Shown here piece after piece: positions 1 through 64,000 of a stretch of 64,000 nucleotides of DNA (position 1 is its first letter; the number at the start of each line of letters is the position of its first letter). The translations under genes and the position numbers were made by a program. The DNA comes from Anaerolineales bacterium. GTDB taxonomy: Bacteria > Chloroflexota > Anaerolineae > Anaerolineales > Villigracilaceae. The stretch is taken from the NCBI GenBank assembly GCA_020634885.1, contig JACKAW010000011.1:844-64843 (forward strand), read 5' to 3'. The notes beneath the pieces were generated by a model. It did not search any database. It was not told the DNA's origin and worked only from the letters and a program-made list of their open reading frames with translations.

Positions 1-419
1 TCAATGAAACAGCCGATGCGCTCATTATGGCGGCGGCGGGCGCGGACTTCCGACCGGTGCATGTGGCAAAAGATAAACTCAAAAAACGAGACGGCATTCC
101 CCAGATCCAGCTTGAGGCGGCGCCCGATATTCTGAAAGCGCTGTCAAGCCCAAATGAAGGAAAGAAGCGTTTCAACGTCACGGTAGGGTTTGCGGCGGAG
201 AGTCGTGACCTGTTGGCGAATGCATCCGAAAAGCTGAAATCCAAGGGCTTAGACTTTATCGCCGCGAATGACATCTCTGCGAATGATGCCGGGTTTGCTG
301 TTGAAACCAATCGCATCACGTTGTTATTTGCAACCGGAACGCCGGAAACTTTACCGCTCATGAGTAAACATGATGCGGCTGAAAAAATCATCGAACACGT
401 TGCACGATTGCTGGAGTAA
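1..419 (+). CDS. coaBC: Phosphopantothenoylcysteine decarboxylase/phosphopantothenate-cysteine ligase CoaBC, C-terminal (CoaB) part; the 5' end lies outside the window
   Basis: The frame is open from nt 3 (NETADALIMAAAGADFRP...). It carries the FIAANDIS...GF..ETNRITLL block typical of the CoaB C-terminus. Stop at 417-419. Confidence 0.8.
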   Translation, partial: NETADALIMAAAGADFRPVHVAKDKLKKRDGIPQIQLEAAPDILKALSSPNEGKKRFNVTVGFAAESRDLLANASEKLKSKGLDFIAANDISANDAGFAVETNRITLLFATGTPETLPLMSKHDAAEKIIEHVARLLE

Positions 420-420
420 T

Positions 421-1152
421 ATGCGAATTTTGGTCATGTCTGATATTCATGCGAACTATACTGCGCTCGAAGCGGTATTAAAAGATGCCGGGGCTGTGGA
501 TGAAACCTGGTGTCTCGGCGATCTGGTAGGCTACGGACCCGATCCCAACGCGGTAGTGGAGGAAATACGCGAGATCAAAAACCTGACTTGCCTGATGGGC
601 AACCATGATGTGGGCGTCATCGGAAAAATGTCGCTTGATACTTTTAATGGGGAAGCCAAACGCTCGTTGATTTATCACGAACAGGTTCTTTCTGCCAGCA
701 ATATGGATTTCATAAAATCACTGCCATCGAATGTGAAGGTGCGCGGCGAGGCATCCATCGTTCACGGCTCTCCACGCGACCCGGTGTGGGAATATATTTT
801 GAACGCCATGACTGCCAGTTTGAATTTTGATTATTTTGACACCCCCTGGTGCTTTGTGGGACATACCCACCTGCCAAGCATGTTCATCCGCGATGAAGAA
901 CAGACGCGTATCCTGGTTTCTCCAACCCAACCCGATACTATCGTTCAACTTCGCCCAAAAATGATCTTAAACCCGGGGTCGGTTGGTCAGCCGCGAGACC
1001 GCGACCCGCGCGCCTCCTACGCCATTTACGATACCGAAGCAAGAACATGGACGCCCAAACGGGTTACTTATAATATCCCCGAAGTACAGGAACGCATCCG
1101 GGCGGCGAAATTACCGGAAAAACACGCCATACGAATCGCCGAAGGCTGGTAA
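421..1152 (+). CDS. Metallophosphoesterase family protein (YfcE/MJ0936-like)
   Basis: MRILVMSDIHAN, GDLVGYGPDP, GNHD and GHTH metallophosphoesterase motifs. I prefer the ATG at 421, right after the coaBC stop, over the track start at 370, which overlaps coaBC. Confidence 0.85.
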   Translation: MRILVMSDIHANYTALEAVLKDAGAVDETWCLGDLVGYGPDPNAVVEEIREIKNLTCLMGNHDVGVIGKMSLDTFNGEAKRSLIYHEQVLSASNMDFIKSLPSNVKVRGEASIVHGSPRDPVWEYILNAMTASLNFDYFDTPWCFVGHTHLPSMFIRDEEQTRILVSPTQPDTIVQLRPKMILNPGSVGQPRDRDPRASYAIYDTEARTWTPKRVTYNIPEVQERIRAAKLPEKHAIRIAEGW

Positions 1153-1164
1153 TATCCCACAAAA

Positions 1165-1196
1165 GTCCTCTCAACTGCCAGAGAGGGCTTTTTCTT
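1165..1196 (+). terminator. Stem-loop plus T-run after the phosphoesterase gene
   Basis: gtcctctc-N8-gagagggc followed by tttttcttt. Confidence 0.55.
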
Positions 1197-1286
1197 TGTC
1201 AGAAGTTGTAAAATAGTAAGGAACAAATAGTTCGATTCCATCGTCCTTTTGGAAGAGAAATCACCAAAGGAAAAGGAGAATGAGAA

Positions 1287-2261
1287 ATGAAACGCCTGTT
1301 ACCGTATAGTCTTATTTTGATCACCGCTGTCATTGTAGGAGCCTGTGGAGCCGGAGCCGCGCCGGAATACGCCATGGAAGCGCCTGCCGCTCCAGCAGAA
1401 TATGGCGCCGCCCCGGCATCTGAAGAATTGTATCTTGGAGATACAGTTGAGTATTCAGAGGAAGCTGCACGCGCTGGCAATGGTGGTGGGGGTGTAGACG
1501 CGACTCAGGTACAACGCCTCGTCATCCAAAACGCAGATATCACGGTCGTCGTTTCGGATGTGGAACTACGTATGGAAGATATCGGCGGTATGGCAGAGGA
1601 AATGGGCGGCTTTGTTGTATCTTCCAACCTGTACCAGAGCTACACCAGCAATTATGTACAGGTTCCCGAAGCCAGTATCAATGTGCGCGTACCCGCCGAA
1701 AAACTGGACGAAGCCCTTGACCTGATCAAGAAAGACACCGTTGAAATACGCAGTGAAACCCGCTCCGGTACAGATGTCACCGCCGAATACGTGGACTTGA
1801 AATCACGGCTCAAAACTTATCAAGCCGCTGAAAAAGAACTGACCGAGTTAATGGAGAGCGCACAAGACACGGATGAGGTTGTAAACATCTTCAACCAATT
1901 AATGTACTACCGCGAACAGATCGAGGTCTTGCAAGGTCAGATCAAGTACTATGAAGAAGCCGCCGCGCTTTCTTCCATCAACATCCGTCTGATCGCAGAA
2001 GAGACCATTCAGCCGGTAACGATCGGCAAATGGGAACCGAAGGGTGTGGCGCTCGAAGCGATCCAGGACCTGCTTGATTTCTGGAAAAACTTTGTAGACT
2101 TTATGATCCGATTCATCGTCTTTACCCTGCCCGTGCTTATCACCATCGGCATTCCACTCTACTTCGGTTTCATTGGACTGCGTTGGGTCTTCCGCAAGTT
2201 GCGCGGCAACAAGAAACCCAAAGCTGCTGAAAGCAAAAAAGAAGAGGAACCAAAAAAGTAA
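1287..2261 (+). CDS. DUF4349-like membrane-anchored protein
   Basis: N-terminal signal/lipobox-like VGAC, a coiled-coil block (DVTAEYVDLKSRLKTYQAAEKEL) and C-terminal TM helices with a Lys-rich tail, as in DUF4349 proteins. GGAG RBS upstream. Confidence 0.65.
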   Translation: MKRLLPYSLILITAVIVGACGAGAAPEYAMEAPAAPAEYGAAPASEELYLGDTVEYSEEAARAGNGGGGVDATQVQRLVIQNADITVVVSDVELRMEDIGGMAEEMGGFVVSSNLYQSYTSNYVQVPEASINVRVPAEKLDEALDLIKKDTVEIRSETRSGTDVTAEYVDLKSRLKTYQAAEKELTELMESAQDTDEVVNIFNQLMYYREQIEVLQGQIKYYEEAAALSSINIRLIAEETIQPVTIGKWEPKGVALEAIQDLLDFWKNFVDFMIRFIVFTLPVLITIGIPLYFGFIGLRWVFRKLRGNKKPKAAESKKEEEPKK

Positions 2262-2278
2262 CCGGCAACAAATAATGA

Positions 2279-2310
2279 GAGGACGGCATGGATGCCGTCC
2301 TCTTTTTTTT
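2279..2310 (+). terminator. Rho-independent terminator
   Basis: gaggacggca-tgga-tgccgtcctc followed by T8. Confidence 0.8.
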
Positions 2311-2339
2311 ATGGAACGGCATGGGTATAATCTTCTCTC

Positions 2340-3050
2340 ATGGACTCATTAATTCAAGATGCACAGAACCTTTTCAACGTTCACCTAACTGCACGTCAAA
2401 TGGCGGCGCTCAGCCGGTATGAAAAGGAATTGATGGAATGGAATCAAAAGTTCAACCTCACCGCCATTCGGGATGTTGAGTCCATACGTACCAAACACTT
2501 TTTGGATTCGTATTCCTGTGTTCTCGCGTGGAAAGCCACCCCGCCGCGCCGCCTCATTGATGTGGGTACGGGCGCGGGTTTCCCCGGCATTCCGCTAAAG
2601 ATCATCTATCCGATGATGCATGTCACGCTGGTTGAATCGGTCGGCAAAAAGGTCAAGTTTTGCCAGCATGTGGTCCAAACCCTCGAACTGGACGACATTG
2701 AAGTGATCCACTCACGCGCCGAAGATATTGGACAAAACCCCGCACACCGTGAAAGCTACGACTGGGCAGTGGCTCGCGCTGTGGCGCAACTCAATATCCT
2801 GAGCGAGTACCTGCTGCCTCTGGTGAAACTGGGCGGAACAATGCTCGCCCAAAAAGGCGAGACGGGTCCCGCCGAGGCACAGTCGGCGGAAAAGGCAATG
2901 AAATTACTGGGTGGAAAACTCAGGCAGTTGATCCCCGTCGAATTACCCGGCGTTGCAGATATACGCCACCTGGTGATCGCAGATAAGGTCGCCGCCACGC
3001 CGCCAAAATATCCGCGCAAGGCAGGCATTCCCATGAAGACCCCTCTTTAA
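2340..3050 (+). CDS. rsmG: 16S rRNA (guanine527-N7)-methyltransferase RsmG
   Basis: FNLTAIRD, KHFLDS and DVGTGAGFPGIPLKI (SAM motif I), with the typical ~235 aa length. Confidence 0.9.
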   Translation: MDSLIQDAQNLFNVHLTARQMAALSRYEKELMEWNQKFNLTAIRDVESIRTKHFLDSYSCVLAWKATPPRRLIDVGTGAGFPGIPLKIIYPMMHVTLVESVGKKVKFCQHVVQTLELDDIEVIHSRAEDIGQNPAHRESYDWAVARAVAQLNILSEYLLPLVKLGGTMLAQKGETGPAEAQSAEKAMKLLGGKLRQLIPVELPGVADIRHLVIADKVAATPPKYPRKAGIPMKTPL

Positions 3051-3052
3051 AC

Positions 3053-3089
3053 AAAAAGGGCAGAAGTCTCAACGACTTCCGCCCTTTTT
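3053..3089. terminator. Bidirectional terminator between convergent rsmG and the cupin gene
   Basis: A5-gggcagaagtc-N5-gacttccgccc-T5. Confidence 0.75.
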
Positions 3090-3092
3090 ATT

Positions 3093-3455
3093 TCAGCAAC
3101 CTTCTTCCACAATCTTGATCACATCTTCCTTATTCGGCACAATACACAAAAACTCGAACGGTTCACTACCCGTATTCTCATACGAATGAATCGCCCCCGC
3201 CGGAATGTAAACGGCGTCACCAGCCCGAACTTGATGTGTCTCATCGCCAATGGTGATGGTAGCTTCACCCCGTAGAACATACTGTTCATGTTCCACTTCA
3301 TTGGTATGACGAGGCATTCCACCTCCAGGCTTCATTGCGAACTTCCGCAACGCAAAATTTGGTCCCTCTTGAGAAGAGATCAATACCTGAATGGTCGTAT
3401 CTTTACCGGCAGCAACATTTTTTGCTTCGACCTCGGTTGAATGTTTTACAGTCAT
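3093..3455 (-). CDS. Cupin domain protein
   Basis: Two-motif cupin signature (GGGMPRHTNEVEHEQYVLRGE ... VYIPAGAIHSYEN). I prefer the ATG at 3455, which has a GGAGG RBS 5 nt upstream, over the TTG at 3467. Confidence 0.8.
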   Translation of the reverse strand: MTVKHSTEVEAKNVAAGKDTTIQVLISSQEGPNFALRKFAMKPGGGMPRHTNEVEHEQYVLRGEATITIGDETHQVRAGDAVYIPAGAIHSYENTGSEPFEFLCIVPNKEDVIKIVEEGC

Positions 3456-3465
3456 GGCAGCCTCC

Positions 3466-3498
3466 AAAAGAAAACTTCCGAAGTTTCAACTTCGGAAG
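3466..3498 (-). terminator. Stem-loop plus U-run between the cytochrome b561 gene and the cupin gene
   Basis: On the minus strand, cttccgaag-N6-cttcggaag is followed by ttttctttt and then the cupin RBS. Confidence 0.55.
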
Positions 3499-3509
3499 TC
3501 CATTGTATT

Positions 3510-4043
3510 CTATTTCCCGAACCACATCCGTGCAAGCAAGTTATCCTTCTTGATAAACTGATGGAACAAGGCTGCACCAACATGCAAGGCGACCAGCCCA
3601 AGCAGCAGCCAGGAGAATAATCCATGCCCGACGCGAGGGAGATACTCAAAGAAGTTGGCAGGGTAGGGTGCAGCTCCACTAAAGACGGCAGGCAGGTTCG
3701 CCATTTGGAACAACCCCAAACCGCTTGCAACCATTCCCAGCATTAACACATATAAAAGGATATGCACAGCGCGCCCGATGAAGTTCAACGCGGCGTTTCC
3801 GGCATCTGCCGGAGCGGGGCGCTTCGCGGCGAAGAGCATGACAATGCGCACAAGTAACAGGACACCGATCGTCATACCAATGAATGCATGGCTTTGCAGC
3901 ATCATCGGCTTTTGCGGGTCGGTTGGGTCTATGCCGGGCATTACGGTCTTTCCAACGCCGAGCATCATAACAATAAGCAACGCCATCAGCCAATGAATGA
4001 CAACATGAACAGGGTGGTACCGTTTGGGTGTATTTTCAGACAT
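3510..4043 (-). CDS. Cytochrome b561 family membrane protein
   Basis: Four predicted TM helices with the conserved His pattern (RYHPVHVVIHWLMAL ... HVGAALFHQFIKKDNLLARM) of bacterial CybB/YceJ-type cytochrome b561. Confidence 0.75.
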   Translation of the reverse strand: MSENTPKRYHPVHVVIHWLMALLIVMMLGVGKTVMPGIDPTDPQKPMMLQSHAFIGMTIGVLLLVRIVMLFAAKRPAPADAGNAALNFIGRAVHILLYVLMLGMVASGLGLFQMANLPAVFSGAAPYPANFFEYLPRVGHGLFSWLLLGLVALHVGAALFHQFIKKDNLLARMWFGK

Positions 4044-4182
4044 ATCTCTCTCCTCTTTTGTGTGATACAGACTATCTCTTAAATTCCTTTCTTACAACTC
4101 GTTGCGGGTGTAAAATGGACAAGTTCACATATATTTCCCCGTCGTCTTTCGGCGGGTACCTCAAACTCAGGAGAAACTCCCC

Positions 4183-4611
4183 ATGTACCACACCCTTATC
4201 ATCGTCGGCAATTTAGGCAAAGACCCGGAAATGCGCTACACCCCATCCGGGCAGGCAGTCACGTCCTTTTCTGTGGCAACCAGCCGCCAATACACCGCAG
4301 GCAATGGCGAACAAGTAAAAGAAACCGTCTGGTTCCGCGTTTCAGCCTGGGGCAAAACCGCAGAAGTTTGCAACCAATATCTCAAGAAAGGTTCCAAAGT
4401 TCTGGTGGAAGGTCGCCTCACGCCCGATAAAACCACCGGCGGTCCGCGCATCTTCACCCGTGGAGACGGCTCCGCAGGCTCTTCATTTGAAGTGACAGCC
4501 GCCACGGTTCGCTTCCTCTCCTCTCGCGGTGAAGCGGATAGCGGTCCCATGGCAGGCGGAGGCGGCATGGATATGGTCGAAATGCCCCCGGAAGATGATA
4601 TTCCGTTCTAA
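4183..4611 (+). CDS. ssb: Single-stranded DNA-binding protein
   Basis: OB-fold N-terminus (IIVGNLGKDPEMRYTPSGQAVTSFSVAT), a Gly-rich linker and the acidic tail DDIPF. AGGAG RBS. Confidence 0.95.
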   Translation: MYHTLIIVGNLGKDPEMRYTPSGQAVTSFSVATSRQYTAGNGEQVKETVWFRVSAWGKTAEVCNQYLKKGSKVLVEGRLTPDKTTGGPRIFTRGDGSAGSSFEVTAATVRFLSSRGEADSGPMAGGGGMDMVEMPPEDDIPF

Positions 4612-4620
4612 CAAATCAAC

Positions 4621-4654
4621 AGCCCCTAAAGGTTTATAAAAACCTTTAGGGGCT
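4621..4654 (+). terminator. Terminator after ssb
   Basis: Perfect palindrome agcccctaaaggttt-ataaa-aacctttaggggct followed by an A/T-rich run. Confidence 0.7.
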
Positions 4655-4666
4655 CAATAAAAAATC

Positions 4667-5005
4667 ATGACAACTCCCCCAATCCCACCAAACAAACCCA
4701 CCGGACCCATTCTTGAAGTCCCCGCAGGCTTGGAACCCACATACGTCAACCTCGCCCGTATCGCTCATTCTCCCTCTGATATCGTTATAGATTTTGCCCA
4801 CCTGCTCCCTGGCGAGGTACGCGCAAAAATCCGCTCACGTGTGGTCATGACCCCGCTAAGCGCCAAACTACTACTCAAAGCGCTTGCCGAAAACATCTCT
4901 CGGTACGAGGCAGCCTACGGTGAAATTCATGTACCGGTCAATTCATCACTGGCAGATAATCTCTTCCGCCCGTTTCAACAACCGCCCGAACCACCCAAAG
5001 AATAA
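4667..5005 (+). CDS. DUF3467-like small protein
   Basis: The YVNLARIAHSPSDIVIDFAHL block resembles the DUF3467 family core. No other motif found. Confidence 0.5.
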   Translation: MTTPPIPPNKPTGPILEVPAGLEPTYVNLARIAHSPSDIVIDFAHLLPGEVRAKIRSRVVMTPLSAKLLLKALAENISRYEAAYGEIHVPVNSSLADNLFRPFQQPPEPPKE

Positions 5006-5007
5006 CC

Positions 5008-5697
5008 ATGCACAAACTGGAAACAATCGCCGACCACATCCGAAAGAGTTTCGACCTGCGCACCGCCGCACGCGACCAGGCATTAACCCAGGCTCGCCAA
5101 CTTACCCGCGCCTGCTCGCTCGCCATCCGCGCTGTACACCGCGATGACCTTGAAACCATGCAGGCGCAACTACTCGAAGCCCGCGCCCTCGCAGAAACCC
5201 TGCGAACCGCACTTGCAAACCACCCCGATCTCTTTCATGCCGGATACACCCAGGACGCGCTCAAGGAATTTGTAGAAGCCAATGTCACCTGTGCGCTGAT
5301 CAAAAGCCAACCGCTTCCGACTCCCGAAGAGCTGTCCGTTGAACCCGCAACCTATCTCAACGGATTGGCAGAAGTGGTCGGCGAACTACGTCGCCGCACC
5401 CTCGATATTCTGCGCCACGGCTACTCGACAGAAGCTGAACGTCTGCTCGGTATTATGGATGAGATCTACTCCATTCTCGTCACCATGGATTACCCCGACG
5501 CCATCACCAACGGTCTGCGCCGCCAAACCGACCTGGCACGCGGCATCATCGAAAAGACGCGCGGCGATATCACCTTTAGTCTGCGCGGTGGTCATCTGGA
5601 ACAAGCCATCGGGCGGCTGCTCAACCAAATGGGCAGCGACCCGGCTCAAGGTCCAGATGGAGCCGAAACGATCCCCACCATGGACGAGGATGATTAG
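5008..5697 (+). CDS. Translin-family protein (putative)
   Basis: All-helical ~229 aa protein with YLNGLAEVVGELRRRTLDIL, which resembles the translin/TRAX family signature. It starts 3 nt after the previous stop. Confidence 0.5.
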   Translation: MHKLETIADHIRKSFDLRTAARDQALTQARQLTRACSLAIRAVHRDDLETMQAQLLEARALAETLRTALANHPDLFHAGYTQDALKEFVEANVTCALIKSQPLPTPEELSVEPATYLNGLAEVVGELRRRTLDILRHGYSTEAERLLGIMDEIYSILVTMDYPDAITNGLRRQTDLARGIIEKTRGDITFSLRGGHLEQAIGRLLNQMGSDPAQGPDGAETIPTMDEDD

Positions 5698-5701
5698 AAG
5701 T

Positions 5702-6316
5702 ATGGCTGTCAAAAAAGGCGGACGAAAATATCCACTTGTCATTTTCACCACCATGCTCAGCCGATGGTGGACGGCGGTATTCACGCTTGGGTTGGCAATG
5801 ATCGGGCTGGCTTGGATATTAAGAAGCTGGGGGTTTGAAAGCTGGCGCTGGCTGATCTTTGGCGGACTGGGTGTCGGTTTTGTTTTTATTGGTCTTATCA
5901 TATTTGCTCTTCGTAAGAGCGCCTACATTCAACCCTTCACCGATCATGTACGCATTGTGACCCCGCTCCTGCGTTTTAATATCTCATACAAACGTTTTAC
6001 GCGCACCACCACGGCAAATATGGGGTCGCTCTTCCCGCCAAAAACGATTGGCAAGGCGTTGGCAGAGGTGGTGGAGCCGCTGGCAAGAATGACTGCCATT
6101 GTGATCGAAGTGAAGGCAATGCCCATGAAGCAATCTTCGCTGCGGTTGTTTCTTTCTCCGCTTTTCTTCAAGGATAAGTCTCCGCATATTGTGATCCTTG
6201 TTGAAGATTGGATGCGTTTCAGCGCCGAAATGGACAGCCTGCGCCACGGCGGCGAGATCGCTGCGCCTGCGCACCGGCGTGATATATCCATTCTTTCCAA
6301 ACTTCCCAAGAAATGA
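5702..6316 (+). CDS. Hypothetical membrane protein (two N-terminal TM helices plus a soluble domain)
   Basis: An internal ATG at 5702 (MAVKKGGRKYPLVIF...) follows the translin-like stop. The 5339-5701 part of the track ORF overlaps the upstream gene out of frame. The stop overlaps the next start (ATGA). Confidence 0.55.
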   Translation: MAVKKGGRKYPLVIFTTMLSRWWTAVFTLGLAMIGLAWILRSWGFESWRWLIFGGLGVGFVFIGLIIFALRKSAYIQPFTDHVRIVTPLLRFNISYKRFTRTTTANMGSLFPPKTIGKALAEVVEPLARMTAIVIEVKAMPMKQSSLRLFLSPLFFKDKSPHIVILVEDWMRFSAEMDSLRHGGEIAAPAHRRDISILSKLPKK

Positions 6317-6723
6317 ATATTTATTTTGCATGTTCCATCACAGGCGGGCGTGAGCTTGAATCGTTCTACCGTGATTTTGTCGCCGCACTTGAATCGGATG
6401 GGCACATCATCCCAACATCACACCTTGCCCAGTCTGAATCCATGGAAGGTGAGCGTTTACTTTCTGCACATGATGTGTATGAACGGGATGTAAAGTGGAT
6501 TCGTGAGTGTGATGCGTTGATCGCCGAGGTGGGGGTCCCCTCACATGGTGTAGGGTATGAGATCGGGTATGCGTTGCAATTAGGAAAGCCTGTTTTATGC
6601 CTTGCTGGAAAGGACAGGCGGGTTTCAAAAATGATCACAGGCAACCCGGCGGTTTCGATGAAAACGTATAATGTATTGGAAGAGGCGCTAAAAGAGGTAC
6701 GCGAATTTCTTAAGAGTATGTAA
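6313..6723 (+). CDS. Nucleoside 2-deoxyribosyltransferase-like / DNPH1(Rcl)-like N-hydrolase
   Basis: MNIYFACSITGGRE ... VYERDVKWIRECDALIAEV..PSHGVGYEIGYA matches the Rcl/DNPH1-type signature. Confidence 0.65.
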   Translation: MNIYFACSITGGRELESFYRDFVAALESDGHIIPTSHLAQSESMEGERLLSAHDVYERDVKWIRECDALIAEVGVPSHGVGYEIGYALQLGKPVLCLAGKDRRVSKMITGNPAVSMKTYNVLEEALKEVREFLKSM

Positions 6724-6851
6724 TTTTTTATGTGATTCATCATCTGTAATTTGTGACAAATTACGATACCGAAAAACGGGGCAATGATTTAACATCATCA
6801 ACGGAGACCGTTGCAGACACCTCTAAAAGATCGTCTCCTCCTTTGGCGAAA

Positions 6852-6880
6852 GTTGATGCCGGGTTTTGCCCGGCATCAAC
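6852..6880. terminator. Stem-loop between convergent genes
   Basis: gttgatgccggg-ttttg-cccggcatcaac. Confidence 0.6.
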
Positions 6881-6907
6881 ATTTTAATTCTTATTAATTG
6901 GGGAAAA

Positions 6908-8359
6908 TTAAACTACAGAAGTGGGCAGTAATACAACAAAGGCAGAACCAAAGCCCAGTTTGGATTCAACCCACACCCTGCCCTGGTGGCTATCCACCAC
7001 TGATTTGACAATTGCCAATCCCAGCCCAGACCCTTCAACACCTTCGGGGCGATTTGAAGCACGGAAGAATTTTTCAAAGACCCGGCTTTGTTCATCTGCC
7101 GGAATCCCCGGTCCGCTGTCCTGAATTCGTAGAACCAGTTGGTTTTCTTGCATTGCCATACCAACTTTGACAATGCCGCCCTCGGGTGTGTATTTAATGG
7201 CGTTTCCGAGCAGGTTATCGATCATCTGCCGAATACGAATGGGGTTTGCCCGCAAGGGTTTCAGGCTGCCTGAAATTTCGGTTTGTATCTGAATATTTTT
7301 ATTTTTGATCTGGGTATCGAAGACTGCCAGTGAATATTCAAGTACATTTTGCAAATGCACTGACTCGCGGCGGGTATCAAAGCCTGATTCCAAACGCCCA
7401 AGGTCTAGCAGTTCGTTCACCAGGTTGGTCATGTGGTGAACACTGGCTTGAAGCCTTTTAAGAAATTCCTGCTGCGATTCGTTCAAGGTTCCCACGCGCT
7501 CGATCAACTCCATGTACCCCAATACAGAGGTCAACGGTGAGCGCAGGTCGTGAGAAACGGTATGCACAAAATCATTCTTAAGTCGGTCTATTTCCTTAAT
7601 GTAGGAAATATCCTGCATGGTTACGGCACTGCCAATGCGTGGAATGGGAGCATACTGTGCATTGAATACGCGTCCATCGTCAAAATTAACTTCATGGTAT
7701 TTCAATACACCATCACGGGCGCGGTCGATCAGGGCGTTTAAATCTGCGTTGGAGATCACATCATGGACGTGTTTTCCCTCGATCGGGAATTCACTCAGCC
7801 CAAATATTTCATGGATCGTCTGGTTGGCAAACAGGATATTGCGCTTCTCATCCATGACAAGCACGCCATCTTGAATATTGGAGATGATCGCCTCCAACTT
7901 GCTGCGTTCTGCTTCAGATATCTTTGCCTTTTGCTCCAGTGAAGCCGTGGTGCGTTTCACCTCACGGCGAAGCCAGTCGCCCAGTTTTCCAGCGCGGATC
8001 ATGCTGCGCTTGATCTCATTAACAATATCATCCGTTCTAAGAGGGGCGTGTAAATAGCCGCTCATGCCTGCTTGAATGGCGCTCATCGCCAGTTGTGGGG
8101 TTTCCTGGCTGGAATATAAAACGATGGGAATTGTAGGAAAGCGGTCCAGCACATCTGCCGCAATGGTAAAAACATCACCGCCTTCAAACTGTTCACCCAC
8201 GACGATCAAGGCGGGAAACGCCTCTTGAATGGATTTATCCATACTTTCGCGGTTATGTGCAACAGCCACTTCAAAACCCGAAGCGCGCAAAACCCGCATC
8301 ATTAAATCCAGAGTGGGGGAAGTTTCAAGGGCAAGTAATATCAGATCTTTTTTTGGCAT
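6908..8359 (-). CDS. Sensor histidine kinase with N-terminal pseudo-receiver, PAS, HisKA and HATPase_c domains
   Basis: H-box HTVSHDLRSPL, N-box NLLGNAIKYT, G1 DSGPGI and G2 GSGLGLAIV. A PAS-like segment is present (IQDGVLVMDEKRNILFANQ). The N-terminal REC-like fold lacks the acceptor Asp (ALIVVGEQ). Confidence 0.9.
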   Translation of the reverse strand: MPKKDLILLALETSPTLDLMMRVLRASGFEVAVAHNRESMDKSIQEAFPALIVVGEQFEGGDVFTIAADVLDRFPTIPIVLYSSQETPQLAMSAIQAGMSGYLHAPLRTDDIVNEIKRSMIRAGKLGDWLRREVKRTTASLEQKAKISEAERSKLEAIISNIQDGVLVMDEKRNILFANQTIHEIFGLSEFPIEGKHVHDVISNADLNALIDRARDGVLKYHEVNFDDGRVFNAQYAPIPRIGSAVTMQDISYIKEIDRLKNDFVHTVSHDLRSPLTSVLGYMELIERVGTLNESQQEFLKRLQASVHHMTNLVNELLDLGRLESGFDTRRESVHLQNVLEYSLAVFDTQIKNKNIQIQTEISGSLKPLRANPIRIRQMIDNLLGNAIKYTPEGGIVKVGMAMQENQLVLRIQDSGPGIPADEQSRVFEKFFRASNRPEGVEGSGLGLAIVKSVVDSHQGRVWVESKLGFGSAFVVLLPTSVV

Positions 8360-8370
8360 GAATTTTGAGC

Positions 8371-9522
8371 TTATCTAGGTGAAGTGACCGTATTTTCCGA
8401 TGCGTGGACAAGCTTTATCAGGGAGGTCTTCACTGTTTCGAGCGCTTTCTTTTGATCCACATTCAAGGAGCCGGGCATTTCGGTCATTAGCAGGTTTAGC
8501 GGGTAGCTCGCAGCTTCCACTTCTTTGCGAATGTTCTGACGCAATGCCGCCAGAGATGCGTGACGATTTTTCTCTCCAGCACGGGCGGCGTCGGCGGTTT
8601 GCTCAATGGCGCGGAACAATCTTGCATTGACCAGTGAGATCGAAATGTAATCTGCCATGGCTTCAAGCATGGTCTGTGAATCGCGCGAGAATTCCTTATC
8701 TGCCTTCCTCACCACATTCAACAAACCGATCACATCACTCTTGACCTTGATGGGTACAACACAAGCCGATTTGCCAAGTGAAGCGATCTTGAATTTTTGC
8801 AAGGGCACGCCGTTCATGTGCAGGCTTTCGCCTGAAAGCGAAACCAATGAACTGATGCCGTCATCGAGAGTTTGATTCATTTTTTTTGCCCAGGCATCGG
8901 GCAGCCCATGCTGGGCGCGTACTACATATTGGCTGCCTTTATCTTCGCGGAGGGTCAGCCAGCACATATCTGCATCGCCGACCTGTAAGGCGCTTTCCAA
9001 AATACGGTCAAACAACGTCCGTTGGTCGGTCATGGAGGTGACCGCTTTTGCCACGGAGAGGATGGTGGTCATATCGCGGAGGCGCGTCTTTAATTCATCG
9101 TTCGTTGATTTTAACTGGCGGTCTAATTTCTGGCGCTCGCGTGATTCCTGCGTCTGACGCAAGGCGCGTTCAACAATGGATACCACCTCAGCATCGCGCA
9201 GGGGCCAGAACATCACATCCATGGCACCCAGACGGAAGGCTTGAATGGCATCATGCTCCTGCCCTTTTTCTGCGATGACGATCACAGGCGCTTTAATACC
9301 CTGAGATTGAAGCGCAGCCAGAAGGTCTTTTCCGCTCAAGCCGGGGAGATTCAAATTTGCAAGAATCAGGTCTGGCGGAGTCTGAACCGCGAGCTTAATC
9401 GCAGAACCGGCGTCTTGCGAAACCGCCACCTGGTATCCAAGCGGACGGAGCGCCTGACGTCCGATCAAATCTGCAATATCTGGGTCACTTTCAACAATGA
9501 GAATGCGTTCCGCGGAAGGCAT
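8371..9522 (-). CDS. REC-GAF protein (atypical response regulator with a degenerate receiver)
   Basis: The start at MPSAERILIVESDPD (9522) avoids overlap with the divergent GT2 gene. It has a REC fold followed by a GAF-like C-terminal half. The acceptor position reads DLILANLNLPG (Asn instead of Asp). Confidence 0.75.
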   Translation of the reverse strand: MPSAERILIVESDPDIADLIGRQALRPLGYQVAVSQDAGSAIKLAVQTPPDLILANLNLPGLSGKDLLAALQSQGIKAPVIVIAEKGQEHDAIQAFRLGAMDVMFWPLRDAEVVSIVERALRQTQESRERQKLDRQLKSTNDELKTRLRDMTTILSVAKAVTSMTDQRTLFDRILESALQVGDADMCWLTLREDKGSQYVVRAQHGLPDAWAKKMNQTLDDGISSLVSLSGESLHMNGVPLQKFKIASLGKSACVVPIKVKSDVIGLLNVVRKADKEFSRDSQTMLEAMADYISISLVNARLFRAIEQTADAARAGEKNRHASLAALRQNIRKEVEAASYPLNLLMTEMPGSLNVDQKKALETVKTSLIKLVHASENTVTSPR

Positions 9523-9574
9523 AAAAAATCTCCTGAAAAAAGATTCTAACACCTTTTCGATTACAATTTTGAAT

Positions 9575-10543
9575 ATGGATTTTTCAAGGTTTAATATTGC
9601 CGTTGTCATCCCTGCATACCGCGCAGAAGATGAGATTCAAGCCGTGCTTGCGGGCATTCCGAAATTTATCCGGCATATCATTGTGGTGGATGATGCCTCA
9701 CCCGATGCAAGCGCGGCACGGGTAAGAGCCGCCGCAGAGCAAGATGCCCGCATTCACTTGATCTGCCATGAAAAAAATCAAGGTGTGGGTGGCGCCATGG
9801 TAACAGGGTTCAAAAAAGCGCTCGAACTTGGCATTGAAATTGTAATAAAGCTCGATAGCGACGGACAGATGGATCCGCAATACATCCCCAGCCTGGTCGC
9901 CCCGCTCATCCATGGTGATGCAGATTACGCCAAAGGCAACCGCTTTCGCAATTTTGATTCACTGCGGCAAATGCCTTTCATTCGCCGGGTGGGCAACCTG
10001 GGTTTGAGTTTTCTCACCAAAGCCGCCACCGGCTATTGGAATGTTTTCGACCCAACCAACGGGTACTTCGCCATCCGCGCCGATGTGCTGGCGCAATTAC
10101 CTTTTGAAAAAATAGATAAGGGATATTTCTTTGAAACCTCCATGCTTGCCCGCCTATACCTGCTCGAAGCCCGCGTGCAGGATGTAACCATCCCGGCGCG
10201 CTATCGCGGCGAAATCTCCAGCCTTTCCATTCGGCGCGTATTGTTCGAATTCCCATATAAACTAACCCATACCCTGGTCAAACGCATCATCGTCAAATAT
10301 TTCTTTTACGATTTTTCCATGATGGCAATTTACTTATTAACCGGCATACCGCTCTTGCTGTTTGGGCTTATCTTCGGCAGCATAAAATGGATTCAGTACG
10401 CCCGCATCGGCATCGCCGCGCCCACTGGCACAGTCATCCTGCCGACCCTTTCCGTCATCCTCGCCATTCAAATTCTGCTTTCCGCCATCGAAATAGACCT
10501 GCACGCAGCCCCCAACAAAGCCATCAGCAAAGCGCTGGTGTGA
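9575..10543 (+). CDS. Family 2 glycosyltransferase (polyprenol-phosphate sugar transferase-like, two C-terminal TM helices)
   Basis: NIAVVIPAYRAEDEI, VVDDASPD, and the DSDGQMDP (DXD) GT-A motifs, with a C-terminal membrane anchor as in GtrB/DPM1-like enzymes. Start at the internal ATG 9575. Confidence 0.85.
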   Translation: MDFSRFNIAVVIPAYRAEDEIQAVLAGIPKFIRHIIVVDDASPDASAARVRAAAEQDARIHLICHEKNQGVGGAMVTGFKKALELGIEIVIKLDSDGQMDPQYIPSLVAPLIHGDADYAKGNRFRNFDSLRQMPFIRRVGNLGLSFLTKAATGYWNVFDPTNGYFAIRADVLAQLPFEKIDKGYFFETSMLARLYLLEARVQDVTIPARYRGEISSLSIRRVLFEFPYKLTHTLVKRIIVKYFFYDFSMMAIYLLTGIPLLLFGLIFGSIKWIQYARIGIAAPTGTVILPTLSVILAIQILLSAIEIDLHAAPNKAISKALV

Positions 10544-10544
10544 G

Positions 10545-12746
10545 ATGAACCCCCAACCCTATATTCCAGGATTCAAACCCGCAGACGAAGGTCCCCTCGC
10601 GCGCTTTTTACCTGCGTTGGAAGATGGCGTGGTCTCAGGCTGGCTTTCGGCTCAACCCTTCGCCGGTAGCTGGCTGCTCGACCCATTTGGATTCTCGCCG
10701 AAACTGACTCTCGAAGCTGCCCGCAGCGGATACCGCGTACTCGTCACAGCCAACAACCCGGTAACGCGCTTCCTGTTGGAAGTTGCCGCCAACCCGCCGC
10801 AACGCGCCGATTTTGTGGCAGCCCTTGCAGACCTTGGCTCAACTAAAAAAGGGGATGAACGCCTTGAACAACATTTGCAAGCCCTGTATTTCACCCAATG
10901 TGAAAAATGCGAAAAACAAATTCCTGCACAAGCCTTCCTCTGGCGCAAAAACGAAGAGGTTCCCTACGCCAAAATATACACATGCAAACACTGCGGCGAT
11001 TCGGGTGAGCACATTACCAGCGATGAAGATAAAGATATCGCCCTTCAAATTCAAGCCACAGATACCCTGCACCGCACCCGTTTGTTTGAGCGGGTGGTCT
11101 CGCTAAAAGACGAAGACCGTATCTATGCCGAAGAAGCCATTAAACATTACCTGCCCCGCCCGCTGTATGTGATCGGCACGATCTTGAACAAGTTAGACGG
11201 CATGAACATCACCCCCGTCCGCAAGCGTGCATTGACAGCTTTACTCCTGCTGGTGTTCGATGCGGGCAATACGCTTTGGGGGCATCCGGCGGGGCGCCCG
11301 CGCCCGAAACAGTTGAGCACACCCAGCCAATTCCGCGAGAACAATTTGTGGGAAATGCTGGAACGTGGAATCGGCTTGTTTGCCGAATCAGGCTCACCCG
11401 TCCCGCTTGAGGCGTGGCCGAATAAAATTCCAGAAACTGGCGGCATCGTCATCTATGAAGGTCGTCTCAAAGATCTTGCGAATGAGGTCAAAAAAGAAAT
11501 CCCAATTGCGGCAATGATCGGCTCCATCCCCAGACCCAACCAGGCGTTTTGGACTCTCTCTGCGTTGTGGGCAGGCTGGCTCTGGGGCAGGGATGCGGTG
11601 GAACCGTACAAAACCGCGCTGCGCCGCAGACGTTACGATTGGGCATGGAACGCCACCGCGCTTTCATCCATGTTCACCCATTTGAACGACCTGCTAGCCG
11701 ACGGCGTACCCGTCTTTGGATTGATACCCGAGCCCGAAGCGCATTACATGACCTCGGTGCTGACTGCCGCACAAACCGCAGGGTTTGACTTGGAAAGCGT
11801 TGCCCTGCGAACCGAACATGACCCGGCACAAATCCTTTTGAAGAGCGGGAAGAAAAAGAAACCCGCCGCGTTGGATGTTGAAACCATCCGCACAGCAATG
11901 CAAACGCACCTTACAGAACGCGGCGAACCGGCAACTTATCTACACCTGCATACGGCGGGGCTGATGGCGCTTGCCGAAAAGAATGCGCTCAAACTGAACA
12001 ATGAAGAATTTGATTTTGCCCTGCGAAAAACACACAACGCCATGGAACAGGCATTGAAAGGTGCGCATACGTTTACACATCATTCAACAGGTGAGGGCGT
12101 GGAAACCGGCACATGGAACCTTGCAAAGCCCGCACATGCAGAATCGCTTTCAGACAAAGTGGAAGTTGCCATCGTCAATTTTCTACAGAAGAATCGCAGC
12201 ACCATTTTTTTGGAAGTAGAAAACGAATTGAACGCCCAATTTACAGGGCTGATGACACCCTCCAAAGGCTTGATCTATGCCGTATTAAATTCATACGCCG
12301 AAAAAGACGGCGGCGCGTGGACGTTGCGAAACGAAGATGCAGCCTCTGCCCGCCGCGAAGAAATGAAAAGCATCTTCACACAATTGGAAGAGATCGGCAA
12401 ACGTTTGGAATACGCCGCAAAACTCGATGGCAAACTAATGTACTGGATGGAAGGCAATAAACCCATCCGCAAATTTCACATCATGGCTTCGGCATTGATC
12501 CACCGCGCGCTCGAACATGATAATGAACAAACCATCATTGTCATCCCTGGCGGGCGGGCGGCATTGATCGCCTATAAATTGGAACGCGACCCGCAACTGA
12601 AACAAAGAATAAAAAAATACAAACTGGTTAAATACCGCCTATTGCGCACCCTGCTCGAACTACCCATCCTCACCCGCGAAACCATCAACGAACAACTCGC
12701 CAGTGATCCGGTTGAAAAAGAGACCGGGCAGATGATGATGTTCTGA
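10545..12746 (+). CDS. Large Zn-ribbon protein resembling COG1743-type DNA methylases, with degenerate catalytic motifs
   Basis: LLDPFGFSPKLTLEAARSGYRVLVTANNPV sits in place of motif I (DPFxGGGS...DxNPVA). A CxxC...CxxC ribbon (CEKCEK...CKHCGD) is present. IGSIPRPNQAFWTLSALWAGWLW sits in place of DPPY...LSDFFYVWL. The ATG is 1 nt after the GT2 stop. Confidence 0.45.
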   Translation: MNPQPYIPGFKPADEGPLARFLPALEDGVVSGWLSAQPFAGSWLLDPFGFSPKLTLEAARSGYRVLVTANNPVTRFLLEVAANPPQRADFVAALADLGSTKKGDERLEQHLQALYFTQCEKCEKQIPAQAFLWRKNEEVPYAKIYTCKHCGDSGEHITSDEDKDIALQIQATDTLHRTRLFERVVSLKDEDRIYAEEAIKHYLPRPLYVIGTILNKLDGMNITPVRKRALTALLLLVFDAGNTLWGHPAGRPRPKQLSTPSQFRENNLWEMLERGIGLFAESGSPVPLEAWPNKIPETGGIVIYEGRLKDLANEVKKEIPIAAMIGSIPRPNQAFWTLSALWAGWLWGRDAVEPYKTALRRRRYDWAWNATALSSMFTHLNDLLADGVPVFGLIPEPEAHYMTSVLTAAQTAGFDLESVALRTEHDPAQILLKSGKKKKPAALDVETIRTAMQTHLTERGEPATYLHLHTAGLMALAEKNALKLNNEEFDFALRKTHNAMEQALKGAHTFTHHSTGEGVETGTWNLAKPAHAESLSDKVEVAIVNFLQKNRSTIFLEVENELNAQFTGLMTPSKGLIYAVLNSYAEKDGGAWTLRNEDAASARREEMKSIFTQLEEIGKRLEYAAKLDGKLMYWMEGNKPIRKFHIMASALIHRALEHDNEQTIIVIPGGRAALIAYKLERDPQLKQRIKKYKLVKYRLLRTLLELPILTRETINEQLASDPVEKETGQMMMF

Positions 12747-12757
12747 TCCCAAACCTA

Positions 12758-13786
12758 TTGACCATGAAAAAGATAATCCCAATCCTCGCTCTTGCCATCG
12801 TGCTTTCTGCATGTATCTCTATAGAAACGCAGCCAACCCAAACGCCCGCACCGGCAGAATTCATCACAGCCACCCTGCCGCCCACCAAAGCCGGTTACGT
12901 TTCGCCCACTCCCTCCGCCACGCCCGCCATCACCCTCACACCCACCTTCGCCGTCACCATCGACCCAAACTGCAACGATAGCGCCGTACTCCTTCGTGAT
13001 GTCACCATCCCCGATGGAACCATTCTGCGCGCCGGTGAAACCTTCACCAAGACATGGGAATTCATGAACAATGGAAGTTGCCCCTGGTATGGATACACCC
13101 TCAAATACGCTGCGGGCGACCAAATGTCTGCGCCTCTTTCTGCGCCCGTGCCTGTTACGCTGACGAAGGAACTGGTGCAAGTCTCTGTCCAACTCACTGC
13201 CCCCTCGGCTGACGGAGAATACACAGGCTACTTTACCCTCAACGACCCCACCGGCAAAGACGTGCCCATCGGCATTGAAAAAACATTCTGGGTGAAGATA
13301 CGCGTAGGGAGCGGCGGAACGGTTCCGCAACCGACCACTTCAGGCAGTGTCCCAACCACATCTGTGGTGACAGGCGGGAATTGCAGTTATTCACAAAATG
13401 CAGATTATGTGAATCAGATCGCTTCTGCGATCAATCAGGAACGCGCCAATGCCGGTCTGCCCGAACTGACCATCAACCCCATCCTAACCAATGCCGCTCA
13501 AGCTCACGCCGCCGGTATGGCGTGCAGCGGGCGCATCAGCCATACCGGCTCAGATGGTTCTTCGCCCTACGCACGGATTCAAACCATGGGCTACACCCCT
13601 TCCTACTACGAAGAGATCATCTACGGGGGCGGCGGTCCGCAGGCGGCAATGACCTGGTGGATGAACGACCAAATCCACCGTGATGCGATACTCAACCCCA
13701 AGTCTACAGAGATGGGTGTGGGGTATGCGTATTATGCCAACGGTTCGTATGGTGATTATTTTGCGGTCGAGTTGGGAAGCCCGTAA
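12758..13786 (+). CDS. Lipoprotein with NBR1-like (FW) domain and C-terminal CAP/SCP (YkwD-like) domain
   Basis: Lipobox LSAC. The block CNDSAVLLRDVTIPDGT...FTKTWEFMNNGSCPW...GEYTGYF is NBR1/FW-like. The block NQERANAGLPEL...AQAHA..M...HTGSDGS is CAP-like. Confidence 0.65.
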   Translation: MTMKKIIPILALAIVLSACISIETQPTQTPAPAEFITATLPPTKAGYVSPTPSATPAITLTPTFAVTIDPNCNDSAVLLRDVTIPDGTILRAGETFTKTWEFMNNGSCPWYGYTLKYAAGDQMSAPLSAPVPVTLTKELVQVSVQLTAPSADGEYTGYFTLNDPTGKDVPIGIEKTFWVKIRVGSGGTVPQPTTSGSVPTTSVVTGGNCSYSQNADYVNQIASAINQERANAGLPELTINPILTNAAQAHAAGMACSGRISHTGSDGSSPYARIQTMGYTPSYYEEIIYGGGGPQAAMTWWMNDQIHRDAILNPKSTEMGVGYAYYANGSYGDYFAVELGSP

Positions 13787-13824
13787 AAAGAGGCTCATGT
13801 GCTTTTCACATGAGCCTCTTTTTT
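13785..13824. terminator. Bidirectional terminator between convergent genes
   Basis: A5-gaggctcatgtg-N5-cacatgagcctc-T6. Confidence 0.8.
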
Positions 13825-14692
13825 ATTGTAGTATAGGTGTAATGGCATCAAACCATTTTTGCGCGATGATGTCGTAACCAGCTTGGTTGGGATGATTGCC
13901 GTCATCATACAGGGTGGCGGGGTTTGTAAAAATATCGGTTGAGTAAAAGTCTACGGTGAGAGCGCCGTATTGGGCGGCTTTATCTAGAATGATCTGGTTG
14001 TATACACTTGCCTGAGCAGACATGCGATTTAATTCATCTGGTGTAATGGCGACAAACGCTTCACCCTTTAATGCAACCGGACGTTTGGATTGATCGTCTA
14101 ACAGGGCAATCACGACCTGAGCGCCCGTTCCGCGCAGTTGGCTGAGGATTGTGTCGATATTCGCCTCAAAATGTTCAGCATCTGCAGCATCCCCGGCATC
14201 GTCAATGTCACCGCCAAACTCGTACAAATACCATAAATCATTACTGCCGATCCACACCAATGCCAAACCTGCTTTTCCTTGCGCTGTTGCATCTTGCAAT
14301 TCGCCTACCGCCCGCGTGAGTTGACTCTCCAATCCCTGATCGCCATTGATAAGCGCATCTGAATTCCAGCCAGATTGACCAAAATTAGACAGAGTCGAAT
14401 CTGGGCGGACGCTGTTAATCATATCCAATAAGCGACCGGGATATCCACGCCCTGAGTCGTCGCCGTCACCTTGGGTAAGGCTATCGCCGAGGGCAACCAT
14501 GTGAACCGGTCCAGCAGGAAGCGGGGCGGCGGGTTGCAGATTAGTGGGCGGATTATTCTCCGTTTGAGTCACCACTTCGGTTTGAGGGGCGTCACCAACT
14601 GCTTCATCAGTCGTTGGGTCTATTGCAGGAGCAGAACCTGGCAGATTGCAGGCAGAGAGAAGTAAAGCGAAAAGCAAAATATATTTTTTCAT
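13823..14692 (-). CDS. SGNH/GDSL hydrolase family lipoprotein
   Basis: Lipobox LLSAC. Block I is ALGDSLTQG, block III is WIGSNDLW and block V is DGNHPNQAGY. Confidence 0.85.
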   Translation of the reverse strand: MKKYILLFALLLSACNLPGSAPAIDPTTDEAVGDAPQTEVVTQTENNPPTNLQPAAPLPAGPVHMVALGDSLTQGDGDDSGRGYPGRLLDMINSVRPDSTLSNFGQSGWNSDALINGDQGLESQLTRAVGELQDATAQGKAGLALVWIGSNDLWYLYEFGGDIDDAGDAADAEHFEANIDTILSQLRGTGAQVVIALLDDQSKRPVALKGEAFVAITPDELNRMSAQASVYNQIILDKAAQYGALTVDFYSTDIFTNPATLYDDGNHPNQAGYDIIAQKWFDAITPILQ

Positions 14693-14759
14693 GACATGTC
14701 CTCAGTTGATCTTTCTTCAAATTATACAGAAGCGATTCTTTTCAGACATGTCAAAGTTG

Positions 14760-15971
14760 TTATGTCAAAATATTCCTCACCACGGGTTGATATTCGGGGA
14801 AGACGTCACTGGTGGCGGGGTTGTTCAGGCGCTTCGACAACACTTCAGAGAGCACATCGCGGTAATCGGTGGTTACCGCCAAGTCACCGGGACCGATGAG
14901 TTGACCTTCACCAAGTCCGGGCCACTGCCCGTGGACTTTGCCGCCATCCACGTTGCCGCCCAAGACCATCATCATGCTGCCGTGTCCGTGATCCGTGCCG
15001 AGGCTTCCGTTCTCGTAGGCGCGCCGCCCAAACTCAGACATGGTGACGGTGGTCAGTTTGCTCATGTGGTCTGCCATATCGGCATGGAAGGCGGCGAGAC
15101 CTTCGGCGAGGTCTTTCATCAGATTTGGCATAAGACCCGTCATTGAGCCTTGTGTGAAGTGTGTGTCCCAGCCGCCAAGGTCAATGGCAGAGACTTCGAG
15201 ACCGACTTCCGATTTGATGAGCATGGCGGTTTGTTTGAGGGCGAGACCGAATTCGGTGTCGGGGTAATTAGTGGAAAGTGGCGAGTGGTAAGTGGATGGA
15301 TCAAGTTTTTGGAGGGTGTCCATGATGGATAAAGTATCTTGACCGAGTTCATCGTTTTGATAAACGTAACTTAGCGCGGCTCGCATTTGTTGCAGGGCAC
15401 GTACATCGCCGCCGAGGTGGAAGTCTGCGATGGAGCGCAGGGCGGAGACGGGGACACTTCCGCTCAAACTGCGCTGCGGACGGGTGCCCATGCCCACGGC
15501 TCTCAATGGCGACGAGTTGCCGGTGTTCAACGTGGCGAGGTGACGTCCAATCCAACCCGAGGCGGGACCACGTTCATCGTCCACACCGCGTTCCATCAAT
15601 TCCATCGCTTTGAAGTGACTGCGCGATTCATCAGGTGCGCCACAAGCGTGAATGATGGCAAGTTGCTGAGTCTGCCATGCATCAAGCAGCGGACTCATAT
15701 TGGGATGCAAACCGAAGAAGCCATCCAAATCCACAACTCTTTCTTCTTTCTTCTTTTTCGAATCATCAGGTCTTGCAATGCCCAAGGTCGGGCGCAATTG
15801 ATAATAGGCTTCTTCGCCATGCGGCACGACCATGTTGAGCACGTCCGCGGCGCCGCGCAGGAAGACGACCACGAGCGTATCTCCGCGCGGGGCGGTGTTC
15901 TTGGGTGCGAAAGACAGGCGCGGCATCCAGGTTTTTTGTGGGTGTTGGATTAAGGGTAAGGTTTGTAACAT
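14760..15971 (-). CDS. DUF1501 domain protein (sulfatase-fold)
   Basis: GGWDTH..., TMSEFGRR and GTDHGHG motifs typical of DUF1501. I prefer the ATG at 15971, which has a GGAG RBS 6 nt upstream, over the track start at 16040, which lies inside the repeat hairpin. Confidence 0.85.
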   Translation of the reverse strand: MLQTLPLIQHPQKTWMPRLSFAPKNTAPRGDTLVVVFLRGAADVLNMVVPHGEEAYYQLRPTLGIARPDDSKKKKEERVVDLDGFFGLHPNMSPLLDAWQTQQLAIIHACGAPDESRSHFKAMELMERGVDDERGPASGWIGRHLATLNTGNSSPLRAVGMGTRPQRSLSGSVPVSALRSIADFHLGGDVRALQQMRAALSYVYQNDELGQDTLSIMDTLQKLDPSTYHSPLSTNYPDTEFGLALKQTAMLIKSEVGLEVSAIDLGGWDTHFTQGSMTGLMPNLMKDLAEGLAAFHADMADHMSKLTTVTMSEFGRRAYENGSLGTDHGHGSMMMVLGGNVDGGKVHGQWPGLGEGQLIGPGDLAVTTDYRDVLSEVLSKRLNNPATSDVFPEYQPVVRNILT

Positions 15972-15994
15972 AAGATCTCCAATAAAATTTTTCC

Positions 15995-16091
15995 CGTCAT
16001 TGCGAGGGCGCTCTTGCTCTTTGCCCGAAGCAATCTCCAACTCAGCTCATGAGATTGCTTCGGACGGAAGAACACCGTCCTCGCAATGACG
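15995..16091. repeat. Nested long inverted repeat (REP-like) between DUF1800 and DUF1501
   Basis: Outer arms are cgtcattgcgagg (15995-16007) and cctcgcaatgacg (16079-16091). Inner arms are ccgaagcaatctc (16025-16037) and gagattgcttcgg (16051-16063). Confidence 0.8.
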
Positions 16092-16096
16092 AAATA

Positions 16097-17578
16097 TCAT
16101 CGCCACTGAAATGCAGGCGACGCAATCAAACTTGCGGCGATGATTTGCAGAGTCTCTTCAGGCGTGGCGCCAGCCGAATGGACGGTATCAATCATCCCGT
16201 CGCGGGTGAGGCGATCTAACGGCGTGCCTAAAAGCAATGAGGTGAGGGAATCAATATCAGTGTGTAAACTGCCTGTAGAAGCGACATCCAATAAAGCATT
16301 GAGGTTGTGTTTCGTCTTTGGAAGTTCGTTACGAATTAATTCAAAAGCAAATTGCCAGCGCGGCATGAGATTGCCTTGCCACGCGTCGCTCGTGTCGGGG
16401 TAGCCGTCGGGCGTCGTCCAGTTGAAATACATTTGCCCCATTTGCATGAGCGGGTCGTGCATGGCAACGCCATCGGTTTCAACGTTGATCATACGCAACG
16501 CAGAGAGCACAAAGTTGAGCGGACGTTTGTATTTGGGCTGCGCGAAGGCGAGACCTTCAAGCAGGATGACGCGCAGAACCGATTTGATATCGCCTTTGGT
16601 GGCGAGAAATGTTTGCGCGGCTTTCTCGATAATTTCCTGTGGCGGCTCATCGGCGATGAAGCGACGCGCGAGTTTGGTTGAAATAAATTTTGCCGTGGAT
16701 GGATGCAACGCGAGATGCTCGATGACTTGCTCCGCCTCACGCTGACCTGATTCCTGAATCGCGAGACCCAAAACATTTTTCTCGCCTGATTCATGTTGGT
16801 CTTGCTTGAAGACGAAATCGCCAAGCCAGAAATGTTCCTTGACCGACCAACCCGTGAGACACCGCGCGAGTTGCATGACATCGTTTTGAGTGTAGCCGCC
16901 GTTCACGCCGAGTGTGTGAAGTTCCATCAGTTCGCGGGCGTAGTTCTCGTTGGGCGTACCTTTGACATTGGCTTGATTGTCGAGATAGGTGAGCATGGCG
17001 GGCGAATGTGCGGACGCCCACACCAGATCGCGGAAGTTGCCGAGGGCGTGTTTGCGAATCACGTCGCGGTCATCAACGGTCTTGAGATAGAAGCATGGTT
17101 CTTTCTCGATGAAGATGTTGAAGTGGTCGCTCCAGAAATCGGCCATCACTTCGTAGAGTTGACGCTTGCTGTAAAGTTGACGCAGGAAGGTGGCTTGACG
17201 CAGTTCATTAATGGGATGTTCACGATCATAGCCATCGAAGAGTTGATTGGTAACGGCTTCAATCTCGTTAGCTGCCATTTTTAGAGTTTTAAAGTTGGAA
17301 AGTTGCAGGTCGCAGGTTAGGTCGTTGATGGCTTCATAATCAAGTTGTTCTTCGATGTAATTTGCCAAGCCGATCTCTGCCAAGCGGGCGCGTTCTTCCA
17401 CTCTCGCGCCGAAGGTGATGCGGTTGAGCGCGGTAAAGTCTGCTACGCTGAGCGGACTCCACGGGACGGATGGCAGGTCGTCTGTCAGTCGTCGCAGGGC
17501 GGGGGCGCAGGCGTTGAGCGCGGCAGATGCAGAGAGAAGGGTGGTGAGTTTGAGGAAGTCGCGGCGAGATAGGGGCAT
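16097..17578 (-). CDS. DUF1800 domain protein with twin-arginine signal
   Basis: MPLSRRDFLKLTTLLSASAALNA Tat signal. Length and conserved blocks (MLTYLDN, ENYARELMELHTLG) are typical of DUF1800, which is usually paired with DUF1501. Confidence 0.85.
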   Translation of the reverse strand: MPLSRRDFLKLTTLLSASAALNACAPALRRLTDDLPSVPWSPLSVADFTALNRITFGARVEERARLAEIGLANYIEEQLDYEAINDLTCDLQLSNFKTLKMAANEIEAVTNQLFDGYDREHPINELRQATFLRQLYSKRQLYEVMADFWSDHFNIFIEKEPCFYLKTVDDRDVIRKHALGNFRDLVWASAHSPAMLTYLDNQANVKGTPNENYARELMELHTLGVNGGYTQNDVMQLARCLTGWSVKEHFWLGDFVFKQDQHESGEKNVLGLAIQESGQREAEQVIEHLALHPSTAKFISTKLARRFIADEPPQEIIEKAAQTFLATKGDIKSVLRVILLEGLAFAQPKYKRPLNFVLSALRMINVETDGVAMHDPLMQMGQMYFNWTTPDGYPDTSDAWQGNLMPRWQFAFELIRNELPKTKHNLNALLDVASTGSLHTDIDSLTSLLLGTPLDRLTRDGMIDTVHSAGATPEETLQIIAASLIASPAFQWR

Positions 17579-17585
17579 GGTGACC

Positions 17586-17662
17586 AGTAGAAAGTGGAAA
17601 GTGGGAAGTGGTAAGTGGTAAGTGGGAAGTGGGAAGTGACGAGTTACAAGTTACGAGTTACG
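17586..17662. repeat. Tandem heptanucleotide array (11 phase-locked units, AGTNNNN)
   Basis: agtagaa agtggaa agtggga agtggta agtggta agtggga agtggga agtgacg agttaca agttacg agttacg. Confidence 0.9.
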
Positions 17663-18183
17663 AGGTTGGGGTTTCCTTGTGTACTTGTTTCCTTGTCTAC
17701 TTCTCTCTGACGTGGAGTCCAATTCAGTAAAGCAAAACCAGTTGCACCAAACGAAACAAGGATGATGGGAATCCACACGAAGAGCCAGCCGATAAGGGGG
17801 AAGAAGGCGGCGAGTTCTAGGATGACCGAGCCACGGATGAATCCGTTCAATGGAGTCATGTTGCTGTGTTTGGAAAGTCTCGCGCCAAGGTGAGCAGCGA
17901 TGCCTGCGGAACCGATGGTAGAGATGGCGAGCGCTGCGCCGAGCAGAATCCAGCCGATGAATTTGGCAGGTCCAAATGGAAGCGCGAGCAGAATGACGAT
18001 GGGAATCGTCACGGCAATGACGAGGATGAGTCCCAGCCAGAAGGTGCCCCAAGGCGTTTTTTCCACGCGTGAATGGGCACGAGCAATGAGAGACGGGAAC
18101 AATAGCCACCATGCCGTGAGCATGGCGGGGAAGGCGATTCCGATAATGAGCAGGATGAAGAAGATGGCAGAGATGTCAGCCAT
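17644..18183 (-). CDS. Hypothetical 4-5 TM membrane protein (paralog of 18384-18869)
   Basis: Hydrophobic profile. It shares layout with the upstream gene (N-terminal TM, basic loop, ..TP..F.LG.., C-terminal P.IGW motif). The last 7 codons run into the heptamer array. Confidence 0.6.
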   Translation of the reverse strand: MADISAIFFILLIIGIAFPAMLTAWWLLFPSLIARAHSRVEKTPWGTFWLGLILVIAVTIPIVILLALPFGPAKFIGWILLGAALAISTIGSAGIAAHLGARLSKHSNMTPLNGFIRGSVILELAAFFPLIGWLFVWIPIILVSFGATGFALLNWTPRQREVDKETSTQGNPNLVTRNL

Positions 18184-18243
18184 GGGGTATGTCCTTTCGT
18201 TTGGTTGATATAAGGGATACAGGGATGGGGCGGGGAAAGTTGC

Positions 18244-18278
18244 AGGGAATAGTGAGTAGTGGATAGTGGGTAGTGAGC
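18244..18278. repeat. Tandem heptanucleotide array (5 units)
   Basis: agggaat agtgagt agtggat agtgggt agtgagc. Confidence 0.8.
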
Positions 18279-18285
18279 AGGAAAA

Positions 18286-18315
18286 GAAAAAGACGCGCTA
18301 GCCGCGTCTTTTTCA
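18286..18315. terminator. Stem-loop flanked by A- and T-runs
   Basis: aaaaagacgcg-ctagc-cgcgtcttttt. Confidence 0.7.
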
Positions 18316-18383
18316 AAAATATCCGGTGGTCTCGATACGCCTTCGGCTATCGCCTCAGGCTACTCGACCATCGAGATTGGACT

Positions 18384-18869
18384 TTAACTTTTTTGGAAGA
18401 ATCCCAAGATCGTGGCACCGATGCCAGTGAAGGTGACGTAGGGCAGAAGCAGGAACCAACCGACAAAGGGCAGAGCGCAGGCGATGCAGAGGATGACGGA
18501 ACTCCAGAGGTTGCGCTTCCATGCGGACATGTCTGGGAAGAGACGTTCGGCGAGGTGGTGGACGGTGGCGGTGAGTCCCACACTCAAGAGGACGGAGAGA
18601 AAGGCGAGGATGAGCAAGGCAGGGATGGTGAGTATCCCATTGACGAAGGAGCCTGCGTTCTCGGCGAGCGAGAGCATGACAAAGGCGATCAAGCCAAAGA
18701 AGAAAAAGTTGACCATGCCCAAGCCGAAGGAGCGCCCTGGGGTGAGGGTTAGGCTGGTTTGGGTCTTGGCGACGCGGGCGGTGAAGAGTGCGCCGATGAC
18801 GAGAAAGTAGGCGCTGAGGGTGATGGTCAGCAAGAGGATGATGAGGGTAAGGCGAAGGATGTCGGTCAT
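18384..18869 (-). CDS. Hypothetical 4-5 TM membrane protein (paralog of 17644-18183)
   Basis: GGAGA RBS 4 nt upstream of the ATG. Hydrophobic profile. C-terminal LPFVGWFLLLP is comparable to FPLIGWLFVWIP in the paralog. Confidence 0.6.
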   Translation of the reverse strand: MTDILRLTLIILLLTITLSAYFLVIGALFTARVAKTQTSLTLTPGRSFGLGMVNFFFFGLIAFVMLSLAENAGSFVNGILTIPALLILAFLSVLLSVGLTATVHHLAERLFPDMSAWKRNLWSSVILCIACALPFVGWFLLLPYVTFTGIGATILGFFQKS

Positions 18870-18887
18870 GATTTCTCCAAAGGTTTT

Positions 18888-18970
18888 GTAGGGGCGAGGT
18901 CTCCTCGCCCTATGTCATTGTGCAGACGTTATTGGGCGGGGGATACCACTTCGTGGCACAAGCCCCGCCC
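18888..18970. repeat. Two GC-rich hairpins of the GTAGG-flanked family
   Basis: The first is gtaggggcgagg-tct-cctcgccctat (18888-18913). The second is gggcgggg-N21-ccccgccc followed by ctac (18934-18974). Confidence 0.7.
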
Positions 18971-19501
18971 CTACGAATGGCGATGATTTCTTAACAACAA
19001 CCCATTCCCAAAGATCCAAAAGATGGACACGATGGAGAGGGCGATGAAGAGGGTGGATAGTTCAACGGGATAAGCGGGCAGGTTGGGGAATTGGGTAATT
19101 GGTAACTGGAAAGTAGAAAGTGTGTCTAACCATGAAGTCCACAAAGATTGAAGCTCGAAGAGCCAGGTGGTGAAGGATGGCGTTTCAATTTGTGGAATCA
19201 TGATGGAGAAGAATGGAATGGCGACGATGAGTGCAACCAGCGCGGCAGCGGCTTGCAGAGTCGCTGTCAGCGTGAGCCAGCGTGGGAGTTGTGGAGTCAG
19301 GCTGGGGCGGGGAGAGAAGCGAGCGGCGAGATTGGTAGATAATTCCACGTCGGGCAGAGAATCCAAATCTGTGAATAAGGCTTGGAGTGCCGAGAGTCGC
19401 GCCGCGCATTCGTCACATGAGTCGAGATGCGTTTCGATCTCTGCGCGTTCAGTGGAAGCGTTATCCAAATATTCGTTGAGTTGCTCGTTAGTCAGGTGCA
19501 T
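18971..19501 (-). CDS. Anti-sigma factor (zf-HC2 type) with one TM helix
   Basis: The N-terminal H..CDEC motif (THLDSCDECAARL) is typical of ZAS-type anti-sigma factors. It overlaps the ECF sigma gene stop by 14 nt. Confidence 0.75.
   Translation of the reverse strand: MHLTNEQLNEYLDNASTERAEIETHLDSCDECAARLSALQALFTDLDSLPDVELSTNLAARFSPRPSLTPQLPRWLTLTATLQAAAALVALIVAIPFFSIMIPQIETPSFTTWLFELQSLWTSWLDTLSTFQLPITQFPNLPAYPVELSTLFIALSIVSIFWIFGNGLLLRNHRHS
19085..19119. repeat. Heptamer-phased repeat inside the anti-sigma coding region
   Basis: ggggaat tgggtaa ttggtaa ctggaaa gtagaaa, which encodes ...TFQLPITQFPNLP... on the minus strand. Confidence 0.6.
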
Positions 19502-20024
19502 GGAGTTTCTCCGCGAGAAGTTTGCGCGCGCGGAAGAGATGGCTCTTCACGTCGCTGAGGGGGATGTTGAGTTCGCTTGCGATCTCGTCGTAGGATAGTT
19601 CTTGATAATGCCGCAGTTCGACGACGATACGATAATGCGGCGGCAGGGACGCGAGCGCGCTGCGGATCTGCTCGCTTCTTTCTTTGACCTCAACCTGCTC
19701 GCTGGGACCTTGAGTTTTATCTTCGTCCCGTTCTTCGTCGAGCGGGGCAGATGGTTTCTGTGCCTCAATATGATTCAGGCACAAATTGGCTGCCACGCGG
19801 CGAATCCATGGGCTGAATTCGCGTTCGATGTCGAAGGTGTGCAGACGGTCGAGGGCGCGGATGAAGGTCTCTTGGGCGAGGTCTTCGGCATCGGCGCGGT
19901 TGTGCAGAATGCGGTAGCAGACGTTGAACACGCTGGTCTGGTGACGGGTGACGAGGTCGCCGTAGGCTTCAGCGTCGCCGCGACGGGCTTGCAGGATCAG
20001 GTCGCGGTCGGTGGGTGCATTCAT
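19488..20024 (-). CDS. RNA polymerase sigma-70 factor, ECF subfamily
   Basis: Region 2 (VFNVCYRILHNRADAEDLAQETFIRA) and region 4 (LSYDEIASELNIPLSDVKSHLFRARKLL) signatures, ~178 aa. Confidence 0.9.
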   Translation of the reverse strand: MNAPTDRDLILQARRGDAEAYGDLVTRHQTSVFNVCYRILHNRADAEDLAQETFIRALDRLHTFDIEREFSPWIRRVAANLCLNHIEAQKPSAPLDEERDEDKTQGPSEQVEVKERSEQIRSALASLPPHYRIVVELRHYQELSYDEIASELNIPLSDVKSHLFRARKLLAEKLHAPD

Positions 20025-20053
20025 GGCTAGAGTGTAATACAGGCGGGGCGGTT

Positions 20054-20089
20054 AAAAAGTTGCAGGGGCGGCACTTCTGCCGCCCCTGC
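20054..20089 (-). terminator. Terminator of the giant surface-protein gene
   Basis: On the minus strand, gcaggggcggca-gaag-tgccgcccctgc is followed by aacttttt. Confidence 0.75.
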
Positions 20090-20102
20090 TGGTAATGTTG
20101 GG

Positions 20103-23100
20103 CTATTCGTCTTCAACCCGTACAAGAACTGCGCGCACGAGTCTCCTGAAGAGGTAGGTATCATTGGACGGGTTATACGTCTGACAGGTGATCAACGTAA
20201 GGTATGAATGGTCTTTCAAAGATTCGAACGCATACGCCGTAGTATCGGGATGAACCAGTTTCTGCTTTCTCACTTCGAAAATATATTTTGAGCCATTCAT
20301 ATGCACAATGATCTGGTCTCCATACACAAGTTGTTTCAGGTCCGAGAAGGGACCATCCAACCCGCTGGCGTTGGTCACATGGGCGGTCAATACGGAGTTC
20401 CCTTCCCATGAGGGGAAGGCTGTGCCGTTCAACCAGCCGATATTGTTTTCAAGCCATTTCACGTCCCATTCGCCGTTAAGTTGCGGCACACCGACAATGG
20501 GTTCCTTCACGTTCAGGGCGGGTATTTCCAGCCAAATATCACCAAACTGCGAATACGCCTGTGCTTCCGTCTGTTCTGGGAGCAGGGTTACCTTACCGGG
20601 GGCAAAGCCGGTAGCAGGCATTTTCTTCAGCTTATCACCAGACTCTTCGTCGTTTACATTGACCGGGTTGATCGTAAGAGCGGAAGAATTGCTGTAAAGA
20701 TCCAAGCCGCTTGGAGGATCGTACCAGCGTTCAGTAGACCTGCTGTTATAAGCAGAAAGCTCAATGGGATTCCCAGTGAGGATATCCGGGTCAATCTCCA
20801 GTGAAGTCCACTCAACAAAAGCGACATTCGTCGCCGGAGTACCCACCAATACAGCAGTAAAGCGGATGGTAGAGGTCTGCCCCAGCGGGAAGGATGCCCA
20901 GTTGAAAACAAGGTCTGTTGTAGTCGAGCCGGGGTTGCAGTAATCTGAAGCAGGAGTATCAGGAGCCAACCCGGCAATATATTGAACCGTACATTCAACA
21001 TACTGTAACTCCGCCTGAATGATATCCTGAACGACCACATCAAAGGCATCTGCCCGGCTTGCGGGGCTGGTGTGGTTGATCACAATCGTGAACTCGATCG
21101 GTGTTCCCAGGGGAACATTCTGAGTCACGTTGGCTGTTTTGAGGATCGCCATATTCGGTTCGATCACTCTGACATTCGGTGCGCTGGTTTCAAACGAACC
21201 GCCAGTGAATGACCATGTTACTGCGTTGTTCAAGGTAACATCATTGACATTCTCAACGACGTTCAAGACCACGGCGCGGTATTGAATCACGATGGTCTGC
21301 GGGGTGGTTTGTGCAGAAATATCGCCGAGGCTGAATTCCACCTGCCTGCCAGGGTTGGCGGGATTGGTGGGGCTGTCTCCAGCGTTGACAACGGCTGAAA
21401 CCACAGGGGATGCGGGCGGGGCGGGAGGTGGAGCCGGACAAACGGAAGCCGTCATATCCACGCCAGCGACCATCACAGAAGAACAATCTACAAATGCCAA
21501 GCCCTTGTCCATCACATCGGTCACTTTAACATCTGTCAAAGCAATGCCAAGGGGCAGGCTGATGGAAATCCGGTAGGTAACGACCTCGCCGATGGTCACA
21601 TCGGCGCCAGTGGTATGAGCCTCGCTGGTGGTAATGATGGTCTTCGACATTCCATTATCAGAACGGAAGCCAAAATCTGCTGTGGGGTTATAGGTGGTGC
21701 CGTTGCTATTGGTGACCGTGTTTTCAGTCTTTGCTCCCACAGAACCCGCGGTAAGCGGAATGGCGTTGCTATAGGCGGCTCCATAATTTTCGCCAACGCC
21801 ATTGTCATTATCATTGGTGTTGGTATCTGGTGTGGTGGTATCGACGGCGTCGAATGTATCCACCGTGCCGACATAGCCAACCGGCGGCGTTACTTTGACG
21901 ATGTAATCACCCTGCGGCAAACCGGTAAAGATGTATTTTCCATCGATCAAGGTGGTCATCGTGCCAGAGCCAACCGTGATCTCCGTTACGCCGTCGCTGG
22001 CATAAAGCTGAACAATGGCATCAGCCAACAGCGTGTCACCGCTGTTATAGTCGCCGCTGCTGTCCACATCTATGAAGACCAGATCACCAACCGATACGCG
22101 GTAGAAGCCGAAATCAACCGTCATATTTGCGCGCGCATCGGGGTTACTGCCCTGTCCAACGCCGGTTTCCAGGTCTGTTTCACCGGTTGGTTCAGAATTA
22201 TTGGGACCCAGGGTAACCGCCAACGAAAGGACTCTTCCGCCGCTGAGTGTTCCATTATCGTCCGAGTCTTTGTCGTCATCCCCGCCGCCTGCGACGCCAT
22301 CGGGACCGAGGTCTGGGTCTGGCGCTGCGGTTTCTGTTGTTGTGCCGTCCGATTGCATACTCGTAGCCGAAGACCAATAGCCGTATAGCACGCCGCCCGA
22401 GTTGAAGTTACTGGCGGCAACTGCCACGACATAATCACCCGCGGCGAGGTTATCGAACAGGTAATACCCGCCATTGGTGGTTGTATCGGTACTTAAAACC
22501 GTTGAAAGGTCGCTGGCGGCATACAATTCAACCAACACACCATTCACCCCAACTTCACCCGGGGTGATGTCGCTATCATTGTCGGTGTCGAACCAGACGC
22601 GATTGCCCAAGGCGTACACGGTGGTGACAACACCAAAGTCGACGGTGTTGTCGGTGGTGGTGCCATTGGCATTGAGCGCCTGAATGTTGGTCTTGGCAGA
22701 TGTATCTGGTTTTGTGCCGCCGCCTGCCGTCATGGTCAGAACATTGGAGAAGACTTCTCCATTCCCAACACCCACACCGTTATCGTTATCATCCGTGTTC
22801 CAATCGGGGCTGGCGCTATCGTTCGCATCGTAATCATCGCGGGTACTGGATGCACCGGAGGAGATATCCACACTGACAATGTAATTACCAGCGGGCCACC
22901 CGATGAATGAGTAATGTCCGTTGATATCCGTGGTGGTTGTGTCAAGTAACGTGGTGGTGGTACCTGCCGCATTGGAAGCGTACAGATTGACAGACACACC
23001 TTGAATGGGCGTATCTGAGTTGTTGAAGGTTCCGTCTTTATCCAGATCCGCAAATACAAGGTTGCCGATCTCGGTGCGATAGAAACCGAAGTCCACGGTC

Positions 23101-26100
23101 ATGTTGGCGCGTCCATCCGGCTGGTCTCCCTGTGAACCGCCGTTCAAATCTGTTTCGGCAGTCGGTTCGGTGAGTCCGTTTGGTCCAATGGTTACGGCAG
23201 ATGAGATGACCGCACCCGGGAGTGTGACACCTGTTTGCAGGGTGCCATTGTCGTCCAAATCTTTGTCGTCATCCCCGCCGCCTACGATTCCATCGGGACC
23301 GAGGTCTGGGTCTGGCGCTGCGGTCTCTGTTGTTGTGCCGTCAGCTTGCATGGTCGTAGCAGACGACCAATAGCCATTCAATGCCCCGCCCGTGTTGAAG
23401 TTAGCGGCTGTGATCACCACAACATAATCGCCGGGGGCGAGGTAATCGAACAGGTAATAGCCGTTGGCGTTGGTGGTGGTAACACGGGGAGAGCCGTTGG
23501 CGATGACTGGCGTGGTGGGGTTTCCGCTCGCATCCGCGTGATACAGAGCCACTTCGACATTAGAGACACCCACTTCGCCTGTATCCATGAGGCTGTTGTT
23601 ATCGGTATCGAACCAGACGCGGTTGCCGAGCGCATAGGTTTCTACAAAGCCAAAATCGAGGGTAAGGTCACTGTAGTTATCTGCCTCGCCGTAACGCCCG
23701 CGTGAGTTGGGTCCATCACCGGCGGTGGGGTTGAAACCGAGTGTGGTTGTGGTGTCGCCGCTGCCGGTTTCGCCAGTGGGAACTCCGCTCAATGTTGCGC
23801 CGGAGAAGTTTACAGTGGTGGAAATGATCCCGTATGGCGAGCCGGTTGGGGTGGGGTTGAGGCGGTCGATCCCGTTATCCAGGCTGTCGGTATTGTTCGC
23901 GGCGTTATCGACATGATCGGTGCTGCTTGTGTATCCGACCAGGGCAGAGTATGTACCGCCTGCATCGAAGTTATCGGCATCTACGGCAAGGATGTAGCGG
24001 TTGGGGGGCAGGTTGTCGAAAAGGTAATAGCCGTTCGCATCGGTCACATCCCAAGCGACCCAGTCATCGGTTGTATCGCCAAGGGTTCCGCGATCATCAG
24101 GAATGCCATCATTATTGTTATCCAGATACAAACGGACAAGCGCATTGGCAACGGGAGTTTCATCCGCTGTATCAAACACGCCGTTATTGGTATTTGTGCC
24201 TGCGCCGGTATCGAACCATAAATAGTTGCCCAAACTGCGCGGACGGCGGACGAAGCCGAAATCCATGGTCAGGTTGCTGTTTGTATCGGTTTGCCCGTAA
24301 AGCCCGACATTATTCGTTCCGTATAAAGTCGTGTTGGAACTTAGGTCGGTTTCTCCTGTGGGCGTTGTTTGAGGTTCAGTTCCATACGCCATAACGATGA
24401 CCGTGCTGCTGATGCCGTTTGTGGCGGGGTTGTTATTATCCACACCGTTATCGTCTTTATCTTCGTCATCGGCTGGTGCGGTGAGCGGCGTGGTATCGGT
24501 GCTGCTAATGTAATTTCGCAATGGCTGCCCAGCCGCAAAGTTGGAGGCGGGGATGTGGATGTAGTAATCTGTACCGGGTTGGATGCGGTCGAACAGATAA
24601 TATCCGTTGGCATCGGTTGTTTCGTAGCGGATATTTGTATCAGGGGTTGCTCCACCAACCTGAAGCCCGGGGGTTCCATTGGTATCTGACCACAGTTCCA
24701 CACGAACGCCTGAAACGCCGGGTTCGGTGCCGTCTTGAATGCTGTTGTTAAAGCCGCTGCGGAAGGTGGTTTCACCCGCGCCGCTATCAAACCAGACGCG
24801 GTTGCCCAAACTCATGGGCGGAATAAAGCCGAAGTCAATGGTGAGGTTGCTGGTGGCGTCTGTTTCGAGGTAGCGTCCGCGTGAATTCACGCCATCATAT
24901 TCGGTGGGGTTTATGCCGAGGTTGAGGGTGGCGGGGTTGCCATCTGGGTCGGGTTGATTGCTTAGGTGAGTTTCGCCTGTTGGTTCAGGGAAGAGTACAT
25001 CACGGGTTAATACGATGGGTCCGCTAAAGACGCCTGTTGCTTCAGGCGTATCTGTATTTTCGCCATTGTCATCCACGTCGATTTCGGCGGTGGTTGTGCC
25101 GCCATTGACATCGCTGGTTTCTGTACCGGTGGGCTGACTGCTGTACCATCCGCGTAAGACGCCGTTAGCCGAAGGCATGGAACCTGCGCCGTCGGGGTCA
25201 AACGTATCCTGGAAGTTCCCCGGGGCAACCAACACAAAATAGGTGCCGGGGTCGAGGTTATCAAACAAGTAGAAACCGTTTGCGTCGGTGACATCAAAGC
25301 GGATGTATTCATTCCCTTCGGCGGTGCCGCTTCCGTTCCCGTCGCGATAGAGTTCCACGCGGGCTCCCGCTACGGGGAGTTCTCCCGCATCGCGGATGCC
25401 GTTATTGAGCGTTCCACCGCCAGTTCCATCGTCATACCAGAGGTAGTTACCAATGCTGAAGGCTACATCTGAGCCGCCGAAAAAGCCGAAGTCTACGGTG
25501 AGGTCGCTGTTTCCGTCTTTCTCGCCGTTCAAGCCGCGCCGGGTGGCGGCGGGACCATCACGGTCGTTACTGGAGAGGTCGCTTTCGTTCTTTTGTTCAT
25601 TATCAGAAGACAAGGGGATCGTTGCGCTGAAGACTTCTGTGCTTGGGGCAGGCAGCACAGCGGTAGAATCAATACCGTGGTCGCTGCTATCGGGGTTGGC
25701 ATCTGGCGGGTTGGTGTAGGTGGCAGAAGAAGGTGTGCCGGTACTGCTTCGCAATCCGTAAAGCGGGTCGGATGGGGTTGCGAAGTTACTGGCAGGGATG
25801 CCTACTACATAATCGCCTGCGGGGAGGTTGCTAAAGAGATAGTAGCCACCCGAATCGGTTGTCATTGTGGCGATGGGTGTGGTTGTATCTGCCGCATTAT
25901 AAAGATTGACAGTAACGCCTGCGATGCCCGGGTTTGTATCATCTGGCGGGTTGATCGTGCCGCTGTTATCCGAGTCACGCCAGACGCGGTTACCAATGCT
26001 AAAGCGTTCAGGGATGGTGATACCCACTTTTCTCGGTTCAGATGCGAGCAGGTCACGGAGGTTAAGGCTTGGGTCGAGATACGATCCAACATGTGCGAAG

Positions 26101-29006
26101 GAGTTCCAGGCGATTTCGCGTGTCTGGGCGTCGTCATTATTAAATGTGCCGACGATGGGTGAATCTTTCGGGATGGACATGAGCGCCCCAAAACGGACAA
26201 TATTCGTTGGGTCGCCTTCCACATAGGGTGCAATGGACTGTCCGGCGTTCAATCGAATACGATACGAACGAACGGTACTCCAATCGGTGATACCGGATCC
26301 GTCGTCCCAGACATTGTTACACGCGGATGGCACAAGGTTGCCAGACGGCTGGTTGAACACCTCGGGTCGGCATGGGTTGGTTGTGAGGTTGTATTCGATG
26401 GTGAAATTAGAGGCATTTAAACCCGCGCCACCCAAAAAGGAAAGAGGACCTGTCATCACTGGGCGGAATTCAGAATCTCTTGGCGTGCTTTCCAAAGTGC
26501 CGCCAGAGCCGCGATCCCCATAGTAGGGCAAAATATCGTACAGCACATAATTAAGCATGGGGACGTTGCCATCATTGAAGATGCGCAACTGGTATTCAAA
26601 ATCATCGAGTGTGGCGCTGCCGGGCGGCGGTGAAACGAACTGCCCTGGGTTTAGCGCGCCTTCAGGATAGGCTTGTGAGATACAGGGGTAACGGGTAAAA
26701 GGGTTGCTGCCCGATAAACCAACTGTACCGCCATCGGGGCAGGAGGCATCTGGCGCAAAGGTATCTTTATTAACTACAACACTGTTCAATGGATCAATAC
26801 TGCGTATCCATTTTTCGCCGCGTAAGGCAGCAGAACGATCCACGATATAGACATCTGTAGCTCGGCAGGTGTTTTCTGTCGTGTTGCCGTCGCCATCAAT
26901 GTTTGTAGAATCCGTCAGGGTTGTGCCTGTTTCGCAGCGGACTTCGGTTGAGTCGGTTGCCACTTGAATGGTGTTGGTGCGCGAGCCGTGAATCTGTCCG
27001 CTGGGGATGCGGGCGAAAAATTCCACGGTAAGGAGGTTGCTGCCCAGTACATTTTCATTCACGGTCAAGCCAGAAAATTCCCAACGGAGGGTGTTGCCAG
27101 CCCCGGGGTTGGGTCCGCTTTGGGCGAAGGTGACAGATGCTCCTGGCGGAAGAGCCGATCCATTCAAGCGGGCATCTCCTGCACGGACGAAGACCAAGTC
27201 ACTGGGGAGAGTATCCACAATGGTAGGATCTACGAGGGGTTCCGAGGAGCGCTCGGTCATATCTATGGTGAGTACATAGCGAAGGGTATCGCCCGGCAGG
27301 ATGGTCGTATCGGATGTGAAGGTGTTGATGAGCGGGTCTTCTGCTGAATCCCATGATGCGCCTGGAGTTTCTGCTTTACTTACATTCAGGCTTACATAAT
27401 CGCCCTGCACGGTCATATCTTCGTTGGAGCATGGATCTATTACCGAACCGCCTGAATTGGTGCGGGTCAGGTAAACGCAGTTATCGTATGTGTCACCGAT
27501 CACAGCCGCTGGCAACGGAGCGCCATCATCTGCTGTGGTTGCTGTAGCGCGCGGCGTAACCCGGATCTGCGGCTGGGTGGTAAACGACCAAACATAGGGC
27601 AAGCCGGGCAGGTAGCTTGCACTTACATCGTCAAAATATTCAAAGCGCCAGCGCACGTTGGTGATGTTGGCTGGCAGGTTGGCAGGCGCGCCGGTCGTAT
27701 AGGTGGCAGCCGTGTTGTAGCTGACGGGCTGCCCGGGGAGGGTGGTAACCCAATTGCTGCCGTTATCGGTGGAATATTCCACATAAGCACGCACATTACT
27801 AAATGAAGAAGACCATTGTCCACTGGTTATGCTGGTTACCTGTAGTTCGGGGGGCAGGTTATCTATGAGGGTGACATCATTGGAAGGGTAGTTTGTTCCA
27901 TTAGTATTTAAGTTCAAACTAAAACGAGCCGTACCGGTAATACCAACAGGATCTCCTGAATCTGTTTTTGAATAATCAGGAACATCCTGAATAGGGACAA
28001 TATCATGGGTAAGGTCAGTGGGTGTTGGCGCAAAGCAATCTGGGCAGGGGTTGCCACCTGAATCGACATAACTCGCGGTAACGCTTGCCGAGTTTGTCAG
28101 GTTACTGCCTGTAGAATAGAATGGGGTCGGATAAATAAGGGTTACATAGCGATCAATACAACTTGGTGGAAAAAGAGGACCGGCAACAGAGGGCCAGGTA
28201 ACAACCCCAGCGCTTTCGGTGCCCCCATCAGATGCCGAAACAAAAGTAACATTCGGGGGTAAATTATCCGTTATTACAATGTTACTAAGATCGGCAATAC
28301 CGCCAGAGGGCGGGGTGATGGGACAAAGCCGTAAGCGGTAGGTCACTTCGGTATCTACTGCGGGTTCGATCACTGGAGCCACACGCGTCTTGCTTAAAGC
28401 CCAGCTTGGAGATACGGTTCCAATCGATATAGGCGGAGCGGAAGCAGGGGTTGAGTTTTGCACACCGACTGGACCCGGAGGGTCAATCCAACCAGTGACT
28501 TCGTTATCGATGGTTGCAGGCAATGGTCGGAAATCTGAGGCAACTTTTACGACAATGACAGCATCGTACTGGGTTCCATCGATGAGGTCGTCATCGTCTT
28601 TTGTGATCGTTACTGTATTGGTTCCGCTGTTGTAGTTTATGCTAAAGCCGCTTGGCACAGATGAATTTGGGGGCGGCAGGTATTGCAAACCACTTTGAAG
28701 CGTATCACTGATCTCCATTTCACCGCAGGAGGTTGTAAGGCTGCTGCATTCCCAGCGAATTCTGTAGCGAATGGTATCCCCGACCTGAACCGTGCTGACA
28801 TTATCATCCACTGTTTTGGTGAGGATCAGTTGCGGTTCACCGGCACGCAGGGGGCTGTTTTCGGCGCCGAATGAACTTATCTCATCGTTTGGCGAAACAT
28901 CCCCTGGCTCTGCCTGTACAGGAGGAAGAAAGATGGACTGCCCCGCCAGAAGCCCAAGCAAGATGAAAATTTGAAAATATCTTTTAAATGAATTTTTTTG
29001 GCTCAT
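20103..29006 (-). CDS. Giant secreted repeat protein (2,967 aa): signal peptide, DUF11-type repeat domains, eight SdrD B-type modules, and a C-terminal fused sortase domain
   Basis: Signal peptide MSQKNSFKRYFQIFILLGLLAGQSIFLPPVQA. DUF11-like blocks are present (LTKTVD..V.VGDTIRYRI). There are 8 modules of the form GN[RY][VL]W[FYR]D...TD..GYY.F.NL..G.Y.V...DFGF. The C-terminus reads KMPATGF..., GNSVLTAHV, LTLITC, FRRLVR (sortase His/Cys/Arg). I prefer the ATG at 29006 over the TTG at 29021. Confidence 0.85.
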   Translation of the reverse strand: MSQKNSFKRYFQIFILLGLLAGQSIFLPPVQAEPGDVSPNDEISSFGAENSPLRAGEPQLILTKTVDDNVSTVQVGDTIRYRIRWECSSLTTSCGEMEISDTLQSGLQYLPPPNSSVPSGFSINYNSGTNTVTITKDDDDLIDGTQYDAVIVVKVASDFRPLPATIDNEVTGWIDPPGPVGVQNSTPASAPPISIGTVSPSWALSKTRVAPVIEPAVDTEVTYRLRLCPITPPSGGIADLSNIVITDNLPPNVTFVSASDGGTESAGVVTWPSVAGPLFPPSCIDRYVTLIYPTPFYSTGSNLTNSASVTASYVDSGGNPCPDCFAPTPTDLTHDIVPIQDVPDYSKTDSGDPVGITGTARFSLNLNTNGTNYPSNDVTLIDNLPPELQVTSITSGQWSSSFSNVRAYVEYSTDNGSNWVTTLPGQPVSYNTAATYTTGAPANLPANITNVRWRFEYFDDVSASYLPGLPYVWSFTTQPQIRVTPRATATTADDGAPLPAAVIGDTYDNCVYLTRTNSGGSVIDPCSNEDMTVQGDYVSLNVSKAETPGASWDSAEDPLINTFTSDTTILPGDTLRYVLTIDMTERSSEPLVDPTIVDTLPSDLVFVRAGDARLNGSALPPGASVTFAQSGPNPGAGNTLRWEFSGLTVNENVLGSNLLTVEFFARIPSGQIHGSRTNTIQVATDSTEVRCETGTTLTDSTNIDGDGNTTENTCRATDVYIVDRSAALRGEKWIRSIDPLNSVVVNKDTFAPDASCPDGGTVGLSGSNPFTRYPCISQAYPEGALNPGQFVSPPPGSATLDDFEYQLRIFNDGNVPMLNYVLYDILPYYGDRGSGGTLESTPRDSEFRPVMTGPLSFLGGAGLNASNFTIEYNLTTNPCRPEVFNQPSGNLVPSACNNVWDDGSGITDWSTVRSYRIRLNAGQSIAPYVEGDPTNIVRFGALMSIPKDSPIVGTFNNDDAQTREIAWNSFAHVGSYLDPSLNLRDLLASEPRKVGITIPERFSIGNRVWRDSDNSGTINPPDDTNPGIAGVTVNLYNAADTTTPIATMTTDSGGYYLFSNLPAGDYVVGIPASNFATPSDPLYGLRSSTGTPSSATYTNPPDANPDSSDHGIDSTAVLPAPSTEVFSATIPLSSDNEQKNESDLSSNDRDGPAATRRGLNGEKDGNSDLTVDFGFFGGSDVAFSIGNYLWYDDGTGGGTLNNGIRDAGELPVAGARVELYRDGNGSGTAEGNEYIRFDVTDANGFYLFDNLDPGTYFVLVAPGNFQDTFDPDGAGSMPSANGVLRGWYSSQPTGTETSDVNGGTTTAEIDVDDNGENTDTPEATGVFSGPIVLTRDVLFPEPTGETHLSNQPDPDGNPATLNLGINPTEYDGVNSRGRYLETDATSNLTIDFGFIPPMSLGNRVWFDSGAGETTFRSGFNNSIQDGTEPGVSGVRVELWSDTNGTPGLQVGGATPDTNIRYETTDANGYYLFDRIQPGTDYYIHIPASNFAAGQPLRNYISSTDTTPLTAPADDEDKDDNGVDNNNPATNGISSTVIVMAYGTEPQTTPTGETDLSSNTTLYGTNNVGLYGQTDTNSNLTMDFGFVRRPRSLGNYLWFDTGAGTNTNNGVFDTADETPVANALVRLYLDNNNDGIPDDRGTLGDTTDDWVAWDVTDANGYYLFDNLPPNRYILAVDADNFDAGGTYSALVGYTSSTDHVDNAANNTDSLDNGIDRLNPTPTGSPYGIISTTVNFSGATLSGVPTGETGSGDTTTTLGFNPTAGDGPNSRGRYGEADNYSDLTLDFGFVETYALGNRVWFDTDNNSLMDTGEVGVSNVEVALYHADASGNPTTPVIANGSPRVTTTNANGYYLFDYLAPGDYVVVITAANFNTGGALNGYWSSATTMQADGTTTETAAPDPDLGPDGIVGGGDDDKDLDDNGTLQTGVTLPGAVISSAVTIGPNGLTEPTAETDLNGGSQGDQPDGRANMTVDFGFYRTEIGNLVFADLDKDGTFNNSDTPIQGVSVNLYASNAAGTTTTLLDTTTTDINGHYSFIGWPAGNYIVSVDISSGASSTRDDYDANDSASPDWNTDDNDNGVGVGNGEVFSNVLTMTAGGGTKPDTSAKTNIQALNANGTTTDNTVDFGVVTTVYALGNRVWFDTDNDSDITPGEVGVNGVLVELYAASDLSTVLSTDTTTNGGYYLFDNLAAGDYVVAVAASNFNSGGVLYGYWSSATSMQSDGTTTETAAPDPDLGPDGVAGGGDDDKDSDDNGTLSGGRVLSLAVTLGPNNSEPTGETDLETGVGQGSNPDARANMTVDFGFYRVSVGDLVFIDVDSSGDYNSGDTLLADAIVQLYASDGVTEITVGSGTMTTLIDGKYIFTGLPQGDYIVKVTPPVGYVGTVDTFDAVDTTTPDTNTNDNDNGVGENYGAAYSNAIPLTAGSVGAKTENTVTNSNGTTYNPTADFGFRSDNGMSKTIITTSEAHTTGADVTIGEVVTYRISISLPLGIALTDVKVTDVMDKGLAFVDCSSVMVAGVDMTASVCPAPPPAPPASPVVSAVVNAGDSPTNPANPGRQVEFSLGDISAQTTPQTIVIQYRAVVLNVVENVNDVTLNNAVTWSFTGGSFETSAPNVRVIEPNMAILKTANVTQNVPLGTPIEFTIVINHTSPASRADAFDVVVQDIIQAELQYVECTVQYIAGLAPDTPASDYCNPGSTTTDLVFNWASFPLGQTSTIRFTAVLVGTPATNVAFVEWTSLEIDPDILTGNPIELSAYNSRSTERWYDPPSGLDLYSNSSALTINPVNVNDEESGDKLKKMPATGFAPGKVTLLPEQTEAQAYSQFGDIWLEIPALNVKEPIVGVPQLNGEWDVKWLENNIGWLNGTAFPSWEGNSVLTAHVTNASGLDGPFSDLKQLVYGDQIIVHMNGSKYIFEVRKQKLVHPDTTAYAFESLKDHSYLTLITCQTYNPSNDTYLFRRLVRAVLVRVEDE

Positions 29007-29172
29007 TGAAAACTCTCTCAATCGTCCGCCTGTATTAAAAGAACTTGAATTTCCTTTTAAAATTCAAACGTTCTTTAGGCATATCCGCGTTTTGTGGGTG
29101 TGGGCGGCTGATCAACCCTTTGGAGGGCAAATTGCGCCATGATCTTTTGCAGGGCGCAACAGTTCTTATGTA

Positions 29173-29201
29173 ATTCTAAGGCAATAAAGAAAACGAGTCA
29201 A
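29173..29201 (-). promoter_or_regulatory. Candidate sigma-70 promoter of the giant gene
   Basis: On the minus strand, TTGACT-17 nt-TAGAAT lies about 165 nt upstream of the ATG. Confidence 0.4.
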
Positions 29202-29295
29202 TTTAACAAGGGTATGTTATTCATGGGTTTCTCAAAGTCTTAAACCTTAACGCGAGGGGTCGTTTTTTTTACCTACCCCACCTTGGCTGCCAATC

Positions 29296-29368
29296 GGATA
29301 TGGGGTATGTCTACTTTGCCAGCAGCTCGTATGACGATTATTTCACAGTGGAATTGGGAGTCCCGTAA
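29296..29368 (+). pseudogene. Remnant of the 3' end of a CAP-domain lipoprotein gene (copy of 13712-13786)
   Basis: It encodes ...GYVYFASSSYDDYFTVELGVP*, against ...GVGYAYYANGSYGDYFAVELGSP* at the end of the 12758-13786 gene. No upstream coding sequence is present. Confidence 0.75.
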
Positions 29369-29564
29369 AAAGAGGTTTATTTTTAAGCGGGGCAGCAGGT
29401 TGCAGATTAGCGGGCGGGTTATTCTTTGTCGGAGGTGCGGCTTCTGTTTGCAAAACGTCACTAACTGTTTCTTCAGCAGTTGATTCTGTTGCAGAGGCAG
29501 AGGCAGAGCCAGGCAGGTTGCAGGCAGAGAGGAGAAGCGCAAAAAACAAAATATATTTTTTCAT
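29343..29564 (-). pseudogene. Truncated paralog of the SGNH hydrolase lipoprotein gene (signal peptide and linker only)
   Basis: MKKYILFFALLLSACNLPGSA...NNPPANLQPAAPL parallels residues 1-60 of the 13823-14692 product. The catalytic domain is deleted and the frame runs into the antisense of the CAP remnant. The upstream region 29565-29625 is also homologous to 14693-14760. Confidence 0.75.
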
Positions 29565-29753
29565 GAAATGTCCTCAAATAATGTTTCTTCAAACTGCACA
29601 GAAAAGAGTTCCTTGTAAGGTGTTTGCAAATCACTTGCAAACACTATGCAAACTTAAGCGGTTGCTTTTGGTATTACGCAGCTATAAAATAAGTGCAATG
29701 AAATTGTAATTTTTTTCACAATTTGATAATTACGATAAACAAAGGAGCCTTTC

Positions 29754-30350
29754 ATGAAAAAGTTTTTGTTTGCAAGTTTATTTGCACTAGCCTTTCTTTC
29801 TTTGGCTACAGTCCCTGCTTTTGCGGGATCGGTTGTTGGTTTGAGTGTCAGCAACGGCGGCGGCGGACCCACCTTTGTCTTCACAGTCACTGGTGAGTTT
29901 TCACCCAGCGAACTCACCAGTGGGTTTGTACAGGTCGGAGACAAAACCTTCCAACTCAATTGTGTTCAGAAGGACGCCAGCACGGTTGTGTGCCATGCCC
30001 CCAAAAAAGCAGAGGGCAATGTCTTCATTAGTTTTGGTGGCGCACGCTTCTGGACCGATGTGCCGGAAATACCCGTACCCGACGTACAAGAACCTTCGCC
30101 TAGTAGCGGCTATTGCTACCCCGTAATTGATTTTCCGACAGATGACCAATATTTCAATCAGGGTATTGATGATTGGGTTTTGCAAGGAACTAATTGTCAG
30201 GACGCGCCCGCAGTTGATAAGGATACAATTGAGTTCTACTCACAAAATTATGACGAGACACGTCCGTATGGTTATTTGGAAGATGGTTGGGAATGGCCTG
30301 GAGGAGCCCACAATAACAACCCCGGTTCAGGGTACTATATTTGGTATTAG
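29754..30350 (+). CDS. Hypothetical secreted protein (6 Cys)
   Basis: Signal peptide MKKFLFASLFALAFLSLATVPAFA. AGGAG RBS. No recognisable family motif. Confidence 0.6.
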   Translation: MKKFLFASLFALAFLSLATVPAFAGSVVGLSVSNGGGGPTFVFTVTGEFSPSELTSGFVQVGDKTFQLNCVQKDASTVVCHAPKKAEGNVFISFGGARFWTDVPEIPVPDVQEPSPSSGYCYPVIDFPTDDQYFNQGIDDWVLQGTNCQDAPAVDKDTIEFYSQNYDETRPYGYLEDGWEWPGGAHNNNPGSGYYIWY

Positions 30351-30357
30351 GATAAAT

Positions 30358-30391
30358 AAAAAGCCCTGCCTAAAAAGGCAGGGCTTTTTTT
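30358..30391. terminator. Bidirectional terminator
   Basis: aaaaagccctgcc-taaaaa-ggcagggcttttttt. Confidence 0.8.
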
Positions 30392-30392
30392 A

Positions 30393-31445
30393 TTACCTCC
30401 CCCACCTTGGCTGCCAATCGGAGATGGGACTGTTCGTCAGGCGGGTCAGCCCTGTTCCATCGGGGTGGATGATGTAGAGTTCGTTGTTGCCGTCACGGAA
30501 GGAGGTGAAGACGATCCAGTTGCCGTCGGGTGACCAGGACGGACCGAGGTTGTCGCCGCCATCGGTGAGTTTGACCAAATCGGTGCCATCTACATTGATG
30601 ATGTAGATGTTGCGGTCCCCCTGCTCACCGCGATAAAAGGCAAGGCGGGTTCCATCCGGCGACCAGGTGTTACGTCCGCCCATGTTGCTGAGGTTGGTCA
30701 CTTGCTGAATGTTTGAACCGTCGGCATTCATCACGAATAACTGACGCGCGCCCGCACGGGAGGATGCAAAGGAGATCATCGAACCATCCGGCGACCAGGT
30801 GGGGTCGATATCGTCTTTGGTGGTGAGTGCGTGCGGATTTTTTCCATCGGGGCGCATGAGCCAGAGTCCGCTGCCGTTGTTGGTGAAGATGACCCATTCC
30901 CCATCCGGCGAGAGTTCGGGGGCGTAGAGAGAGCCGATATTATTCGTTAGTCTGGTCAGGTTGTTCCCGGTTATGTCCATTGAATAAATTTCAAAATTGC
31001 CGCTCTCGCGTGAAGAGAAAAAGATGGTCTGCCCATCAGGCGATACGGAGGGATAAAAAGCAGTGGCGCTGAAATTGGTGAGTTGGACACGTCCGCTGCC
31101 ATCGGCATTGAGCAGGCAGATCTGGTCGATCTGATTTATGTAGCAGGCGAAGGCGATTTTTCCACTTGGCGGCGGGGTGTCATTGAAGGAAGGCTGAGGC
31201 GAAGGGATAAACTCAATGGTTGGAATCAACTCAAGGGTAGGTTGAGGCGCGGCAGAATCGGTAGGGGTGAAAAAGGGTTCAGCAGTGGGTGAGGCTTCGA
31301 GAGGCTGGTCAGGCAGAGGTGTGGGTGCTTCCACCGGTTCTTTCGCAACGACGATGATGGCATACCCAATGAGCAGGAATAAACAGAGGAAAGCAATTCC
31401 CAAACCGATAAGAGCTGCCGATTCTAAAAAAGTAAGTTTTCTCAT
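30393..31445 (-). CDS. Membrane-anchored PD40/TolB-like beta-propeller repeat protein
   Basis: Repeated ...P.WSPDG..I.F.S.R.G...I... (PD40) units, about 6 in total. N-terminal TM anchor. I prefer the start at the second Met (31445) because the first Met lies inside the 31454-31480 hairpin. Confidence 0.8.
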   Translation of the reverse strand: MRKLTFLESAALIGLGIAFLCLFLLIGYAIIVVAKEPVEAPTPLPDQPLEASPTAEPFFTPTDSAAPQPTLELIPTIEFIPSPQPSFNDTPPPSGKIAFACYINQIDQICLLNADGSGRVQLTNFSATAFYPSVSPDGQTIFFSSRESGNFEIYSMDITGNNLTRLTNNIGSLYAPELSPDGEWVIFTNNGSGLWLMRPDGKNPHALTTKDDIDPTWSPDGSMISFASSRAGARQLFVMNADGSNIQQVTNLSNMGGRNTWSPDGTRLAFYRGEQGDRNIYIINVDGTDLVKLTDGGDNLGPSWSPDGNWIVFTSFRDGNNELYIIHPDGTGLTRLTNSPISDWQPRWGR

Positions 31446-31453
31446 ATAAGTTT

Positions 31454-31480
31454 GTAGGTCACGCATAATGCGTGACCTAC
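31454..31480. repeat. Perfect 11-bp-stem hairpin of the GTAGG-flanked family
   Basis: gtaggtcacgc-ataat-gcgtgacctac. Confidence 0.85.
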
Positions 31481-31484
31481 GTAT

Positions 31485-33566
31485 TTACTTCAAAATAATT
31501 CTGTTCCAGTCCATGAGAGGTTTGAGGTTTTCAGTGGGTGCCTCACCCTCGGGCACATAACCGACGAAAGAGCGGTTGTAGTTATCTTCGGTGCCGTCGT
31601 CGAGGTTCCAGCGCAGGGTGTTGCGGAAGATGCCGAGGCAGGAGGTTCCGGCGAAGTCGTCGGGCAGGGAGGTTTCAAAGGTGTAGACGTAGGTGCCGTC
31701 GGCGGTGTCGGTCACTTCGATGACGGTGGCTTCATGGATCCAGCGTAGCCATTGGTTTTGTGTGGATTTTTGTTTGTTGGCATCAATGGTGGTGCGGGTG
31801 CGCGTTAAACCTTTGTAACTCCACGGCACAACCGGCGGTGGGGCGTTCTTTCCGGCTTTGGGGGCTGGGCGTTTGCCAAGAAATTCAGCGGGTAGAAGTC
31901 CGTTGCCGTTTTCATCTTGTGTGGCTTTGGGAATTTGCCAAACACTCGGTTCGCTGTTGACGAAGCGCAGCCAGAAGATGCTCGCGCCTTGTGTGTAGTG
32001 CTTTGCTTCGGTGGGTTTGATGAAGTAACAGCCGGGCGTTTTTTCGGCGGCGAGTTTTACATAACGCGCGGCGTTATCGGTCAGCCCGCCGGGGGGGAGG
32101 TGCCCGCGAATGTGTTGGGAATGTTCTGCTGTTTCGTTACAGACTGCGCGCGTAACAATGACCTCGTGGGTGCGTCCATGCTCGGGACGCCACATGCCGG
32201 TGTTATCGGTTGCCCATTTGCTGAAAAGTTGAAAGAGCGGGTCGGCAAAGCGGATCTTGTCTTCTTCGGCAGTGAAGGTTTCCCAGCCTGCGTCGGTGAC
32301 GTGGTTGACGCGCAGGGGGGTGAGCATGACGATCCACTTCCATGCCCAGGCGGGAAGCTGATTCTTCATCGCCTCTAACTTGACCAGGGCTTGGTCGGTG
32401 GTCATGGACATGTACTCGTATTTGACCTCTTCTCCTGCCAGGGCGGCAAGACTGGCGCGTTTGGTTTTGGGTCCATTCGCTTTGACGCCCGTCATGTGCA
32501 TGGCGGCTTTGTCTTTCCATTTTTTGTCGGCGGTTTTGGCAAGGGCGGGTTTGTTCGCGTCACTGCCTTCGTATTGAGAAATCTTTTGCGCGCACTGGGC
32601 GGCAACATCGGCATCGCTAAGGGCGGCTTGCTGTTTTTCAACCTCCGCCATGCGCAGGCGCACCAGCAGGTCTTTGGGGTCTGCCCATGAGCCGTGCGCT
32701 GATTTGTAGCGCATCCCTGAGAAATGAATGACCATGTATCGCAGCCAGATTGGAAAGCGTTTCGGCTCTTTCTCAAAACGTGCGCGGATATCATCCAGCA
32801 ACAGGTACTGGTCTTTGCCTTCGAGGGTTTTGGTGAATTGCTCCACCTTTAGGCGCACAATATCTTTAACCGTGACGGGGGTCTTTGGGTCGTACTTGAG
32901 CAAAAATTCTTCTTCGGTGACGGCGTAGTTCGGGTCGGCTTTCTTGAGCTTGTACCACTCCAGTTTGGGTCCTTCCACTTTGTTGTAAGTTTCGTCAAAC
33001 TGGCGCAGTTTTTCCATCTCGTCCAACAACATGGGCAGGGATGATGCGGTCTTGATCTTGTATTCGGCTTCCACAGTGGAACGCTTCGGGTGATCTGGCA
33101 GCATCCCTTCGAGCATACGCTGCAAGTAGCGGATGCGGTCACGCAAGAATCCGAGTTGGGTTTTCAGCGATTCCATGCGCATTTGAATAAATCCACGTTC
33201 GCCGCGAATATCCTTGGGCCATGAGGTAATGAAAAGGTCGTGATTCTTTTGAATTTGCGCCATGGCGTCATCTTCAAATGGTTTGTATTTAATGAAGAGC
33301 GTGCTCACATCCTTGGTCATGAAGTAGCTTTTCAGGCTGGTGTATTTTTTAAATTCGGTCAGGCGGGCAAGGTCCATGCCGTCGTCATATTCCTTTACCT
33401 CTGCCGCGAGGGTGGAAATATCCTTGTCCTTGTACTGTATCCACAGGTCAACTTCCTTGTAGAAGATGAGAAAGTCGCGCAGTTTTGGCAGGCGCATGGG
33501 GTAAATATCTTTAAGTAATTGGGGGTTTTGCCATTGGAAGTTGTAAGTTGTTGTCAATTTCATCAT
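31485..33566 (-). CDS. Hypothetical 693-aa cytoplasmic protein with no recognisable motif
   Basis: Long uninterrupted ORF with coding-like composition. GAAAGGA RBS before the tandem ATG ATG. No signal peptide or TM segment. I could not identify a family signature. Confidence 0.6.
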   Translation of the reverse strand: MMKLTTTYNFQWQNPQLLKDIYPMRLPKLRDFLIFYKEVDLWIQYKDKDISTLAAEVKEYDDGMDLARLTEFKKYTSLKSYFMTKDVSTLFIKYKPFEDDAMAQIQKNHDLFITSWPKDIRGERGFIQMRMESLKTQLGFLRDRIRYLQRMLEGMLPDHPKRSTVEAEYKIKTASSLPMLLDEMEKLRQFDETYNKVEGPKLEWYKLKKADPNYAVTEEEFLLKYDPKTPVTVKDIVRLKVEQFTKTLEGKDQYLLLDDIRARFEKEPKRFPIWLRYMVIHFSGMRYKSAHGSWADPKDLLVRLRMAEVEKQQAALSDADVAAQCAQKISQYEGSDANKPALAKTADKKWKDKAAMHMTGVKANGPKTKRASLAALAGEEVKYEYMSMTTDQALVKLEAMKNQLPAWAWKWIVMLTPLRVNHVTDAGWETFTAEEDKIRFADPLFQLFSKWATDNTGMWRPEHGRTHEVIVTRAVCNETAEHSQHIRGHLPPGGLTDNAARYVKLAAEKTPGCYFIKPTEAKHYTQGASIFWLRFVNSEPSVWQIPKATQDENGNGLLPAEFLGKRPAPKAGKNAPPPVVPWSYKGLTRTRTTIDANKQKSTQNQWLRWIHEATVIEVTDTADGTYVYTFETSLPDDFAGTSCLGIFRNTLRWNLDDGTEDNYNRSFVGYVPEGEAPTENLKPLMDWNRIILK

Positions 33567-33688
33567 CCTTTCGGGTTTCTATAACAGGCATCCCCATCTT
33601 CCCCGGGAATGCCTGTTAACTTTGCTCTTCATTTTACTGCCGTGTACGTACAAGTAATCAATAAATTACTCATTGTATAAGTCCTGCT

Positions 33689-34768
33689 TTATTTATATCC
33701 TGCCATGCGAGCCAGCGCCATAAGCGGATTTTGAATATATAACCACAAGTTGGTCTCAGAAAACAGATTCACCGTTGAACGCCCCGCCAATTTATTCCTA
33801 ACTACAGAAATCGCGCTTGCATATCTTACGTCGTGATATTCCGCTTTTGGGAAGGTTTCCCCAAGACTTGCCTTTACGGCAAGGTGCGGAAAATTCACAC
33901 CGGCACGGAATGAACCTTCCAAACTACCCCAAAAACGCGGATTAACTTCTATGATCACAACCCGTCCATCCGATGCTCTTTTGCGCAGATCAATATGAGC
34001 AACCCCAGTCCACTTGAACGTGGACACAAGCTTCGTTACCGCTTGCAACACATCAGGATCATGTACAAACTCAATAGCATCTGGAGATTGAAAACCTTCT
34101 CTTACTTCACTGCCCTTTATTCCCTTTTGGATTGTATGTGCAAGGATTTCGCCATTTTTGCATAATACACTGCAGTCAATATCTTCTCCTTCAAGAAAAT
34201 TTTGCACAATGTAATTATCAAAAAAATCTGGTTTTTCTTCGATCTCGCGTGACAAGGCTATACGATCTTCAAAACGGACAATCCCAACCCCACCGCCCGA
34301 TAGCCGAGGCTTAACCAAAACCGGAAAGATCAAACCACGATCTCTTCCATTGAACTGCTCATAACTTCTAATGGTAACGGGTGCAGGCAGGCGATTCTCA
34401 GCAAGAAAGGCTGCGAGCAATCCTTTATCCCAAAAGGTTCGCAAATTTTGCGCAGAATCCATTAACAAAAACGGAACGATAGCCTCAACCTGTTTGCGGC
34501 GCTGTGCAAAATAATAGATGGCATCCATATCCACTGGCATACATAAATCTATTTTTTGTTTACTGCAAACTTCCATAACCGCATCCGCCAAACTTTGCCC
34601 ATCTCGCAAAAAGTGAAATGATTTTACTTTTCTTGAAAACCGTGCAAGAGGGGCAGGGGTACGCGATACAAGATGGACACTTAATTTCTTCGCCTGCAAT
34701 AAACAAGTGATCACATGCGAAGCAAAAGGGCTTTCTCCATCAGGAATTACTATTGATAGTTTCGGCAT
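33689..34768 (-). CDS. ATP-grasp domain protein
   Basis: VLVKPRLSGGGVGI (P-loop-like flexible loop), IVQNFLEGEDIDCSVL and AHIDLR......VVIIEVNPRFWGS are typical ATP-grasp blocks. Confidence 0.75.
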   Translation of the reverse strand: MPKLSIVIPDGESPFASHVITCLLQAKKLSVHLVSRTPAPLARFSRKVKSFHFLRDGQSLADAVMEVCSKQKIDLCMPVDMDAIYYFAQRRKQVEAIVPFLLMDSAQNLRTFWDKGLLAAFLAENRLPAPVTIRSYEQFNGRDRGLIFPVLVKPRLSGGGVGIVRFEDRIALSREIEEKPDFFDNYIVQNFLEGEDIDCSVLCKNGEILAHTIQKGIKGSEVREGFQSPDAIEFVHDPDVLQAVTKLVSTFKWTGVAHIDLRKRASDGRVVIIEVNPRFWGSLEGSFRAGVNFPHLAVKASLGETFPKAEYHDVRYASAISVVRNKLAGRSTVNLFSETNLWLYIQNPLMALARMAGYK

Positions 34769-34940
34769 GGGCTAAACTTTTCAAGGCTGAATATATTTCA
34801 AACCATACTATATTGCATTAGAGAATACAAACTGTATTATATACAATAAAAAGTATCTCACTTGAGTGGTGATAAAATCCGCATGACATTTTGTTTGAAT
34901 TTCAGATCAACATATAAACCCAATTCTATTAGGACAACTC

Positions 34941-35297
34941 ATGGATAAGATATTCATCAAAGACCTGTTGGTGCGCGGCATCATCGGTATTCGTGATTGG
35001 GAACGTGAAACCGTGCAGGATATTCTCATCAATGTGACGGTCTACACCGACACCCTCCGCGCCGCCGAAACAGACGATATTGCCGATTGCGTGGATTACA
35101 GCGCGCTGGCAAGTAAGATCCGCGCCCATGCAGAGACCGCCAAGCGGCTCACCGTGGAAGCCCTCGCCAACGACCTGGCAAAAATTTGCCTCGAAACGCC
35201 GCTGGTCAAAAAGACCGTTGTCCGTGTGGAAAAACCCGGCGCGGTCCGCTTCACCAAATCGGTAGGCGTGGAAGTTGAACGAAAACGCGGCGATTAG
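34941..35297 (+). CDS. folB: Dihydroneopterin aldolase
   Basis: [29 protein letters not shown]...DCVDYS, ~118 aa, FolB signature. Confidence 0.85.
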
Positions 35298-35929
35298 ATC
35301 CGCAAAGGTTCCGCGCCACGGTTGAGATGGTCTAAAAATTCCTGACGGGTGTTGATGCTCTTTCTAAATGTACCCAGCATGGATGAAGTGGTCATACGCG
35401 CATCGTGCTTTTTCACGCCGCGCATCATGGCGCACAGGTGAAGTCCCTCCACCACCACTGCCACCCCCTGCGGTTTGAGCAGGTCGTTAATAAAATCCGC
35501 GATCTGACGGGTCATGCGTTCCTGCACCTGCAAGCGGCGGGCGAACATATCTACAATGCGGGGGATTTTGGAAAGCCCGATCACCTGTCCGTTGGGGATG
35601 TAGGCAACATGCGCCCGACCCATGAACGGCAGCATGTGATGTTCGCATAAGCTGAAGTACTCAATATCACGCACGATCACCATGTCATCATAGGTCACAT
35701 TGAAGACCGCCCCATTGACCAGTTTTTCCACATCGGTGCGGTAGCCGCCAAGCAGCTCGGGGTACATCCGCGCCACGCGTTTGGGGGTATTTTGCAATCC
35801 CTCACGGTTGGGGTCTTCGCCAAAAGCAGCCAACATCGCCCGAACAGATTCTTCAATGGTTGTTGTATCGATCTCTTCATTGAAGTTCGGACCTTCATCA
35901 AAATCTTCATTGGTTTCGGGGTCGATCAT
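35294..35929 (-). CDS. folE: GTP cyclohydrolase I
   Basis: [21 protein letters not shown] and QERMT motifs. Its 3' end overlaps folB by 4 nt (convergent). Confidence 0.95.
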
Positions 35930-36018
35930 TGTTTCTCCAGTTTATGGGGTGGGTCTCCCGATTGTATCTGATTTACAAATGTCTACCCACTTGGTACAGA
36001 GAGGATAAAATACGCTTT

Positions 36019-36486
36019 ATGAATAATAACCTTACTTCTAAAAGTATTTTCTTCGGTTCATGGCTGGGCGTTCTCAGTGGCGCCATTCTTGGGGCGGGAA
36101 CCGGCGCCATCAGCGGAACATGGAACGGCGTAACAGTCGCCGCCATCATCGGCGCAATCAGCGGAATTTTCACCGGCGCATTGACGGGGGCACTCGTCAC
36201 CCGCACCGCAGGCACAACCGGCGGCGTCAGCACGGGCGCATATTCTGGCATGGCATTTGGCGCCTTTTTGGGGCTGATCTGCGGCATGTTCGTCCCCGAA
36301 TCTTTTCGGCTCAAAGTTCTAGAGTTGGATGTGCTTATTTTGAACGTCATCTTCTCGGGGCGGTTCGAGGCGGCGATCCTTTTCAGTTTCCTGTTCTCGG
36401 TACTCGCCACCGCTGTCGGCGCGTGGATCGGCGGGCGAAATCTCATGCGCCGCGATGTAGAAAACCTGAAAACAAACCACCCGTAG
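36019..36486 (+). CDS. Gly-rich (glycine-zipper-like) small membrane protein
   Basis: Repeated GAxxGAxxG segments are present (GAILGAGTGAISGTWNG, GAISGIFTGALTGA). Internal ATG at 36019. Confidence 0.55.
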   Translation: MNNNLTSKSIFFGSWLGVLSGAILGAGTGAISGTWNGVTVAAIIGAISGIFTGALTGALVTRTAGTTGGVSTGAYSGMAFGAFLGLICGMFVPESFRLKVLELDVLILNVIFSGRFEAAILFSFLFSVLATAVGAWIGGRNLMRRDVENLKTNHP

Positions 36487-36610
36487 GGGCGGGGCACACA
36501 CCCACACAACGTTTCATCCCCGTTATGCCGCAAAACCAGAATGGTATAATTTTGTCGCCTAAATTCATAAATCCCCGATCAAAATTGGTCATTATCTGAA
36601 GGAGAACGAC

Positions 36611-37363
36611 ATGTCCGGACATTCGAAGTGGTCCACCATTAAACGCAAGAAAGGCGTAGCCGATGCCAAACGCGGCGCCATTTTCACCCGCCTGGCGCGT
36701 GAAATCACCATTGCCGCCCGCGATGGCGGCGACCCCGATACCAATTTCCGCCTGCGCCTCGCCGTGGAAAAAGCCCGCGCCGAAAACATGCCCAAAGACA
36801 ATATCGAACGCGCCATCAAAAAAGGCACCGGCGAAGATAAAGATGCCGCCGTGTTCGAAGAACTCACCCTCGAAGGCTACGGACCACATGGTTCAGCCGT
36901 CATGGTCTCCTGCGTCACCGATAACCGAGTCCGCACCGTTTCAGATGTCCGCCACATCTTCAGCAAGTTTGGCGGCAACATGGCAGAAGCCGGAGCCGTC
37001 GGCTGGCAGTTCGACCGCAAATGCTACTTCTCCTTCCCCGCCAGCGCCATCGCTTTCGATAAAGCTTTCGAACTCGGCGTTGAAGCCGGAGCCGACGATG
37101 TAGTGGACAGCGGCGAAGAGATCGAAATTTTTGGTCCCGTTGATGCCTTCAAAACCATCATGGATACCCTCAGCAAAGCCAACGTTCAGCCTGCCGAAGC
37201 CGGTCTGCGCCTGATCTCCAAACAAGAGATCGACCTCGGTGTGGAAGAGATCATGTCTGTAATGAAGGTCGTTGAAAACCTCGAAGACCTCGACGATGTG
37301 CAGGATGTCTATCACAACGTGAAGATGTCTGACGAAGCGCTCGCCGCCCTCGAAAACGCGTAA
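36611..37363 (+). CDS. yebC: YebC/PmpR family transcriptional regulator
   Basis: MSGHSKWSTIKRKKGVADAKRG N-terminus, 250 aa. Confidence 0.95.
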   Translation: MSGHSKWSTIKRKKGVADAKRGAIFTRLAREITIAARDGGDPDTNFRLRLAVEKARAENMPKDNIERAIKKGTGEDKDAAVFEELTLEGYGPHGSAVMVSCVTDNRVRTVSDVRHIFSKFGGNMAEAGAVGWQFDRKCYFSFPASAIAFDKAFELGVEAGADDVVDSGEEIEIFGPVDAFKTIMDTLSKANVQPAEAGLRLISKQEIDLGVEEIMSVMKVVENLEDLDDVQDVYHNVKMSDEALAALENA

Positions 37364-37380
37364 AAATCATCAAACACGAC

Positions 37381-37424
37381 GGGCACGAAGGACACGAAGG
37401 TTTTCCTTTGTGAACTTCGTGCCC
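37381..37424 (+). terminator. Hairpin built from repeated cacgaagg words, followed by a T-rich tail
   Basis: gggcacgaag ... cttcgtgccc followed by tttgtgg. The 5' arm contains gggcacgaa/ggacacgaa in tandem. Confidence 0.5.
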
Positions 37425-37443
37425 TTTGTGGTTAAATGGGTTT

Positions 37444-37944
37444 ATGACACTCGCCCTCGGAATTGACCCCGGCACCGCCACCACAGGCTACGGACTCGTG
37501 CGCCTCATGCCAGACGGGGAGCTGGTCGCTGTTGATTATGGCGTGATCCTCACCCCAAAAGAATCCAGCGACTCCGCTCGGCTCGTGATGCTCTTCGATG
37601 AACTCAACAAGATCCTAAAGAAGCACAAGCCCGAAACCGCCGCCGTGGAAAAACTCTTCTTCGCGCGCAACGTAACCACCGGCATCACGGTTGGACAGGC
37701 TCGCGGCGTGGTGCTGCTCGCGCTCGAAAAAGCAAAGATCACTCCCTACGAATACAGCCCCACCGAAGTGAAAAATGCCGTAGCGGGCTATGGTCATGCC
37801 GAAAAACGTCAAATGCAGGAAATGGTACGGACATTACTGCAGCTTGAAAAAATCCCCAAACCAGACGATGCCGCCGACGCATTGGCAGTTGCCATCACCC
37901 ATCTAAACACTGCCCGATATGATCTTCCGGGCTACAACGGGTAA
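37444..37944 (+). CDS. ruvC: Crossover junction endodeoxyribonuclease RuvC
   Basis: LGIDPGTATTGYG, EKLFFARN and DAADALAVAITH catalytic motifs. Start at the internal ATG 37444. Confidence 0.9.
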   Translation: MTLALGIDPGTATTGYGLVRLMPDGELVAVDYGVILTPKESSDSARLVMLFDELNKILKKHKPETAAVEKLFFARNVTTGITVGQARGVVLLALEKAKITPYEYSPTEVKNAVAGYGHAEKRQMQEMVRTLLQLEKIPKPDDAADALAVAITHLNTARYDLPGYNG

Positions 37945-37952
37945 TCCTTATC

Positions 37953-37981
37953 TTGTCCGGCACACCTGTCTGTGCTACACT
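37953..37981 (+). promoter_or_regulatory. Candidate promoter (extended -10)
   Basis: TTGTCC-17 nt-TACACT, with TGc immediately upstream of the -10. Confidence 0.4.
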
Positions 37982-38019
37982 ACGAGCAATAAATTTCAAA
38001 AGGAAAGGAGGTACGTTAA

Positions 38020-38082
38020 GTGAATATTGATAACAAATTTCGACTAAAGAAACGAGTGCCTCCTGTTCGCATATTGGCTTAA
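38020..38082 (+). CDS. Candidate 20-codon micro-ORF (MNIDNKFRLKKRVPPVRILA)
   Basis: A GTG start lies 7 nt after a near-perfect SD (GGAAAGGAGGT). It is followed by a strong terminator and has its own candidate promoter. No homology assessment was possible. Confidence 0.25.
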   Translation: MNIDNKFRLKKRVPPVRILA

Positions 38083-38111
38083 CTTTCCCAACTATTGGGT
38101 TTAATTCCATG

Positions 38112-38140
38112 ACCGCAGGCGCTTGTCTGCGGTTTTTTTT
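38112..38140 (+). terminator. Rho-independent terminator
   Basis: accgcag-N8-ctgcggt followed by T8. Confidence 0.8.
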
Positions 38141-38168
38141 ATTAATAGACTTCTTGCAAAAGTCACTT

Positions 38169-38232
38169 GTAGGTCAGGCTTTTAGCCTGACGATCTGTTG
38201 ATATTTAGCGCATGGCGGGTTGAAAACCCGCC
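38169..38232. repeat. Two REP-like hairpins upstream of the ABC operon
   Basis: The first is gtaggtcaggc-tttt-agcctgac (38169-38191). The second is ggcgggtt-gaa-aacccgcc followed by ctat (38214-38236). Confidence 0.7.
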
Positions 38233-38282
38233 CTATGGATACTTGTGCAAGAGGTCTAATGCATCAATGAAGAAGGTAACAC

Positions 38283-39281
38283 ATGAGTGTGATTGAAGTG
38301 CAAGAACTAGGCAAAGAATTTCAAGTGCCGCAAAAAGACCCGGGGGTTCTAGGCGCGGTGCGCGGGTTATTCCGTCCGCGTTATGAAAACAAAAAGGCGG
38401 TAGACCAGCTCAACTTCCAGGTGGAAGCGGGGGAGATCGTTGGCTACATCGGCGTGAACGGTGCGGGCAAATCCACCACCATCAAAATGCTTACCGGCAT
38501 CCTCATGCCCTCCAGCGGAACCGTGCGCGTGCTGGGGCGTGACCCACACAAACAGCGCGTGGAAAACGCCCGTGAGATCGGCGTAGTCTTTGGGCAGCGC
38601 ACCCAATTATGGTGGGACCTTGCGCTGATCGAATCGCTGGACCTGATCGCAAAGATCTATGATGTGCCGCCCGCTCGATACAAGGAAGTGCTGGAGCAAT
38701 TTACCGAAACGTTGGAACTCGGCAGCCTGCTCAAAGTGCCGGTGCGCAACATGTCGCTCGGACAAAAGATGCGTTCAGAACTTGCCGCTGCGCTGATCCA
38801 TCAGCCCAAAGTGGTGTATCTGGATGAACCCACCATCGGGTTGGACTTGATCGTGAAGGAACGCATCCGCGATTTTATTAAGAAGGAATGCGGTTCCAAA
38901 GGCATGACCGTGATGCTGACCACACACGACCTCGGCGATATTGAAGAACTGTGCCAGCGAGTCATCATCATTGACAACGGACATGTGATCTACGACGGAC
39001 CGATCAACACTATTAAGAAACGCTTTGGTAAATTCCGTGAGATCACCTTTGAAACAGCAGAAAATGCAAAAGCGCCCACACTGCCTGCGGGCGCAGAAGT
39101 TCTCGCGGCAGAAGAACGCAAATTGCAAATCCGTTTTGACCGCACAGTAAGCAGCGCCAGCAAGATCGCCAGTACCGTGATGAGCCAAATGGAAGTGACC
39201 GATTTTTCCCTCTCTGAACCAGACCTCGCCGGAATTGTGAAACAGATCTACAACGGCGCATTGGATATGGAGGAAAAATGA
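38283..39281 (+). CDS. ABC transporter ATP-binding protein (ABC-2 type, COG4586-like)
   Basis: Walker A GVNGAGKST, signature LSLGQKMR, Walker B VVYLDEPTIGLD and H-loop TTHD. Confidence 0.9.
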   Translation: MSVIEVQELGKEFQVPQKDPGVLGAVRGLFRPRYENKKAVDQLNFQVEAGEIVGYIGVNGAGKSTTIKMLTGILMPSSGTVRVLGRDPHKQRVENAREIGVVFGQRTQLWWDLALIESLDLIAKIYDVPPARYKEVLEQFTETLELGSLLKVPVRNMSLGQKMRSELAAALIHQPKVVYLDEPTIGLDLIVKERIRDFIKKECGSKGMTVMLTTHDLGDIEELCQRVIIIDNGHVIYDGPINTIKKRFGKFREITFETAENAKAPTLPAGAEVLAAEERKLQIRFDRTVSSASKIASTVMSQMEVTDFSLSEPDLAGIVKQIYNGALDMEEK

Positions 39282-40090
39282 TCCACTCCTTAAACCGCCG
39301 CGCCTCCATGTATGGTGCGTTATTTGCCATGATCCCCAAAATGTTCATGGCGTATCAACTATGGTTTTGGGCAGGGCTGGTAATGAACATTATCAGCATT
39401 ACCATTTTGTATTTTTTTTGGGATGCGATCTACGCCAATGCAACCATCATCTCCGGGCTTACCCGTGAGCAGACCCTCAATTATGTTTTACTGGCGTTCT
39501 TCTTCATGCCGCTTGTCAGCAATGACCTGCTCTGGGAGTTCGGCAGCAACCTGCGTGAAGGGTTAATGATCCACCACCTTTTGCGTCCGGTTAATTTTCA
39601 GGCAATGAACTACGCCCAACAACTGGGTGGGCTGGTCACCCGCATGGCATTTCAACTTCCCATCATGCTGCTTGCCATGTTCCTGTTCGATATGCAATTT
39701 CCAGCCGACTTGAATACATGGGTGGCTTTCCTCCTCTCTGCCCTGCTTGGATTCACTGCCATGTTCTTTTTTAGTTGGCTGATGGCGTGCATGGCATTCT
39801 ACACCACCGAGATATGGGGGTTGGGCGTCTTGCTTGAAGGCATTACCATCTTTTTTAGCGGGTCACTGGTGCCGCTGGCAATGATGCCCGCATGGCTGCG
39901 TGGAATTGTGCTCAGCGTCCCTTTTGCACAGGCATTGGCGGTTCCTGTTGGTTTACTGGCAGGCATTACCCCCGTGAGTGACGCACCCCGCATCTGGCTC
40001 ATTCAATTGGGTTGGATCATCAGCATGTGGATTCTTTCAAACCTTGTCTTTCGTGTTGCAGTTCGCAAGATCACGGTGCAGGGAGGCTGA
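39278..40090 (+). CDS. ABC-2 family transporter permease
   Basis: Six predicted TM helices. ATGA start/stop overlap with the ATPase gene. Confidence 0.8.
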   Translation: MIHSLNRRASMYGALFAMIPKMFMAYQLWFWAGLVMNIISITILYFFWDAIYANATIISGLTREQTLNYVLLAFFFMPLVSNDLLWEFGSNLREGLMIHHLLRPVNFQAMNYAQQLGGLVTRMAFQLPIMLLAMFLFDMQFPADLNTWVAFLLSALLGFTAMFFFSWLMACMAFYTTEIWGLGVLLEGITIFFSGSLVPLAMMPAWLRGIVLSVPFAQALAVPVGLLAGITPVSDAPRIWLIQLGWIISMWILSNLVFRVAVRKITVQGG

Positions 40091-40091
40091 T

Positions 40092-40880
40092 ATGACACGA
40101 TACCTTGATCTATACTGGCTGTTCCTCATTCAACGCCTCAAAACCCTGATGGAATACCGCGCCAGCTTTATCCTTGGGGCGGCTTCCACCATTTCGTTAC
40201 AGGCGGCAAGTATTGCGGCGGTATGGGTTGTGATGCAAAAAGTGCCCAGCCTAAACGGTTGGAGCTACAACGAAGTACTGATGGTCTATGGGTTTGTCAC
40301 ACTGACAAAATCCATCAACCACATGTTTGCCGATAATCTGTGGACGATAGGACGGGTGTACATCCGTACCGGCGGGTTTGATAGGTTCCTCGTCCGCCCG
40401 ATTGACCCGCTCTTTCACCTGCTGGCAGACCGGTTTTGTCAGGATGGCGTGGGCAACTTCGTGGTTGGCATTGCATTGGTCATCAAAACCTCCATCGACC
40501 TCGGCATAGAGTGGACTCTGCCCAAGGCGCTCATGTTGATCGTTGCCACTATCAGCGGTGGGGTGATCTTCATTGCGCTCAACCTTATCACGGCGGTTTC
40601 CTCATTCTGGGTGATAGACTCTGTCCCCGTTACCCGGCTTGTGTTCGATAATCACCTCTTCGCGCAGTATCCGCTCACGATCTATCCGCGAGCTATTTCG
40701 GTGCTACTCACCTGGGTCATTCCCTACGGGTTTGCTTCGTTCTACCCCGCCAGCTATTTACTCGGACGCGAGATCGGCAACCTCGCCTGGCTCTCTCCAT
40801 TTATCGCGGCGTTTCTGATGTTCATTGGCTATCGCTTCTGGCAATTCGGGTTGAGATATTACTCAGGCACAGGCTCCTAA
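40092..40880 (+). CDS. ABC-2 family transporter permease (second subunit)
   Basis: The internal ATG at 40092 lies 1 nt after the previous stop. Multi-TM profile. This is the typical three-gene COG4586/4587/3694-like arrangement. Confidence 0.8.
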   Translation: MTRYLDLYWLFLIQRLKTLMEYRASFILGAASTISLQAASIAAVWVVMQKVPSLNGWSYNEVLMVYGFVTLTKSINHMFADNLWTIGRVYIRTGGFDRFLVRPIDPLFHLLADRFCQDGVGNFVVGIALVIKTSIDLGIEWTLPKALMLIVATISGGVIFIALNLITAVSSFWVIDSVPVTRLVFDNHLFAQYPLTIYPRAISVLLTWVIPYGFASFYPASYLLGREIGNLAWLSPFIAAFLMFIGYRFWQFGLRYYSGTGS

Positions 40881-40882
40881 AA

Positions 40883-40919
40883 GTAGGGGCGACTTTTACG
40901 GTCGCCCCTACTTTTTATT
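40883..40919 (+). terminator. Terminator of the ABC operon (a GTAGG-family hairpin)
   Basis: gtaggggcgac-ttttacg-gtcgcccctac followed by tttttattt. Confidence 0.85.
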
Positions 40920-40937
40920 TACGGTAAAATACGAACC

Positions 40938-41516
40938 ATGATCGCAACCTTACGCGGAGAAATTCAACATATTGAAGATAACGCCATCATCGTCGAAGTG
41001 GGCGGTGTGGGGCTGAGAGTCTTTGTCCCGGCGCCAGTGCGCACAAAGGCATCGGCGGGAGAAATGATCTTTTTGTTCACCCATCTTGTCGTTAGGGAAG
41101 ATGCGTTAACGCTCTACGGCTTCGAATCCCAATCCGACCGCGATCTGTTCAACATCCTGCTCGGGGTTGATGGGGTGGGTCCAAAAGTGGCAGTTTCCGT
41201 TTTATCCACACTTACGCTTGAAACCATTCAACGCGCCATCTTTTCGGATGAAGAAGAACTGCTTAGCAAGGTGCCGGGCGTGGGCAAGAAAACCGCGCAA
41301 AAAATGGCGATCCATCTCAAAGACAAACTCAAACCAACGGATGCACTCGGCAAACTCGCGGCGCTCGCCGATTACGACAGCGAAGTCCTCGCCGCGCTCA
41401 CCGCATTGGGTTATTCTGTGGTTGAAGCACAAGCCGCGCTGCAATCGTTACCCAAAGATGCGCCCAAAGATGTGGAAGAACGCCTGCGCGCCGCTTTGCA
41501 ATACATTAGCCGATAA
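40938..41516 (+). CDS. ruvA: Holliday junction branch migration complex subunit RuvA
   Basis: MIATLRGEI...VEVGGVGLRVFVP OB domain, two HhH motifs (LLGVDGVGPKVA, KVPGVGKKTAQK) and C-terminal domain III. Confidence 0.9.
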   Translation: MIATLRGEIQHIEDNAIIVEVGGVGLRVFVPAPVRTKASAGEMIFLFTHLVVREDALTLYGFESQSDRDLFNILLGVDGVGPKVAVSVLSTLTLETIQRAIFSDEEELLSKVPGVGKKTAQKMAIHLKDKLKPTDALGKLAALADYDSEVLAALTALGYSVVEAQAALQSLPKDAPKDVEERLRAALQYISR

Positions 41517-41534
41517 GTGCAGCATAGCGTGTAA

Positions 41535-41577
41535 ATAAGAAGAGACGGTCACCATCAAAGTGACCGTCTCTTCTTAT
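41535..41577. terminator. Bidirectional terminator (18-bp stem)
   Basis: ataagaagagacggtcac-N7-gtgaccgtctcttcttat. Confidence 0.85.
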
Positions 41578-41593
41578 TATTTAAACAAATGAA

Positions 41594-42322
41594 TTATCGC
41601 TGAACAGGTCTTTGTACAGGGATAGGTTTCTTAACTGGGAATAACGTATCGATCACGATACTCACCAAGCGGACAAATAAGAGGAAGAGCAAACTGCCAG
41701 CCGAGAACCAGTAATAATTCTGCGCCCAAGCCATGCTGGTATCTGTTCCGCTGAAAATAGCGTGGAAGATGCCCACAAAATACATGGCAAAGCTCAGGTA
41801 ATGCAGCGTGCGCCAGAACGCCTGCCCAATCACCGGGCGGATGTAGAAACTCAACGCCACCATGAGCCAGATGTAAAAACCCAATTGCCCAAGCCCCACC
41901 CAAAAGGGACGGTAGTCCACAGTGCTGAATGGGATCAGCAATTGCAAAAGAGTGAAGTTGATGTAATGATCGCCAAGGATGACAAGCGCATGGAACCCGG
42001 CGAATGCCAACCCCAGCAAACTGACATATTCATGAATGGCAAAGGTGGCGGGCATACCGGGCCACAATCGAGCCATCTTGTTGGTAATGCCCAAACCCAA
42101 CGCCATGGATAGCCATAAAAGCGAAAGGGATACAAATGCCGTACCGCGCGAAAGATACCAATACGCCTTGGGGGCGTCACCGCTCAATGAGAAAGCCATA
42201 TTCGGCAAAAAGATCGGCATGACAAGCAAGGCGATCAATAGCCCAAGCATGGACGCTAAAAGGAACAACAAAAAAGATTGAATACTTACCGATGATTCAT
42301 TGAAATCATTTTGAGTTTGCAT
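41594..42322 (-). CDS. Ferric reductase-like transmembrane domain protein (MsrQ/FRD-type haem b membrane protein)
   Basis: Six TM helices with conserved His pairs (FAIHEYVSLLGLAFAGFHALV ... RTLHYLSFAMYFVGIFHAI). Confidence 0.7.
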   Translation of the reverse strand: MQTQNDFNESSVSIQSFLLFLLASMLGLLIALLVMPIFLPNMAFSLSGDAPKAYWYLSRGTAFVSLSLLWLSMALGLGITNKMARLWPGMPATFAIHEYVSLLGLAFAGFHALVILGDHYINFTLLQLLIPFSTVDYRPFWVGLGQLGFYIWLMVALSFYIRPVIGQAFWRTLHYLSFAMYFVGIFHAIFSGTDTSMAWAQNYYWFSAGSLLFLLFVRLVSIVIDTLFPVKKPIPVQRPVQR

Positions 42323-43253
42323 ACATCACTCCTTGCAAAAATTCAGGCATAGACTGGTTAATGAACACCTCACCCGATTCGAGGATCATCATTCCCGCAT
42401 AAGATGGGTTTTCCCTGAGCCACTCCAACCCTTTTTCTCTGCCGAGGATGAAGGTGGTCTTGGCGGCGGCTTCGGCTTCCATCACCGTCGGCGCGATGAC
42501 CGTCACACGCAGGGCATCTGTTTCCACCGGCTGACCGGTGTTGGGATTAATGATGTGGTGCTGCATCACGCCATTGCGCTTCCACTTGCGGCGGTCTTTG
42601 CCTGAGGTTGCCACACCGCCGCCTTTGATATGCAGCGTATCAAAATCCTTGCCTTTATTGAACGGGTCTGAAACGCCAACTTGCCATGCACTTCCATCCA
42701 GGCGCGGGCCACTTACGGCAATATCACCACCTGCGTTCATTAAACATGCGCCATACGCCCGTAAACGTTCAACGGTTTGATGAGCCGCCCATCCCTTTGC
42801 AATACCGCCAAAATCAAGCTGCACGCCCCTGGGCAAGGTAATGGTGCGGGTTTCAGGGTCTGAAACCACCATGGCAAGCGGCTCCACTTCGAAACACCCT
42901 GCAAAAGCATCCTTATTCAAATCAGTGCGATGAAGAGAATCAAAAGGCTGGCTGTAGCCAGAAGCAAGCATCGCGTTCAACACCGTCGGCGTGACCAGCC
43001 CGCCGCTGAACCCGTTTGCCCACAGAGCCGTTTGGTACACATCCCACAAGGTATCGCTGACCGTTACCGGCTGGTCAAAGGTTCGGTTGAGCTGAGTCAG
43101 TTCACTGTCCAGCCTGAAGCGGGAGAGAGATTGTTCCCATTCTTCAAACCAGTTCGGCACATCCTGTAATACGCCAGAGATTGAATCCGAATCTGATTCG
43201 AGAATGGCAAGCATGTCACAGCCCATGGCGCGAAACGAGGTTGAGTGAAACAT
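42306..43253 (-). CDS. apbE: FAD:protein FMN transferase ApbE
   Basis: FRAMGCDM, LDFGGIAKGWA, MNAGGDIAV and GGVATSG motifs. Overlaps the downstream gene by 17 nt. Confidence 0.9.
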   Translation of the reverse strand: MFHSTSFRAMGCDMLAILESDSDSISGVLQDVPNWFEEWEQSLSRFRLDSELTQLNRTFDQPVTVSDTLWDVYQTALWANGFSGGLVTPTVLNAMLASGYSQPFDSLHRTDLNKDAFAGCFEVEPLAMVVSDPETRTITLPRGVQLDFGGIAKGWAAHQTVERLRAYGACLMNAGGDIAVSGPRLDGSAWQVGVSDPFNKGKDFDTLHIKGGGVATSGKDRRKWKRNGVMQHHIINPNTGQPVETDALRVTVIAPTVMEAEAAAKTTFILGREKGLEWLRENPSYAGMMILESGEVFINQSMPEFLQGVMYANSK

Positions 43254-43652
43254 TTAAGAAGAACCTGTTGAAGCAGCTGGTTGGCTGGCTGGTGCGCTGT
43301 TTCCTCCACCACCGCCGCCACCGCCATCCGAATTATCTCCACCACCGTTGTTTTTCTTAGGCTGAGCAACAACAATGACTTGTGGCTTCGGCGCTTCACC
43401 GCCAAAAAGGATCGTGTATCCCTTGGGCGGCATGGTTGCCACAATGACTGGAGGCTCAATGACCTCCGGGGTTGGCGTAACGGTTGCAGGCGGAATCAAC
43501 GCCGCCTGCTGTTCAGCCAGGGCTTTTTCATCTGCCTTCACCTTATCGGGTCCGGCAAACATATTCCAAAATGCAATTACAGATGTCATGGAGATGGCAG
43601 CGATTGCAAGCTGCACATCTGACCATTTATTTGAATTCGTTTTAGGAGCCAT
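43254..43652 (-). CDS. Hypothetical membrane-anchored Pro/Gly-rich protein with C-terminal ..STGSS
   Basis: One N-terminal TM helix, low-complexity Pro- and Gly-rich stretches, and a stop immediately abutting the apbE start codon. Confidence 0.55.
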   Translation of the reverse strand: MAPKTNSNKWSDVQLAIAAISMTSVIAFWNMFAGPDKVKADEKALAEQQAALIPPATVTPTPEVIEPPVIVATMPPKGYTILFGGEAPKPQVIVVAQPKKNNGGGDNSDGGGGGGGGNSAPASQPAASTGSS

Positions 43653-43662
43653 TTAATTACTC

Positions 43663-44208
43663 CTAATCATCGTCGTCATGATCATCATGGTCATGGTCAT
43701 CATGGTCTTCACGTTCTCCACCGCCGCCATTGTTATTCGAGCCACTGTTTGCCTGACTGCCATTATTATTCACCGCGGCAGGCGGTGCAGATACGATCAC
43801 CGGCTGAATTTTTTCAGAGGCAACAACCTGCCCCGTGGAACTCACATAGATCAGATCACCTGAAGTAAATGTGACCAGGTAAGTCGGCGCGCCTTGATAA
43901 TCGACAACTTCAACACTGTATACATTGGGGTCGTTAAGAAAATTCACAGCAACGGTGGTGGCTTCTTCAGGAGAAACAACCAACGGTTGTTGAATATCTA
44001 TCACAGCGGGCGCTTCCACCACTACGGGCATGGGCGAAGGAATGGATACGGGGTCCAGCGATTGCGAAGCAATAAATTTGGGCTGCTTTGCACCAAAACT
44101 CACGCCCAAATTCGAAGCCTGTTGATAGGCAGAAACCACGCCGAACATAGTTGCCATTAAAAACACAGTAAGCAGGGCAGATACGAACAAAGTACTCTTT
44201 CTCATCAT
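43663..44208 (-). CDS. PepSY-like domain protein with a C-terminal His/Asp-rich tail
   Basis: N-terminal anchor. The block VSPEEATTVAVNFLNDPNVYSVEVVDYQGAPTYLVTF..GDLIYVSSTGQVV is PepSY-like. The tail reads EREDHDDHDHDDHDDDD. Confidence 0.55.
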   Translation of the reverse strand: MMRKSTLFVSALLTVFLMATMFGVVSAYQQASNLGVSFGAKQPKFIASQSLDPVSIPSPMPVVVEAPAVIDIQQPLVVSPEEATTVAVNFLNDPNVYSVEVVDYQGAPTYLVTFTSGDLIYVSSTGQVVASEKIQPVIVSAPPAAVNNNGSQANSGSNNNGGGGEREDHDDHDHDDHDDDD

Positions 44209-44373
44209 AAAACTCCTCTCAAAATAAGCCAAAGGCTATATATGACATCAGTCGAATTCGCCACAAGAAGGTTACGGCTCAAGATGAGCAAAAAATGAGA
44301 GAATGCCGAAATCAAAATCCACCCACACGTTCAAAGAAAAAGCCAAAGCACGTTTTGCTTTATAATCTTTTTC

Positions 44374-45729
44374 ATGAACAAACTTAAAAATATAGACAAG
44401 CGTTGGTGGATCGCCGCCGCGGTTGTTCTTTTTATTGGCATCGCTTTACTTCCCCCGGTCAAGAGTCGTATCGCCACCCAATACGAACTCCTACGAACCC
44501 GCGTCATTTACTTTTTCAGACCTCCAAGCGAAGCGGTCTTTGAACCCGGCGGCGAAACAGACCCGCTCACCATTGAAACCGCAGTAGGAACCGCCCGCGC
44601 CGAAATGCTTTTGACGTTGACTCCCAAAGCGACAGCTACGCCGAAAACGGGTCCCACCCTCAAGCCGACGATCACCACAACGCCGGTGCCTGATTCGGTT
44701 ATTCTGCCGGGTGTTATCTACGTCGATCAGCACGGACGCTGGAACTATTGCGGTCCCGCCAATTTGACGATGGCGCTCAATTTTTGGGGCTGGCAGGGAG
44801 ACCGTGATGATGTTGCCAGCGTCATCAAACCCGGGTCGCCTGATACAAAACTAAACTTCGTCGAACGCGGTCTGCCAGACAAGAACGTGATGCCCTATGA
44901 GCTGGTGGACTTCGTCAATACACAGACCACAGAATACAAGGCGCTCTATCGCCATGGCGGCGATATTGACCTCATTAAAAAACTCATTGCGGCTGGGTAT
45001 CCCGTGATCGTGGAAAAAGGCTATTACGAAAAAGACTACACCGGAAAGATAGACTGGCTTGGTCATTACTTATTCACCACCGGGTACGATGATGCCAAGG
45101 GCGGCTTCACGGTGCAAGATGCCTACCTAAAACCCGGCAAAGACCTGTTTAGCCCCTACGAAGAATACGAAGATGGCTGGCGTTCGTTCAATTATCTGTT
45201 TATCGTGGTGTACCCCGCTGGCAGTGAAACCGAAGTCTTAAGTATCCTTGGTCCATGGGCAGATGATAAGTGGGCAGCCCAACATGCGCTTGAACTGGCT
45301 GAAAATGACATCGCAACCCTTGAAGGGAACGACCTTTTCTTTGCATGGTTCAACCAGGGAACCAGCCAGATCGTTTTGAATCAATATTCCGATGCAGCTT
45401 TTGCCTACGACCAGGCATTCCGCTTGTATAACAATTGGGATATAGAAAAAGGCAACCGACCCTTCCGCATGATGTGGTACCAAACAGGACCATACTTTGC
45501 CTACTATTACTCGGCTCGGTATCAGGATGTGATCGACCTCGCCACCACCACCCTGACCAAGACCATCTCCAAACCAACCCTCGAAGAGTCCCTGCTCTGG
45601 CGCGGACGTGCCTATTACATGATCGGCAACACCGAAGCCGCCATTGCTGATTACCGCGCCACCTTGCAGATCCACGCCAATTGGTATCCCGCTGTGCAGG
45701 CGTTGCAAGAACTTGGGCTTCAGCCGTAG
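44374..45729 (+). CDS. Peptidase C39-like domain protein with C-terminal TPR repeats
   Basis: N-terminal TM helix. The YVDQHGRWNYCGPANLTMALNFWGW block contains a papain-like Cys. The C-terminus has TPR-like repeats (GRAYYMIGNTEAAIADYRATLQI). Confidence 0.6.
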   Translation: MNKLKNIDKRWWIAAAVVLFIGIALLPPVKSRIATQYELLRTRVIYFFRPPSEAVFEPGGETDPLTIETAVGTARAEMLLTLTPKATATPKTGPTLKPTITTTPVPDSVILPGVIYVDQHGRWNYCGPANLTMALNFWGWQGDRDDVASVIKPGSPDTKLNFVERGLPDKNVMPYELVDFVNTQTTEYKALYRHGGDIDLIKKLIAAGYPVIVEKGYYEKDYTGKIDWLGHYLFTTGYDDAKGGFTVQDAYLKPGKDLFSPYEEYEDGWRSFNYLFIVVYPAGSETEVLSILGPWADDKWAAQHALELAENDIATLEGNDLFFAWFNQGTSQIVLNQYSDAAFAYDQAFRLYNNWDIEKGNRPFRMMWYQTGPYFAYYYSARYQDVIDLATTTLTKTISKPTLEESLLWRGRAYYMIGNTEAAIADYRATLQIHANWYPAVQALQELGLQP

Positions 45730-45737
45730 AAAATTCG

Positions 45738-45800
45738 TAGGTCATGCTTGTAGCGTGACAAAGCCTCAACAAAAAACATCACGTTGAAAACGTGATCTAC
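45738..45800. repeat. REP-like hairpins upstream of sbcD
   Basis: The first is gtaggtcatgc-ttgta-gcgtgac (45738-45759). The second is atcacgt-tgaaa-acgtgat followed by ctac (45778-45800). Confidence 0.65.
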
Positions 45801-45810
45801 AGGTATCAAA

Positions 45811-47034
45811 ATGAAACTATTACATTTTGCAGATGCTCACATTGATATGGCGAACTACGGGCGGCATGACCCTGTAACCGGTCTGCCCATGCGCGTGTTG
45901 GATTTTCTCAAATCGCTCGACACCATCGTGGAAACCGCCATCGAACGCAAGGTAGATTTGGTCATTTTTGCGGGCGATGCCTACAAAGACCGTTCTCCGG
46001 CTCCAACGTTTCAACGAGAGTGGGGCAGGCGCATCATGCGTTTTTCGCAGGCGAAGATTCCCACCCTGCTTTTGATAGGCAACCACGACATTTCCCCGTC
46101 CATTGGACGTGCCCATGCCTTGCAAGAATTCAAAACCCTGCAAGTGCCTTATGTAAAAGTGATCGACTCACCAGAACTGCTCAAACCGGAAGACCTTTGG
46201 GGCTTGCCACTTCAGGTGATTGGAATGCCCTGGGTGGCGCGTTCCGGGTTGATGGCTGCCACAGGCGAAACCGACTCTACGCAAGCCTTCTCTCGTATTG
46301 AAGAAAATATCGGCGATCTGATCGACGGGTGGATGGAAGAGTGTGATGCCTCACTGCCCATCGTCCTCACCGCACACGCTTCGATCGAAGGGGCAAAATT
46401 CGGCGGCGAACGATTGGTGATGCTGGGCAATGACCTGGTCTTGACCGGCTCACTGGTGAAGAATCCCAAACTCAGTTATGTGGCAATGGGTCACATCCAC
46501 AAGCCGCAGGATGTGAATGAAGGGCACCAGCCGCCGGTGATCTACCCCGGCTCCATTGAACGAGTCGACTTTGGCGAGGCGAAGGAAGATCGATTCTTCG
46601 TCATTGCCGATGTGGAAAAGGGACGCGACACCAAAGTAGAGTGGATCCAACTGACAGGGGTGAGAAAATTCATAGACCGCCGAACAAGCCTACAGTCCAG
46701 TGAAGAGGCGACGAAGCAGTTGCTGGCAACATTGCCCAAGCCGAAGGAAATGTCTGGGGCAATCGTCCGTTTGGTGGTGGAGTATCCAAGAGAATGGGAT
46801 TCGCTCATTGACGAATCTGCTTTGCGAAAATATGCGGCAGATGCTTTTGAATTCCATTTTGTGAAACGCCCGCAGGTTGAAGCGCGTGTGCGGATTGAAG
46901 AGGGGCAGGTGGTGAGCAGTTTGAGCCCGCTTGATCTATTGGAACAATTTTTCAAGGCGTCAAAAACCACAAACGCAGACGAGTTGACAGCGCTGGCACA
47001 GGAAATTATTTCTGAAGACACACTTGACACTTGA
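45811..47034 (+). CDS. sbcD: Exonuclease SbcCD nuclease subunit SbcD (Mre11-like)
   Basis: MKLLHFADAHID, FAGDAY, GNHD and MGHIH metallophosphoesterase motifs in Mre11 order. The last codons and the stop lie in a heptamer array. Confidence 0.85.
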   Translation: MKLLHFADAHIDMANYGRHDPVTGLPMRVLDFLKSLDTIVETAIERKVDLVIFAGDAYKDRSPAPTFQREWGRRIMRFSQAKIPTLLLIGNHDISPSIGRAHALQEFKTLQVPYVKVIDSPELLKPEDLWGLPLQVIGMPWVARSGLMAATGETDSTQAFSRIEENIGDLIDGWMEECDASLPIVLTAHASIEGAKFGGERLVMLGNDLVLTGSLVKNPKLSYVAMGHIHKPQDVNEGHQPPVIYPGSIERVDFGEAKEDRFFVIADVEKGRDTKVEWIQLTGVRKFIDRRTSLQSSEEATKQLLATLPKPKEMSGAIVRLVVEYPREWDSLIDESALRKYAADAFEFHFVKRPQVEARVRIEEGQVVSSLSPLDLLEQFFKASKTTNADELTALAQEIISEDTLDT

Positions 47035-47062
47035 CACTTGACACCTGACACTTGATACTTGG
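47014..47062. repeat. Tandem heptanucleotide array (7 units, CACTTGA-type)
   Basis: gaagaca cacttga cacttga cacttga cacctga cacttga tacttgg. Confidence 0.9.
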
Positions 47063-47087
47063 GCATCTCATCCAACCGAGGTGTTTT

Positions 47088-48371
47088 ATGTCCAAAGAGC
47101 AGACAAGTAATCGCTGGGTCGTTGTTGTAATTTTTTTCTTTTTTATGCTGCTGCACCAAACCGACAAGTTGATGATCGGTTCACTGCAAGTGCAGATCAG
47201 TGAAGATTTTGGAATTAGCAATACACAATGGGGGTTGGTCAATTCGGGCGCGCTCATTGTTGCGACCATCCTTTACCCGATCTGGGGCTATCTTTATGAC
47301 CGGTACGCGCGTTCCAAACTGCTTTCTCTGGCTTCGTTCATTTGGGGCGCCACCACATGGCTGAATGCCATTGTGCGTTCGTTTGGCGGTTTTCTTGTTA
47401 CCCGCGCCTCCACCGGCATTGATGATTCTTCGTACCCGGGGCTTTATACACTGATCGCCGATTATTTTGGTCCCACTCAACGCGGCAAGGTGTTTGGTAT
47501 TCTTCAGCTTACACAGCCCATTGGTTATTTATTGGGAATGATCCTTGCGCTGATGGTCGCCCCGAACATTGGCGGGTGGCGCAGTGTGTTCTATATCACC
47601 GGTTCACTGGGATTAGTGATCGCCTTGTTGATATTTTTCTTCGTGAAAGAGATGCCGCGCGGCAGGGCAGAACCGGAATTCGAGCAGATCGCCGAAATGC
47701 AGACCTTTAAGTTCTCGTGGGCAGAAGCCAAAGAGATCTTCAAAAAGAAGACCATGTGGTTCATCTTTTTGCAGGGGTTTGCGGGTGTGTTCCCATGGAA
47801 TGTGATCACGTTCTTCTTCTTTGCCTATCTTGAAAAAGAACGCGGCTACGATGCGAACAGTATCTTGTTTACGATGGCGCCGGTGATCCTCATTCTTGCC
47901 AGCGGATATTTTGTGGGCGGGGCGTTGGGCGATTTCGCTTTCAAGCGTTCGAACAAGGGTCGCATTATTGTTTCGAGCATTGGTGTATTGATGGGCGCTT
48001 TGTTCATGTACCTCGCCATCACCACCCCCATTGAAGCGAAGAATCAGTTCTTTATTTTCATGTGCCTCACAGCGATATTCATGCCGCTTTCTGCCACGAA
48101 TGTCACCGCCACGGTTTATGATGTGACCGTGCCGGAAGTCCGCTCGACGGCGCAGGCAACGGAGTATTTTATTGAGAATGCTGGCGCAGCATTTGCACCG
48201 ATCATTACCGGTCTGATCGCAGATGCGTACAGTTTGCAAACTGCAATTCTGCTTATTTGTACTGTGGCGTGGGGGTTGTGCTTCGTGTTCTACCTTGGCG
48301 CGATCTTTACCATCGATCATGATACGCAGCACCTGCGTAACCAGATGGCGGAGAGAGCCAAGACGATGTAA
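47088..48371 (+). CDS. MFS transporter
   Basis: Twelve predicted TM helices and an MFS loop motif (DRYARSK). ATG at 47088 with a GAGGTG RBS. Confidence 0.85.
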   Translation: MSKEQTSNRWVVVVIFFFFMLLHQTDKLMIGSLQVQISEDFGISNTQWGLVNSGALIVATILYPIWGYLYDRYARSKLLSLASFIWGATTWLNAIVRSFGGFLVTRASTGIDDSSYPGLYTLIADYFGPTQRGKVFGILQLTQPIGYLLGMILALMVAPNIGGWRSVFYITGSLGLVIALLIFFFVKEMPRGRAEPEFEQIAEMQTFKFSWAEAKEIFKKKTMWFIFLQGFAGVFPWNVITFFFFAYLEKERGYDANSILFTMAPVILILASGYFVGGALGDFAFKRSNKGRIIVSSIGVLMGALFMYLAITTPIEAKNQFFIFMCLTAIFMPLSATNVTATVYDVTVPEVRSTAQATEYFIENAGAAFAPIITGLIADAYSLQTAILLICTVAWGLCFVFYLGAIFTIDHDTQHLRNQMAERAKTM

Positions 48372-48379
48372 TCTTTTTG

Positions 48380-48410
48380 AAAGGGCACGAATAGATCGTG
48401 CCCTTTTTGT
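48380..48410. terminator. Bidirectional terminator
   Basis: aaagggcacg-N7-cgtgcccttttt. Confidence 0.75.
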
Positions 48411-48415
48411 TTTAA

Positions 48416-49180
48416 CTAACGTGATCTTCGCAGGATGAAGAGGGATGCTCCCTGCACAGCAAGCGCAGTTAGCACAGCAAAACCAAACGAAACGCCCAAA
48501 CTCGTGCGTTCGATCAGCAAATTTAAGACGATGAAAAAGCCGATGTAAGCGAACATGCCATACAACAATCCGCGTTGGACATGCGCGGCAGCGGCGGGAC
48601 CGTGGTTACGGTGCGCAAAAACGGCAAGGATGGAAACATACAACGGGATCATCGCGAGCAATCCCGTCAGGCGTGAACCGATGAATGGGGCAACCCCTGT
48701 GAGCAGCAAAATGAAACTGGTTCCGATCAACACCCGCATGGGGATATCCCAACGGTTCAGTTGCGTTTCTCCTGGCTCTACATCTCCTTTAGGCATAAAC
48801 TTCAGCCCAAAAAAAGCCGCAAGGGTCACCGCCGGAGCTATCACCACAAAAGGAAAGATATGAGATTGCATAAAAAGTGTTGTGATGGCTAAAAAAAGAA
48901 AGCTCCCCAGTAAAGCCACATACCAGCGAAAACGGGTGGCAAGCCATGCAAAAGTGACAGAATAGACCACAAGCGATATGCCCCCGCTCAAAACCCCAAG
49001 GATGGAGCTGGCAGCAAAACCCACACCATGATCTAACGCGACAAAAAAGACCACCGGACCAGAAGTGAGCGGCATCCCTACGATCCACCCGCTGACCGCG
49101 GGACCCCACTTGCGTCCGGCAAGGCTGGCAGAGCCGATGATGAGCGGGGCAAGGATCAGTTTCAGAATAAAAATATTCAT
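48416..49180 (-). CDS. Hypothetical polytopic membrane protein
   Basis: About 8 hydrophobic segments. I chose the start at MNIFILKL (49180). No family motif recognised. Confidence 0.55.
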   Translation of the reverse strand: MNIFILKLILAPLIIGSASLAGRKWGPAVSGWIVGMPLTSGPVVFFVALDHGVGFAASSILGVLSGGISLVVYSVTFAWLATRFRWYVALLGSFLFLAITTLFMQSHIFPFVVIAPAVTLAAFFGLKFMPKGDVEPGETQLNRWDIPMRVLIGTSFILLLTGVAPFIGSRLTGLLAMIPLYVSILAVFAHRNHGPAAAAHVQRGLLYGMFAYIGFFIVLNLLIERTSLGVSFGFAVLTALAVQGASLFILRRSR

Positions 49181-49261
49181 CTTGTCACTTTCAAGCAGAT
49201 GGGGGGGGATAATTGCGAGGCTGCGGAATCGTCGCAAGCCATTTTGAGTTCACGCAAAAGA

Positions 49262-50185
49262 TTATTTGATTTCGGTGATGATCGTCCGTTTGGCGCCTGC
49301 GGAGGTAAGAGACGCTGCCACCGACTCCGCCGCGGCTTGGTCTACCAACGCGATCATATTGCCGCCGCGTCCGCCGCCGCTGAGTTTTGCGCCTAATGCG
49401 CCTGCACGTCTAGCCGCATAAATGAGCACGTCTAATTCGGGTGAAGAGACGGTCATCTGTTTCAGGAATTCCTGATTCTGATCCATTAACTCGCCGAGGT
49501 GTTCCGGGTGACCCGTCTCTATAAAACGGCGCGCCATGGTGGAAATCTGCGCGATCTCATTGAACATCTCTTCGAAACGATTTTCATTATGCAGCCATAA
49601 ACGACGTACATCGCCAACGGATTCTTTTGTAGGTGCGGGAACACCGGTATCTCCAATGACAATGGTAAACGGCTTGCCGCACGTGAACGTTTCGACGGGT
49701 TTATGTTTCATGTAAAAGACCGGCTTGTTATAGGTGATAACGGTATTGTCTATGCCGGAGGGCGTGCCGTGGTGGAGTTTTTCAATTTCGAAGACCAGTC
49801 CATTCACCTGTTCGTCACTCAGCGGGTGAGACAGATAGGATGAAAGCGCCCGGAACATGGCAACCGAAACCGCTGCCCCAGAGCCAAGTCCCGCCGCAAC
49901 GGGGATGGTTGATCGGATGGTGAGCAGAATATTTGGATGTTGAGAAATGCCCAAGTGTTGAAAAAGTTTCAGAATAACCGCAGCAATTGGATGGTCGTCA
50001 GGAAGCGTGGAGAGTTCGCCATGCAGTTCCACCATGGGCGCATCGATCCAAACACCAGACTTGTCTGAATCCGTGACTTCCACTTCCACCTGTGCCTGAT
50101 CTACAGGCACGGCAAGCGCGGGGCGGTTATATACAACCGCATGTTCTCCAAAGAGGATGATCTTGCCGGGGGCGGATGCTTTCAT
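49262..50185 (-). CDS. mvk: Mevalonate kinase
   Basis: APGKIILFGEHAVVY (motif I), GLGSGAAVSVA (GHMP ATP-binding motif) and KLSGGGRGG (motif III). The ATG overlaps the upstream stop (ATGA). Confidence 0.85.
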   Translation of the reverse strand: MKASAPGKIILFGEHAVVYNRPALAVPVDQAQVEVEVTDSDKSGVWIDAPMVELHGELSTLPDDHPIAAVILKLFQHLGISQHPNILLTIRSTIPVAAGLGSGAAVSVAMFRALSSYLSHPLSDEQVNGLVFEIEKLHHGTPSGIDNTVITYNKPVFYMKHKPVETFTCGKPFTIVIGDTGVPAPTKESVGDVRRLWLHNENRFEEMFNEIAQISTMARRFIETGHPEHLGELMDQNQEFLKQMTVSSPELDVLIYAARRAGALGAKLSGGGRGGNMIALVDQAAAESVAASLTSAGAKRTIITEIK

Positions 50186-51051
50186 GAAAAATAGAAGATG
50201 ATAATAACGGCGACAGCCCAAAACAGCATGGAAACCTGAAAGGGGCGGTCTGAAAGCAGGATCTCTTCGGGGGTGCCGCCTGCTTTTTCCACTTCGATCA
50301 GGTACAGATAGCGGAAGATGGCATAGACCATGAATGGAATGGTGAGCATCATGGAGTGATTCGCAGGCACGTTTGGCGCGGAGAACGTGTAAAGCGAGTA
50401 TGCAATAATGGTCATACCCGAAACGATCATAATATATTGGTTAAGCAGCGGCAGGGTGTAGCCGTCGAGCACTTTGCGGTGTGAGCCAGCGCCATCGGTA
50501 AGCAGGGCAAGCTCGGCGCGGCGTTTGCCAAAGCCGAGAAAGAGCGAAAGCAGGAACATCACAATATAGAGCCAGGGCGAAAAGCGTTCTACATGGATCA
50601 ACGTTACACCCGCGCCCACGCGCATGACAAAACCGGCGGCAATGATCAATACATCCAAAATGGAAATATGCTTAAGCGCCATGGAGTAGGCAAGGTTGAG
50701 CACAAAATAAGCGCCTACGATGAGCGCAAACAGGGGCGCCAATAAATACGCAAAGACCAAAGTAAAGATCACAAGAACAATGCCCGCCGCCCAAGCCGTA
50801 TGTACAGATAATTTTCCCGAAGCAATGGGGCGGTTCTTCTTTTCGGGGTGCTGGCGGTCGGCTTCCACATCGGCGAGATCGTTGAAGATGTAAACGGAAG
50901 AGGATATCAGACAAAATAATACGAACCCAGCCAGCGTCCGCAGAAAAGAGTCAACCACAAATAGTTGTTTATCGAAGACCAGCGCGGCAAAAATAAAAAC
51001 ATTTTTCGTCCACTGGCGCGGACGCATGGTTTTGAACAAGGCTTTTAACAT
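50182..51051 (-). CDS. UbiA-family prenyltransferase (decaprenyl-phosphate phosphoribosyltransferase-like)
   Basis: RPRQWTKNVFIFAALVF N-terminus, NDLADVEADRQHPEKKNRPIASG (first Asp-rich motif) and 8-9 TM helices. Confidence 0.7.
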   Translation of the reverse strand: MLKALFKTMRPRQWTKNVFIFAALVFDKQLFVVDSFLRTLAGFVLFCLISSSVYIFNDLADVEADRQHPEKKNRPIASGKLSVHTAWAAGIVLVIFTLVFAYLLAPLFALIVGAYFVLNLAYSMALKHISILDVLIIAAGFVMRVGAGVTLIHVERFSPWLYIVMFLLSLFLGFGKRRAELALLTDGAGSHRKVLDGYTLPLLNQYIMIVSGMTIIAYSLYTFSAPNVPANHSMMLTIPFMVYAIFRYLYLIEVEKAGGTPEEILLSDRPFQVSMLFWAVAVIIIFYFS

Positions 51052-51080
51052 GGCGTTATTTTACCTGATACAATATTTTT

Positions 51081-51890
51081 ATGCCCAAAGTTCGGTTGGA
51101 TGTATTACTTGTAGAAAAAGGATTGGCGGATTCGCGCGCCAAAGCGCAAGCCCTCATCATGGCGGGACAGGTGAGAGTCGCGGGTCAGGTCGCGCTCAAG
51201 CCTGCCACAGCGGTTCAAGCCGATTCCACGCTGACGGTGGATACCGGTCCCAAGTTCGTTTCGCGCGGCGGCGAGAAAATTGAGGGCGCCTTAAATACCT
51301 TTGGCATTGCTGTCACCGGTTTTACCTGCGCCGATGTGGGATCATCCACCGGCGGGTTCACAGATTGCATGTTGCAGCACGGCGCGGTAAAGGTCTACGC
51401 CATAGATGTGGGCAAGGGCATTCTGCATTGGAAGCTGCGCAACGATCCGCGTGTGGTGGTGATGGAAGAAACCAATGCGCGTTTTGTTGAATCATTGCCG
51501 GAAAAGATAGATTTTGTTACGGTGGATGCTTCTTTTATTTCCTTGAAAACATTGCTGCCGGTGATCAAAAAATGGAAAGTGGAAAGCGGGATCGTGGCTT
51601 TGATCAAGCCCCAATTTGAAGCAGGCAGGAAGGAAGTCTCTCGGGGTGATGGGGTCATCCGTGACCCGGAAATTCACCGGCAGGTATTGTTGGATGTATT
51701 GACCTTTGCCAAATTAGAGGGCTTTGGGCTGCGCGGCTTGGTGAAATCTTCACTGATGGGTCCCAAAGGGAATGCCGAATTTTTGGTCTGGCTGGACATG
51801 ACACCGAATGATGCCATTGTGGAAGAGTTGGTCAATCATGTAATGAAAGAGGAGATTGCCTTAGACGAAAAAGAAACGTCTGAGCAATAA
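51081..51890 (+). CDS. tlyA: TlyA family rRNA (cytidine-2'-O)-methyltransferase
   Basis: S4 domain (RLDVLLVEKGLADSRAKAQALIMAGQV), VSRGGEKI, and DVGSSTGGFTDC SAM motif. Confidence 0.9.
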   Translation: MPKVRLDVLLVEKGLADSRAKAQALIMAGQVRVAGQVALKPATAVQADSTLTVDTGPKFVSRGGEKIEGALNTFGIAVTGFTCADVGSSTGGFTDCMLQHGAVKVYAIDVGKGILHWKLRNDPRVVVMEETNARFVESLPEKIDFVTVDASFISLKTLLPVIKKWKVESGIVALIKPQFEAGRKEVSRGDGVIRDPEIHRQVLLDVLTFAKLEGFGLRGLVKSSLMGPKGNAEFLVWLDMTPNDAIVEELVNHVMKEEIALDEKETSEQ

Positions 51891-51898
51891 CATACAAC

Positions 51899-52321
51899 AT
51901 GAATTGTCCCAAATGCGCTCATGAATTAGTTAAGAAATTTTACAAGGGCATGTTTGAAGTAGAGTCTTGCCCAAACTGCCGGGGCATGTGGCTGGATTTT
52001 TACGAACTGGATAAACTGGAAGATATTGTTTTTGAAGATGATGAGCATAAGGGGTCTTTGGTTCACTTTCAAAAGCAGACGGAGTATCCCTGCCCGCACT
52101 GCGGTAAAAATCTGGATGAATTTCAATACCGGCTCTTCGACCTTAAACTCGATACATGCACAGTCAACGATCATGGTTTCTGGCTCGATGCGGGCGAAGA
52201 TGAACGCGTAATGGATTTGATGCAAAAGCGTTCTGAGAATATTCAACGAAAACTAAGCGCCGAAGTGGAATGGAAGCAGATGCTGAAAGGCTTGCACTCA
52301 TTTTTAGGAAAGAGAAAGTAG
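51899..52321 (+). CDS. Zinc-ribbon protein (two zf-TFIIB-like CxxC...CxxC modules)
   Basis: The first module is CPKC...CPNCRGMWLD. The second is CPHC...C.V..HGFWLD. Confidence 0.7.
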   Translation: MNCPKCAHELVKKFYKGMFEVESCPNCRGMWLDFYELDKLEDIVFEDDEHKGSLVHFQKQTEYPCPHCGKNLDEFQYRLFDLKLDTCTVNDHGFWLDAGEDERVMDLMQKRSENIQRKLSAEVEWKQMLKGLHSFLGKRK

Positions 52322-52398
52322 TTTGCACAGGACTTACGCAAAATCTTTTAGTCATGTGTAAAAGATGCGCTGTCGTTCGACAAGACAAAAAATCTTAA

Positions 52399-52434
52399 CG
52401 CGAATGACGCAAATGAAGCGAATAGCACGAATAA
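52399..52434. repeat. Tandem nonamer array (4 units, each ending in a stop triplet)
   Basis: cgcgaatga cgcaaatga agcgaatag cacgaataa. Confidence 0.75.
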
Positions 52435-52466
52435 AAAAGTCTCCCGTTTGTGCGGGAGACTTTTTT
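52433..52466. terminator. Bidirectional terminator
   Basis: aaaaaagtctcccg-tttgtg-cgggagactttttt. Confidence 0.8.
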
Positions 52467-52484
52467 ATATGATCTCTTGCATAA

Positions 52485-53381
52485 GAAATTATCTCAAAAG
52501 GCATTTTGAGCTAGTCTGCGAAACCAGAGCATAGTACAAGCAAGTTGAAGAAGTGCCAGATAATTTTTGGATTTCTTTTCGTAACGGATCAATAAACCGC
52601 GACATTTGGATAACCATGCTAACGTCCTTTCCACAACCCATCTTCGGGCAGGATACTTTTTTTACCCCTGCCCAACTTTTCTTCTCCAATACGGCGCACA
52701 TGCCCAGTATAGTTATGTTTCTCTATCGCCGTTGCGCTGGTCGGGTTGTCATAGCCTTTATCCAAACACAGGTGTTGCGGCTTGGCCTTGGTCACGTTGG
52801 GTCTATCTATAATGATGCCTTCCAGCGTTTTATCCAACAATTTCGCATCATGGACATTGGCTCCTGCAACCACGATCGACAGGGGACCACCCATGCGGTC
52901 TGTCAAAATGCTCTTTTTCGTGCCGTTTTTGCCTCGATCCGTTGGGTTAGCGCCAATTTCATCCCCTCCCAGACGAGCCTTGCCCATCGTTCCATCGGCG
53001 GCTTGCCATTCCCAATCCACCAATCCCAATTCGGCACATTCTTCCACCAACAACGCCCAAATCTTGGGAAACAGTTCAATATCAACCCAATGTTGGAACG
53101 TTCGATGGATTGTGGAATCATCGCCATACACTCGCGGAATATGATTCCACTGACAGCCAGTGCGGATCCGAAAAATCAGGGCATCCAATACATTTCTCGG
53201 GTTGATTCGGGGTCTGCCCGTTTCCTTGGGCGGGTCAATTTCCAGAATAAGAGGTTCTATGCGCTCCCATAGTTCATCCGGAACTTCCCAGATTGTTGGC
53301 ATTGGCTTCTTTTTCTTCATTTGTCGTTTTCCTTTGTTGGCACCAAAATTATATGCCTTCAAAGTGTTTTGAGATAGTTAC
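52485..53381 (-). mobile_element. IS5-family insertion sequence (~0.9 kb)
   Basis: Imperfect terminal inverted repeats are GAAATTATCTCAAAA (52485-52499) and TTTTGAGATAGTTAC (53367-53381). A possible 3-bp TAA duplication flanks the element (52482-52484 and 53382-53384). A single DDE transposase gene fills the element. Confidence 0.7.
52494..53362 (-). pseudogene. IS5-family DDE transposase (DUF4096 N-terminus) with a frame break at an A7 run
   Basis: ORF 52619-53362 ends ...GRGKKSILPEDGLWKGR*. In the -1 frame after the A7 run (52657-52663, T7 on the plus strand) the conserved C-terminus continues (KYPARRWVVERTLAWLSKCRGLLIRYEKKSKNYLALLQLACTMLWFRRL) to a stop at 52494. Confidence 0.75.
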
Positions 53382-53441
53382 TAAGTGTTTTTGTCGCCTT
53401 GAGCAGGGTCAAAAACTGACTTTTGCAAGGAGGCTATTATT

Positions 53442-56345
53442 TTACTTTTCAGATCTTCGCAGGAAGAACTTGGTGATTTCTTCTGCAATGGCTGGCATCA
53501 GAGCCAACCCAACTACAAGGCTCCACTCCCGTCCGCTCAAGAAGTGAGTATTGAAGATCGGCTGCAAGAATGGCACTGCACACACGAGCAGAAGCATGGT
53601 GATGGATATCCCAACAGCATACTGCATATATTTATTCGAGAATACCCCAATGGTAAACAGAGATGCCCGTTCCGAACGAACCGTGTACGCGCGGAACAAT
53701 TCAGCCAGTGAGAGGGTTACGAACGCCATGGTTTCAGCAGTCTGCACATCCACGCCGCGCCAATCATGATTAAGAACAAAAGAAAGCACATTTGCACCGG
53801 TTGGTAAAACCTCATCGGCGCCAAGATGCCATGCCAGCCCCATCACAAATGCACCCAACACAGCGCCCGTTTGCATCACGGTTTGCACAGCAATGCCAAT
53901 ACCCATGGAGCGGTTGATGATCGGTTCCGATTTTGCGCGAGGCTTTCTATCCATAATATCGGGGTCACCCTTTTCCATGGCAAGCGCCAGAGCAGGAGCG
54001 CCGTCTGTAACAAGGTTGAGCCACAAAAGTTGAATGGCAGTGAGCGGTGCGGGCAGCCCTGCAAGGGTTGCAAGGAAAATAACCATGATCTCAGCAACGT
54101 TGGAAGAAAGCAGGAAGAACACGAACTTGCGAATGTTCGAGTAGATGATGCGTCCTTGCTCTACAGCAGAAACAATACTGGCATAGTTATCATCAGTTAG
54201 CACCATATCGGCAGTGCCTTTGGCAACATCGGTGCCGGTGATGCCCATTGCTACGCCAATATCTGCCCGTTTGATGGCAGGCGCATCATTTACGCCGTCA
54301 CCGGTCATGGCAACGACCTCATCGTTGGCTTGCAATGCATCTACGATGCGCATTTTATGCTCAGGAGAAACACGGGCAAAGACATCGGTATCTTCGATCA
54401 CTTTGGCAAGTTCTGTGTCGTCAATATCGTCAAGCATGGCTCCGGTCATCACGCCTTTGCCGGGGCGCAGCAACCCAATCGATTCTGCGATGGCGCGAGC
54501 CGTATTGGGGAAATCGCCGGTAATCATCACCGTGCGAATGCCCGCCTCGCGTGCTTTTTCCAGGGCGGGCTTTACTTCTGTCCGAGGCGGGTCGATCATC
54601 CCCATCAAACCAACAAAGACAAGGTCTTTTTCCAATTCTTCCGTCTTCACTTGTTCAATATTGTCAGGTACATCTTTATCCACCCGATAGGCAAACCCCA
54701 ATACGCGCAATGCCGATTCGGTCATTTCATCATTGGCTGCCAAAATACGTTTTCGCATTTCATCGGTCAGCGGTTTCGGCTCATCCTGCATGTTTTGGTA
54801 CATTGAGCACAGGTCTAACACAATATCCGGCGCACCCTTAACAACAATGACATCCCAATCTTTTTTATTTTCATCATAGAACGGCGAAATATCGCTGGAA
54901 GCCGGTTTGGTCACATCATGAATGGTGATCATGCGTTTACGTTCAGAGTCAAATGGAACTTCGTTCTCGCGCGGGTAGGCAAGAGATACATCCACCTGAA
55001 TGGCTCCTGCTTTGGATGCCGCAACAAGCAGCGCGCCTTCTGTCGGGTCGCCAACAATGCGATAGGTTTGCTGTGAACCCGCTTCCCCCGTAATTTCGAT
55101 CTCTGAGTCATTGTTCAAAACGCCAAGCCAAAGCGTGGAAAGAATGGCGGGATATTCACGCACATCCACCGGCGTACCGTCCACCTCGAAGTTCCCATCA
55201 GGTGAGTATCCGGCTCCTGAAACGCTGACAAATTGTCCGTCAGCCCAGAGCCGCGTAACCGTCATCTCGTTTTGCGTGAGTGTGCCGGTCTTATCCGAAC
55301 AGATGACCGTGGCAGACCCCAGCGTCTCCACTGAGGAGAGTTTGCGAATGAGTGCATGGCGTTGGATCATCTCGCGCATTCCCAATGCGAGTGAAATGGT
55401 CACTACAGCGGGCAAGCCTTCTGGCACGGCAGCAATCGCAAGGCTGATGGCAATGATGAAAACTTCGGTGATCTCACCAGCAAAGGTCTTAAAATAATTA
55501 ATAGGATCAGAAAATAGTGTGGCTGTTTCGGTATAGTTGAATAACGCAACGGCAAAGACAATAAAGACCAACGCCAATGAACCAATGCTCAAGGTTCTGC
55601 CCAATTGGTCGAGCCTGCGCTGAAGCGGCGTTTCTTCGGCTTCAACATTTTGCAGCATGGTGGCGATCAAGCCCAGTTGGGTGTTCATACCTGTGCTAAT
55701 GACCACACCGCGCCCGCGCCCATACGAAACGACCGTTCCCATAAAAGCGGTATTCTTACGGTCGCCAAGCGGAACATTCTTATCAAGCACAGTTGCCGCA
55801 TTCTTTTGCACCGGCAAAGACTCGCCCGTGAGCGAGGCTTCTTCCACCCGCAAATTAACCGATTCTAAAAGACGCAGATCAGCCGGAATAAAATTACCCG
55901 CCTCTAAAAAGACAATATCACCCGGCACCAGGTTATATGCCGGTACCGATTTATGTGAACCATCGCGCATGACATGAGCCTCGGGGGCTGCAAGTTTTTT
56001 CAATGCCGCAAGCGCCTGTTCTGCACGTTGTTCTTGAATAATTCCAAGAACTGCGTTTAATACGACAATTGCCATAATGGCAATCGCTTCCACATAATCA
56101 CCCAGCGCCGCAGATATTACGGAAGCTACGATCAGAAGGATCACAACAAAATTATTTAATTGAGCCCACAAAATGGTAAGAAAGCCCGGGCGGGGCGCTT
56201 CACGAAGTTCATTTTGCCCATAGTGTTTAAGCCTTTTTTCGGCTTCTTCTGTACTTAGCCCCTCTTCAAATACTTCAAGGTGTTTCAGTGTTTCATCTGC
56301 GGTCAGCGCGTGAAACTCATGCTGTTGTTTTCCTTCATGTGTCAT
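53442..56345 (-). CDS. P-type cation-transporting ATPase, P2 (SERCA/PMCA-like) type; likely Mn2+/Ca2+ exporter given its leader
   Basis: TGES, ICSDKTGTLT, MITGD and TGDGVNDAPAIKRADIGVAMG motifs, with 10 TM helices. ATG at 56345 with an AGGAG RBS 6 nt upstream. Confidence 0.9.
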   Translation of the reverse strand: MTHEGKQQHEFHALTADETLKHLEVFEEGLSTEEAEKRLKHYGQNELREAPRPGFLTILWAQLNNFVVILLIVASVISAALGDYVEAIAIMAIVVLNAVLGIIQEQRAEQALAALKKLAAPEAHVMRDGSHKSVPAYNLVPGDIVFLEAGNFIPADLRLLESVNLRVEEASLTGESLPVQKNAATVLDKNVPLGDRKNTAFMGTVVSYGRGRGVVISTGMNTQLGLIATMLQNVEAEETPLQRRLDQLGRTLSIGSLALVFIVFAVALFNYTETATLFSDPINYFKTFAGEITEVFIIAISLAIAAVPEGLPAVVTISLALGMREMIQRHALIRKLSSVETLGSATVICSDKTGTLTQNEMTVTRLWADGQFVSVSGAGYSPDGNFEVDGTPVDVREYPAILSTLWLGVLNNDSEIEITGEAGSQQTYRIVGDPTEGALLVAASKAGAIQVDVSLAYPRENEVPFDSERKRMITIHDVTKPASSDISPFYDENKKDWDVIVVKGAPDIVLDLCSMYQNMQDEPKPLTDEMRKRILAANDEMTESALRVLGFAYRVDKDVPDNIEQVKTEELEKDLVFVGLMGMIDPPRTEVKPALEKAREAGIRTVMITGDFPNTARAIAESIGLLRPGKGVMTGAMLDDIDDTELAKVIEDTDVFARVSPEHKMRIVDALQANDEVVAMTGDGVNDAPAIKRADIGVAMGITGTDVAKGTADMVLTDDNYASIVSAVEQGRIIYSNIRKFVFFLLSSNVAEIMVIFLATLAGLPAPLTAIQLLWLNLVTDGAPALALAMEKGDPDIMDRKPRAKSEPIINRSMGIGIAVQTVMQTGAVLGAFVMGLAWHLGADEVLPTGANVLSFVLNHDWRGVDVQTAETMAFVTLSLAELFRAYTVRSERASLFTIGVFSNKYMQYAVGISITMLLLVCAVPFLQPIFNTHFLSGREWSLVVGLALMPAIAEEITKFFLRRSEK

Positions 56346-56385
56346 GTGCATCTCCTGATTTAATGGTTGGGAGGGCAAGCTGCTT

Positions 56386-56527
56386 ACAAAGAAAAAGCGA
56401 GACCATCACGCCTCCGTGATTGGTCTCGCCAAACGTTCATAACGTCCGCGCTGCCGATGGTTTTTACATACCAATGGTTTGACGACAACACGCCCTGCGG
56501 GGAGGCAGGTGGCTACTCCCCAAACAC
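56386..56527 (-). promoter_or_regulatory. yybP-ykoY (Mn2+) riboswitch with a terminator expression platform
   Basis: The minus strand reads GUGUUUGGGGAGUAGCC-hairpin-GUUGUCGUCAA-hairpin-GGACGUUAUGAACGUUUGGCGAGACCAAUCAC. P1 (GUGUUUGG/CCAAUCAC) shares its 3' strand with the terminator stem GCGAGACCAAUCAC...GUGAUGGUCUCGC, which is followed by UUUUUCUUU. Confidence 0.85.
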
Positions 56528-56531
56528 GTTG

Positions 56532-56560
56532 AGTGTATCCATTGCCATTTGTATTGTCAA
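56532..56560 (-). promoter_or_regulatory. Sigma-70 promoter driving the riboswitch and ATPase
   Basis: On the minus strand, TTGACA-17 nt-TACACT lies with the -10 about 5 nt upstream of the first nucleotide of P1. Confidence 0.7.
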
Positions 56561-56605
56561 GCAAGGTCACAGACAAATGCGTAAGGAAAGAGTAAAATCC
56601 ACGCC

Positions 56606-57226
56606 ATGACCAAAATAAAATCGCCCCTCGTGCTTTTTTTCATCACCGTCCTATTAATTGCCATACTCGCCCTTTTCGGTCCCGAAGAACAATCGTTGGG
56701 ATCAAATGTCCGACTGGTTTATTTACATGGAGCCTGGGTCCTCACAGCCGAAATCGCCTTCATTGCAGCCGCTCTCACCGGACTTTTAGGTCTGCTCCTG
56801 CAACGTGACCTTTTCCACACCTGGAGCGCCGCGCTCGGTCGCACTGGCATCATGTTTTGGCTAACCTACCTGCCCCTTTCTTTATTCGCAATGCAAGCCA
56901 ATTGGAACGGGCTCTTCCTTGCAGAACCGCGCTTTCGTCTCGCCATGATCTTCGCCATCACCGGCATTCTCTTACAACTTGGCTTGTGGGTATTCAACCT
57001 GCCCTGGCTCACCTCCCTCGGAAATATTTTCTACATCATCACCCTGCGGGTTATCTTTGCCACTGCCGAAAATATCATGCACCCACCGCCATCTCCAATT
57101 TTCAAATCAGGAAATTACACCATCATCGGATTTTTCATTGGATTAAATCTCCTCGCATGGCTGGCAGCTTTCTTCCTCACCCGCTTCATGCTTACCTTCA
57201 AGCATGATACACAACCCAAACCTTGA
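56606..57226 (+). CDS. Hypothetical 6-TM membrane protein
   Basis: Hydrophobic profile. The stop overlaps the next gene's start. No family motif recognised. Confidence 0.55.
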   Translation: MTKIKSPLVLFFITVLLIAILALFGPEEQSLGSNVRLVYLHGAWVLTAEIAFIAAALTGLLGLLLQRDLFHTWSAALGRTGIMFWLTYLPLSLFAMQANWNGLFLAEPRFRLAMIFAITGILLQLGLWVFNLPWLTSLGNIFYIITLRVIFATAENIMHPPPSPIFKSGNYTIIGFFIGLNLLAWLAAFFLTRFMLTFKHDTQPKP

Positions 57227-58365
57227 GACTACGCTTTCAACTTACCGGCTTCGTGCTCATCCGCACCATCCTGAATTCCGCTCACAGAATGGTGTATCCG
57301 TTTCTGCCTATCTTTGCCCGCAGCCTCGGCGTGGATCTCTCCACCATGTCCCTGCTCATGACAGCCCGCTCCCTGCTTGGAGCCACCAGCCCGCTGCTGG
57401 GTCCCATTGCAGACCGTTACGGCAGGCGGTTTGGAATGTTAATGGGGTTGGGGATTTTCACAATCGGAATTAGCATAGTAGCCATACACCCAACATTCTG
57501 GACATTGGTCATAGCACTTGGTCTTGCAATCATCGGCAAATATATTTTTGACCCATCCATGCAAGCCTATTTCGGCGACCGCATTCCATACCACCAACGC
57601 GGCACCGCGCTTGCCATCACAGAAATGTCATGGTCGATGGCATTTATTATCGGGGTTCCAGTTGCAGGATATTTGATCGATACATTCGGCTGGTCCGCTC
57701 CATTCCCATTTTTCACGATCCTGGGATTAATCGCCTTCTTTGTAATTTGGCATGTTATCCCCAAAGACGACACACACCACACACCCGTTACCACTTCCCA
57801 CTCCGGGTATTTATCCATATTCAAGTCACCAGCCAGTGTAGCGGGCATATCCATTGCGCTGTGGGTCAGCGCGGCAAACGAGCTGGTCAATGTAATCTTT
57901 GGTGTCTGGTTGGAAGATTCTTTCGGTTTAAAAATAGCCGCACTGGCAGGAGCCTCCGCCATCATTGGAATATCTGAACTCAGCGGAGAAGGACTGGTTG
58001 CCCTGACCACAGACCGCCTGGGCAAGCCGCGCGCCCTTGCCATAGGGTTGGTCGCCAATTCAATTGCAGCGATCCTTCTACCCTTCATTGGGCGGTCACA
58101 AGTCGGCGCACTAATCGGATTATTCCTTTTTTACATCTCTTTTGAATATATCATCGTCAGCCACATCCCCCTGGTTTCAGAACTTGCCCCAAGTGCCCGC
58201 GCAACCCTGCTCTCGCTCAACGTCACCGGGCATGCCCTGGGAAGGGCGCTTGGAGCTTTCTTAGCTGCAATTATTTATCAAAATACCGGTTTTCTCTTTG
58301 TAGCGCTCATGGCAGCATTTTTTAATATGATTGGAATTTTCGCTCTACAAAGGATACAAAAATAA
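57223..58365 (+). CDS. MFS transporter
   Basis: Twelve TM helices and the loop motif GPIADRYGRR. The TTG start overlaps the previous stop. An alternative ATG lies at 57289. Confidence 0.8.
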   Translation: MRLRFQLTGFVLIRTILNSAHRMVYPFLPIFARSLGVDLSTMSLLMTARSLLGATSPLLGPIADRYGRRFGMLMGLGIFTIGISIVAIHPTFWTLVIALGLAIIGKYIFDPSMQAYFGDRIPYHQRGTALAITEMSWSMAFIIGVPVAGYLIDTFGWSAPFPFFTILGLIAFFVIWHVIPKDDTHHTPVTTSHSGYLSIFKSPASVAGISIALWVSAANELVNVIFGVWLEDSFGLKIAALAGASAIIGISELSGEGLVALTTDRLGKPRALAIGLVANSIAAILLPFIGRSQVGALIGLFLFYISFEYIIVSHIPLVSELAPSARATLLSLNVTGHALGRALGAFLAAIIYQNTGFLFVALMAAFFNMIGIFALQRIQK

Positions 58366-58397
58366 AAAAAGCCCCGCCAGAAGGCGGGACCTTTTTT
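58364..58397. terminator. Bidirectional terminator between the MFS gene and the flp gene
   Basis: aaaaaaagccccgcc-agaa-ggcgggacctttttt. Confidence 0.75.
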
Positions 58398-58414
58398 ATT
58401 ACAAAAAAGTAGAA

Positions 58415-58570
58415 TTACAGACCACCAAGGCTGGTGTTGATGGAGTTGAAGACGTTACCGATTACGGGTCCGAGGATCATGAGCGCAGCGATAACAACGA
58501 TAGCAACCAAAACAAGAATCAACGCATATTCAACCAAACCCTGGCCTTTTTCTTTGGGTGAGAACAACAT
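58415..58570 (-). CDS. flp: Flp family type IVb pilin (51 aa; below the ORF-track cutoff)
   Basis: MLFSPKEKGQGLVEYALILVLVAIVVIAALMILGPVIGNVFNSINTSLGGL carries the Flp motif G/xxxxEY followed by a hydrophobic helix. GGAGA RBS 8 nt upstream. Confidence 0.8.
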   Translation of the reverse strand: MLFSPKEKGQGLVEYALILVLVAIVVIAALMILGPVIGNVFNSINTSLGGL

Positions 58571-58994
58571 GGCAAATTTCTCCTTTCTTTTAGATTTCCC
58601 AAAACAATGTATTGGGATGTTTTTATTTTACATCATATAAAAAATTACGCAAGAAAAAAAAAGCCCATTCCTTAACAGTTATGTTAGCCCTAACAAACAA
58701 ATTTTGAAGGCAAAACTGTCACACAGAAATGCGTTCAAAGCGTTTAAACTGACGAAAATCCCCCATAAAACCCGATAACAACCCTCTATAAATTGTCGTA
58801 CAAATTTAGGGAATGCCCGTCAGTAAAGAAGTACAATAAGAAGATAGGGCAATAAAAAGCCGTGAACTTTTCAAATATCCGGTGGTCTGGGGAACTTCAT
58901 AATTGGCAGTCTGCCATGTGTGTGTCACAGCCACGAAGAAACGCTGCGTTATGTTGATCTCCACGACCTAATCACCTATTCTTTTGGAAACCTT

Positions 58995-60269
58995 ATGCTC
59001 ATACATTCAGCCTCTCAACTCCTTACCCTTGCCGGTGGACCCCAGCGCGGAAAAGCCCTCGGAACGCTTGGCGTTATCCCCAATGGCGCAGTCGTCATTC
59101 GTGATGAAAAAATTCTTGCAGTTGGCAACACCGAGGAATTGCGTAACGCTTACCCCGATGAGCCCACGCTTGATGCAGGCAAGTGTGTAGTTATGCCTGG
59201 GTTTGTAGACCCGCACACACACCTTATTTGGGCAGGTGACCGTGCAGACGAATTCGAAAAGAAAATGGCGGGAACACCCTATCTAGACATTCTGGCGGCA
59301 GGAGGGGGGATTCTCTCCACGGTAAAAGCCACACGCACAGCCAGTATTGAGACCCTTATCGCTGAAACACGTCCGCGAATGCTGCGCATGTTCCGCAATG
59401 GGACGACAACAGCCGAGGCAAAAACTGGTTATGGTTTGCAAACCGCCACAGAGTTACGCCTTCTCAAAGCCCTGCTCACCCTTAATGACGAAAGCCCAAT
59501 GGACCTTGTCTTGACCTTCCTTGGCGCACATGCCATTGCCCCCGAGTATAAAGATAATCCGCAGGGGTATGCCGATGAAGTGACTCATACCATGCTGCCC
59601 ATGCTTCGGGAGTGGTGGCAAACCCACGCTCCACACCATTCCCTGCCCTTTGTGGATGTCTTTTGCGAGACAAAAGCATTCACGCTTGAACAATCGCGCC
59701 AGATCCTAACCCGTGCCGGAGAACTGGGCTTCCCGCTCAAGATCCATGCCGATGAATTCGACAACCTTGGCGGAGCTTCGCTTGCAGCGGAGTTAAAGGC
59801 AGCGTCGGCAGACCACCTTGTGGTTACGTCTGATGCGGATATTGAGGCGCTGGGAAAATCCGATACTGTAGCGGTCGCCCTGCCATGCACACCCTTCGGT
59901 TTGGCAGAACCACACTACACCCCCGCAAAGAAATTACTGGAAGCAAACGCCTTGCTTGCTGTTGCCACTGATTGCAACCCCGGCACCACCTGGAACGAGT
60001 CGATGCAGTTTGCCATTGCATTGGCGTGTCGTTATATGAAGCTGACCCCTGCACAGGCAATTGCCGCTGCCACCATCAACTCGGCGCACGCTATTCGCAA
60101 AGCAGATGAAATCGGTTCGATAGAAGTTGGCAAGCAGGCGGATCTTCTCATTCTTTCCGTTAACGATTACCGACAAGTTGGGTATCGCTACGGGACGAAT
60201 CTTGTCAAACAGGTTATCAAACGCGGGCAAGTTTATTCTGTAGACATGGGTTATTACCGAACGGCATAG
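58995..60269 (+). CDS. hutI: Imidazolonepropionase
   Basis: PGFVDPHTHLIWAGDR, KIHADE and ATDCNPG amidohydrolase/HutI blocks. I prefer the internal ATG at 58995 over the GTG at 58920. Confidence 0.85.
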   Translation: MLIHSASQLLTLAGGPQRGKALGTLGVIPNGAVVIRDEKILAVGNTEELRNAYPDEPTLDAGKCVVMPGFVDPHTHLIWAGDRADEFEKKMAGTPYLDILAAGGGILSTVKATRTASIETLIAETRPRMLRMFRNGTTTAEAKTGYGLQTATELRLLKALLTLNDESPMDLVLTFLGAHAIAPEYKDNPQGYADEVTHTMLPMLREWWQTHAPHHSLPFVDVFCETKAFTLEQSRQILTRAGELGFPLKIHADEFDNLGGASLAAELKAASADHLVVTSDADIEALGKSDTVAVALPCTPFGLAEPHYTPAKKLLEANALLAVATDCNPGTTWNESMQFAIALACRYMKLTPAQAIAAATINSAHAIRKADEIGSIEVGKQADLLILSVNDYRQVGYRYGTNLVKQVIKRGQVYSVDMGYYRTA

Positions 60270-60272
60270 AAG

Positions 60273-61928
60273 ATGATACCGACACCCTGGCTTATTTTTG
60301 CAATCATTCTATTTATCAGCACAGCAGTTGCCATTACCCTTGCAAGTATTTTAATTTACAGAATTCAAAAACCGGGTATTCGCTCAATATTTGCAACATT
60401 AGCTTCTCTGGCGGTCTGGTCATTTGGCTATGCCATGACCGTTATCATGCCGTCTGAGGCTGATAAACTTTTCTGGCTGCGGGTGGAGAACGTAGGCATT
60501 CAACTCGCGCCTGTGTTCTGGTTTGTCTTTTCGTTCAAATATGCACACAACGACCAATGGCTTACTGGCAAGCCGATCATGCTGGCTTTTTACTTCATAC
60601 CAATCGCATCACTTGCTTGTGTTTTTTCGGATACTTTTTTTCACTTGTATTACACCTCGACAAAAGTGGCAACACCGACGGGGGGACCGTTCATCATTAG
60701 CCGTGGACCCATGTATTGGGTAACTCTTGTATATAGTTATTCACTGTACACTTTTGGGTTGATCGTACTGATCAGGCGTTTTTTACGCTTGCGAAGGTTT
60801 TATCGCAGGCAAATGCCGTATCTAATCGCCGCAGTCCTCATCCCCTTTTCATTAAATATCTTGTACCAGGTTGCGCCCGAGGTTTTACCTTTGCTGCCTG
60901 CGCCTGTAGATCTTACCCCGCTTGCCTTCACAATTACCGCCGTGCTGCTCGTCGTTGGAATCTTCGGTTTTCACTCAATAGATGTTGTTCCCATTGCCCG
61001 TGATACGGTTATGGAACATATTCCTGAAATGGTATTCGTGCTGGACGAGAAAGATCGGATCATTGATGCGAATGCAGTGGCGCAAAAATGGCTTGGCAAG
61101 CCTTTGCAGGAAATTTCCGGCAGGGAGCCGATTGAAGTTTTTGAAAAATGGCCCCAATTACTGCAACGCTTCTTCTTTTTGGAAGAGGCGCGTGATGAAA
61201 TTGAAATTCCCGGCGACCCGCCGCGCATTTTGGAAACCATCATTACGCCCATCCATAATCGTCAACAGAAGATCGAAGGACGTGTGATCCTTGCCTATGA
61301 CATTACCGACCGAAAGAACCTGGAAAAAGAACTAAAAAGAACGAATGAAACCTTACAGGAACAGTTGGATGAAAATGAGCGCTTGCGCCTGCAATTACAA
61401 GAACAAGCCATCCGCGACCCGCTTACGGGGGTGTTCAACCGCCGCTATTTTGCAGAAGCATTGGATAATGAAACTGCCCGCTCCATTCGCGAAAAGGTTC
61501 CTTTTTCTCTCATCATTTTGGATGTGGATCATTTCAAGAAAACCAACGATACCTACGGGCACAAATGCGGCGATGTTGTTCTTCGATCACTTGCGGAATT
61601 CTTATTGCAGCATACCCGCCGTAGTGATATTGTCTGCCGGTTTGGCGGCGAAGAATTCGTTATTTTGATGCCAGATGCCTCGGTTGAATCTGCGAAAGAA
61701 CGCGCGGAATTTTTCAGGCGTGAGTTTATGCAGCATGTTCACCAGTGCGGTGAACTTGAGATCAAATCCACTTTTTCGGCGGGGGTGGCTTCTTTCCCGA
61801 TACACTCAGATTCAGGGGAAATTCTGCTTGGGTTGGCAGACCAAGCCCTTTATGAGTCAAAAGAGGCGGGGCGTAACCGTGTCACCGTTTATTCGCCAAC
61901 CACGGCAATATCCAACGCCAAAAGCTAA
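60273..61928 (+). CDS. Membrane sensor diguanylate cyclase (7TM N-terminal domain, PAS, GGDEF)
   Basis: Seven N-terminal TM helices, a PAS-like segment, a coiled coil, then DPLTGVFNRR, DVDHFKKTND and the RFGGEEF active site. Confidence 0.9.
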   Translation: MIPTPWLIFAIILFISTAVAITLASILIYRIQKPGIRSIFATLASLAVWSFGYAMTVIMPSEADKLFWLRVENVGIQLAPVFWFVFSFKYAHNDQWLTGKPIMLAFYFIPIASLACVFSDTFFHLYYTSTKVATPTGGPFIISRGPMYWVTLVYSYSLYTFGLIVLIRRFLRLRRFYRRQMPYLIAAVLIPFSLNILYQVAPEVLPLLPAPVDLTPLAFTITAVLLVVGIFGFHSIDVVPIARDTVMEHIPEMVFVLDEKDRIIDANAVAQKWLGKPLQEISGREPIEVFEKWPQLLQRFFFLEEARDEIEIPGDPPRILETIITPIHNRQQKIEGRVILAYDITDRKNLEKELKRTNETLQEQLDENERLRLQLQEQAIRDPLTGVFNRRYFAEALDNETARSIREKVPFSLIILDVDHFKKTNDTYGHKCGDVVLRSLAEFLLQHTRRSDIVCRFGGEEFVILMPDASVESAKERAEFFRREFMQHVHQCGELEIKSTFSAGVASFPIHSDSGEILLGLADQALYESKEAGRNRVTVYSPTTAISNAKS

Positions 61929-61964
61929 TCCATCCATTTTAGAAAAAATCAGGAGATTACCAAC

Positions 61965-62867
61965 ATGCAAATCGATATTATCGGCGTACCCATTGATCTT
62001 GGCGCAGACCGGCGCGGGGTGGATATGGGACCCAGTGCCATTCGGTACGCGCATTTACAAAAGAAAATTGAAGACCTCGGACACACGGTTCATGATGAAG
62101 GTAATGTTGAAGTGCCCATTGCCGAAATGTGCAAGATCACCAACCCAAAATTAAAATACATTGATTGCATCGTGCCCATGTCGCGGCGCGTTTCGGGGGC
62201 GGTATCCACTTCGATACAGGCGGGTAATTTTCCTCTGGTGATCGGGGGCGATCATTCGCTTTCGATTGGCTCGGTTCGCGGCGCGGCACGCAACCGCAAG
62301 GTTGGTGTGATATGGGTGGATGCCCATGCCGATTTCAACACTGCCGAAACCACGCCATCGGGCAATATTCATGGCATGTCTTTGGCGGCTCTGTGCGGGC
62401 TGGGCGATAAAAGCCTTGTTCAGTTATGGGATGAGTCCACCCCCGTTATCGATCCAAAGAAAGTTGCCATCATCGGCGCGCGCGACCTTGATGAAGGGGA
62501 GAAAAGAAATTTGCGTGAAGCGGGCGCCATGGTGATGGGCATGGAACAAATTGACCGATACGGCATGGTGGCGTGTCTTGAAAAAGCCATTGCGCGTGTC
62601 AGCAGCGATGTGGATGGAATCTACCTTTCACTTGATCTTGATTCGCTCGACCCCGAACACGCGCCGGGTGTGGGAACACCCGTGCCTGCCGGGCTGACCC
62701 AGCGTGAAGCGCACCTTGCCTGCGAAATGATCGGTGAAACCGGCAAACTTATTGGCATGGATGTTGTTGAGGTTAACCCCATTCTTGATGTACAAAACCG
62801 CACTGCTCTGCTCGCCGTCGATTTTGCGCTCTCGGCGCTGGGTCGTCGCATTTGGAAAGGAATCTAA
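61965..62867 (+). CDS. rocF: Arginase
   Basis: IIGVPIDLGADRRGVDMGPSAIRYA, GGDHSLSIG, WVDAHADFNT, GNIHGM and SLDLDSLDP Mn-binding motifs closely parallel Bacillus-type RocF. Confidence 0.85.
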   Translation: MQIDIIGVPIDLGADRRGVDMGPSAIRYAHLQKKIEDLGHTVHDEGNVEVPIAEMCKITNPKLKYIDCIVPMSRRVSGAVSTSIQAGNFPLVIGGDHSLSIGSVRGAARNRKVGVIWVDAHADFNTAETTPSGNIHGMSLAALCGLGDKSLVQLWDESTPVIDPKKVAIIGARDLDEGEKRNLREAGAMVMGMEQIDRYGMVACLEKAIARVSSDVDGIYLSLDLDSLDPEHAPGVGTPVPAGLTQREAHLACEMIGETGKLIGMDVVEVNPILDVQNRTALLAVDFALSALGRRIWKGI

Positions 62868-63637
62868 TGAAGCCTGATATTTCTGATCTTGAACGCCTTG
62901 CCCGTGGAGCGGGCGCCATTCTTAAAGAGGGATACAACAAAGAGCACACGGTTCATTACAAAGGAGAAATTGATCTTGTTACTGAAAGCGATCATGCCTC
63001 TGAAGCCTTTCTACTTGGCGAGATAAAATCCGCATTCCCGGGCGGGCATATCCTCGCCGAAGAAAGCGGAAGTATTCAAGGCAGCAATGAAGATATTTGG
63101 TACATCGACCCGCTCGATGGCACGGTCAATTACGCGCACCATGTTCCCATTTTTTGCGTCTCTATTGCGCTGGCTGTGAAGGGTGTTCTGACACTTGGTG
63201 CAATCTACGACCCCATGCGTGACGAAATGTTCACCGCCGAAAAAGGTAAAGGCGCATTCCTTAATGGAAAAAAACTGCAAGTATCCAACACGAACGAGCT
63301 GGGAAAGAGCCTGCTTGTTACGGGGTTCCCCTACGATACATGGAATACAGAGCTGGATAATTTTAAATATTTTGAACGCCTCGCCAAACGGACGCAGGGT
63401 GTGCGCCGCCTTGGGTCTGCTGCGTTAGATGCCTGTTACGTTGGCGCTGGTCGTTTTGATGGGTTCTGGGAATACAAGCTCAAGCCGTGGGATGTGGCGG
63501 CAGGCGGTTTAATTGCCGCTGAAGCGGGAGCAAAGGTCACCTCCATAGACGGCAGAGATGATTTCCTGGCTGCGCCCATGTCCATTTTGGCGGCAACGCC
63601 AGGGATCTATGATGCGGTAAAAGAACAGTTGGGGTAA
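62867..63637 (+). CDS. Inositol monophosphatase family protein
   Basis: EESG, WYIDPLDGTVNY and WDVAAG motifs. TAATG stop/start overlap with the arginase gene. Confidence 0.85.
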   Translation: MKPDISDLERLARGAGAILKEGYNKEHTVHYKGEIDLVTESDHASEAFLLGEIKSAFPGGHILAEESGSIQGSNEDIWYIDPLDGTVNYAHHVPIFCVSIALAVKGVLTLGAIYDPMRDEMFTAEKGKGAFLNGKKLQVSNTNELGKSLLVTGFPYDTWNTELDNFKYFERLAKRTQGVRRLGSAALDACYVGAGRFDGFWEYKLKPWDVAAGGLIAAEAGAKVTSIDGRDDFLAAPMSILAATPGIYDAVKEQLG

Positions 63638-63653
63638 TAATTTGTTATAAAAA

Positions 63654-63706
63654 ATAGCCCCTCCGATTCGTTTGCTTTCATCAGGCAAACTTGTCGGAGG
63701 GGCTAT
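63654..63706. terminator. Long bidirectional stem-loop terminator
   Basis: atagcccctccga ... tcggaggggctat with an inner gtttgc/gcaaac stem, flanked by A5 and T-rich runs. Confidence 0.75.
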
Positions 63707-63735
63707 TTATTTTTAATCGTTTCAAACGCGGATAT

Positions 63736-64000
63736 TTAATGCCCTTCGTGCCCAGACCGAAACGGCAGGTAGCGGGTAGCGAGACTAAAAGCAAGCAGCC
63801 AGTAGCAAATCACCAACGTTCCAACAGAGAATTCAACCCAGGTTGGCGTGTAGGAGTTCAAAACAATACTGGGGGTGAAAGGGTCGTAGGAGATGGAGGC
63901 GATCAGACCGGCGAAGTTGTAATTCCAACGTGTGATGATGGCGGCAATGATCGGAATGACTGCGGCTGCCATCAAGTAGCGGAAATTCTTAATACTTTTG
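63736..64000 (-). CDS. Integral membrane protein, C-terminal part (gene continues beyond the window)
   Basis: The frame is open to the window edge. It has hydrophobic helices and ends ...RYLPFRSGHEGH*. A possible NrfD/PsrC-like identity cannot be supported from this fragment. Confidence 0.45.
   Translation of the reverse strand, partial: KSIKNFRYLMAAAVIPIIAAIITRWNYNFAGLIASISYDPFTPSIVLNSYTPTWVEFSVGTLVICYWLLAFSLATRYLPFRSGHEGH

Follow-up and report, generated by a model that had tools for sequence, protein, structure and literature searches.

A C-terminal LPXTG-sortase cassette on a giant Anaerolineales adhesin and on many other secreted proteins, a candidate self-contained sorting unit

In textbook sortase biology, enzyme and substrate are two separate partners at the membrane, the one anchored there and the other retained through its helix and basic tail, so that both meet lipid II. 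Class C sortases have, in addition, a lid in their N-terminal part, some 20 residues ahead of strand 1. Two systems outside the sortases are of interest for comparison. The C-terminal domain of Hedgehog and other Hint-type proteins transfers the last residue of its passenger to a thioester and then to a nucleophile, and is released after a single turnover; it has an unrelated fold, acts by an N-to-S acyl shift at its own first Cys, uses cholesterol as the acceptor and is eukaryotic. In type IX secretion (T9SS), a portable C-terminal domain (CTD) occurs on unrelated secreted passengers and is removed during their covalent attachment to the envelope, as a passive signal that is cut by a separate enzyme, PorU. 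Sortases have also been joined to their substrates by design, and a self-cleaving tag with the order SrtA-LPETG-target was reportedly described by Mao in 2004. Engineered SrtA-LPETG-target fusions self-cleave (PMC2901362), and in engineered autocyclases (target-LPGTG-linker-SrtA) the thioester is formed unimolecularly, with linkers of 7–19 residues that work together with some 14 disordered residues of SrtA; roughly 10 linker residues and the disordered SrtA N-terminus, Q60-G74, are needed to reach the active site (PMC9985607). Both kinds of construct are man-made, join S. aureus SrtA to its target through flexible linkers of human design, and serve for cyclisation or tag removal. A natural LPXTG-sortase fusion is not described in the literature searched, a body of work that leaves out most subscription journals and in which the fusions are engineered ones only.

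The window analysed here, a 64 kb stretch of DNA from an Anaerolineales bacterium, carries an uninterrupted minus-strand ORF that covers 20103..29021 when counted from an in-frame TTG at 29021, an alternative start. The ATG at 29006 is the likely start of the 2967-aa adhesin, and the stop codon occupies 20103-20105 (Table 1). A sequence-only reading of this DNA had described a giant adhesin with a signal peptide, DUF11-type domains and eight SdrD B modules, and the ORF, together with Pfam and NCBIfam searches, bears this out. The N-terminus, MSQKNSFKRYFQIFILLGLLAGQSIFLPPVQA followed by EPGD, reads as a Sec signal peptide of the typical, cleavable kind. Pfam SdrD_B matches eight stretches of the protein (E 1.2e-92), and the NCBIfam matches comprise DUF11 repeats (TIGR01451), an RrgB-type isopeptide domain (TIGR04226) and the generic sortase family (TIGR01076). 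Passengers with SdrD_B, DUF11 and isopeptide domains are typical cargo of canonical sortases. The C-terminal order is ...KK-MPATG-FAPGKVTLLPEQ..., then the sortase domain and the stop codon. Sortase signature elements had been reported in the right order within the last 172 aa, and translation agrees: this segment begins KKMPATGFAPGKVTLLPEQ... and contains, in sequence, IPALNVKEPIVG, GNSVLTAHV, LTLITC and FRRLVR.

Table 1. Positions of the adhesin gene, its domains and the elements of its C-terminal cassette in the window.
Feature	Position	Strand	Basis
Whole gene, 2967-aa secreted repeat adhesin with C-terminal LPXTG-sortase cassette	20103..29006	minus	ORF list and translation
Sec signal peptide, residues 1-32, MSQKNSFKRYFQIFILLGLLAGQSIFLPPVQA before EPGD	28911..29006	minus	read from sequence
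N-terminal passenger, residues 33-1003, DUF11-type and Cys-pair-containing domains	25998..28910	minus	NCBIfam, translation, Cys positions; boundaries approximate
Eight SdrD B-like modules, residues about 1004-2448	21663..25997	minus	Pfam and repeat starts placed by motif
C-terminal passenger, DUF11 and RrgB-type isopeptide-domain, residues about 2449-2775	20682..21662	minus	TIGR01451, TIGR04226; boundaries approximate
Unconserved spacer ALTINPVNVNDEESGDKLKK, passenger to motif	20622..20681	minus	142 relatives; AlphaFold2 pLDDT 50-56
Sortase recognition motif MPATG, residues 2796-2800	20607..20621	minus	coordinates, family logo, 149/149 cluster representatives
Conserved linker FAPGKVTLLPEQTEAQAY between motif and sortase domain	20553..20606	minus	family logo, spacing, pLDDT
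Sortase catalytic domain, predicted eight-stranded barrel, residues 2819-2967, protein end	20106..20552	minus	Pfam PF04203, AlphaFold2, Foldseek
Predicted catalytic His2876 (GNSVLTAH)	20379..20381	minus	invariant column H104, 103-sequence alignment; end of strand 4
Predicted catalytic Cys2941 (LTLITC)	20184..20186	minus	invariant C169, 103-sequence alignment; strand 7
Predicted catalytic Arg2954	20145..20147	minus	invariant R182, 103-sequence alignment; strand 8
Second invariant Arg2958 (R186)	20133-20135	minus	103-sequence alignment; strand 8

By profile, triad and predicted fold, the C-terminal domain is a genuine sortase, and its catalysis is predicted. The profile PF04203 (Sortase) is matched almost in full, over positions 1-124 of 125, with a score of 69.6 bits (cut-off 26.6, E 2.6e-19), and TIGR01076, the generic family, scores 47.8–53.8 bits against 39.35. 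The His/Cys/Arg triad proposed in the sequence-only reading is invariant in an alignment of 103 sequences (H104, C169 and R182), as is R186. Cys2941 is the sole Cys in the cassette, LTLITC fits the TLxTC signature, and Arg2954 lies 13 residues after the Cys, the same distance as that between Cys184 and Arg197 of S. aureus SrtA. The AlphaFold2 model of the domain (mean pLDDT 90.8, pTM 0.86) has eight strands, with the His after strand 4, the Cys within strand 7 and the Arg within strand 8. Foldseek returned 123 matches to the PDB at E≤0.001, and all 50 of the 50 matches listed are sortase structures. The top ones belong to sortases C and E (TM about 0.6, best E 1.2e-10), among them the class C entry 2xwg at 1e-10; by sequence, the best matches are 6ixz/7d6p, also of class C (E 1.6e-11). 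The fold, the His-Cys-Arg triad, TLxTC and the Arg at Cys+13 are all common to the cassette and the canonical S. aureus SrtA system. Assignment to one of the sortase classes A-F was dropped because every NCBIfam class score on this domain is well below its cut-off: the best is that of class C (48.5–53.1 bits, cut-off 160), followed by SrtD (39.6–45.7, cut-off 140) and classes D (38.9–44.5, cut-off 165), F (36.2–41.5, cut-off 166), E (31.2–36.9, cut-off 160) and GN (24.8–30.5, cut-off 158), while the class A and class B models gave no report at E≤0.01 in the search of the adhesin.

Relatives were collected as 297 de-duplicated sequences in three overlapping sets (genome loci and protein-database matches), and every one comes from an uncultured, metagenome-assembled genome. 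At 50% identity and E<1e-30 the family comprises at least 1518 clusters, labelled in databases as 'sortase' or 'LPXTG-site transpeptidase family protein', and at least 589 cassette loci were detected in species-representative genomes by a scan with an alignment; a genome scan with the single window protein as query gave no confirmed relative. Two samples were used for closer comparison, namely the best 150 cluster representatives from a database of 1.84 billion proteins, and 1.2 Mb of related Anaerolineae DNA, which is biased toward the neighbourhood of cassette genes. All 85 sortase signatures in the latter (79 genome loci and the window) end a longer ORF, and in the best 150 representatives the sortase domain is always found at the end of a longer protein. 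This recurrence refutes the earlier suggestion that a stand-alone sortase was fused to the adhesin by loss of a stop codon, and it leaves a negligible probability for the more general view that two genes were merged through an error of sequencing or assembly, or through recent loss of a stop codon. Besides the odd architecture itself, that view could appeal to a few database entries of 170–320 aa that resemble stand-alone sortases starting from or near LPATGF. Of these, the two that lie on long contigs were inspected and proved to be pieces of frameshifted genes, and most other short entries that start with LPATGF are truncated, on contigs of 1–2 kb; furthermore, an identical, full-length 2967-aa protein has been called in a second deposited assembly, NCBI GCA_020433725.1.

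The fusion and the PATGF segment are conserved together. In all 297 sequences where both are readable, xPxTGF and the sortase domain occur at a fixed distance, and among the cluster representatives xPxTGF is present in 149/149 and the triad signature in 148/149. The MPATG motif alone is weak evidence, but its co-occurrence with the enzyme in relatives points to more than chance, and the combination of a motif and a sortase that is catalytically intact by sequence on one polypeptide, as first noted in the window, is a conserved design. Each true LPxTGFAP linker in the 1.2 Mb is followed by a sortase domain of 161–173 aa, and the same DNA contains no LPxTGFAP substrate without an enzyme. The proteins that precede the cassette are diverse, and include SdrD_B/DUF11 proteins, ice-binding-like proteins, PD40 and DUF5122 propellers, TIG and PMP repeats, or nothing recognisable; a signal peptide of the same kind is present in about three quarters of 51 complete ORFs. 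The cassette is portable between unrelated passengers. In this it is similar to the T9SS CTD, a portable C-terminal domain of about 100–170 aa on many unrelated secreted proteins, but in this case the enzyme is the added domain. None of the neighbouring genes is conserved among the 79 loci, and the ECF sigma/anti-sigma pair downstream and other neighbours in the window were discarded as parts of a system, as they are not syntenic with the cassette in these loci. Unlike class C systems, the cassette is not surrounded by a separate pilin gene cluster or conserved neighbours.

In the window protein, [LIVM]PxTG occurs once in 2967 aa, as MPATG at residue 2796, and the bond between Thr2799 and Gly2800 is the predicted scissile bond. 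Conservation of the motif among about 300 relatives is 85% Leu, 100% Pro, 97% Thr, 100% Gly and 99% Phe, and the logo of 142 relatives reads L85/I8/M1 - P100 - x - T97 - G100, continuing after the Gly as F99 A89 P94 xxx T95 x L90 P76 x Q88 P78 xxxx Y85. What had been called an LPXTG-like PATG motif holds as a substrate-like sequence, with the refinement that the family consensus is a true LPxTG and that the conserved unit extends past the Gly (F-A-P-xxx-T-x-L-P-x-Q-P-xxxx-Y). The Met of the window protein is a rare variant (about 1% of relatives), and in place of the consensus Leu it might weaken recognition. Another natural variant, that of relative L034, reads IPAIGF, with Ile for the Thr. 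Conservation begins exactly at the Leu of LPXTG, and upstream of it lies an unconserved spacer rich in Ser, Thr, Ala and Gly (142 relatives), as is expected if LPXTG marks a boundary between passenger and enzyme that gets cut.

The linker is of nearly constant length. From the Gly to LEIP there are 23-26 aa in 292 of the 297 sequences, a spacing as tightly fixed as that from His to Cys, and in the AlphaFold2 model of the window protein the Gly lies 19 residues before strand 1. In two models, pLDDT climbs from about 50 in the spacer to 88–97 over motif and linker; the window linker has these values although it is coil, and the matching spacer of P0027 is below 50. The models suggest that the linker is part of the sortase fold; the motif itself could dock at Cys2941 or elsewhere on the domain. 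A segment before strand 1 that appears to pack on the catalytic domain is a feature of class C sortases as well, and the LPXTG and linker may, by this likeness, form a permanent, uncleaved lid over the active site, in which case the domain would stay on the adhesin and act on other proteins, or would have become a binding module. The confident docking in both models would fit such a lid, as would Foldseek alignments of up to 178–199 model columns, N-terminal segment included, to A. oris SrtC-1 chains. We regard a lid of this kind as quite improbable, however, since the motif is a genuine sortase substrate consensus (P100, T97, G100) and not the DP[WFY] lid motif of class C, which is absent from the window linker GFAPGKVTLLPEQTEAQAYSQFGD; since the retention of the triad in 148/149 representatives is not the decay expected of a binding module; and since the 1.2 Mb holds no other candidate substrates, whether canonical signals or LPxTGFAP without an enzyme. 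The flanking membrane helices of class C are likewise missing from the cassette.

The cassette has in common with canonical sorting (the pathway is defined in PMC8225981) that surface proteins exported by Sec carry an LPxTG consensus at their C-terminal end, and in the window an LPXTG-type pentapeptide is found near the C-terminal end of the cargo. The differences begin after the Gly, where canonical substrates have a hydrophobic helix and a positive tail, and the cassette has strongly conserved residues (FAP...T.LP.QP....Y). The sequence-only reading had noted that the canonical sorting signal is missing, correctly so: no hydrophobic or basic stretch follows MPATG, the sortase domain being there instead, the adhesin ends in ...AVLVRVEDE and not in a positively charged tail, and the TIGR01167 LPXTG-anchor model gave no match at E≤0.01. 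A TM-like 19-mer is not found within the last 175 aa of any of 149 representatives. The N-terminal membrane anchor typical of sortases is also absent, as the domain is C-terminal and the protein has a cleavable-type signal peptide; unlike in canonical sorting, enzyme and substrate are one polypeptide. Other sorting machinery was sought in the surrounding DNA. The 64-kb window contains no second TLxTC-type signature, in agreement with the earlier remark that it has no separate sortase gene, and the 1.2 Mb, a sample around cassette genes, contains no stand-alone sortase, though such enzymes could be encoded elsewhere in these genomes. A regex scan of the 1.2 Mb for LPXTG with a helix and basic tail yielded no credible case, its four matches being rejected as membrane-protein ends or off-frame ORFs.

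With moderate confidence, we interpret the last 172 residues as a self-contained and probably single-turnover sorting cassette that would cut its own LPXTG between Thr and Gly and pass the passenger to an amine of the cell envelope. The adhesin would be exported via Sec by its N-terminal signal peptide, and the sortase domain would leave last, folding with its linker (GFAP...T.LP.QP....Y) packed on its own surface. The packed linker would keep the adjoining LPXTG, here MPATG, at a fixed place beside the enzyme, where Cys2941, aided by His2876 and Arg2954, would attack the bond between Thr2799 and Gly2800 in the same polypeptide. The entire passenger would then be borne as a thioester on the sortase domain until an amine acceptor of the envelope resolved it, most likely a peptidoglycan stem peptide or a lipid-linked precursor of it. 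The adhesin would end up covalently fixed, and the spent sortase fragment, about 168 residues from GFAP, would be released. One enzyme would be supplied per passenger and used once or a few times, with no membrane anchor needed by either partner. In this scheme the cleavage, its cis mode and the acceptor are inferred.

By analogy with the engineered autocyclases and self-cleaving SrtA fusions, such chemistry appears feasible. The module order of autocyclases (cargo, LPXTG, linker, sortase) is that of the natural cassette, and the natural linker, at 19–26 residues, is within the range of working autocyclase linkers; in contrast to these, it shows conservation and seems to be docked, and it follows cargo of up to 3000 aa. 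The proposed action is also alike in outline to Hedgehog/Hint-type autoprocessing, and the presence of the same tail on well over 1000 different secreted proteins of Anaerolineae makes it look like a natural, undescribed self-sorting route. Two considerations bear on the acceptor. A soluble acyl-enzyme with no membrane anchor would have to meet lipid II, which speaks against the sorting cassette as proposed, and class C, the nearest class by sequence and modelled fold, would favour a protein lysine over peptidoglycan. Water as the acceptor is a further alternative, in which the domain would be a one-shot protease that cuts itself off, a removable helper for folding or export, and the passenger would be freed or held non-covalently. 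Hydrolysis by sortases is slow compared with transpeptidation, adhesin-type passengers need attachment to the cell for their function, and the spacer in front of the motif, rich in Ser, Thr and Gly, looks like the stalks by which anchored surface proteins of Gram-positive bacteria span the wall, so that self-release seems very unlikely to us, even though hydrolysis is one of three fates of autocyclase thioesters (PMC9985607) and also occurs in SrtA-LPETG fusions (PMC2901362).

The sortase domain of one molecule may instead process the LPXTG of another family member, in trans, with the thioester resolved by an amine of the next subunit, either its mature N-terminus or one of its Lys residues. 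Passengers linked in this way, head-to-tail or through isopeptides, would build covalent fibres or a mesh on the surface, in the manner of pili but with no separate sortase for pilins. By HMM score and fold the pilus-polymerising class C is closest, the window passenger has RrgB-type isopeptide and SpaA-like folds that are typical of pilins, tandem paralogues occur in several genomes (three in L011, two in L047), and engineered autocyclases give 'tandem' head-to-tail products at higher concentration (PMC9985607). On the other hand, the window protein lacks a YPKN-type pilin motif and has few Lys (38 in 2967 residues), the passengers are unrelated across the family, so that no shared acceptor Lys is evident, and the fixed-length linker, confidently docked in the models, points to an arrangement within one molecule, at any rate until cleavage. 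On balance, polymerisation in trans appears rather unlikely.

An extension of the sorting-cassette reading can be put forward tentatively, and we consider it possible. A stoichiometric, membrane-independent, single-turnover 'suicide' sortase supplied with each cargo might be a third way in which sortases operate, in use in Anaerolineae. It would convert the C-terminus of its cargo into a diffusible thioester warhead for whatever amine it is tuned to. Mature peptidoglycan may be such a target, as may the N-terminus of the following subunit, which could give covalently linked head-to-tail fibres or form the sheath around these filamentous bacteria; even foreign surfaces may be targets, for covalent adhesion.

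If the sorting-cassette reading is true, a large natural family that lacks both anchors, and in which enzyme and substrate are fused one to one, would alter the textbook picture of sortases. The current database names hide both the cargo and the built-in motif of this family, and the question of cis versus trans catalysis by sortases becomes testable in a natural system. A compact natural LPXTG-linker-sortase cassette is also a potential self-cleaving or self-ligating tag, and could better the autocyclases and sortase self-cleavage tags. The Anaerolineae are abundant filamentous bacteria of wastewater sludge, digesters and sediments, and are poorly studied. The cassette would, if it acts as proposed, explain how they display adhesins, ice-binding-like and propeller proteins on their surface, and if the suicide-sortase reading also proves true, it would be the counterpart in nature of the autocyclase, and perhaps the chief means by which an entire bacterial class displays proteins covalently on its surface.

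The adhesin gene is uninterrupted on the minus strand, its frame extending to a TTG at 29021 upstream of the likely ATG. The encoded protein begins with a typical Sec signal peptide, MSQKNSFKRYFQIFILLGLLAGQSIFLPPVQA followed by EPGD, and the make-up proposed by the sequence-only reading is borne out by matches to eight SdrD_B stretches (Pfam, E 1.2e-92) and to DUF11 repeats, along with an RrgB-type isopeptide domain (NCBIfam). As had been described, the last 172 aa carry the sortase elements in order, the translation reading KKMPATGFAPGKVTLLPEQTEAQAYSQFGDIWLEIPALNVKEPIVG...GNSVLTAHV...LTLITC...FRRLVRAVLVRVEDE and then the stop codon. The motif just before the enzyme opens with Met and not Leu, as in about 1% of relatives. 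Sortase cargo is by definition marked by LPXTG, a hydrophobic stretch and a positively charged tail (review PMC8225981), whereas the NCBIfam LPXTG-anchor model finds no match in the adhesin, where the sortase itself takes the place of helix and tail; the canonical signal is missing, as claimed. A signature scan of the 64-kb window likewise found no sortase besides the adhesin's own. An identical 2967-aa protein is present in a second, metagenome-assembled genome (GCA_020433725.1, 13.8-kb contig JAGRCE010000058.1), where ECF sigma and PD40 genes flank it as in the window.

Coordinates of the adhesin, its motif and other genes in the window
Feature	Position	Strand	Remarks
Adhesin ORF	20103-20105 (stop) to 29006 (likely ATG)	-	uninterrupted, 2967 aa from ATG
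MPATG	20607-20621	-	sole [LIVM]PxTG of the whole adhesin
ECF sigma factor	19488-20024	-	directly downstream of adhesin
zf-HC2 anti-sigma-like protein	18971-19501	-	directly downstream of adhesin
DUF1501 gene	14760-16040	-	recurrent pair with adjoining DUF1800 (14760-17578)
DUF1800 gene	16097-17578	-	pair with adjoining DUF1501
Large ORF, 693 aa	31485-33566	-	no Pfam match at thresholds used; flanked by the next two genes
PD40 propeller gene	30393-31466
ATP-grasp gene	33689-34768
Large ORF, 733 aa	10545-12746	+	no Pfam match at thresholds used

The Pfam Sortase match sits at the very end of the protein, where it scores 69.6 bits (cut-off 26.6; E 2.6e-19) and spans positions 1-124 of the 125-position profile, and the generic NCBIfam sortase family model also exceeds its cut-off. 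In an alignment of 103 sequences, columns His104, Cys169 and Arg182, which are residues 2876, 2941 and 2954 of the adhesin, are invariant, as is a second Arg at column 186, so the proposed sortase identity is upheld by profile and triad alike. A confident AlphaFold2 model covering the C-terminal 195 residues (mean pLDDT 90.8, pTM 0.86) has all eight strands expected of a sortase barrel; His follows strand 4, and Cys and Arg belong to strands 7 and 8, respectively. All of the 50 PDB matches listed by Foldseek are sortases; the top one is the class C enzyme SrtC-1 of A. oris (2xwg, E 1.2e-10, TM about 0.6), C. perfringens SrtC (6ixz/7d6t, class C) is also among the best, and class E follows. A PDB sequence search concurs (6ixz, E 1.6e-11). 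No NCBIfam class model comes near its cut-off, class C being best with 53 bits versus 160; the domain belongs to the sortase superfamily but cannot be assigned to any of classes A-F.

One earlier proposal was that a stand-alone sortase had been joined to the adhesin through loss of a stop codon. Searching proteins with the C-terminal 205 aa gave 258 matches, and among the best 120, which were listed, all those bearing an organism name (most bear none) are from Chloroflexi/Anaerolineae. In nearly all sequences of sufficient length, LPxTGF precedes the sortase core by about 40 residues; many of the sequences are fragments cut off by contig ends, with DUF11 upstream. When one genome per GTDB species was scanned with an alignment of 26 cassettes (motif, linker and sortase domain), at least 589 loci were confirmed; the 79 fetched are all from Anaerolineae-type metagenome-assembled genomes, and the relatives come from uncultured genomes throughout. 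Wherever the signature was found in these loci, the sortase closes a longer ORF (313 to >3500 aa, stop-to-stop) as its final ~170 aa, with the catalytic His about 73 residues after xPxTGF. From 1.84 billion cluster representatives, HMMER retrieved 1518 proteins at E<1e-30, and in the best 150 of these (254-3030 aa) the match always reaches the C-terminus. The 149 new sequences among this best 150 all carry xPxTGF (first residue L in 115, I in 18, V in 7, N in 4, M in 1, other in 4); the triad signature is kept in 148, Cys lies 24-29 residues from the C-terminus, and the last 175 aa are free of membrane-like segments in all of them. Two apparent stand-alone copies on long contigs (P0097 and P0106) were inspected and are pieces of frameshift-broken genes, the upstream domain continuing in other frames. 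Since the fusion is kept in relatives, the two inspected 'stand-alones' are fragments and an identical protein occurs in another assembly, a lost stop codon or an artefactual gene join is excluded.

The long contigs of L081 (ERZ25039527 contig_52509) and L082 (ERZ25039508 contig_11870) contain many frameshifts, which split not only cassette genes but also CLIPPER_2 genes and a tRNA synthetase; this generates false 'stand-alone sortase' entries in protein databases. A 249-aa relative (P0053) combines PF14451/PF01927 domains with a sortase core without the LPXTG linker, and seems to be a chimera from assembly or gene calling, not a genuine alternative architecture. At locus L034 (7889-10516), which has an ice-binding-like passenger (the part upstream of the cassette), IPAIGF replaces LPxTGF (Thr to Ile) and His, Cys and Arg are kept; this may be a natural variant, non-cleavable or of other specificity.

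In a logo of 142 sequences the motif reads L85/I8, P100, x, T97, G100, F99, A89, P94, followed by three variable positions, T95, x, L90, P76, x, Q88, P78, four variable positions, Y85 and then strand 1 (..W/L-L-E-I-P). Upstream of the motif Leu the logo shows no conservation, and the region is Ser/Thr/Ala/Gly-rich. The motif Gly and (L)EIP are 23-26 residues apart in 292/297 sequences, a range as narrow as that from His to Cys within the catalytic core (62-65). In the window model, pLDDT is 50-56 in the spacer, 88 in the KLKKMPATGF block and 97 in PGKVTLLPEQ, the last two being modelled as coil despite these high values. In a second AlphaFold2 model, of a 314-aa relative with a canonical LPTTG at 144-148 (P0027), the spacer blocks average 56 and 47, the block that holds LPTTGFA averages 82 and the following one 90; the upstream Ig-like domain of this relative folds independently (pTM 0.61). 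This rise at the motif in both models indicates that predicted disorder ends where the LPXTG starts, and that motif and linker form a structured part of the sortase module. The linker, docked in the model, would also agree with a permanent lid in which the LPXTG-linker is a pseudo-substrate, but this we consider improbable: the motif matches the substrate consensus exactly, the triad is retained, a DP[WFY] lid is absent and no other substrate was found in 1.2 Mb of window and related loci.

About three quarters of 51 full-length relatives have a Sec signal peptide, and the remainder look like wrongly chosen starts or truncated ORFs. In eight loci (L002, L004, L006, L008, L010, L035, L073 and L077) the signal peptides have a similar c-region, PVTPA(H/Y/R)A, then Ala. 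The window passenger is of the SdrD_B/DUF11 type, and those of relatives are unrelated: ice-binding-like, PD40 and DUF5122 propellers, TIG, PMP repeats, or none known. Many relatives (P0006, P0027, P0032, P0058; alignment columns about 10-110; L081 5600-6000) have in common a ~100-aa domain just before the spacer, with the signature NPxNY(L/I)LV...G.F.T..C.GG..DD...Y.L..CGTTSI.D..GN.LN.G.D..F.F.V, which forms a separate beta domain in AlphaFold2 models; in the window protein, which is without it, DUF11 repeats occupy this position. No neighbouring gene is conserved among the 79 loci and the window. The ECF sigma/anti-sigma pair beside the adhesin recurs next to none of the 79 other cassettes, the sole sigma match (L024) lying about 1.8 kb off on the opposite strand. 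In the 1.2 Mb of window and loci, a sample biased to the vicinity of cassette genes, 85/85 sortase signatures are C-terminal cassettes, all LPxTGFAP linkers precede a sortase domain, and no credible LPXTG, helix and basic-tail signal was seen; enzyme and motif are therefore strictly one to one in these surroundings. Locus L011 has three cassette genes (325-2499, 2835-4865 and 8279-10522; 676-747 aa), two adjoining and the third about 3.4 kb away, L047 has two adjoining giants (2222-10537 and 10731-20123; 2771 and 3130 aa), and several genomes have at least two separate cassette loci.

The His-Cys-Arg triad of sortases cuts after Thr and moves the cargo onto an amine (review PMC8225981). On balance, we favour a self-cleaving cassette that transfers its passenger to an amine of the cell envelope. 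Once the protein is exported, its C-terminal domain would fold around its own linker and attack the Thr2799-Gly2800 bond of its own chain, holding the passenger as a thioester; the passenger would then be handed to the amine, and the sortase would leave as a free fragment starting GFAP. By analogy, self-processing appears feasible, since engineered constructs of the same order work. In the 'autocyclase', cargo-LPGTG-linker-SrtA, the modules are ordered as in the natural cassette and the thioester forms unimolecularly, and for the site to be reached the linker must supply 7-19 residues in addition to the disordered N-terminus of SrtA (PMC9985607); the natural linker of 19-26 residues is within the working range of these linkers. 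Self-cleavage also occurs in SrtA-LPETG-target fusions (PMC2901362). The autocyclase thioester is resolved by intramolecular attack, intermolecular 'tandem' products or hydrolysis (PMC9985607). Hydrolytic self-release of the sortase domain, possible chemically, would leave adhesins without attachment and seems improbable. Action in trans on protein acceptors, giving covalent polymers, is a minor possibility. It is favoured by the nearest class, that of the pilus polymerases, by the pilin-like isopeptide domains in the window's passenger and by the occurrence of paralogues in tandem, but the window protein has no pilin motif and little Lys, and passengers are unrelated across relatives.

Entries for these proteins in the source databases are labelled 'sortase', 'class F sortase, partial', 'LPXTG-site transpeptidase family protein' or 'hypothetical'. 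The full-text literature, of which coverage was incomplete, yielded only engineered analogues; neither a naturally occurring fusion of LPXTG and sortase nor a sortase from Anaerolineae was found described there. Enzyme and motif are already known; what appears to be new is their cis, stoichiometric, anchor-less and portable arrangement, which is widespread within one bacterial class.
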